Both the position numbers and the translations under genes were made by a program. From Bacillota bacterium (lineage in GTDB: Bacteria; Bacillota; Sulfobacillia; JABLXB01), in assembly GCA_013178305.1 (NCBI GenBank), contig JABLXB010000001.1, positions 656,253 to 688,252 on the forward strand: a DNA stretch of 32,000 nt, in the 5' to 3' direction. Of the stretch, positions 1 to 32,000 are shown one piece after another. How positions within the stretch are numbered: position 1 is the stretch's first letter; each line of letters begins with the position of its first letter. The notes beneath the pieces were generated by a model. That model made no database searches. It saw only the letters and a program-made list of their open reading frames with translations, and had not been told where the DNA came from.

Positions 1-1280
1 ACATTCCGGCCCTTCCTCACCCTTCCCATGAGTCTCATGATGCATTTCGCCAGCTCGTGTGGGTCGTGCCTTACGTAGTCACCTCTGGTCACTAGGGGTT
101 TACTCACGACGGTGGCTCCGCCGAGCTCCACGTCTCCGCCTACCGGGACGGCACCCTGTTCGAGGTAGCGGCGGCGCGCCGGTTCCGGCGCCTCCTCACT
201 GTTACATACCACCGCGTCGATGGCGTCCTCTCCCAGCGCCCCCGCGACCGCCAGCACGTGCGCCGCGGCGTCGTAGCCGTCGGTCTCTCCGGGCTGCGTC
301 ATCACGTTGCAGACGTATATGCGAAGCGCCTTCGAGCGCCGCACGGCCTCAGCTATGCCGCGAACCGACAGGTTCGGCATGATGCTCGTGTACAGGCTGC
401 CGGGGCCGATCACGATCGCGTCGGCCTCCTCGATGGCGCGGATCGCCTCGGGGAGCGGCTGGGGGTCCGGAGGGTCCAGGAACACCCGCCTGATCTGCCT
501 TCCCGGCTGCGGGATCGAGCTCTCGCCGCGCACGACGTTCCCTCCGGCGACCTCGGCGCAGAGCGTGACGTTCTCGAGTGTCGAGGGAAGAACGCGCCCG
601 CGAATGGCAAGGACCTTGCTCGACTGGCGCACTGCCTCTTCGAAGTCCCCCGTCATCTCGGTCATAGCGGCGAGGAACAGGTTCCCAAAGCTGTGCCCCC
701 GCAGTTCACCCTTCCGGAACCGGTGTTGGAACAGCGCTTCCATCAGGGGCTCGGTGTCGGCCAGCGCGACGAGGCAGTTTCTGACGTCACCGGGGGGCAG
801 CATGCCGATGTCCCGCCGGAGGCGGCCGGAACTGCCGCCGTCATCGGCCACGGTGACTATGGCGGTGATGTTGTTCGTGTACTCCTTCAGGCCGCGCAGG
901 AGGACCGAAAGGCCGGACCCTCCGCCAATGGCGACTATCCTCGGGCCACGTTCGAGGTAGCGCTTCTGGAATACGATGTCAGTGAGACTATCGGTGGCGC
1001 CCGGTGCGAGCGCCCCGACTATCGAGTGTACCAGGCGGTTGACCGCATAGGCGCACAGCCCGACCCCCACGACGAACACGGCGACGCCCAGCCCGACGGG
1101 AGAGGCCTGGCCGCCCGCGATTGACCTCCCGAACTCAAGCAGCACTTGCTCGATCCTCGCGAGGAATCGCAGGTCGGAAGCGATGGCGATGCCCTCGCCG
1201 GCCATGATGACGCCGAGCGACAGAAGAAACACCCAGCGTTTTATGTTGAGTCCCGGGAGAAACCAGCGGGCTATCCTCAT
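1..1280 (-). CDS. yvcK: YvcK/CofD-like protein (UPF0052, gluconeogenesis-factor family); C-terminal end lies beyond the left window edge
   Basis: Not in the ORF track because the frame runs off the edge. Hand translation of the minus strand from ATG at 1280 gives [16 protein letters not shown]...[19 protein letters not shown]...[18 protein letters not shown]...[12 protein letters not shown], motifs I recognise from YvcK/CofD. ATGA start/stop overlap with rapZ (1277-1280). Conserved rapZ-yvcK synteny. Confidence 0.85.
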
Positions 1281-2170
1281 TCCTTCCCCTGCCCTGCGGT
1301 GAGCCATTTGTCGATGTCGCGGTGCTCCACGACCACAGTGTTACCCTCTCCGCGCAGCGCGTTTGCGAGCTCTTCCGCGACCACGACGGACCTGTGCTGG
1401 CCTCCGGTGCAGCCTACGGCGATGTTGAGTTGCGTCTTCCCCTCATTAATGTAGTGGGGCAGCAGGAATCTGATGAGGGAATTGAGCCGCCTCATGAACT
1501 TCTTCGTGACCGGCCACTTGAGGACGTACTCCTTCACCTCGTCGCGTTCGCCGGTCAGCGGCCGCAGCGACTCCACGTAGTGCGGGTTGGGCAGGAACCT
1601 GACGTCGAATACGAGGTCGGCATCGAGGGGAAGCCCATGCTTGAAACCGAACGTCACGACGGTAATGATTATGCGCCTGCGCTCTTTCTCCGTGGAGAAT
1701 ATCTGGAGGATCTCTTCCCTGAGGCGCTGGGGTGTCAGGTCCGAGGTATCGATAATGACGTTGGCCTTGCCTTTTATCTCCTCGAGCTTTTTCCTCTCTG
1801 CTTTTATGCCCTCGAGGATGTTGCCCTGCGGAGCCAGCGGGTGCCTGCGCCGGGTCTCCTTGTACCTCCGCACCAGCACCTCGTCGTTCGCTTCGAGGAA
1901 CAGTATCTCGTACGGCAGCCCGACCTCTTCGAGCCCTTTGAGCGCTTCGGCAAGGTCGTCGAAGAACTCGCCCCCACGGATGTCGATGACGAGGGCGACC
2001 CGCCGCACGGAGTCGCCGGACGACTGGGCGCACAGCTCAGCGAACTTGGGTATCAGGGCAGGTGGCAGGTTGTCCACGCAGAAGAACCCGAGATCCTCGA
2101 GACTCCGCACGGCCTGGGTTTTGCCCGCGCCGGACAACCCCGTGATGATGACGAACCTGATGTCGTTCAC
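1277..2170 (-). CDS. rapZ: RNase adapter / nucleotide-binding protein RapZ (YvcJ)
   Basis: 297-aa ORF. N-terminal Walker A ([10 protein letters not shown]) and C-terminal [12 protein letters not shown] motif typical of the RapZ/YvcJ family. Directly upstream of yvcK with translational coupling. Confidence 0.9.
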
Positions 2171-2212
2171 TGCAACGACTCTCCCCAGGCAGGTTATTTG
2201 GGGCTTAACCTT

Positions 2213-3043
2213 CTACTCCGCGATGACGGTATCCTCTATTGGCTCCGGCGGTCGACCGCCGCCGGAGGCCGGCCTCCGGCGGTAGCCGTCGAGTGCCACG
2301 TTTGCGATCTGCTCTGGCACGAGTCCTGCCTTCTCCGCTATCGCCGCGGCGCGCTCGACCCGGCCCACGTCCCGAGGGTCGTGAGCGTCGCTGGAGAGGA
2401 CGAACTTGGCGCCCTGCCTGGCGGCCACCCGTACGTAGTCCGGCCCGCTGCGCGTGTGGGAGGCGTTGATCTCCAGGGCCGTCCCCTTTCTGACGCACGC
2501 GCGCGCCAGCTCCGCCGTATCGATGTTGACCTTGAGGCCGGGGTGGGTTATCAGGTCGATCCTGTTCCGGTACACCGCCTCGACCAGTGCCTTCGTATTG
2601 TCGACCCTTGCTCGCCGCGAGCCCGCCCGCGTCCACCGGGCCAGGGTGAGGTTGTTCACCATCAACCTCAGGGTATCGTCGAGCGTGGGGGGCAAGACCT
2701 GCAGGTGTATACCAGCCAGTCTGATATCGAGACGCGCGTCGATTTCGGGTGGGGTGTCCAGTCTCCCGTCGAGGCTGACAACGTTGGCCTCTATGCCCGC
2801 GAGCACCTTTATCTGCGGGAACTCCCGTTGGCACTCCTCAATATCTTGCAGAAGGGCCCCCCAACGGCTCCTCTTCGTGCCTATCCACAGCATGGCGGGG
2901 CCGTGGTCGGTTATGCCGACCTCCGACAGCCCCATCGATACGGCGGCCCGGACGTTGTCCCTCACGGACCCGGTCCCGTGGCTGTACCTGGTGTGCGTGT
3001 GGTAATCGGCGAATACCCTGAATTTGCCGTCAGCGGGGGCCAC
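2213..3043 (-). CDS. PHP-domain phosphoesterase (histidinol-phosphatase/YcdX-like superfamily)
   Basis: 276-aa ORF. N-terminal FADYHTHTRYSHG...GITDHGP and later LSSDAHD His/Asp clusters characteristic of the PHP metal-dependent phosphoesterase fold. Confidence 0.8.
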   Translation of the reverse strand: MAPADGKFRVFADYHTHTRYSHGTGSVRDNVRAAVSMGLSEVGITDHGPAMLWIGTKRSRWGALLQDIEECQREFPQIKVLAGIEANVVSLDGRLDTPPEIDARLDIRLAGIHLQVLPPTLDDTLRLMVNNLTLARWTRAGSRRARVDNTKALVEAVYRNRIDLITHPGLKVNIDTAELARACVRKGTALEINASHTRSGPDYVRVAARQGAKFVLSSDAHDPRDVGRVERAAAIAEKAGLVPEQIANVALDGYRRRPASGGGRPPEPIEDTVIAE

Positions 3044-3049
3044 TCCAGA

Positions 3050-3877
3050 TTACTCCAGGAGCCCCGATAGATGCTCCTCGAAATCCTGTGGGCGCACCAG
3101 GAACGCCAGTCTCTCGGGTTCGGTGATCATGCACGTGTACAGCGGGACCCCGCGCCGCAGCCCCAGTTCGGGTAGATCGGCCGGGTCCACCAGCCTCGGC
3201 GCGGGTGCGTAGCCGTAATGCTCGTTCGGCACGAACACGCCCTTGTCGCCGTTCTCCACCTCGTAGAAGGCAGCGCCCCGGGCCTGCCTGTACGGCCCGT
3301 AGTTCGAGGTGAACGTCGCCTCCACGAGGTTGCACATCACCAGAGGCTCGGGGCCCGGATTAATCGTGACGTGGCCGTACCCGGGCGGCATGACGACCTT
3401 GTCGCCCGGCCCCGCCTCGACCACCACCACGTCGTCGACCGTACCGGGTTGTTCGCCAGGTCTCTGCAGGAGGTAATGGGCGCGCCCGCTCAATACCTCG
3501 TATATCTCGGGATACTCGACGGATTCCCCGGGAACGTGGGCGTGGTAGTGGCCCGCGGTCTTTATGTACTCCGTTCCGATGGCGCCCGGGCGGATCACGG
3601 TTATGTCGTACCTGATGGAGTGGCATTCGGCAATGCTACGGTGTTCGGGGAGTACGACCCCCCTGTACATAAAGTAGAGGTCTTCGGGTCCCGCCGCAGT
3701 CTGGTTGTAGAGAACGTCGCGGATCTCCTGGAGGCGCCTGACCGAGGGTTTGACCGCAGTCAGGCCGTCCGAAAACCGGACGTCCAGCCCATCAACGGAG
3801 ATCGGGATGCCTGAAATCTCGCGCAGATCCCGCATGAATACCATCCTTTCCGAGCCCGCCTCTACAGTGCCCCGCAT
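3050..3877 (-). CDS. Cupin-type glucose-6-phosphate isomerase family protein (cPGI-like)
   Basis: 275-aa ORF. TAGHYHAH...PEIYEVLSGRAHYLLQ...GDKVVMPPGYGHVTINPGPEPL resembles the archaeal cupin PGI metal-binding core (GHxH...E...PP.w.H..vN.G). Activity not provable from sequence. An internal ATG start is also possible. Confidence 0.6.
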   Translation of the reverse strand: MRGTVEAGSERMVFMRDLREISGIPISVDGLDVRFSDGLTAVKPSVRRLQEIRDVLYNQTAAGPEDLYFMYRGVVLPEHRSIAECHSIRYDITVIRPGAIGTEYIKTAGHYHAHVPGESVEYPEIYEVLSGRAHYLLQRPGEQPGTVDDVVVVEAGPGDKVVMPPGYGHVTINPGPEPLVMCNLVEATFTSNYGPYRQARGAAFYEVENGDKGVFVPNEHYGYAPAPRLVDPADLPELGLRRGVPLYTCMITEPERLAFLVRPQDFEEHLSGLLE

Positions 3878-3880
3878 GCG

Positions 3881-4450
3881 CTATTCAGTGGACGGGTCTC
3901 TGGGCTTGCAGATAACCTCCAGCACCTGGCCGTCGAAGAATGACTTGGCGTGGGCTGGCCTTACTACCAGAGCGGTGTCGGCGCCGTTACTCGATCCCCC
4001 GACTGCTATTATTTCCTCGCCGTAGGGTACCAACCCTGCGTCGAGGGCCATCGTGGCGATCTCCACGCACACCTTCGTCCCCTGCCCGAACATGCGGAGG
4101 GTGTACGCTATCAAGCCGCCCACGTATTGACCGCCGAACTTGTTCGCGACTGCGCGGTCCACGCCGCCGAACAGGTGGGTCGTGATGAGCACCGGAACCC
4201 CCTTCGACCGCAGTTCGGATACGATCTCCGCCGGCATCTGCTGTTTGCCCGGCTCGTCAAACCCGGAGTGGTGGGCGACCACGATCAGCTTTATTCCGCC
4301 CTCGCGCGGCAACAGCTCGAGCGCCTTCCTGGCCGTGGGTCCGCACGTGCTGGCCACCACGACATGTTTTATGCCCATCTCGCGGGCACGAGCGTATGCC
4401 GCCTCGATGGTCGCAACGGTGTTTTCGGCTCCTGCGCGTTCCCAGTACAT
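3881..4450 (-). CDS. Pyruvate kinase alpha/beta (C-terminal) domain-like protein
   Basis: 189-aa ORF. MYWERAGAENT...GIKHVVVASTCGPTA...VVAHHSGF...FGQGTKVCVEIATMALDAGL...GADTALVVRPAH matches my memory of the ~185-aa stand-alone PK_C-like proteins of anaerobic Firmicutes/archaea. GGAGGTG SD 6 nt upstream of ATG 4450. Confidence 0.7.
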   Translation of the reverse strand: MYWERAGAENTVATIEAAYARAREMGIKHVVVASTCGPTARKALELLPREGGIKLIVVAHHSGFDEPGKQQMPAEIVSELRSKGVPVLITTHLFGGVDRAVANKFGGQYVGGLIAYTLRMFGQGTKVCVEIATMALDAGLVPYGEEIIAVGGSSNGADTALVVRPAHAKSFFDGQVLEVICKPRDPSTE

Positions 4451-4598
4451 AGACGCACCTCCGGCTGACAGGTTCTGCGAAAAGCCCTGTCTCCCCTCTT
4501 ACTCTTTTTCACCAGGCCGCGCATTTAAAAAGGTAAGGAGGTTCCGGGGCGAATGTGTAGAACCCACGTCGTTAGCGGCAGCATCCAGAGGTGTTCAC

Positions 4599-7598
4599 AT
4601 GACCGGCCTTGCCGATAGAGTACGAAAGATGATTGAGTCCGAAGACGAACGCCAGCCGTTCACCGATGGGCAGATGGCGAAAGCGCTGGGCGTGAAGAGG
4701 CCGTACATCACACACCTCCGAAGGGAAATGGGGATGCCGGATTCCCGGGAGCGCCTCAAGCAGGCGCTCCACCGCGCCATCGGCAGGCTTCCCAGGACCG
4801 GCGGTGCGGGCCATGAAGAGCGCCTCGATCTCAACGAACTCGCATCCAGGCTCGGTAGGGCCGGCTTCAATGTTTCGCGCTACACCTTGCGAAGGTTCCT
4901 TAGCGCCTACGGTCAGGGGGGCGCGACGCCGGTGCGCTCCAGCGGCAGTACGACCACCGGAATGGAGCGCCGCCGGGACAGCCGGGGTAACCAGGCCGCA
5001 GGCGGTGGGCGGGCTGCGCAAGGTGAGCGGGCCACGCGGGGGGAACAGGCTCCACAAGACGCGTTTGCCTCCGTGATCGGCTACGACGGGGACCTCAAGA
5101 GCTGCGTCGACCTCGCCAAAGCCGCCGTGCTGTACCCGCCGAACGGCCTGCACACACTCATAGTCGGCGAAACAGGGGTGGGTAAGAACCTGTTTGCCGA
5201 GGCGATGTACCGGTTCGGGGTCGAGTCGGGAGCGCTGAAACCCGCCGCCCCGTTCGTGCATTTTAACTGCTCGGATTACGCAAACAACCCCGAACTGCTC
5301 TTATCGCAGCTTTTCGGTCATGCGAAGGGGGCCTATACCGGCGCCGAGGGGGAAAAGCCCGGTCTCGTCGAGAGGGCAAGCGGGGGGATGTTGTTCCTGG
5401 ATGAAGTGCATCGCCTGCCGCCGCAGGGGCAGGAGATCCTGTTCCGCATCATAGACACGGGGCGGTTCCGGCGACTCGGGGAGACGGGAGTCGAGCACAA
5501 CCTCACGATCCGGCTCGTGGCGGCTACGACGGAAAAACCCGAGGCGATGCTGCTCGACGCGTTTCGCAGGCGGATCCCCGTGTTCATCGAGATCCCGCCG
5601 CTGCAAAAGCGGTCCTTTCACGAGCGTTTTCACCTGCTCTCGCAGTTCTTCCGGCAAGAGGCCGCACGAGTTCGCACGCGGATAACGGTCACCCGCGACG
5701 CCCTCGTCTCACTCATGCTGTACTCCCCGAAGGGAAACGTGGGCCAGCTCAAGAGCGACATACAGGTGTCGATCGCGAAAGCGTTCCTGAACAGCGTTAC
5801 CGACCGGCGGGATGACATGAGGGTCGATGTGAACACGCTCCCCTTCGAAGCCCAGAAGGGCCTGGTTAAGGCCAGCAGCCTGAGATACGGTCAGGATTTC
5901 CTGGCGCCGCTCACCGACATGGTATTCGAAGTGAAGCAGGGCGAGGCGCAGGCTGAGCCATTCCCCGGCAAAGCCCCGAGCAAGGCGGGGGTAGAGGAGA
6001 CCATATACGATTTCATAGAAGCACGCTGGCGGCAGCTGCGGGAGACCAACTTCTCGGAGGACGAGATCGGCGATCTGATCGGCCACGAGGTCGAGCGCAA
6101 GATCAGCGCCAGCATGAAGCGAAGCGCCCGGGTTGCCCGCGATGACCTTGTCAAGGTGGTCGGGAGCCATCTGGTGCGCTCTGTAGAGGAGGCGCTTACG
6201 CTGGCCGGCCCCGCGATAGCGGTATCGAACCCGAACCTGGCTTACTATCTGGCGCTTCATCTCCACGCTTCAGTCAACCGTATCAAGCAGGGAAAACCGG
6301 TGATCAACCCTCGTCTGAACGAAATCCGCTCGTCTTACCCCGCGGAATTCGAACTGGCCAGGAAGATGCTGGCATACATCGAGGGGAGCCTGGGAGTGGC
6401 GTTGCCCGAGGCCGAAGCGGGTTTCGTGGCGCTGTACTTACGTAACGCGTCCGCGGCCCAGCAGGGGCCGCCGGATGTCGGGCTCGTCGTGATGACGCAC
6501 GGCCGCGTGGCGAGCAGTCTCCTCGAAGTGGCCCACAGACTGATGGGAGAGTCCGACACCTGCTGCGTCGAGATGTCGCTCGATGAGAACCCCGAACAGG
6601 TCATACGCCGCGCCACGGATGCCGTGATCCAGGCAAACCGCGGCAGCGGCGTGCTGATCCTGGCCGACATGGGATCTCTCACCACGTTCGGGCCCGTCAT
6701 ATCGAAAAGTACGGGGATCGAAACCAGGACTGTGGACAGGGTCGACTCGATCCTGGTGATGGAAGCCATGCGCCGCATCCGCTTCTCCCGGCTGAGCCTC
6801 GACGAACTCTCCCTGCAGCTCGGGGAGATCTCGGGCGGGCGACCGGCGGCCGCCGAGCGGTCCAGGCGCGGGGCGGTCATCCTGACCGTTTGCCTCACGG
6901 GAAAGGGAACCGCGGAGCACCTGAAGAAACTGCTCGACCACACGCTCACCGACAGCTCGGTTGAGATACGGCCGCTCGGCGTGTTCGGTTCGGGGGACCT
7001 TTCACAGGCGATATCGAGGATCCAGGCCGGCAAGGACGTCATTGCGGTCGTCGGCACGGTGGACCCCGAGTATCCGAACGTCCCATTCATTTCGGTGGAA
7101 GAGGTGATCTCGGGGAGGGCAACGCGTGTACTGCAATCCCTCATCGAGCAACGCCCTTCCCCGTCACTCCAGGACCTGTTCGACGCGTCGCTCTGCAGGG
7201 CGAAGGTCAACCCGGGCACGAAGGACGAGGTGCTCAGGGACATGTGCGACATGCTCCGGAAGGCCGGCGTCGTCAGGGAAGGGTTCTACGAGAGCGTCGT
7301 GGAACGCGAGTCGCTTGCTCCCACATGCATGTACGACCCGGGTGAGAACCCCATGGCCATCCCGCACCCCCTGGTGTCCAGTTTCACGGAGAAGTCCGCC
7401 GTGGCTGTCGCCACCCTGGCGTCCCCGGTGGAATGGGGTGGCCTGGTGGTCGACCTGGTATTCCTCATCGCCTATACGTCCCGCGACAAGGTCCTGGCAG
7501 AGACGTTCTTTCACACCGTGCTGAAGAACGAGGGCCTGCTCGCAGCGTTGCGAAAGGCGAAGAAGGATTCGGACATTTTCAGCCTGTTACGTTCTTGA
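4599..7598 (+). CDS. Sigma-54-dependent PTS-regulated transcriptional activator, LevR-like (HTH - AAA+ - PRD - EIIA(Man)-like - EIIB(Gat)-like - EIIA type-2)
   Basis: The track ORF 4140-7598 overlaps the opposite-strand gene. In-frame ATG at 4599 is preceded by AGAGG. Motifs: LIVGETGVGKNLFAEAMY (Walker A), GAYTGA (sigma-54 contact GAFTGA variant), LFLDEVHRL (Walker B), PRD (LAYYLALHLHASVNR...YPAEFELA), EIIA-Man-like (VGLVVMTHGRVASSL), EIIB-Gat-like (ILTVCLTGKGTAEHLK), C-terminal PTS EIIA-2 (MAIPHP). Confidence 0.85.
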   Translation: MTGLADRVRKMIESEDERQPFTDGQMAKALGVKRPYITHLRREMGMPDSRERLKQALHRAIGRLPRTGGAGHEERLDLNELASRLGRAGFNVSRYTLRRFLSAYGQGGATPVRSSGSTTTGMERRRDSRGNQAAGGGRAAQGERATRGEQAPQDAFASVIGYDGDLKSCVDLAKAAVLYPPNGLHTLIVGETGVGKNLFAEAMYRFGVESGALKPAAPFVHFNCSDYANNPELLLSQLFGHAKGAYTGAEGEKPGLVERASGGMLFLDEVHRLPPQGQEILFRIIDTGRFRRLGETGVEHNLTIRLVAATTEKPEAMLLDAFRRRIPVFIEIPPLQKRSFHERFHLLSQFFRQEAARVRTRITVTRDALVSLMLYSPKGNVGQLKSDIQVSIAKAFLNSVTDRRDDMRVDVNTLPFEAQKGLVKASSLRYGQDFLAPLTDMVFEVKQGEAQAEPFPGKAPSKAGVEETIYDFIEARWRQLRETNFSEDEIGDLIGHEVERKISASMKRSARVARDDLVKVVGSHLVRSVEEALTLAGPAIAVSNPNLAYYLALHLHASVNRIKQGKPVINPRLNEIRSSYPAEFELARKMLAYIEGSLGVALPEAEAGFVALYLRNASAAQQGPPDVGLVVMTHGRVASSLLEVAHRLMGESDTCCVEMSLDENPEQVIRRATDAVIQANRGSGVLILADMGSLTTFGPVISKSTGIETRTVDRVDSILVMEAMRRIRFSRLSLDELSLQLGEISGGRPAAAERSRRGAVILTVCLTGKGTAEHLKKLLDHTLTDSSVEIRPLGVFGSGDLSQAISRIQAGKDVIAVVGTVDPEYPNVPFISVEEVISGRATRVLQSLIEQRPSPSLQDLFDASLCRAKVNPGTKDEVLRDMCDMLRKAGVVREGFYESVVERESLAPTCMYDPGENPMAIPHPLVSSFTEKSAVAVATLASPVEWGGLVVDLVFLIAYTSRDKVLAETFFHTVLKNEGLLAALRKAKKDSDIFSLLRS

Positions 7599-7650
7599 TT
7601 CACTCCGGCTTTTCCCCAGCGTAACCGCCTATTTACCTTTTTCTCTCGTG

Positions 7651-7668
7651 ACGGCACGCGCCTTGCTT
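7651..7668 (+). promoter_or_regulatory. Sigma-54 (-24/-12) promoter
   Basis: acGGCACGcgccTTGCTt. GG (7653-7654) and GC (7665-7666) have the canonical 10-nt separation, matching TGGCACG-N4-TTGCW except T>C before GG. It lies 53 nt after the sigma-54 activator gene and ~110 nt before the first operon gene. Confidence 0.75.
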
Positions 7669-7778
7669 TGGTGTCATACCAGGATGCCGGCGGCTCTCAC
7701 CGGCGCCGGCGGGACCGTGGCTCAGGGCCGTGGATCACCGGCAGGGCTTCACCATAGCGTGAGGAGGTGCACCGTGCG

Positions 7779-8432
7779 ATGCTCGGGACTCTCAGGGCGG
7801 AAGTACTTCACACGGCGAGGTCGCTGCGTGACCTCGGGCTTGTGTCTCTCGCCGGCGGGACCGTGTGCGCGCGAGACCGGGAGACCGGCCTGGTGGCGAT
7901 CACGCCGTCCGGGGTCGATTACTTCGAGATAACCTCCCCTGACGGGATATGCGTCGTCGATCTGGACATGCGGCTGGTGGACGGGCGGTACAAGCAGTCC
8001 ATCGCGACGGACATGTTTACGCGCATCCTCAAGGCGCGACCTGACGTGGGTGCGGTGATACACACTCACTCCCCGTTCGCCACCGCGTTCTCGTGCTGCG
8101 ACGAGCCGTTACCCGTCCTCACGACGACGCACGCGAACATCGCCGGCGGCCCCGTGCCCGTGGTAGTCCCCCTCCACCCCGGCGCCCACACCGGGGACTA
8201 TCTCGACAACATAGTCACCACCATGGGAACGGGCTATGCGGTGAACCTCAGCCATCACGGTCCGGTTGTCGCCGGGCGGGATCTCGAGCACTGCCTGGCC
8301 GTGGCCATAACCGTCGAGGACACCGCCAGGATCGCGGCCATCGCGCGCCGATTGGGCGGCGCGACTCCGCTCGACGCAGCCCAGACGAGAATCGCATTCG
8401 AGTATTACAACACCAAGTACGGACAGAGGTGA
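7779..8432 (+). CDS. Class II aldolase/adducin-family protein (L-fuculose-1-P aldolase / L-ribulose-5-P 4-epimerase-like)
   Basis: Track ORF 7767-8432. ATG at 7779 lies 12 nt after GAGGAGG, whereas GTG 7767 abuts the SD. GLVAITPSGVDY...VIHTHSPFATAFS contains the HxH zinc motif of the AraD/FucA family. Confidence 0.8.
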   Translation: MLGTLRAEVLHTARSLRDLGLVSLAGGTVCARDRETGLVAITPSGVDYFEITSPDGICVVDLDMRLVDGRYKQSIATDMFTRILKARPDVGAVIHTHSPFATAFSCCDEPLPVLTTTHANIAGGPVPVVVPLHPGAHTGDYLDNIVTTMGTGYAVNLSHHGPVVAGRDLEHCLAVAITVEDTARIAAIARRLGGATPLDAAQTRIAFEYYNTKYGQR

Positions 8433-8737
8433 AAGGAGGGTCCGGTACGAGAAAGCTGGTGATCGTAGTGTGCGGAGCGGGAATCAACACGTCCACGGCT
8501 GCCAGGGATTTCATCATGGAAGAGCTGGCCAGACGCAAGATCGGCGACGTCGAGATCAAGCACGTGCTGCTGGGCGACATCGAGCGCTATCGCGGCCAGG
8601 CGAGCGTCATAGTGCCGATGGTCAACGCGAACTTCGATTTCGGCGTCCCGGTGGTAAAAGGCATGGTATTCCTTATCGGGAGACGGGCGGACAAGGTAAA
8701 GGCAGTCGATGAAATCGTACAGCACCTCAGCACTTAG
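8429..8737 (+). CDS. PTS EIIB component, galactitol (Gat/Lac-Cel fold) type
   Basis: RKLVIVVCGAGINTSTAARDFIMEEL resembles E. coli GatB ([20 protein letters not shown]) and includes the phospho-Cys. Start assumed at the GTG overlapping the aldolase stop (GTGA). GTG 8459 is an alternative. The track ORF 8093 start lies inside the upstream gene. Confidence 0.8.
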   Translation: MKGGSGTRKLVIVVCGAGINTSTAARDFIMEELARRKIGDVEIKHVLLGDIERYRGQASVIVPMVNANFDFGVPVVKGMVFLIGRRADKVKAVDEIVQHLST

Positions 8738-8769
8738 CAGTACCGGAACGAACGAAGGGAGGACGTGAA

Positions 8770-10032
8770 GTGAGCGCGATAGCGTCGTTTGTCAGCTGGT
8801 TCACAGGCCTCGGCCCGACAGTCATGGTTCCGGTGGTAATCATCATCCTTGGAATCCTCTTCAGGGCCGGCGTGGCAAAGAGTATCCGCGGCGGACTCGT
8901 AACCGGCATAGGCCTGGCGGGCCTTTTCATGGTGGTGGACGTGATAGTAGGCGCCCTGCAGCCCGCTACTGCGGCGATAGCGCAGCGTCTCGGCCTTCAG
9001 CTCACCCTTGTTGACGTGGGCTGGACCGACTGCGGCATCGCGTGGGGTTGGCCTGGAGTCGCGGCGGTCGTCATCGGAACCCTTGTCGTGAACGCAATCA
9101 TGATCGTGCTTAGACTGACGAAGACACTGTGGACGGACATCTGGAGCATCTGGCACGGCCAGGTTGTGGCCGCGTTTGTGTGGGCCGCGACCGGGAGCCT
9201 CATACTCGGAGCGGCTGCCGGCGTCCTGTTCCTCGCCCTGGGCAGCATCGCGGCGGACCTGGCCGCTCCCCGCCACCAGGAATTCAACAACTTGCCGGGC
9301 ATCGGCGTCCCGTGCGCGGTGACGTGGGTAGGCGTGATCATGAACCCGGTGGCCGAGCTGCTGAGGAAGATCCCTGTCATCAAGGACATCGACGCCTCCC
9401 CCGACTCGGTCAAGAAGAAGTTCGGCCTGTTCGGCGAGCTCCCCGTGATGGGCGCCGTCATGGGCATCATCATCGGGCTCCTGGCGGGATACAAGATCGC
9501 CGACATCCTGGGGCTGGCCATGAAGGTGGCCACCATGATGGTGCTACTCCCGAGGATGGTTTCGCTACTCAGCGAAGGATTGATCCCGATAAGTATCGCA
9601 GTCTCCGAATACTTGCAGGAGCGGTTCGGCGACCGGCAGTTCAACGTGGGTGTCGACTGCGCCGTCCTGCTGGGGCACCCGTCGGTCATGGCCTCGGCTG
9701 TCATACTGTATCCGCTCGAGGTGCTCCTGGCGGCTGCCCTGCCCGGTAACGGGATACTCCCGATCGCCAGCCTCGCGCTGATCCCGTTCTGGTGCGGCGC
9801 GGTTGTGCCTTTCACCAGGGGCAACGTGCTCCACACGGTGATCATCGTCCTGCTGTGGTCGATCCCCGTTATGTACATCGCCACCGCCCAGGCAGGAGTC
9901 CATACGGAAACGTTTAAGCTGATGGGACAGTTCACCGACAAGATCCAGCAGGGAGCCAGGTTCGCCAGCTTCGATATGGGCGGCGACGTAATCGGCGCGA
10001 TTATCCTGAAGGTGTTCACGCTGTTCAAGTAG
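8770..10032 (+). CDS. PTS EIIC component, galactitol (GatC) family permease
   Basis: 420-aa hydrophobic ORF. LGPTVMVPVVIIILG, VDVGW, DIWSIWH, FGLFGE and LLPRMV blocks parallel E. coli GatC (LGPTVMLPIVIIIF, VDVGW, DIWNIWH, FGPFGE, LMPRVI). GGGAGG SD 7 nt before GTG 8770. Confidence 0.9.
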   Translation: MSAIASFVSWFTGLGPTVMVPVVIIILGILFRAGVAKSIRGGLVTGIGLAGLFMVVDVIVGALQPATAAIAQRLGLQLTLVDVGWTDCGIAWGWPGVAAVVIGTLVVNAIMIVLRLTKTLWTDIWSIWHGQVVAAFVWAATGSLILGAAAGVLFLALGSIAADLAAPRHQEFNNLPGIGVPCAVTWVGVIMNPVAELLRKIPVIKDIDASPDSVKKKFGLFGELPVMGAVMGIIIGLLAGYKIADILGLAMKVATMMVLLPRMVSLLSEGLIPISIAVSEYLQERFGDRQFNVGVDCAVLLGHPSVMASAVILYPLEVLLAAALPGNGILPIASLALIPFWCGAVVPFTRGNVLHTVIIVLLWSIPVMYIATAQAGVHTETFKLMGQFTDKIQQGARFASFDMGGDVIGAIILKVFTLFK

Positions 10033-10043
10033 GGCTTCTGAGT

Positions 10044-10084
10044 GCGGGGCCCGCTCCGTGCCGAAGCGCGGAAGCGGGCCCCGC
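10044..10084 (+). promoter_or_regulatory. GC-rich intercistronic stem-loop between the EIIC and EIIA genes
   Basis: GCGGGGCCCGCT (10044-10055) is the perfect reverse complement of AGCGGGCCCCGC (10073-10084). Inner CCGTGC/GCGCGG pairing extends the stem around a cgaa loop. No U-tract follows. Confidence 0.6.
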
Positions 10085-10117
10085 GCAGGGTGGGCGAATT
10101 CTCGGCAGGGCCGGCGG

Positions 10118-10594
10118 GTGAGGATATTGTTCGAGATAAAGGACGAATACGTACTGGTCAGGCCTCGGGTGACAACACGGGACGACGTGATACTTATGTT
10201 GTCCGATGCGCTCGCGCGGCACGGCGCTGTCTCCCCCGAGTACGGGCGAGATGTCCTGCAGCGGGAGCAGCAATACCCCACCGGATTACCGACTCAGGGG
10301 ATCAAGGTGGCGATCCCCCACGCGGGATCCGAGCACGTCATCCGGTCAGCCATGGCGGTGGCCCTGCTGGATAAGCCCGTCACCTTCCACTGCATGGATA
10401 AGCCTGAGGAAGGCCTCCCTGTTCGGATAGTCTTCCTCCTCGCCAACAAGAAGCCCGACGAGCAGGTCAAGTTCCTGAGATCGATCATGTCCCTGTTTGA
10501 AGACGGGGCGAATCTGAGGAGTCTCCACGTTATGCCCGACGCGGCGTCGGTGTCGGCGTTCCTGCGTGACAGGATGGCCCGGGCCGCTGTCTGA
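10118..10594 (+). CDS. PTS EIIA component, type 2 (Mtl/Fru/Gat family)
   Basis: ILFEIKDEYVLVRPRVTTRDDVILMLSDAL...YPTGLPTQGIKVAIPHAGSEHV carries the EIIA-2 active-site His context (aIPH). Start placed at in-frame GTG 10118, giving 158 aa (E. coli GatA is ~150 aa). The track start 10058 lies in the hairpin. Confidence 0.8.
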   Translation: MRILFEIKDEYVLVRPRVTTRDDVILMLSDALARHGAVSPEYGRDVLQREQQYPTGLPTQGIKVAIPHAGSEHVIRSAMAVALLDKPVTFHCMDKPEEGLPVRIVFLLANKKPDEQVKFLRSIMSLFEDGANLRSLHVMPDAASVSAFLRDRMARAAV

Positions 10595-10617
10595 ATCCTC
10601 CAAAGAAGGCTGATCGT

Positions 10618-11754
10618 ATGGCTACCGCGAGAGATAGGGTGCTCGCCGCCCTCGACCATAAAGAGCCGGATCGTGTCCCACTGTGCCTCGGGGCGTCCGG
10701 TGCGAGTGTGACCGATGCCGTGTATTTCGCCTTGAAGACGCATTTCGGCATCGAAGGTGACGTGGAACCGTTCCGCAGCGGGCACGGCGACAACATATAC
10801 GACCCCCGCGTGTTCGACAAGATGGGCTGCGACTTCAGGCACGTGTTCCTGAAGTCGTCCCTGGCGTACAAAGCCCCGGTACTCCCCGACGGGAGCACCG
10901 TAAATGAGTGGGGCGTAGCGGTCAAGAAAGTCGGGATATTCAACGAATGGGTGAGTCACCCGTTGCAGCACGCGTCGCTCGCGGACCTCGACTCCTACCC
11001 GTGGCCCAAACCATACGAAGGACAGCGGGACCGCGGGCTGAAACAGACCACCCTCGACTACTACGAGAACACCGGATTCGCCATAGCCACGAGGTCGCCA
11101 TCGAGGGGGTTGTTCGATCTTGCTATACAGCTGCGCGGCTTCAGCGAGTTCGCGCTCGACCTCTACACCAACAGGAGGTTCGCCTCGGTGCTGCTGGGCA
11201 AGATCAACGAGGTGTTGATGGCTTTCTACGACGTGCTCCTCGACGACACCGGCCCCTACGTGCACATCGTCGAAACCCAGGACGACATGGGTCACCAGAA
11301 CGGGCCGTTCTTCTCGCCCAAGACGTTCAGGGAGTTTTTCAAGCCTCTCAGGCGGGAACTCAACGCGTTTATAGGGCGAAAGGCACCGAACGCCCGAATC
11401 TACCTCCACTCGTGCGGGGCCGTGAGCGAGTTCATAGACGACCTGATCGACTGTGGGATTCAGGTGCTCAACCCGGTGCAGCCGCTGGCGCGAGGCATGG
11501 ACACGACAACCCTGAAGCAGCGGTACGGCGCGGCGCTGACCTTCCACGGGGCGATCGACCTGCAGCGCGCACTGGCCGGCACGCCGGAGGACGTGGAACG
11601 AGAGGTCAAGACGAGGGTACGCGACCTGGCCCCCGGCGGCGGATACATCCTGTCCCCCGCGAACGTCGTCCAGGCCGATGTCCCGGTAAGCAACCTCATA
11701 CTGCTCTTTGACCTGGCGAGGAGGTACGGCGCCTATCCGATCTCAGTCGGGTGA
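10618..11754 (+). CDS. Uroporphyrinogen-decarboxylase (URO-D) family protein, MtaA/MtbA/CmuA-like corrinoid methyltransferase candidate
   Basis: 378-aa ORF. N-terminus RDRVLAALDHKEPDRVPL is typical of URO-D/MtaA-like proteins. Adjacent to a corrinoid protein, which favours methyltransferase rather than HemE function. AAGAAGG SD 8 nt upstream. Confidence 0.75.
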   Translation: MATARDRVLAALDHKEPDRVPLCLGASGASVTDAVYFALKTHFGIEGDVEPFRSGHGDNIYDPRVFDKMGCDFRHVFLKSSLAYKAPVLPDGSTVNEWGVAVKKVGIFNEWVSHPLQHASLADLDSYPWPKPYEGQRDRGLKQTTLDYYENTGFAIATRSPSRGLFDLAIQLRGFSEFALDLYTNRRFASVLLGKINEVLMAFYDVLLDDTGPYVHIVETQDDMGHQNGPFFSPKTFREFFKPLRRELNAFIGRKAPNARIYLHSCGAVSEFIDDLIDCGIQVLNPVQPLARGMDTTTLKQRYGAALTFHGAIDLQRALAGTPEDVEREVKTRVRDLAPGGGYILSPANVVQADVPVSNLILLFDLARRYGAYPISVG

Positions 11755-11758
11755 TCCG

Positions 11759-12069
11759 GTGGGAACCGCGCGCAGAGCGCGGCTGCCCCTAATACTCGTG
11801 GCGGGGGGCTCGTGCGGCAACGCGATGCAGCGAGCCGCCGAGCGCATCAGGCAGGCCTCCGAAAGCGCGGGCGTTCAGGCGCAGGTGCTCATCCAGAACC
11901 TCTGGGAGCGGGCCGAACCGGATTCGCGCGCCGACGTGATCGTCCAGATGTTCCCGTTCTTCTCCGCGCTGGATGTCCCTGTGCTGGACGGAAGGCCGTT
12001 CATCCTCGGCAAGGGCGAGGACGAGCTGCTCGCCAGGATACTCTCACTGATCTGCGAGGAGGCACGACA

Positions 12070-12073
<4 letters not shown>
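11759..12073 (+). CDS. Small EIIB(Gat/Cel)-fold-like protein with displaced cysteine (function unknown)
   Basis: RLPLILVAGGSCGNAMQRAAERIRQASESAGVQAQV...DVIVQ aligns by eye with GatB ([24 protein letters not shown]...). It has Ala at the phospho-Cys position and a Cys 3 residues later. GTG 11759 is 4 nt after the URO-D stop. Its stop overlaps the corrinoid-protein ATG (ATGA, 12070-12073). Confidence 0.5.
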
Positions 12074-12714
<641 letters not shown>

Positions 12715-12735
12715 GCGGCAGAGGACACGGCGCGC

Positions 12736-13875
12736 TCACAGTATATAGATGTCCGGAATCACGATTTTCCCCTTTTCGGTTGAGACCGATGTCCTCGGCC
12801 AGGTGCTCCCCATGGATGCAACCTCGAGCCCGTATTCGGTCAACAGAACCAGCTCTTCCACCTGTACCCCGCCCACCGTGATGAACCAGTCAAATGCCTG
12901 GTTGCTCTCGACCAGCATGTCTGTCCAGCATCGAGTTGGGTCCCCTACAAAGTAACCGGTTGGGCCGCCCTGAAAGTGCAACTCCCACTCGTCGGGGTAA
13001 CCCATCTCGGAATACCAGTTTTTCTGATGCTGAAGGATGCTGGAGTAAGCGACCCCATTTTCGAGCATTCCCAATACTTGACCTTCAATCGTTACCGCGG
13101 CGCGGTGAGCATCCCGGATTCTTCGTGGGGGCTCGCCAAGGCTGACCAGTCGATTGACGTTCGCGTGCAGTCCCCAGCGGCTCGAGGCTGAATGGATGAG
13201 GGCATACTTCTCCAGCCTCTTTGGGGATGGAAGCGCATGCCAGTATCTCTCCAGGCGATCATCACTGCCAACAATGATGACCTCCGGTTCAATTCCATCC
13301 AGTACCAAACATGAATGCAGTTGCCGCCCGATTTCGCTCTCGGACATCCCCGGACGCACCCAACGGGCTATTTCCTCAAGGATCAACGCGGTCTGGTGGC
13401 CGAGCCAACGAGAGCGGTCCAATTCCAGTTCACTCAGGGGTCCATGAACCCGCTGGATGTCCACCGCTTTCGTGCCGGGAAACCCGGCGTCCGAAGCGAT
13501 GTTTTTCCCCGCCAACCCGAAGGCTCCGGTTCTCGGATCACCCTGGTGCCATTTTGAGGCGATCGGTTCATAGCCCTGCCCGGGGATCTGTTCCTCGAGG
13601 ATTCGGGCCACATCCATAGTGAAGGCCAGCAGATATTGACGCTCGGGGGTAATCAACAGGTGGCCGAAGCCGTATTCCGTGTGTTTCAATACGTGATTGT
13701 CGCCGCCGCACGTAAGCCACGCGAAGTTGTCTCGCCGAGAGACTATTATCCCATCGAGGCGCTGCGATTCCATCCAGGATCTCAATCGTGTGATTCGCTC
13801 ACTCGCAACCGAATGGACCCTTGCGTCATCCTGAGTCACCGGAATTCTGCGGGACAACTCCTCCAGATAGATCAC
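12736..13875 (-). CDS. M24 (creatinase/prolidase-fold) family protein, possibly non-metallo
   Basis: 379-aa ORF. N-terminal creatinase/AMP_N-like region (RLRSWMESQRLDGIIVSRRDNFAWLTCG) and a C-terminal pita-bread-like region ending VQVEELVLLTEYG. By-eye alignment suggests several canonical metal ligands are substituted. Confidence 0.6.
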   Translation of the reverse strand: MIYLEELSRRIPVTQDDARVHSVASERITRLRSWMESQRLDGIIVSRRDNFAWLTCGGDNHVLKHTEYGFGHLLITPERQYLLAFTMDVARILEEQIPGQGYEPIASKWHQGDPRTGAFGLAGKNIASDAGFPGTKAVDIQRVHGPLSELELDRSRWLGHQTALILEEIARWVRPGMSESEIGRQLHSCLVLDGIEPEVIIVGSDDRLERYWHALPSPKRLEKYALIHSASSRWGLHANVNRLVSLGEPPRRIRDAHRAAVTIEGQVLGMLENGVAYSSILQHQKNWYSEMGYPDEWELHFQGGPTGYFVGDPTRCWTDMLVESNQAFDWFITVGGVQVEELVLLTEYGLEVASMGSTWPRTSVSTEKGKIVIPDIYIL

Positions 13876-14717
13876 TCCCGAGTCTCCATGTAGCCACGCA
13901 TTCGCTTAACGGCTTCCACTACAGCCGGGTAAGGATCGAACGAGTAACTCCATCCCAACTCCAACGTCAGGAATCCCTGGTAATCATATCTGCGAAGGAG
14001 GCCCATCATTTCCTCAAAATCGAACGTCCCATCGCCCGGGATAGCGTTTTGTTGCTCTCTCGAGTTGTTGTCGTTGACATGCACCTGCCAGAGGTACTCC
14101 CCCAGACCGTCCAGCGCCGGCTGAAGACCCTCTTTAGACAGGTTCAAGTGGCCTGTATCAATGACAACCCCAACCATGTCTGACTGCAGGTCTCGAATTA
14201 CCTGGATAGCTTGACTCGTGTGATTCAAATAGCCGCTCAATCTGGGGTAAACGACCTCGATCCCAAGTCTCATTCCACGCATTTCCGCATGATCACACAC
14301 TGTCTCCAGGCTACGGATGAAGGTCCCGCGGGAATCCTCCAGAGTCTGACCGTATAGAGTGTTAGTTGGGACCACCAGTACATGATGGGCTCCCATTAGA
14401 ACGGCATTATCGATGCAGTCTTTCATGTAATTGACGCTGTCAACACGAATTGCGTCCACGGGACTTGAAAGTGAAAACGGATAGCGGAAGAAGGCCGGCA
14501 ATACTGACACTACTGCTAACCCGCTACTCTCGATTCTCTTTTTCAACTCCGCGAGGGTCCCGGCTGGATAGTCGTTCCGAAACAGGTGTGGTCGCCCGCA
14601 CCAGAGATCAATTCCATCCAATCCCGCTTGGATGACCTGCTCCACAGCAGCGTCAAGTGGGTAATTCACGAATACCGATGTGGCGGTAGATATTCTCACT
14701 AAGATATCTCTCCTCAA
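13872..14717 (-). CDS. Sugar phosphate isomerase/epimerase (xylose isomerase-like TIM barrel, AP_endonuc_2 family)
   Basis: 281-aa ORF. GLDGIDLW..., LGIEVVYP..., VIDTGHLNL, VHVNDN and LTLEL blocks are typical of the family. TTG 14717 overlaps the upstream stop. GTG 14699 with a GGAGAG SD is an alternative start. Confidence 0.8.
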   Translation of the reverse strand: MRRDILVRISTATSVFVNYPLDAAVEQVIQAGLDGIDLWCGRPHLFRNDYPAGTLAELKKRIESSGLAVVSVLPAFFRYPFSLSSPVDAIRVDSVNYMKDCIDNAVLMGAHHVLVVPTNTLYGQTLEDSRGTFIRSLETVCDHAEMRGMRLGIEVVYPRLSGYLNHTSQAIQVIRDLQSDMVGVVIDTGHLNLSKEGLQPALDGLGEYLWQVHVNDNNSREQQNAIPGDGTFDFEEMMGLLRRYDYQGFLTLELGWSYSFDPYPAVVEAVKRMRGYMETRE

Positions 14718-15370
14718 ACAGGTCGCTGGTGAATCTGGTAGTCCTGCATGATCAATCGACGCATCAAGAGCTCGCGTCTCAGTCGCTCGGGATTGATGAC
14801 CACGGCCGCCGGCAAGCCATGATTGATCGAATGAACGGTTCTCTTTATGTCACTGTCCAGCAGCAAGCATTGCTCCGAAGGAACCTGAACCCTGTTGGGC
14901 AAGTAATAGAACACATCGGGGAGCACCCTCAACAATCGACTATCTTCCAGGCATATGATTCTCTCAGGTGGAAAGTGGAGGAGGACTTCCTGGGAAGACG
15001 GCAATTCCTTAAACCACGCTTCAGGCAGGTCAACAACCAACCATCGATCGACCTCGGCTTTGACTCGTGTGACTGCATCCAAAACGCCTGGAATCAACAC
15101 CAGTCGACTGAGCATTCTCTTGAGGAAGAGTTCAGGCGAACCTTCAATCCCGAGAGACCTCACAGCGACCTGGCAGAATTCCTGGCCGTCTATTCTCCCC
15201 AGGGCCAGGTCATCCCGCATTTCCCGGTATCGGGAGATGGCCGCCGGATTGATCCCGGCAATCCCAAACGAAGGCAATATTTCTGTAACGGCGGCATCAA
15301 GAGCCGGCAATAGAACCCCGCTTGTCCAGAAGAACAGTACCCGTGTTTCGCCCATGCGTCTATTCCCCAA
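14714..15370 (-). CDS. HAD-like fold protein lacking the DxD nucleophile motif
   Basis: VLFFWTSGVLLP occupies the position of HAD motif I (hhhDxDGTL). C-terminal CLLLDSDIKRTVHSINHGLPAAVV resembles HAD motif IV (vGDs..Di.aA..aG). ATG at 15355 (MGETRV...) is an alternative to the TTG at 15370. Confidence 0.5.
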   Translation of the reverse strand: MGNRRMGETRVLFFWTSGVLLPALDAAVTEILPSFGIAGINPAAISRYREMRDDLALGRIDGQEFCQVAVRSLGIEGSPELFLKRMLSRLVLIPGVLDAVTRVKAEVDRWLVVDLPEAWFKELPSSQEVLLHFPPERIICLEDSRLLRVLPDVFYYLPNRVQVPSEQCLLLDSDIKRTVHSINHGLPAAVVINPERLRRELLMRRLIMQDYQIHQRPV

Positions 15371-15782
15371 TCGCCTGAAGTATCAAATAGCGGGGTTCCT
15401 GGTCCACCTGGTCGTCGATCACCAGGATATCCTGATACGTGCCGAGCGCCAGCTTGCCATTCACGACAGGGGCACTCACCTGGGTCTGCATCAAGGCCGA
15501 ACGAATATGGGCGTGGCCGTTGAAGTCCACCGCGCGGATATGATGCTTGTAGGGGTAATTGGTAGGCACGATTCGCTCGAACACATCGCTTAGATCAGCA
15601 ACGATCCCCGACTCGTGTTCACCGATGATAACTGCTCCAGTCGTGTGCTGAAGAAATACGAGAACCTGGCCGTTTTTCAAACCGGAGGCTCGGACGAATT
15701 CCGCCACCCGGTCGGTGATGTTGATTACATTGAACCGTCCGTCCGACAGAAGCTCAATCTGCTCACTGATGACCATCGTCAT
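15360..15782 (-). CDS. YjbQ/UPF0047 family protein (secondary thiamine-phosphate synthase-like)
   Basis: 140-aa ORF. NITDRV...GQVLVFLQHTTGAVIIGE...DF...HIRSALMQTQVSAPVVNGKLALGTYQDILVID matches the YjbQ family pattern. ATGA overlap with the upstream gene. Confidence 0.85.
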   Translation of the reverse strand: MTMVISEQIELLSDGRFNVINITDRVAEFVRASGLKNGQVLVFLQHTTGAVIIGEHESGIVADLSDVFERIVPTNYPYKHHIRAVDFNGHAHIRSALMQTQVSAPVVNGKLALGTYQDILVIDDQVDQEPRYLILQAIGE

Positions 15783-16894
15783 GTCACCTTCCCGCGCCCG
15801 TGCAGGTCCCAGACAGCTTCAACGACATCTCCTCTCATCGCGTAAATTTGGTCGAACAGGATGACCGTTCCATTGGCGTCCTTCACCCACAACTCAACCT
15901 TATCTCCGATCTTTGGGGGCGGGCTGTCCGGCTGAATCCTCAACCTGCTGTGTTCTTGCGGCATTGAGAATACTTCGCCCCGCGGGTGTTTCACCTCGGG
16001 GAAACCATAGGCTAACGAAATAGACTTTCGGCCGACATCCAGGATGGCCAGGTCTTCGGCCCCCGGCCGGTCGGGCCTGCTGACGACAGTAGCCAGGACC
16101 GACAGCGCGCATTCAAATTCGCTCAGACCATTGTCACGGTAGGTAGTATCGTTGAAGATATAGGTGCCGGCCTGCAGCTCAGTAAGACCGTGCACTGAGC
16201 AGGCAGATTTGTAGGTGGCACTCCCGCCTCCACTAACGATCTCGACGGGGATTCCTGACTCGATCAGATCGTTTTTTACGGCAACCAGGATCTCATAAGC
16301 CTGAACGGATCGTTGTTCCTGCTCAACCTTGTTTTCTACGAAGGCCAGGTGCCCGTCATACCCCATGATGCCTCGAAATCGCAGCCCCGGGGTCGACAAA
16401 ATCGTCTTGACCATTCTCCTGGCCGGACCAAACGGCTCCACCCCGCAACGGTCATTGCCGATGTTCACTTCCACAAGGACACCGATCTGCACTGCCCTTG
16501 CTTGAGCCATCTCCGAGAGCATCTGGATATTCTCATAAGAATCGACGGCTACGATTACATCTGTGTAGGCCGCAAGATTGACCAGCCGTTGAACCTTGCG
16601 TGAACCCACCACCTGATTGGCTATCAGGATATCACGTATCCCCGCTGCGGCCAGAGTCTCCGCTTCAGATAGCTTGGACACCGTCAAACCGATGGCGCCT
16701 GCGCGCAATTGCATCCAGGCGAAAACGGCGGTCGCTTTGTAGATCTTGGCGTGGGGACGAAGGCTGATCCCGGCCGCACGGCAGAGGTCAGCCATTGTCC
16801 GAATGTTTCTTTCCACCGCCGCCAGATCCACAAGCAGTGCAGGGGTATCCAGATCGTACTTATGCAGTCCAACCTCATATTCGTGGCTACTCAT
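15779..16894 (-). CDS. Fold-type III PLP enzyme (alanine racemase N-terminal domain), D-threonine aldolase / D-serine dehydratase (DSD1)-like
   Basis: 371-aa ORF. DTPALLVDLAAVERNIRTM...LRPHAKIYK (PLP-Lys context RPHxK), GGGSATY, and a C-terminal beta domain. Confidence 0.8.
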   Translation of the reverse strand: MSSHEYEVGLHKYDLDTPALLVDLAAVERNIRTMADLCRAAGISLRPHAKIYKATAVFAWMQLRAGAIGLTVSKLSEAETLAAAGIRDILIANQVVGSRKVQRLVNLAAYTDVIVAVDSYENIQMLSEMAQARAVQIGVLVEVNIGNDRCGVEPFGPARRMVKTILSTPGLRFRGIMGYDGHLAFVENKVEQEQRSVQAYEILVAVKNDLIESGIPVEIVSGGGSATYKSACSVHGLTELQAGTYIFNDTTYRDNGLSEFECALSVLATVVSRPDRPGAEDLAILDVGRKSISLAYGFPEVKHPRGEVFSMPQEHSRLRIQPDSPPPKIGDKVELWVKDANGTVILFDQIYAMRGDVVEAVWDLHGRGKVT

Positions 16895-16903
16895 ACGGCC
16901 CCC

Positions 16904-17887
16904 TCAATACTCTGGAATCATTTCCCCGTCAACAACCTTCTTCTGGATTTCCATAATCTCGACAGGGTCAATGCATGCTCGAAGCACTGCGCGTACTACG
17001 TAATCACCTTTTCGCCCAACAAACACCGCCGACACGGATTTCTGCCCGGCCAGAGCCATGACCCGGTCTGCTAATGGTCGATAGGAAATGCCTGGACCCA
17101 GGAAATCCTCGACCTGCTCCGTATTCCAGACGATCGCGTCAATCTCACCCCTCTTGAGGAGCTGCGAAATCTGGATGAATGAAACCGATCGGGTTTCAAC
17201 GTCTTGACCGGCAAATTCCAGGTCCGTCAGCATGCAGTGATCGTGGGACTGCGGGTCTACAGCTACACGAAGCGGCCTTCCCGGTTCCGGCGGCTGATTC
17301 CGGTAGAACACACTGTATCCAGAAAGCCAGGTTGTCGGGGGCAGTGAAAGCAATACTTCGTTTTCTTGTCCGGTCAATTCTCCGGCGGCCAGTCCTGACA
17401 TTACCACGGCATGACAGCGGTTATCGTGAAGGGCTTTCAGGCGAGTCCGCGATCCGCGGATAAAGATCAAGTAGGCTTCCATCCCCGCCTTCTCAAATCC
17501 GATTTTCAGACCGGTTGCCAGGCCTTCAAACCGGCGGTGCATCGGCAGGGTCAGGGCAATTACCAGGGGACCCTGTCCCAACAGGTTCCACAACCTGCTG
17601 ACCGATATCCTGGTAAGATAGGACCCCATGTGCCCACGCCTCTGAATGTCGACCGCGCCCATATCCTGCAGGCCCCTGAGTGCCGTTGAGATCGCTCCCA
17701 CACTCATCTGCGTGGAAGACGACAACTCACGTATGCTGGGAAGACGCTTTCCCTCCCCCAATTGGAGGAAATACCCCGCCAGGCTCGCCTGCAAATCTCG
17801 AACGTTTCGCCGCCCAGAATTCTCCAGGTTCAACTCAAGTTCTCCATTCATATATCTATTTATCGAGGCTTCATGTACAAGAGTCAA
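16904..17887 (-). CDS. YhfZ-family GntR-type transcriptional regulator
   Basis: 327-aa ORF. wHTH LPSIRELSSSTQMSVGAISTALRGLQDMGAVDIQRRGHMGSYL, plus FEGLATGLK, DAIVWN and C-terminal VVDGEMIPEY. These parallel my recollection of E. coli YhfZ (IERRGRNGSYL, YEGLASGLK, DAVIWN, VVSGEQEPSY). Confidence 0.75.
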   Translation of the reverse strand: MTLVHEASINRYMNGELELNLENSGRRNVRDLQASLAGYFLQLGEGKRLPSIRELSSSTQMSVGAISTALRGLQDMGAVDIQRRGHMGSYLTRISVSRLWNLLGQGPLVIALTLPMHRRFEGLATGLKIGFEKAGMEAYLIFIRGSRTRLKALHDNRCHAVVMSGLAAGELTGQENEVLLSLPPTTWLSGYSVFYRNQPPEPGRPLRVAVDPQSHDHCMLTDLEFAGQDVETRSVSFIQISQLLKRGEIDAIVWNTEQVEDFLGPGISYRPLADRVMALAGQKSVSAVFVGRKGDYVVRAVLRACIDPVEIMEIQKKVVDGEMIPEY

Positions 17888-19389
17888 TGCCAGTCCTCGA
17901 AAATGCCCCCCAGAAGGACGGGCACAAACCGGCGATACTGTTCAAGACGCTCTTGATGCAGCCTGGCCCGCTCCGGACTTGGCTGGTGAGTACGGCTCGT
18001 CGCCGAGAGAGCAGAACTGGCTTCGTCGATATCACTGAAGACTCCCACGCCCAATCCGGCGAGAAGCGCTGCGCCGAATGTCCCGGGTTCTTCCTCCGCG
18101 GCGACCTCAATTGGGACGCCCATCATGTCAGACTTGAGCTGCGTCCACCATTCGGATCGGGTTCCACCTCCGGTTGCGCGGATTTGATCAACCAATACGC
18201 CCTCTTCTCGCAACAACGAAAGGGTATTCACATGGTCATATGCGATACTCTCCATGAAAGCCTGGACAATCTCTGCCGGTTGGGTTGCCAGTGTCAGCCC
18301 GATGAGCGCGCCGCGCAGCTTGCGCCCGCCACGCCAGTAGAGCATCGCACCGGAAAGATACGGCAGTGCCAGGACAGGGCTGGGGTCGCCTCCACGTCGG
18401 GACAGCTGTTCTGTGAACTCTGCGATCGAGAGGCTGACCGTATCGCGCGCCCAGTTAAGGACCGCATTCCCGGTCGGGCAGATCGCGTAAACCGATCGTT
18501 CGATTCGACCAAAATGCGGCGTTATCGACAATCCCCGAAGCAGCATCGATGGAGTAGGGAATTGCGTTGTCGGAATGAGCATGTTCTCATACGAGCCGCT
18601 AATCAGGCAGGCCGTACCCAGGCGGGAAGCCCCCGCACCGATTCCTGCGCAGTTCAGATCGTGCCCACCTGACACAATGACAAGGTCTGATGGAAGGCCG
18701 AGTTCATCGGAGACCCTCCGGAGAACCGGGCCTATCGCGGTTCCGCCAGGAAGAACCTCCGGCAGAAACTCCGGCGGGATTTCATACTCGGCGAGCCGTT
18801 CAGGCGACCAGGCATTGGTCTTCAAGTCGTAAACCAGCCATCGAGCAACCAGGCTTGGTTCACTGACATTCCGTCCGCACAGTCGCTGCGTAAGGAAGCC
18901 ATGCCAATCCGGGTAACCTCTCGCCTTATGAATCACCTCAGGATGGTACTTCCGCCACCAGAGCAGCCGTAATACCGGATCCATCCTCTCCCGTAAGTGT
19001 CCGCAGGAGAGCTCCCATGCTTCAGGCAGGGGCGCTTCATGAAGGGGCACGCCAGCGGGATGAGCCTCAAACTCCGATCCACGCACATCTGCCCCCATTA
19101 TGTTGTTTCCGAGGGGAGTCCCGTCTTCATCGGCCGGAAAGTTCTCCCGCCCCGAGGCACTGATGGCGAGCGCTTTCGGGGGATCGCGGCGGACCAATTC
19201 CATCCGCATTAATTCGCAAAGCCCGCGAGCCGCGGCCCGCCAGACCTCTTCGGGATCCTGTTCCCACAAACCGGGAGCCGGGTGCAGCGGAGAAATATCG
19301 TGCTTAACCCCGGCCAGGAATCTCCCTTCTTCGCTGTATGCAGAGATCTTCACTGAACTCGAGCCCACGTCAATCCCAAATAGGCTCAT
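17884..19389 (-). CDS. FGGY-family carbohydrate kinase (xylulokinase-like)
   Basis: 501-aa ORF. FGIDVGSSSVKISAY...GLWEQDPEEVW N-terminal signature and C-terminal ATGGGTRSEWWTQLKSDMMGVPI signature of FGGY kinases. Confidence 0.9.
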   Translation of the reverse strand: MSLFGIDVGSSSVKISAYSEEGRFLAGVKHDISPLHPAPGLWEQDPEEVWRAAARGLCELMRMELVRRDPPKALAISASGRENFPADEDGTPLGNNIMGADVRGSEFEAHPAGVPLHEAPLPEAWELSCGHLRERMDPVLRLLWWRKYHPEVIHKARGYPDWHGFLTQRLCGRNVSEPSLVARWLVYDLKTNAWSPERLAEYEIPPEFLPEVLPGGTAIGPVLRRVSDELGLPSDLVIVSGGHDLNCAGIGAGASRLGTACLISGSYENMLIPTTQFPTPSMLLRGLSITPHFGRIERSVYAICPTGNAVLNWARDTVSLSIAEFTEQLSRRGGDPSPVLALPYLSGAMLYWRGGRKLRGALIGLTLATQPAEIVQAFMESIAYDHVNTLSLLREEGVLVDQIRATGGGTRSEWWTQLKSDMMGVPIEVAAEEEPGTFGAALLAGLGVGVFSDIDEASSALSATSRTHQPSPERARLHQERLEQYRRFVPVLLGGIFEDWH

Positions 19390-19400
19390 GAGTCTCTCCC

Positions 19401-20165
19401 CTATTCGGCATTGGTAATGAAACCGCCGTCCACCAGCAGCTCCGCACTGGTAACATAGCTCGCGTCTTCACTGAGCAGGAAAGCAACCGCGCCGGCGATT
19501 TCGGATGCCTCACCGATCCTGCCCATCGAAATCCGCTCTTCGTAGTAGGCGCGAGCCGGGCCGTTTGGATCCAGCAATTCAGCGCTCATATCTGTGAGTA
19601 TTGCGCCTGGCAGAACGACATTGACCCGGATTCCGTGTCTTCCCAGGACCTGCGCGAGAGCCTTTGTCATCATCCAAATCCCGGCTTTAGTTGCACAATA
19701 GACGGTCTGCTCCTTGGCGGAAACCCAGGCGGAAATTGATGACACGGTTACGATCGCCCCGCCGTGCCCTTCTTTGATCATCTGTTTTGCAGCCGCCTGG
19801 CAGACCACCCAGGTACCCCTCAAATTCGTTTCCTGAATACGGTTGTAGTCATCGATAGTGGTTTCATCCCATTTGAGCAACGGGTTGATTGCGGCATTAC
19901 TCACAAGGAAGTCCAACCGGCCTCCGATTCGGGCAACCTCCGAGACCATCGAGACTACCTGTTCCGGTTCACGCATGTCAGCCGCTACCGGAAACCCCTT
20001 TCCGCCAACCTTCTTTATCCTGTCGAGGGTCGCGGCTGGATCGCTCGTTGGACGATGATTAACCGCCACGGTTGCGCCCTCGGATGCCAGCCGGATGGCG
20101 CAGGCCTGTCCAATTCCCCGGGTAGCGCCTGTCACCAACGCCACTTTGCCATCAAACCGTCCCAT
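19401..20165 (-). CDS. SDR-family oxidoreductase
   Basis: 254 aa. TGATRGIG cofactor motif, NAAI, and catalytic S...YCATK. Confidence 0.9.
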   Translation of the reverse strand: MGRFDGKVALVTGATRGIGQACAIRLASEGATVAVNHRPTSDPAATLDRIKKVGGKGFPVAADMREPEQVVSMVSEVARIGGRLDFLVSNAAINPLLKWDETTIDDYNRIQETNLRGTWVVCQAAAKQMIKEGHGGAIVTVSSISAWVSAKEQTVYCATKAGIWMMTKALAQVLGRHGIRVNVVLPGAILTDMSAELLDPNGPARAYYEERISMGRIGEASEIAGAVAFLLSEDASYVTSAELLVDGGFITNAE

Positions 20166-20200
20166 TTCCCCTCACCTTTTGACCGGATTGTTTTGGTCTT

Positions 20201-20977
20201 TCACTGTGCAATTCGAGAGAGGGCTCCCGGCAAGGTTTGCCCGCCGTCGACCGGGATCACCGCTCCCGTCACAAAAGATGCCTCGGCACTGGCTAACCAG
20301 ACAATCCAGGCCGCCAACTCCTCCGCTGTCCCCATCCGTTTCAGAGGCAGCTCACGGGTCATCCGCTCGTAAGCGCCCGCCACATCGTTCCCTGCCCAGG
20401 TCAGGTGGATCGGGGTGTCAACCGGGCCGGGGGCAATGCAGTTCACCCGGATGCTCGGAGCCAGTTCGGCCGCCAGAGACCGGGTCAGGTATTCCAGGGC
20501 CGCCTTTGAAGTCCCGTACATTGATTGCCCAGGGATCGCCAGCGAACCAGAAGAGGACGAAATATTGATGACAGACGCTGACGCCGATTTTCTCAAATGC
20601 GGCAAGGCCGCCTGGATCAAGAAATAGGGCGCTCGTACATTTACTGCCATGTGCCGGTCGAAAAGCTCAAGCGTAGCCCGGTCAATGGGCTTATGGTCTA
20701 TAGCAGCCGCGTTATTGACTACGATATCCACCCGCCCCCAGGCATGCACGACCTGGTCGACAATGCGAGCTGGGGCTGATGGCTGCCCAAGATCAGCCGG
20801 AACCGGCATGGCCTGCCCACCCCTGTCGCGTATTGAACGCGCCACCTCTTCAATGGGTTCAATTCTTCTTCCAACCAAAGCAACCGCCGTCCCAATAGCG
20901 GCCAGACCCCGTGCGGCAGCGGCCCCGATTCCCGTCCCACCCCCGGTAATAATCGCGACCCGTTCGACTTGTGTCAT
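20201..20977 (-). CDS. SDR-family oxidoreductase
   Basis: 258 aa. TGGGTGIG cofactor motif, NNAA, and catalytic S...YGTSK. Confidence 0.9.
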   Translation of the reverse strand: MTQVERVAIITGGGTGIGAAAARGLAAIGTAVALVGRRIEPIEEVARSIRDRGGQAMPVPADLGQPSAPARIVDQVVHAWGRVDIVVNNAAAIDHKPIDRATLELFDRHMAVNVRAPYFLIQAALPHLRKSASASVINISSSSGSLAIPGQSMYGTSKAALEYLTRSLAAELAPSIRVNCIAPGPVDTPIHLTWAGNDVAGAYERMTRELPLKRMGTAEELAAWIVWLASAEASFVTGAVIPVDGGQTLPGALSRIAQ

Positions 20978-21027
20978 GAATGGTTCTCCCCTCTTGCACT
21001 GCGCGCTCGTTGGCTTCGCTCCACCGG

Positions 21028-21981
21028 TCAGAATACTGCGATCGGGTTAAATGGAGAACCTGTCCCCTTCGGCAGGCGCAATGGGGCAATGACAACCATG
21101 AACTCAAATCGGCCTTCCTGCTCGCTCACTTGCGCCAACTCTTCCAACTGGAGGCTGTCCGCACATACCATTCCCATAGCGGTAATCTGAAGTGGATGGA
21201 TCGGATATTGTATTCCCTCAACGTACGATGGGACGACCTCACCATCTCCGTCGGGTAAGAAAACAGAGACCTTCCGCTCATGCAGCAGGGTCAGGCTGTA
21301 GGGATCAAGGCCCGCACGCCCCTCGCCTGTATAACCGGGATCCCAGGCTCCAAGCTCCAGGCGCCGGCGGTGATGCCCGGTCCGGAAGACCATGATGTCG
21401 CCCTCGTCGAGCCGGACGCCTTCAGCTCGTTCAACAGCTTCGATTTCATCGCGGGTAACCGCCTCGCCGGGTTCCAGCCATTTCACACCCCGGTAGCGCG
21501 GAACGTCGATCAGCACACCGCGTCCAACTATCCCGTGAGCATACGTGGTGATATCGTACCGGTCTGCACCCCGGACGGTCACGGATGCAGCAGGCCATCC
21601 ATTGTAAAGCGATCCCTTGTATGCAATGTGGCACAGCGCATCGATGTGAGTGTGGCAGTCGCCGTGGAATTGCATGCCGAGGAAATCGGTCGCAAACCGC
21701 AATTCTCCGGAACCAATGTCGATATCGTGCGTATTTGCCATGTAGTGAATGGCCGGATTCGGGTTATCCGGGCCGGCGAAGGCATTGATCGGGATCGCCA
21801 TGGATACGCTGCGACCGCTCCTGACAAGGGCTGCGGCCGCCCTTATTTTCTCAGGCGTAATATAATTCAGAGTACCCCTGTCATCATCAGGTCCCCATTT
21901 GCCCCAGTTCTTGAGGGACTCGAACAGCCGGTCAAAATCGTCTATGGAGATCTCGGGGCGCGTAGATTCGAGCATTTCCAT
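21028..21981 (-). CDS. Cyclase-family protein (kynurenine formamidase/isatin hydrolase-like metal hydrolase)
   Basis: 317 aa. WGPDDDRGTLNYIT and FHGDCHTHIDALCH (HxxxHxD...H motif of the putative-cyclase family PF04199, from memory). Confidence 0.7.
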   Translation of the reverse strand: MEMLESTRPEISIDDFDRLFESLKNWGKWGPDDDRGTLNYITPEKIRAAAALVRSGRSVSMAIPINAFAGPDNPNPAIHYMANTHDIDIGSGELRFATDFLGMQFHGDCHTHIDALCHIAYKGSLYNGWPAASVTVRGADRYDITTYAHGIVGRGVLIDVPRYRGVKWLEPGEAVTRDEIEAVERAEGVRLDEGDIMVFRTGHHRRRLELGAWDPGYTGEGRAGLDPYSLTLLHERKVSVFLPDGDGEVVPSYVEGIQYPIHPLQITAMGMVCADSLQLEELAQVSEQEGRFEFMVVIAPLRLPKGTGSPFNPIAVF

Positions 21982-22002
21982 CCTTCCTCACCGGCCGGTT
22001 AC

Positions 22003-22040
22003 CTGGCCCCGTCCGGACAAGTGCCAATGGACGGAGCCAG
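22003..22040 (-). promoter_or_regulatory. Intercistronic GC-rich hairpin downstream of the binding-protein gene
   Basis: Plus-strand CTGGCCCCGTCC (22003-22014) pairs with GGACGGAGCCAG (22029-22040), 11 of 12 positions complementary. It sits in the 79-nt gap between the SBP stop and the cyclase start. No U-tract. Confidence 0.5.
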
Positions 22041-22060
22041 GGCAACACCGACTAATATTG

Positions 22061-23128
22061 CTACTGTTTCTTGGCGTTCTTCTCCGCCTCTTCCATGTAT
22101 TGCATCACCGCATCAACGTTATCGGGCGTAACGATCAACAGACCCGAATCGATCGTGCGAGGCATCCAGTTGCAGGTCCAGGGGTCAATCCCGCCGATGC
22201 GGATCGAGTTGTTGTGCCAGCTGTAAAGAAAGAACAGGGCCATGTAATTCATGACGTCGTATTTTTCCATCGTGACCATCTGGATTTTACCATTCTTGAT
22301 GTTGTTCAGGAACTCGCGTCCGGCCTCATTGCATGTCACAATAACCTTCCCAGACACACGAGCCTCATCTAGAGCGGCAATAATGCCGGGGCCGGCCTCG
22401 GAGTCAAGGCCGATAATGCCCGTCAGGTTCCGGAAGGCTTTGAGAAGGGCTCCAACCCGCTGCGCAGCCAGGTCTGCCTGCGAGTCGTTGTCTTCTTCCG
22501 CTACTACCGTGATTCCCGTCCCTTTGAGGGTATCTTTTATGCCCTGCCGTGAACGCTGCATGTTTTCATTTTGAATTGGGGAGATCACCGCAACCTGTCC
22601 GGTAGTCAATCCGCGTTTCTTGTGCTCCGCAATCTGGTATTCCGCCATGCGGACGCCAAGCTGGTACCAGTCCGTGCCTACATAGGCAAGACGGTTGGAT
22701 TTGAAGAGATCCCCATCCGTTACAACCACCGGCACCTTCATGGCGATGGCCTTATTCACCGGCTCGGTCAGGGCCGGATCCCAACCACCCACCACGATGA
22801 TCCCGGCCGGCTTGCGGGCGGCTTCCTGCTCCACCGTGGCGATGTAAGCCGCCAGGTCAACGGTCGTCGGGCCGGCTTTGCGAACCTTTACGCCAAAGTC
22901 CCGGGCGAAGGCGTCCAGGGCGGGATAAACCCGTTCCACAAAAAGCGGCAGGCTGGAACACTGAGAGATCCACACGTATTCCTGATTAGCGCGGTCAGAC
23001 CCACCGATCTTGCCAACCTGGGTAACCTGCTTGTCCTCGCTTTTTGGTGGAGTTGTGGCAGCCTGGGAACAACCTGCTAGCAGAACAGCGAGCAACAGAA
23101 TGGAAATTGCCCTCCACATAGTCTTCAT
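22061..23128 (-). CDS. Sugar ABC transporter substrate-binding lipoprotein (periplasmic-binding-protein type I, ribose-like)
   Basis: Start moved to ATG 23128 (AAAGGAG SD 9 nt upstream), giving MKTMWRAISILLLAVLLAGCS with a lipobox LAGC. The mature part has the PBP-I pattern (IIVVGGWDP..., VPVVVTDGD). The track start 23215 would overlap the permease. Confidence 0.85.
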   Translation of the reverse strand: MKTMWRAISILLLAVLLAGCSQAATTPPKSEDKQVTQVGKIGGSDRANQEYVWISQCSSLPLFVERVYPALDAFARDFGVKVRKAGPTTVDLAAYIATVEQEAARKPAGIIVVGGWDPALTEPVNKAIAMKVPVVVTDGDLFKSNRLAYVGTDWYQLGVRMAEYQIAEHKKRGLTTGQVAVISPIQNENMQRSRQGIKDTLKGTGITVVAEEDNDSQADLAAQRVGALLKAFRNLTGIIGLDSEAGPGIIAALDEARVSGKVIVTCNEAGREFLNNIKNGKIQMVTMEKYDVMNYMALFFLYSWHNNSIRIGGIDPWTCNWMPRTIDSGLLIVTPDNVDAVMQYMEEAEKNAKKQ

Positions 23129-23211
23129 CTTGAGATACTCCTTTCGGGATACTCTTCTTGCCGGCCCCTGTCCTCGGTATGTCGGTGGTTCTTTCACCCC
23201 TCTCTCCAGGT

Positions 23212-24210
23212 TCACCGTCTGCTCCTGCCGATCTGATCAATACCAAGTGCCGCAAGCAAGACAATGCCGACCACGATACTCTGCCAGAAGACTGGCACGC
23301 GGGCAATGATCAAGGCGTTCTGGATAAGAGACATGAATAGTACAGCAAGAAGCGCGCCGGGGATCGTGCCAACCCCGCCTGTCAAGCTGGCGCCGCCAAG
23401 GATCGCCGCTGTGATCGCACGCAGCTCTGTCCCTACCCCGGCAAGCACAACCGCGTTGCTTAACCGCGACGCCAACAGGGTTCCAGCCAGGCCAGACAGC
23501 AATCCCATCAGCGCAAAACCGGCGAAAACCACTCTGTTCACCTTGATTCCCGACAGCATGGCAGCCTTCGCATTGCTGCCGATGTAATAGAACTGGCGGA
23601 AATACCGGGTCCTGCTCATTGCGAACCAGGCGGCTAACGCAACGATCAGCATGACCCAGAAAGGCGACTGCAACCCGAGGATCATCGCCTGTCCGAACGG
23701 GCGGAATCCTTCAGGCAGGTTGGCTACACCGGAAGGAGAAACGAGCTGGGTGACGCCTCGCAAGATGTTCTGCATAGCCAGGGTGGTAATCAGCGCATTG
23801 ATCCGTAGCCGGGTGACGATCAGGCCGTTGACCACGCCAACGAACAGGCCGGTAAGAACGCCTCCCAGGAACCCCACTCCGGGGGGTAGACCCCACAGCT
23901 TGACCATGGTACCGGCCATAATCCCGCCAAAGGCCAGCGTGGCCCCAACAGAGAGATCAAACATGCCGGCAACCAGCAGGATCATCATCCCGACGGTGAG
24001 GATGCCACTCTGAGCAGCGTCCAACAGAACGGCAGTGAAATTGTCCCAGTGGGGAAACGCTTCGGGATGCTGGTACGTCATATAGCCGCCGAGCAGAGCC
24101 AGCAAGACGATGAGCAGCAAGACCCGGTCCTCGGCAACCCGTTTGGCTATTCGTCTTGGCAGAGAATTACTGGATTGTCTTCGCGCGGTGTATTGCGCTG
24201 TCTGTGGCAT
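23212..24210 (-). CDS. Sugar ABC transporter permease (RbsC/BPD_transp_2 family)
   Basis: 332-aa polytopic ORF with GxFDLSVGA and GG.SL.GG blocks typical of ribose-type permeases. Confidence 0.85.
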   Translation of the reverse strand: MPQTAQYTARRQSSNSLPRRIAKRVAEDRVLLLIVLLALLGGYMTYQHPEAFPHWDNFTAVLLDAAQSGILTVGMMILLVAGMFDLSVGATLAFGGIMAGTMVKLWGLPPGVGFLGGVLTGLFVGVVNGLIVTRLRINALITTLAMQNILRGVTQLVSPSGVANLPEGFRPFGQAMILGLQSPFWVMLIVALAAWFAMSRTRYFRQFYYIGSNAKAAMLSGIKVNRVVFAGFALMGLLSGLAGTLLASRLSNAVVLAGVGTELRAITAAILGGASLTGGVGTIPGALLAVLFMSLIQNALIIARVPVFWQSIVVGIVLLAALGIDQIGRSRR

Positions 24211-24213
24211 CGC

Positions 24214-25773
24214 TTATCGGATTCCTCCCTCTGCTACCGCGCTCATGGGCGTGGCCATCTGCAGAATGGCAACTTCATCTACAGCGCCTGCATCTAATTC
24301 CCCCACTGTACGACCTTCGGACATCACAACAATGCGGTGGGCCAGCGCCAAAACCTCTGGTAGATCGGATGATACTACCAGCAAGGCTACACCTTCGCGA
24401 GCCAAATCCCGTAGAATTGCATACAGATCCGACTTCGCACCGACATCGACCCCTCTTGTCGGTTCATCCACAATAAACAGTCTCGGTTTGCGCGCCAACC
24501 ACTTCGCAAGCAGGACTTTTTGTTGATTACCCCCGCTTAAGAACATGACCTCACGTTCCACGCTGGGGGTAGCCACCCGGAGCGCCTTACAGGACCGAAC
24601 CGCAAGGTCCTTCACCATCCGGTTATCAATGATGCCGTTTCGGCATACAGCATCCATGTTAGTAGCCGCGATATTGCTCGAGATACTCGAAGCCAGGAAT
24701 AGACCTGCTTCACGCCTGTCCTCAGGCAACATCCCAATTCCGGCTTTCATGGCATCAACCGGATGGGTTGGAACCAGCTCTCTCCCGCCGATCCGAATTG
24801 TGCCGGAAATGATGTCCCGAATACCGAATATGGCTTCACATAATTCTGTGCGACCCGCTCCGACTAGACCTGCGAGGCAGACAATTTCTCCTGCGCGAAC
24901 CCTGAGCGACGCGCCCTTAACCGGAGGGGCGACCAGGTTCTCAACCTCAAGAACGACTGGGGCTTCCGCTGGAGCCCGCCTGCTGTCCCGTTCAAATGAC
25001 AGTTCTCGCCCCACCTCAAGGTGGATGATCTCGTCGGGCGAAGTCCTGGCGGTCTCCCGAACACCGGTGACCTTCCCGTCCTTGAGTACTGTCACCCGAT
25101 CGGCAACTTCAAAGACCTCTCCCAGCCGGTGGGTCACATAGATGATTGCCACCCCACGGTCCGCCAGGCGGCGGAGCACTTTAAACAGGTGGCGGGACTC
25201 GTTGATCGTTAACGACGACGTTGGTTCATCGAGCATGAGGATTTGTACGTCTTGAGAGAGGGCTTTCGCGATTTCAACCAGTTGGCGTTGGCCGGGAGAC
25301 AACTGAACAACCGGTGTGGATGGATCGATGAAGACATCGAGGTCTTTCAAGAGGCCCTCGGTGATTCCGCGCATCCGGGGGAAATCAACCACGCCCATTG
25401 ACGTGACCGGTTGGCGTCCAGCGAATATGTTCTCCGACACATTTAACGGAGGAAACAGGCTCCCCTCTTGAAATACGATTGCTACTCCCGACTCCTGCGC
25501 AGCCTTTTCATCTGCTGGCGAATAAGGCCTTCCCTTGATTTCCATGAAGCCCTTATCTGGACGGTACACCCCGGCGATGATGTGCATGAGGGTTGATTTC
25601 CCTGCGCCGTTCTCCCCGACGACCGCATGGACTTCCCCCGGGGCAACCTCGAACGATACGTCATCGAGGGCCACTACGCCTGGAAAGACCTTGGTTACAT
25701 GATGGACACCTAATTGCGGAGGAATTCGAGAAGCATTGTCGACGACCTGGTTTGGCACAGCCAACTTTCGCAC
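24214..25773 (-). CDS. Sugar ABC transporter ATP-binding protein (tandem ATPase, RbsA/MglA-like)
   Basis: 519 aa with two ABC cassettes: GENGAGKST / LSPGQRQ / ILMLDEPT and a degenerate second P-loop GLVGAGRT / LSGGNQQK / LFIVDEPT. The exact start (GTG 25773, TTG 25764 or GTG 25758) is uncertain. Confidence 0.9.
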   Translation of the reverse strand: MRKLAVPNQVVDNASRIPPQLGVHHVTKVFPGVVALDDVSFEVAPGEVHAVVGENGAGKSTLMHIIAGVYRPDKGFMEIKGRPYSPADEKAAQESGVAIVFQEGSLFPPLNVSENIFAGRQPVTSMGVVDFPRMRGITEGLLKDLDVFIDPSTPVVQLSPGQRQLVEIAKALSQDVQILMLDEPTSSLTINESRHLFKVLRRLADRGVAIIYVTHRLGEVFEVADRVTVLKDGKVTGVRETARTSPDEIIHLEVGRELSFERDSRRAPAEAPVVLEVENLVAPPVKGASLRVRAGEIVCLAGLVGAGRTELCEAIFGIRDIISGTIRIGGRELVPTHPVDAMKAGIGMLPEDRREAGLFLASSISSNIAATNMDAVCRNGIIDNRMVKDLAVRSCKALRVATPSVEREVMFLSGGNQQKVLLAKWLARKPRLFIVDEPTRGVDVGAKSDLYAILRDLAREGVALLVVSSDLPEVLALAHRIVVMSEGRTVGELDAGAVDEVAILQMATPMSAVAEGGIR

Positions 25774-25842
25774 ACCCCCGAAGACTATGAACCAGAGGGC
25801 CCGGAGTGTTCACGCATGAAGAATGTTCATCTTTCACGAACA

Positions 25843-25870
25843 ATGATAACACAGAATTGGTCAAGATCAA
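25843..25870 (-). promoter_or_regulatory. Candidate sigma-70 promoter of the 13-gene island operon (extended -10)
   Basis: Minus strand reads TTGATC (25870-25865), a 16-nt spacer, then TGtTATCAT (-10 at 25848-25843 with an upstream TG). It is the only AT-rich non-coding stretch upstream of the first island gene. Confidence 0.45.
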
Positions 25871-26011
25871 TCCCTTAAATCGTTGGATCTTCGTCGTTGG
25901 GCGCTAACTGACAGGCTGGCTGACGGACGGCTGGAACTTTCTCCCCGGCAGTTCGTCGTAGAGCCGTATTCGAGAAGACCCCGTGGCCACGAGGGAATTA
26001 TATCAGGGGTG

Positions 26012-26764
26012 ATGTCTGTGGACAGGCGAAAGGCTTTCATGGCGATCGGGCTGGCCGTGGCGCTTTTCTGCGCGGCGGCGTTTGCGGGACTGGCGGGCAG
26101 GGTTCAACCGCGGGCTGCGGTGGCCGAGGAAAGCTCGCAGCGCGTGATTGCGGCGACGGGAGAAGCGACAGTCAGCGCGAAGCCGGATATCGCGTACGTG
26201 GGGCTCGGAGTGCAAGCACAGGCTGACACTGCAAGGGAGGCTCAGAGCCAGAACTCCGCGGCGATGAGCCGCGTGATGGCTGCGCTCGCTAAGCTTGGCA
26301 TAGCCAACGACGACATCAAGACGTCGCGGTTCAACATGTACCCCGTATACGACTACAAGCCCGAGCCGGACCAGCAACCGAAGCTTGTCGGGTACCGGGT
26401 CGACAACTCCATCCGGATTACCGTCAGGGATCTGAGTCGCGTGGGAACCGTGCTCGACGAGTGCGTGAAGGCCGGCGCGAACCAGGTCGAGACCGTGACG
26501 TTCTCACTCAAGGACGCGACGAACTACCGGATGCAGGCGCTCGAGGAGGCGGCGCGCAGCTCGCGCGCCGAGGCGGATGCCATGGCCAGGGGCCTCGGGC
26601 TCACGATCACCGGCATTAAGGCCGTGCAGGAACTGTCTTCGTCGGTGCCGCGATACGAGTTCACGATGATGGACGCCATGCCCAGAGGTATGGGCGCAAG
26701 CGCCCCGGTGGCGCCCGGGCAGATAGAGGTCAGGGCCGAGGTACGGGTCGAGTACACATATTGA
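26012..26764 (+). CDS. SIMPL-domain (DUF541) secreted/periplasmic protein
   Basis: From ATG 26012: MSVDRRKAFMAIGLAVALFCAAAFAG signal/anchor, then ATGEATVSAKPDIAYVGLGV...SRFNMYPVYDY...GYRVDNSIRITVRDL...EVRAEVRVEY, typical of SIMPL/26-kDa periplasmic immunogenic proteins. The track start 25883 is a non-coding extension. Confidence 0.8.
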   Translation: MSVDRRKAFMAIGLAVALFCAAAFAGLAGRVQPRAAVAEESSQRVIAATGEATVSAKPDIAYVGLGVQAQADTAREAQSQNSAAMSRVMAALAKLGIANDDIKTSRFNMYPVYDYKPEPDQQPKLVGYRVDNSIRITVRDLSRVGTVLDECVKAGANQVETVTFSLKDATNYRMQALEEAARSSRAEADAMARGLGLTITGIKAVQELSSSVPRYEFTMMDAMPRGMGASAPVAPGQIEVRAEVRVEYTY

Positions 26765-26782
26765 ACAGTCGCTGCGAACACC

Positions 26783-26820
26783 GGCACCCGCCCGTCAGCG
26801 GCGCGGGTGCCACTGTTTCC
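26783..26820. terminator. Hairpin between convergent genes (putative bidirectional terminator)
   Basis: GGCACCCGC (26783-26791), an 11-nt loop, then GCGGGTGCC (26803-26811), followed by actgttt. U-tracts are weak in both directions. Confidence 0.5.
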
Positions 26821-26826
26821 GGGCGT

Positions 26827-27945
26827 TCACTCGACCCCGGCCGTCCCCCCGTCCCGCGCCGGGGTCTCGAGAGCCACTCCCTTGAAGAACTCGAAGTCCT
26901 CCAGGATTACGCGAACGAGTGAGGCATCCAGGTGGCCGGACTGCGCCATGTCCGTCATGAGCCGGGTGACCTCGTCGCGTTCCATTGCAGGGCGGTACGG
27001 GCGGGCCTGGTTCAACGCCTGGAACACGTCGCTCACGCACACCACCCTGCAGCCAACGTCGAGATCGTGACCGGTGGCGCCGAACGGGTACCCCAACCCA
27101 TCGAGTCGTTCGTGGTGGTACGACCCCCACGTGGCGATCTCGCTGAACACCGGGAGCCGCCGGAGTATCCGGTAGCTGTGATATGGGTGCTCCCTCATAA
27201 CCGCACGTTCAAGGGGGGTCAAGGGGCCAGGCTTGTCGAGGATCTCGTCGGGGATGCCGAGCTTCCCCAGGTCATGGAGGAATCCTGCGAGCCTTATCAG
27301 GCCGACGTCGCGATCGGACAGACCGGCCCTCGCCGCAAGATGGGCAGCCACCGCGGCGACGCCGGCGGAATGCCACCTCGTAAACGGGCTCTTGTCGTCG
27401 ATGACCTCCGCGTATATCCTCGACAGCGGCTCGATGTCGGCAGGGCTGAGATTGACTCCCACGGGTGGCGCGACACCGAGGATGTACCTGTCAAGGTCCT
27501 CTGACATCAGATCTAGCCAGAACGAATCTTTCTCGGCGATGCGTTCGAATGCGCGAACCAGGGCGGGGTCGAACACCCCCGGCGTCCGGAACCTGATCCT
27601 GTCGATCATCGAGCGCTTCTCATGCAGCACGTGCCGGGCGTAATGGGCGAGGATCGTGGCGCGGTCCGCGAGGTGGATGATCCTTGACCCGAGAGGGATG
27701 CCGGCGCCGCTCTTCCCGCGTGGATTGTCTCCATAGAACCTGTCGTGGTGGTGCGCCACCAGCTCGGACACCCCGGGCAATCCAGGCAAGGATGCAAGCA
27801 GCCGGGCACCGCGTTCGGCGTGCTCGAAGGGGCTGTCCACCTCGAATTGGACGAGCCTCAGGCGCTGCGCGGAGGTGGACACCCCCGCGTCGTGGACCAG
27901 TGAGGCCCAGAACACGTCTCGCCGCACATCCGGGGTCGCGCCCAC
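26827..27945 (-). CDS. Tandem HD / HD-GYP domain protein (putative c-di-GMP phosphodiesterase); true start probably upstream of 27945
   Basis: The C-terminal domain is canonical (FLHDLGKLGIP...YHHERLDGLGYP). The N-terminal domain is degenerate (LVHDAGV...AHHHDRFYG). The frame stays open to about 28120 and the upstream part translates to HD-domain-like sequence (see finding). Confidence 0.85.
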   Translation of the reverse strand: MGATPDVRRDVFWASLVHDAGVSTSAQRLRLVQFEVDSPFEHAERGARLLASLPGLPGVSELVAHHHDRFYGDNPRGKSGAGIPLGSRIIHLADRATILAHYARHVLHEKRSMIDRIRFRTPGVFDPALVRAFERIAEKDSFWLDLMSEDLDRYILGVAPPVGVNLSPADIEPLSRIYAEVIDDKSPFTRWHSAGVAAVAAHLAARAGLSDRDVGLIRLAGFLHDLGKLGIPDEILDKPGPLTPLERAVMREHPYHSYRILRRLPVFSEIATWGSYHHERLDGLGYPFGATGHDLDVGCRVVCVSDVFQALNQARPYRPAMERDEVTRLMTDMAQSGHLDASLVRVILEDFEFFKGVALETPARDGGTAGVE

Positions 27946-28122
27946 CAGGTCGACGATGCGAAGCGATACGTAGGCGACCTCGATCCCGTGGCGCAGTCTG
28001 GGGAACGCCCCCCGTCCGACCAGGTCCAGGGCGCTGGCGAGGGTGATGAGAACCTCGTTGACTGTCGCGGCCTTGTGGCCGCCGGCGCCGGCCAGCTTTC
28101 GCTGCGTGTAAGATCCCCTCCT

Positions 28123-30042
28123 TTACGCCAGGTTGGACAGGGCCTCCTTGATCTTGCCGGCTAGGACCGGGCCGATCCCCTCGACCGCCGAGATATCCTC
28201 GGAGGCGGCCCGGGCTATACCCCGTACTGAGCCGAAACGCCTCAGTAAAGCCGACTTCCGCTTTGCCCCGATGCCCGGGATCTCGTCCAGGAGCGATCTG
28301 AGTCCCTGTCTGCCCCTGAGTTTTCTGTGATATCCTACGGCGAATCTGTGCGCCTCGTCCCTGAGTCGCTGAATTAAGTAAAGTGCCTTCGAATCCCTGG
28401 GGAGAATGACGGGATCTGGCCGGCCGGGCAGGAATATCTCTTCCTCCTGCTTGGCGAGGCCGATAACCGGGATGTGCAGGAGGCCGAGCGCCTTCAGCAC
28501 CTCGAGCGCCGCACTGAGCTGACCCTTGCCGCCGTCAACCAAGATAAGGTCGGGAAATTCGGCGAAGCCCTCCGGCGGCTCGCCCCGCGGCGACGCGTCG
28601 GCGCGCTCCTCCCGCTCCGCCAGCCCCCTCCGGAAGCGCCTGAACAACACCTCCTGCATCATGGCGAAGTCGTCCGGCGTCTCTCTGGACTTGATCCTGA
28701 ACTTCCGGTACTGGCTCTTGTCGGGTCTCCCGTCGCGGAACACGACCATGGAGCCGACCGGTTGCCTGCCCTGGATGTTCGAAATGTCGTAACCCTCGAT
28801 GCGGTGAGGGCTCTCCGTCAGGCCCACGGCCGACGACAGGCCTTCGAGCGCCGACCGGATCTCCTCCGCCTCGCGTTCCTCCTCCGGCTTCATTTCTTCG
28901 ATAGCGAGGCGCGCGTTGGTGATAGCCATCTCCACGAGCTCGCGCGGCTTTCCCCTCGACGGGACCCGCGTGCGAACCCTCGCTCCTCGTAGACCCGACA
29001 GCCACTCCTCTATTGCTTCGAAGTCCGCCGGTTCGGCCGGCAGGAGGATCTCGGGGGGAACGGAGCTCGCGGACGAATAATGCAGTTTCAGGAACGACCC
29101 GGCGATCTCACCCGGCTCGGCGCCGGCTGCGTCGGATAGCGCGAACGTCTCCCTCCCGACCATCTTGCCGTCCCTGATCTGGAACACCTGCGCCACAGCG
29201 TCGTTCCCCGCGGTGGCGACGCCCACGACGTCCCTGTCTTTCATGTCGGTGAAGATGATGTTCTGCTTCTCCGCGATATCCTCGACGGCCCGGATCTGAT
29301 CGCGCAGCCGAGCCGCTTCCTCGAAGTCCAAGCGTTCTGCGGCGCCCTGCATCCTCGACCTGAGACGCGACACCACGTCGCGGGTCCTCCCTTCCAGGAA
29401 GGAACACATGTCGCGGATCATGCCGCCGTAGGCCTCTTTGCCGACGTGGCCGCAGCACGGCCCCAGGCACCTGCCGATCTGGTAGTTCAGGCAGGGCCTC
29501 CTCGCGTTCCTGAAGGCGTCGTTGCTGCACGTCCTGTACGGGAACACCCTGCGCAGGAGGTCGAGGGTCTCACGCAGAGACCCGGCGCGGGTGTACGGGC
29601 CGAAGTACCTGGAGCCGTCCTTCTTCATGGACCTCGCAATCAGGGCGCGCGGCCAGTCCTCATCGAGGGTAATGCGGAGATACGGAAAATGCTTGTCGTC
29701 GCGGAGCTTGATGTTATACCGGGGCCGGTACTTCTTGACCAGGTTCGATTCGAGGATTAGGGCTTCGACTTCCGAGCCCGTGGTGATGTACTCGAGATCG
29801 GCGATGTTCGCGGTGAGGCCGGTCAGGCGCCTTGTGTACGCCTGTCCCACCTGGAAATACGAACGGACTCTGTTGCGGAGTGATATGGCCTTGCCGATAT
29901 ATATCACTTTACCCCGGGAGTCCTTGAAAAGGTACACGCCCGGGAGTTCGGGAAGGTTGCGCACCTTCTCGATCAGTTCGGACGCCGGCGCTTCCGCAGG
30001 GATCGCCGGGCCCTCGCTAACTCTCCCGTCGCCGGCCGCCAT
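28123..30042 (-). CDS. uvrC: Excinuclease ABC subunit C
   Basis: 639 aa. N-terminal GIY-YIG (PGVYLFKDSRGKVIYIGKAISLRNRVRSYF), a UVR domain, an endonuclease domain, and C-terminal (HhH)2 (IPGIGAKRKSALLRRFGS). Confidence 0.95.
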   Translation of the reverse strand: MAAGDGRVSEGPAIPAEAPASELIEKVRNLPELPGVYLFKDSRGKVIYIGKAISLRNRVRSYFQVGQAYTRRLTGLTANIADLEYITTGSEVEALILESNLVKKYRPRYNIKLRDDKHFPYLRITLDEDWPRALIARSMKKDGSRYFGPYTRAGSLRETLDLLRRVFPYRTCSNDAFRNARRPCLNYQIGRCLGPCCGHVGKEAYGGMIRDMCSFLEGRTRDVVSRLRSRMQGAAERLDFEEAARLRDQIRAVEDIAEKQNIIFTDMKDRDVVGVATAGNDAVAQVFQIRDGKMVGRETFALSDAAGAEPGEIAGSFLKLHYSSASSVPPEILLPAEPADFEAIEEWLSGLRGARVRTRVPSRGKPRELVEMAITNARLAIEEMKPEEEREAEEIRSALEGLSSAVGLTESPHRIEGYDISNIQGRQPVGSMVVFRDGRPDKSQYRKFRIKSRETPDDFAMMQEVLFRRFRRGLAEREERADASPRGEPPEGFAEFPDLILVDGGKGQLSAALEVLKALGLLHIPVIGLAKQEEEIFLPGRPDPVILPRDSKALYLIQRLRDEAHRFAVGYHRKLRGRQGLRSLLDEIPGIGAKRKSALLRRFGSVRGIARAASEDISAVEGIGPVLAGKIKEALSNLA

Positions 30043-30045
30043 ACC

Positions 30046-32000
30046 TCATCTATCGCCTCCGGCCGCAAGTTCCAGGCGCCTGCGCCGCTCTCGCGGGTCG
30101 AGCGCCACCTTCAGGAACTGTCCGGTGTACGAGCTCTTCACCGAGGCTACCTGCTCGGGAGTCCCTTCGGCGATGACTCGCCCGCCCTGGTCACCGCCCT
30201 CCGGACCGAGGTCGATGATGTAGTCGGCGGTCTTGATCACGTCCATGTTGTGCTCTATGACGACCACGGTCGAACCGGCGTCCACCAGGCGCTGCAACAC
30301 CTCCAGCAGTCTCCTGGTGTCCGCGAAATGGAGCCCCGTGGTCGGTTCGTCCAGGATGTACATTGTTCTCCCGTTGCCCCGCCTGCACAGCTCGGTCGCC
30401 AGCTTGACCCTCTGCGCCTCGCCGCCCGAGAGCGTGGTGGCCGGCTGGCCCAGCCGTATGTACCCGAGGCCGACGTCGTGCATGGTCTGGAGTTTTCGCT
30501 GTATCTTCGGTATGTTGGCGAAGAACTCGAGCGCTTCCTCTACCGTCATGTCGAGGACCTGTGATATGTTCTTGCCCTTGTACTTGACCTCGAGCGTCTC
30601 CCTGTTGTATCGCGCTCCCTTGCACACCTCGCAGGGCACGTACACGTCGGGGAGGAAGTGCATCTCTATCTTGATTATCCCGTCGCCGCGGCACGCCTCG
30701 CAGCGCCCACCCCGCACGTTGAACGAGAACCTCCCGGGCCTGTACCCGCGGGCCCTCGCCTCCTGCGTCACCGCGAACATCTCGCGGATCGGGTCGAACG
30801 CGCCCGTGTAAGTCGCGGGGTTGGAGCGCGGCGTCCTGCCTATCGGCGACTGGTCGATCTCGATCACCTTGTCCAGGTGTTCGAGGCCCAGTATCGCTTC
30901 GTGCTCGCCTGCTTTGAGTCTCGATCCGAACATCTCGTTGGCGAGCTTCCGGTACAGTATCTCGTTGACGAGCGTGCTCTTGCCGGACCCCGATACGCCC
31001 GTGACGCACACGAACATGCCCAGCGGGAACTCCACATCTATCCCCTTGAGGTTGTGCTCGCGGGCGCCCTTGACGACAATGTACCTGCCGTCTGGTTCCC
31101 GCCGGCGCCCAGGCACAGGTATGGACTCCACGCCGCCGAGGTACCTGCCGGTCACGGAGGCAGGGTTGTCGATGATATCGCGCACGGTCCCGCTAGCCAC
31201 CACGCGGCCGCCGTGCTCCCCGGCCCCTGGCCCGATGTCGATAACGTGGTCGGACTCCCACATGGTGTCCTCGTCGTGCTCCACCACGATAAGCGTGTTG
31301 CCAAGATCGCGCAGCCGCTTCAGAGTCGACAGCAGCCTGTAATTGTCCCGTTGATGAAGCCCTATGCTGGGCTCGTCCAGGATATAGAGGACGCCCATCA
31401 GGCCCGACCCGATCTGCGTCGCGAGGCGGATCCGCTGCGCCTCCCCGCCCGCGAGGCTGCCTGCGGAGCGGTCGAGCGTGAGGTAGTCCAGCCCTACGTT
31501 CACCATGAACGTGAGACGCTCCCTGATCTCCTTCAGTATCTGGTGAGCTATCAGGCGCTGCCGGTCGTCCAGATTCAGTTCATCGAAGAACTTCAACGCT
31601 CGTGAAACCGACATGCGGGCCACGTCGGCGATTGACAGGCCCGCGATCTTGACCGCGAGGGCCTCGGGTTTGAGCCTCAACCCCTTGCACGCCGGGCAAG
31701 GGCGCGAGGACATGTACTCCTCGATCTCCTGGCGCATCGCCTCGCTCGTCGACTCGCGATAACGTCGTTCGAGGTTTCTGACGACCCCCTCGAATGGGGC
31801 CTCCCAGGCGCGGCGGGTGCCGAACTCGTTCTCGTAGAGGAACCTCACCGGACGGCCCTTCGTGCCGTACAGGATTGTGTCGATCTGCTCGGGCGCCAGA
31901 TCCTCGACGGGGGCTTCCATGCTGAATCCGTATTCCCTGGCCACCGTCTCGAGCATCTGGTAGTAGTACGTACTCGTGCTCTTGCTCCACGGGGCTATTG
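30046..32000 (-). CDS. uvrA: Excinuclease ABC subunit A (N-terminus beyond the right window edge)
   Basis: The track ORF starts at an internal Met (31956). The frame stays open to the edge (..[25 protein letters not shown], compare E. coli YYFQMLKSLADHY). Zinc finger [19 protein letters not shown] signatures LSGGEAQR (twice), and Walker [10 protein letters not shown]. Confidence 0.95.

Follow-up and report, generated by a model that had tools for sequence, protein, structure and literature searches.

The analysed window is a 32,000-nucleotide stretch of a Bacillota contig, in which all 13 co-oriented ORFs of the minus strand between positions 12736 and 25773 were confirmed. Pfam and NCBIfam assignments of these ORFs bore out the list of 13 gene families given in an earlier note made from the letters of the DNA. 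The first three genes encode an ABC transporter ATPase of the monosaccharide (ribose/arabinose) type with two fused ABC_tran domains (24214–25773), a BPD_transp_2 permease (23212–24210) starting 3 nt past the ATPase stop codon, and a lipoprotein substrate-binding protein (Peripla_BP_4, 22061–23128). Intergenic spacing across the cluster ranges from −4 to ~83 nt, and a scan of the window revealed no convincing internal terminator within the 13 genes. Together with their common orientation and the gene order kept in relatives, this argues for one operon and supports the note's view of a single catabolic unit around a YhfZ-family regulator and a fold-type III PLP enzyme. The same order is repeated in many unrelated contigs, which places the arrangement far beyond chance.

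Promoter scanning and inspection of the sequence located a promoter-like site (TTGATC-16-TGnTATCAT, 25870–25843, minus strand) upstream of the ATPase gene, directly followed by the candidate YhfZ operator TGTTC-N8-TGAAC (25842–25825) and by extra GTGAAC half-sites beyond it, reaching ~25808. Upstream of the ATPase gene in loci L006, L008, L009, L010, L035, L044, L045 and L052, a −10 box is likewise followed by TGTTCA-N7/8-TGAACrTTC and one more (G/T)TGAAC. The same −10 box and operator arrangement occupies the intergenic regions beside divergent YhfZ genes in L012, L049, L050, L053 and L099. The arrangement is thus shared by type-A and type-B loci, and it is also present at L011, where YhfZ is retained and the enzymes are different. 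The operator pattern matched twice in the window (0.09 matches expected) and occurred in 19 YhfZ-linked loci, with approximately chance frequency in loci without YhfZ. TGTTCA-N7/8-TGAACA is therefore put forward as a candidate YhfZ operator, conserved in nearly all YhfZ-linked loci, at which the YhfZ-family protein encoded in the operon would act as its repressor, the site overlapping the transcription start.

The regulator (HTH_41 and YhfZ_C domains, 309 aa, 16904–17833) scored 252 bits against the NF041241 model YhfZ_full (cut-off 260). Its homologues are 307–309 aa long and an in-frame TTG at 17833, preceded by a GGAG Shine-Dalgarno sequence, gives a 309-aa protein, suggesting that translation probably starts there and leaving a gap of ~50 nt to the kinase gene. 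The overlap of 4 nt between the regulator and kinase genes reported earlier is thus probably an artefact of the start codon of the longest ORF (TTG 17887). Nor is the position of the regulator within the operon the oddity it had been taken for, since clusters of this type as a rule, and not in this genome alone, carry their regulator mid-operon. In 21 of the 29 related loci the regulator gene either immediately precedes the PLP enzyme gene or is divergent from it.

The best NCBIfam matches of the ATPase are AraG, XylG, AlsA and RbsA, each under its equivalog cut-off, and its orthologues in type-A loci share 66–73% identity. The binding protein likely starts at ATG 23128, which has a Shine-Dalgarno sequence, and carries a signal peptide ending in an LLAGC lipobox. 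Its nearest solved structures are monosaccharide-binding proteins, and as these score only 77–93 bits no substrate can be assigned from them.

Two short-chain dehydrogenases and a hydrolase follow. SDR 1 (20201–20977) exceeded the cut-off of the NCBIfam subfamily NF005559 "glucose 1-dehydrogenase" (229.5 bits, cut-off 215), and SDR 2 (19401–20165; orthologues 68–86% identical) best matched the L-rhamnose 1-dehydrogenase Lra1 (239 bits, under the cut-off of 400). The cyclase-family (PF04199) metal hydrolase (21028–21981) is the best conserved member of the cluster (63–89% identity), its motif HGDCHTHIDALCH is invariant, and it matches PDB 5ibz, a protein of unknown function, at 157 bits. An amidohydrolase-like role, as suggested in the earlier note, was not supported, because three independent contexts place the protein in a lactonase slot. 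Type-B loci and L045 carry an apionate-lactonase-family protein in its place; L031 contains a second cyclase within a classic oxidative cluster of sugar dehydrogenase, dehydratase, KDG kinase and KDPG aldolase, where it is the sole lactonase candidate; and a plasmid of Streptomyces canus encodes a 47% identical homologue between GH15, gluconokinase and GMC oxidoreductase genes. On this contextual evidence we propose that the cyclase-family protein is a sugar-lactone hydrolase. The FGGY-family kinase (FGGY_N and FGGY_C, 17884–19389) is about equidistant from glycerol, xylulose and gluconate kinases (103–110 bits) and reached no NCBIfam equivalog cut-off; the variant of Acidobacteriota has a Dak1/Dak2 kinase instead.

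The PLP enzyme (Ala_racemase_N and D-ser_dehydrat domains, 15779–16894) belongs to the D-threonine-aldolase/DSD1 family. The nearest solved structures are the D-threonine aldolases 7dib (201 bits) and 4v15 (193 bits), and also the 3-hydroxy-D-aspartate aldolase BhcC (6qkb), against whose equivalog model it reached 237 bits (cut-off 690). The PLP lysine in RPHAK is retained, whereas the metal ligands His347 and Asp349 of 4v15 correspond to Asp339 and Asn341, and His193 of 4v15 to Phe. With few exceptions the motif WVxDANxT is kept in 29 YhfZ-linked orthologues, while other subgroups of the family show H-G-C, Y-S-D or H-x-D in place of D-A-N. The D-A-N subgroup is monophyletic in the tree (support 99/98) and confined to these cluster contexts. 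As judged from its sequence, the enzyme falls in a separate, new subgroup of that family, with D-x-N in the place of the His/Asp metal ligands; this change and the Phe for His193 are both conserved within the subgroup. D-threonine aldolases use these ligands and His193 on the β-hydroxyl group; with both missing, aldol cleavage is not assured, and dehydratase, epimerase or other reactions are possible alternatives.

The YjbQ/UPF0047 gene (TIGR00149, 15360–15782) overlaps the PLP enzyme gene by 4 nt and in related loci always stands immediately before the gene of an Asp-less HAD-fold protein (14714–15355). This "pseudo-HAD" (213–218 aa) has no Pfam or NCBIfam match of its own; its family counts 437 representatives in the 50% library, the family profile matches HAD structures (PDB 3cnh at E 1.6e-14, and YihX), and Trp occupies the position of the nucleophilic Asp (FFWxxGV) family-wide. 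The xylose-isomerase-like TIM-barrel epimerase/isomerase (AP_endonuc_2, 13872–14717) is nearest in structure to MJ1311, TM0416 and ketose 3-epimerases. Its best NCBIfam matches, all under cut-off, are FrlC (125 bits, cut-off 305), IolO, psicose 3-epimerase and hydroxypyruvate/2-oxo-tetronate isomerases. YjbQ, pseudo-HAD and the TIM barrel also occur together in L031, where no PLP enzyme is present, and by gene order they are a portable three-gene module.

The last gene (12736–13875) encodes an M24 "pita-bread" fold protein with a weak Peptidase_M24 match (35 bits) and a Creatinase_N domain. In comparison with prolidase 3q6d, His and Asn stand for the two Asp ligands, Gly for the His and a gap for one Glu. 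Four of five metal-ligand positions are thus changed, the last Glu alone is retained, and the dinuclear metal site is lost. Occurring in only about five related loci (L009, L010/L038, L035 and L044), and with an apiosidase-like glycoside hydrolase at its position in L040, the protein is, from its distribution, an optional accessory member.

Neighbourhood comparison overturned the description of the cluster as an orphan: the order of 12–13 genes was found again in at least 10 further loci (L006, L007/L008, L009, L010, L033, L034, L035, L039, L043 and L052), mostly in Anaerolineae MAGs; the PLP subgroup occurs in 29, and rearranged variants were found in Chloroflexota, Spirochaetota and Acidobacteriota. 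The cassette has a GC content of 0.565 against 0.632 and 0.642 in its flanks; most related loci have cassettes of ~0.54–0.57 with flanks of 0.43 to 0.57. No YhfZ orthologue was present in three genomes of the same family and no pseudo-HAD orthologue in 300 sampled genomes of the host phylum. In the tree, the PLP gene of the window groups with that of L006 and a Bacillota MAG (98/93) inside a Chloroflexota clade. Given the GC contrast, the absence from sampled kin and this nesting, the operon seems to have reached this genome by horizontal transfer from Chloroflexota.

Transfer could also have made neighbours of unrelated genes, for example by fusing a sugar-acid module to a D-amino-acid module of YhfZ and the PLP enzyme. 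The type-B YhfZ–PLP pair, divergent from the remaining genes, and the TIM/YjbQ/pseudo-HAD triad of L031 would fit such an origin. Both parts are nevertheless linked through at least three rearranged architectures in four phyla, the YhfZ-linked operator precedes the transporter and sugar genes, and the D-A-N form is found solely in these contexts, making an accidental assembly highly improbable.

Beside the gene content, its conservation, the cis-element, the transfer signal and the active-site differences described above, we infer a substrate, an order of steps and a reaction for individual enzymes. The earlier note had suggested an amino sugar, a glycated amino acid or a sugar–amino acid conjugate. 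A nitrogen-bearing sugar emerged as the most coherent class, on account of the PLP enzyme, the amino-acid permease of the recurrent Acidobacteriota variant and the class-III aminotransferase and GNAT genes that L050 and L053 have beside their PLP gene; the conjugate is kept as a rival. The ribose-type ABC system would import a monosaccharide that carries nitrogen, in the simplest case a 2-amino-2-deoxy-aldose, one SDR would oxidise C1 to give the lactone, and the cyclase-family hydrolase would open it to the 2-amino-2-deoxy-aldonate, a β-hydroxy-α-amino acid. This opening by dehydrogenase and lactonase is suggested by the best matches of the SDRs to sugar 1-dehydrogenases and by the lactonase contexts of the cyclase. 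The PLP enzyme would then, as we favour, perform a retro-aldol cleavage to glycine and an aldose two carbons shorter or, alternatively, deaminate the aldonate to a 2-keto-3-deoxy acid. A PLP step on a β-hydroxy-α-amino acid is in keeping with its nearest structures, D-threonine aldolases and hydroxyaspartate aldolase, and we counted in its favour that L031 has an enolase-type acid-sugar dehydratase at the position of the PLP enzyme. The TIM-barrel enzyme may isomerise or epimerise the small sugar, the second SDR may adjust it, and the FGGY kinase would phosphorylate it for entry into the pentose-phosphate or triose pool. A small-sugar product is indicated by the FGGY or Dak1/Dak2 kinase, by the lack of any KDPG-aldolase or PfkB homologue within 10 kb in all 29 D-A-N loci, by RpiB and split transketolase genes adjoining the cluster in L009 (the latter likewise in L036, L047 and L050), and by aldehyde:ferredoxin oxidoreductases beside the PLP genes of Spirochaetota.

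We assign this reading as a whole, a single inducible catabolic operon that takes an amino sugar through lactone and 2-amino-aldonate to PLP-dependent cleavage or deamination and to an isomerised, phosphorylated small sugar, a tentative probability of about 0.4. The proposed route leaves YjbQ, pseudo-HAD and the M24 protein without a role; the operon sets an uncharacterised YjbQ, an Asp-less HAD protein and a new subgroup of vitamin B6 enzymes in a testable pathway.

Catabolism of a sugar–amino acid conjugate (O-glycosyl-serine or -threonine, a glycosylamine, or an Amadori or Heyns compound), with the PLP enzyme or the M24-like protein freeing the amino acid and the sugar-type enzymes processing the glycone, strikes us as doubtful. 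FrlC, the best NCBIfam match of the TIM barrel, is a fructoselysine 3-epimerase, but the match lies far under its cut-off, and Pfam and NCBIfam searches of the cluster found neither an FrlB-type deglycase nor an FrlD-type kinase nor any amine oxidase. The creatinase-like M24 protein would suit a conjugate, albeit without its metal site, yet its presence in so few loci argues against a core step. DSD1-type enzymes do catalyse β-eliminations, and type-B loci contain peptide- or opine-type SBP_bac_5 transporters, whereas the transporter of the window is of the monosaccharide type.

Several neighbours speak against an amino sugar, as they are hallmarks of nitrogen-free D-apiose pathways: apiosidase-like glycoside hydrolases (PF13204) lie in or beside loci of three architectures, represented by L040, by L049/L050 and by the loci of Acidobacteriota; the type-B substitute for the cyclase is of the apionate-lactonase family; split transketolases are nearby; and a RuBisCO-like protein adjoins the YhfZ homologue of L011. 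RpiB, a neighbour in L009, would fit such pathways too. A branched or short-chain sugar, D-apiose or a related furanose, might accordingly be degraded by threonate/apionate logic, an SDR forming the lactone, the cyclase the aldonate and the second SDR the 2-oxo-aldonate, which the TIM barrel (with its weak matches to 2-oxo-tetronate and hydroxypyruvate isomerases) would convert to the 3-oxo-aldonate for phosphorylation by the FGGY kinase and decarboxylation to a ketose phosphate. Such a scheme has a use for the two SDRs as well as for the cyclase, TIM barrel and kinase. It would reduce the PLP enzyme, which accompanies the regulator more constantly than any other protein, to a side reaction or a different co-substrate and so leaves it unexplained, PLP chemistry requiring an amine substrate. 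The amino-acid permease of the Acidobacteriota variant also argues against it, as does the cluster's lack of Pfam or NCBIfam matches to a DUF1537 kinase, RuBisCO-like protein or decarboxylase and of any annotation as an ApnO-type oxidoisomerase. We consider it possible but unlikely, and retain the amino-sugar route as the preferred reading.

The earlier note could name no matching pathway, and the literature searched likewise contained no publication describing the cluster. Its comparison with the yhf genes of E. coli holds in that YhfZ is paired there with a fold-type III PLP protein; yhfZ is, however, separated from yhfX by one gene (yhfY) instead of adjoining it. In yhfZ-yhfY-yhfX-yhfW-php-yhfU-yhfT-yhfS, a set annotated as putative throughout, the regulator and PLP protein are common to both clusters and all remaining genes differ. 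A separate, canonical yhfS-yhfT-yhfZ-php-yhfX-yhfW cluster lies elsewhere in the host genome, with a YhfZ paralogue of only 34% identity. With the D-threonine aldolase/DSD1/BhcC family (7dib, 4v15, 6qkb and 3anu) the PLP enzyme shares the two-domain fold and the RPHAK lysine at 166–201 bits over the full length, and it differs in having Asp-Ala-Asn for the His-x-Asp (or His-x-Cys) metal site and Phe for His193 of 4v15.

The sole characterised PLP-dependent processing of a 2-amino-2-deoxy-aldonate found in the literature searched, the DgaE route, involves the type of intermediate proposed here. DgaE has a different PLP fold type, a substrate-phosphorylating PTS serves for uptake, and the operon encodes a KDPG-type aldolase, whereas the window cluster combines a fold-type III enzyme with ABC uptake and an FGGY kinase and has no aldolase. 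Pathways for erythritol, other tetritols and tetronates employ the FGGY kinase EryA, the TIM-barrel isomerases EryC and OtnI and the RpiB-type EryI. An FGGY kinase and a xylose-isomerase-like TIM barrel are common to the window cluster, with RpiB and transketolase near some relatives, which by analogy suggests a C4 sugar phosphate as a possible end product. In contrast, the proteins of the cluster reached the equivalog cut-off of none of these enzymes and include no EryB-type dehydrogenase, and those pathways have no counterpart to the PLP enzyme or the dehydrogenase/lactonase pair.

The known D-apiose routes, including the oxidative D-apiose/D-apionate pathways (Carter et al. 2018), are summarised in PMC13753588, as are, in part, those for erythritol, tetritols and tetronates. 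The oxidative apiose pathways have in common with the window cluster a ribose-type binding-protein-dependent ABC importer, a sugar dehydrogenase and lactonase acting first and a later kinase, and they share with its relatives the apionate-lactonase family and the neighbours listed above. They differ in their ApnO-type oxidoisomerase, DUF1537 kinase, RuBisCO-like protein and OiaC decarboxylase, for which the cluster has no such annotation or Pfam/NCBIfam match; in their stead it carries the PLP enzyme, YjbQ, the Asp-less HAD protein and the FGGY kinase.

Searches with Pfam and NCBIfam confirmed every family named in the earlier note for the 13 co-oriented minus-strand genes at 12736-25773. In gene order, these encode a tandem ABC ATPase, a BPD_transp_2 permease, a Peripla_BP_4 binding protein (22061-23128), a PF04199 'cyclase' protein, two SDRs, an FGGY kinase, a regulator with HTH_41 and YhfZ_C domains, a PLP enzyme with Ala_racemase_N and D-ser_dehydrat domains, a YjbQ/UPF0047 protein, an Asp-less HAD-fold protein that itself gave no Pfam or NCBIfam match (pseudo-HAD), an AP_endonuc_2 TIM barrel and an M24/Creatinase_N protein with weak Pfam matches. 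Given its likely start at ATG 23128, the binding protein possesses a signal peptide with the lipobox LLAGC at its end. Gene junctions range from -4 to about 83 nt across the operon, and scanning of the window revealed no convincing internal terminators. The 4-nt overlap of the regulator and kinase genes, considered unusual in the earlier note, is probably an artefact of choosing the longest ORF: homologues of the regulator are 307-309 aa long, and starting instead at the in-frame TTG 17833, which is preceded by a GGAG site, yields a 309-aa regulator and a gap of about 50 nt to the kinase gene. The last stop of the operon (12736) and the end of the convergent corrinoid-protein gene (12714) lie 21 nt apart, and no terminator-like hairpin was found when the intervening 12715-12735 was scanned.

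The label 'orphan', previously attached to this cluster, does not apply, as the cluster is conserved, and other contigs carrying YhfZ homologues display the same gene order. Metagenomes frequently contain homologues of YhfZ (45-77% identity), the few named ones being from Anaerolineae, and the order shared by the YhfZ-bearing contigs is ATPase, permease, binding protein, cyclase, SDR, SDR, FGGY, YhfZ, PLP, YjbQ, pseudo-HAD and TIM barrel, with or without M24. Scanning species-representative genomes with the PLP alignment yielded 80 loci, which were mapped by BLAST against the window's proteins together with a limited number of Pfam scans, and three architectures could be distinguished among the mapped loci. 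The window-like type A comprises L033 (a Bacillota MAG), L034, L035, L039, L043 and L052 as well as the metagenome loci L006, L007/L008, L009 and L010. In type B (L012, L049, L050, L053 and L099), YhfZ-PLP is divergent from YjbQ, FGGY, YjbQ, pseudo-HAD, TIM barrel, an apionate-lactonase-family protein and an SDR, and transport relies on an SBP_bac_5- or SBP_bac_1-type system. Type C, recurrent in Acidobacteriota, combines SDRs, an amino-acid permease, Dak1/Dak2, a DeoC-family aldolase, a PLP paralogue, AraC and an apiosidase-like hydrolase, sometimes with a cyclase 63-64% identical to that of the window. At least 20 Acidobacteriota loci (L081-L112, e.g. L093:3648-17735) carry this set, with a PLP paralogue reading Y-S-D at the metal site and often with adjoining TonB-dependent receptors; the type-C cluster appears to be uncharacterised. 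A further form in Spirochaetota has two PLP paralogues, a cyclase or FGGY kinase, and aldehyde:ferredoxin oxidoreductases. At two such loci (L041:6361-11119 and L042:2760-11122), the paralogues are of the D-A-N and Y-T-P forms of the D-threonine aldolase family and stand beside aldehyde:ferredoxin oxidoreductases, a glyoxalase-fold protein and a radical-SAM/SPASM protein.

The regulator scored 52.5 bits against PF14502 (HTH_41) and 171.6 bits against PF14503 (YhfZ_C), both above the gathering scores, and narrowly missed the NCBIfam equivalog NF041241 (252 vs 260), indicating a YhfZ-family member rather than an E. coli-type equivalog. Upstream of the first gene, a promoter-like site (25870-25843) is directly followed by TGTTC-N8-TGAAC and further GTGAAC half-sites. 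This layout is conserved, consisting of a -10 box, TGTTCA-N7/8-TGAACrTTC and another TGAAC about 8 nt on, and it recurs 5' of the first gene in eight type-A loci and in the divergent regulator intergenic regions of type B. The core pattern has two matches in the window against 0.09 expected, the second of which (27010-27026) falls within an unrelated gene. It is present in 19 YhfZ-linked loci, including one with quite different enzymes (L011), but in some 60 loci lacking YhfZ its frequency is no more than roughly that expected by chance, which ties the motif to the regulator family. These data support one regulated unit with a predicted operator, beginning at the transporter genes. In L011 (8986-12265), the YhfZ homologue (42% identity) has the pattern directly upstream (9945-9963) and adjoins a RuBisCO-like protein, a class-II FbP-type aldolase, a HAD hydrolase and a 2-oxoacid dehydrogenase E1/E2 set. 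The host genome also possesses a separate E. coli-type cluster (L013, G000:C17:100000-119999, about 6646-14012) encoding yhfS-like, yhfT, a YhfZ paralogue, php of the phosphotriesterase family, yhfX-like and a yhfW-like mutase. This paralogue is 34% identical to the window's YhfZ. The host thus carries a pair of YhfZ regulators, both of which are accompanied by a fold-type-III PLP enzyme; no match to the operator pattern was found at this canonical yhf locus. Linking the YhfZ family to a DNA motif may aid work on the E. coli yhfS-Z cluster, which has long been unsolved.

The GC content of the cluster is 0.565, compared with 0.632 and 0.642 for its flanks. In most related loci the cassette likewise has a GC content of about 0.54-0.57 while the flanks vary from 0.43 to 0.57, suggesting recent spread among hosts of unlike composition. 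Listed individually, L006, L009, L010, L034, L035 and the window have cassettes of about 0.54-0.57 GC within flanking host DNA of 0.43-0.64 GC. None of three genomes of the same family gave a YhfZ match, and the flanking genes are 36-57% identical to theirs and not syntenic. Among 300 genomes sampled from the host's phylum, none had an orthologue of the pseudo-HAD, and among 301 sampled from the class to which the Anaerolineae reference belongs, only one had a strong orthologue, so the cluster is patchy everywhere. In the maximum-likelihood tree, the window's PLP protein groups with those of L006 and the Bacillota MAG L033 (98/93 support), and this group is nested in a clade whose other members are Chloroflexota. 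The cluster showed no mobility genes. We consider it very probable that the 13 genes constitute one YhfZ-controlled catabolic operon acquired by transfer.

Both SDRs resemble sugar 1-dehydrogenases in NCBIfam, one passing the 'glucose 1-dehydrogenase' subfamily cut-off and the other being closest to rhamnose 1-dehydrogenase. The cyclase is the most conserved protein of the cluster; it has a PF04199 domain (59 bits) in which the family motif HxGTHxDxPxH reads DCHTHIDALCH, with Asp in place of the first His. Three independent contexts indicate that it likely occupies the position of a lactonase. First, in the type-B loci and in L045, which otherwise has a type-A backbone, the cyclase is replaced by the apionate-lactonase-family protein or the related DUF6786. 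Second, a cyclase paralogue retaining the canonical motif is the only lactonase candidate of a classic oxidative cluster (L031, G336:C9:70500-90499). Third, on a Streptomyces canus plasmid (L130, NZ_CP108710.1, 7141-13329), a 47% identical homologue is encoded between a GH15 hydrolase, 4 nt away, and a gluconokinase and GMC oxidoreductase nearby, which suggests a gluconolactonase-like activity of the 'cyclase' family. In the literature searched, we found no link between this family and lactonases. The contexts above suggest a new role of PF04199 'cyclase' proteins as sugar lactonases. The FGGY kinase reached no cut-off of the curated equivalogs XylB, GlpK, GntK, LsrK, AraB and FucK; its best score for an assigned specificity was with XylB (191 vs a cut-off of 380 bits), and it is about equidistant from glycerol, xylulose and gluconate kinases.

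The PLP enzyme shows full-length fold-type-III homology (201 bits with 7dib and 193 bits with 4v15), its closest relatives being D-threonine aldolases and hydroxyaspartate aldolase, and stays far below the BhcC equivalog NF045642 (237 vs a cut-off of 690 bits). The PLP lysine is kept, RPHAK aligning with Lys59 of 4v15. The metal ligands His347 and Asp349 of 4v15 are changed to Asp339 and Asn341, and its His193 to Phe, which makes the protein a member of the superfamily but not a D-threonine aldolase sensu stricto. With few exceptions, this D-A-N form (Asp-Ala-Asn in place of His-x-Asp) is kept in 29 orthologues sharing the gene context; the D-A-N group is monophyletic in the tree, and related subgroups read H-G-C (as in DSD1), Y-S-D (Acidobacteria) or H-x-D (aldolase type).

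Based on these family assignments, we propose a scheme leading from an amino sugar through a lactone and a 2-amino-aldonate to a PLP-dependent step and a small sugar, to which we assign a probability of about 0.4. C1 oxidation and lactone opening of a 2-amino-2-deoxy-aldose would yield a 2-amino-2-deoxy-aldonate, which is a beta-hydroxy-alpha-amino acid and thus falls in the substrate class of the D-threonine-aldolase-like PLP family; the PLP enzyme would then cleave it to glycine and a shorter aldose. Such cleavage would explain why neither a KDPG-type aldolase nor a PfkB kinase is encoded in any of the 29 D-A-N loci, why the kinases belong to the FGGY or Dak type, and why the neighbourhoods repeatedly contain TIM-barrel isomerases, RpiB, split transketolases and aldehyde oxidoreductases. 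A nitrogen-containing substrate is suggested by the amino-acid permease of type C and by a class-III aminotransferase and GNAT of type B. The main alternative for the PLP step, deamination to a 2-keto-3-deoxy acid, is a possible one, since two KDPG-aldolase homologues are encoded elsewhere in the host genome and could perform the subsequent aldol cleavage in trans. A cis-encoded route via KDG kinase and KDPG aldolase was rejected because the 29 loci contain no homologue of PfkB or KDPG aldolase. In Pseudomonas, a D-glucosaminate dehydratase that requires PLP and Mn and also shows some aldolase activity has reportedly been described.

The neighbours of the related loci bring up a different, nitrogen-free route for an apiose-like sugar, modelled on threonate and apionate catabolism, which would employ both SDRs, the cyclase, the TIM barrel and the kinase. 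Several of these neighbours are hallmarks of D-apiose pathways (PMC13753588), namely apiosidase-like hydrolases in three architectures, the apionate-lactonase family in type B, split transketolases, and the RuBisCO-like protein next to the L011 regulator; however, this route leaves the PLP enzyme, the most constant partner of the regulator, without a role, and we regard it as unlikely. The apiose-type neighbours and the constancy of the PLP enzyme together raise the possibility that the substrate may be an apiose-like sugar carrying or acquiring an amino group, although we know of no such compound.

YjbQ, the pseudo-HAD and the M24 protein have no role in any of the schemes proposed. A word-based homologue search with the pseudo-HAD returned only two matches, and the wider family emerged from a profile search, amounting to 437 representatives in a 50%-identity library. 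The family profile matches the HAD structures 3cnh (E 1.6e-14), 2i6x and YihX, and 10 of 123 members match PF00702, from which we infer that the protein is of the HAD fold. The nucleophilic Asp of motif I (DxD) is absent, Trp aligning with the Asp of 3cnh, and FFWxxGV is found across the family. In L031 (146-10502), from the same Anaerolineae genome as the type-A locus L009, ABC importer genes, a GFO/IDH/MocA dehydrogenase, an enolase-superfamily dehydratase, a cyclase, a PfkB kinase and a KDPG aldolase are followed by the triad of TIM barrel, YjbQ and pseudo-HAD, with the acid-sugar dehydratase where the window's cluster has the PLP enzyme. Its presence beside a complete nitrogen-free oxidative pathway shows the triad to be a portable module. 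The M24 protein has a pita-bread domain (PF00557, 35 bits vs a cut-off of 23; PF01321, 27.5 bits), in which four of the five metal ligands of 3q6d (Asp, Asp, His, Glu, Glu) are lost, being aligned with His, Asn, Gly and a gap, and only the last Glu is kept. It is optional, occurring in only about five related loci, and an apiosidase-like gene takes its place in L040.

More tentatively, the cluster could encode a pathway, not yet described, for a sugar that bears an amino group, is possibly apiose-like or a furanose, and is released from glycans by GH140-like hydrolases; in it, the D-A-N enzyme would perform C-C or C-N cleavage and the triad would catalyse a new sugar transformation. If so, this would be the first physiological role for the widespread YjbQ/UPF0047 family. 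The cluster may also explain the use of an unrecognised plant or microbial glycan component by Anaerolineae and related anaerobes. YjbQ/UPF0047, the Asp-less HAD family and the D-A-N subgroup in any case gain a pathway context. Substrate discovery is feasible, since this small, conserved and apparently mobile gene set comes with a soluble binding protein and an operator that can be predicted.

In the literature searched, no functional assignment was found for this gene set, YhfZ or UPF0047. That the cluster matches no nameable pathway, as stated in the earlier note, was borne out by the lack of the defining features of the frl, apiose, dga and E. coli yhf systems. The frl operon has the FrlB deglycase and the PfkB kinase FrlD, but the window's cluster has neither a SIS-type deglycase nor a PfkB kinase, and its TIM barrel falls short of the level of the FrlC epimerase (125 vs 305 bits). 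The oxidative D-apiose pathways combine the ApnO oxidoisomerase with a DUF1537 kinase, a RuBisCO-like protein or the decarboxylase OiaC (PMC13753588); in contrast, the 13 proteins include none with an ApnO-type oxidoisomerase annotation and none matching a DUF1537 kinase, RuBisCO-like protein or decarboxylase in Pfam and NCBIfam. The Thermotoga inositol pathway, with its ring-opening hydrolase and the IolO epimerase, was also considered and set aside, as the lactonase swap fits better and no supporting paper was found. The L-glucose/L-galactose pathway of Luteolibacter (PMC12632266) was likewise rejected, since it has only the dehydrogenase and epimerase logic in common and lacks the PLP enzyme, FGGY kinase and YjbQ. 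The annotation of the E. coli yhfZ-yhfS genes is still putative, and the DgaE lyase of Salmonella (PMC9529869) is the only related characterised system found. Compared with these systems, the cluster can be classed as an operon for oxidative sugar catabolism that depends on a binding protein and whose enzymes fall in unassigned subfamilies.
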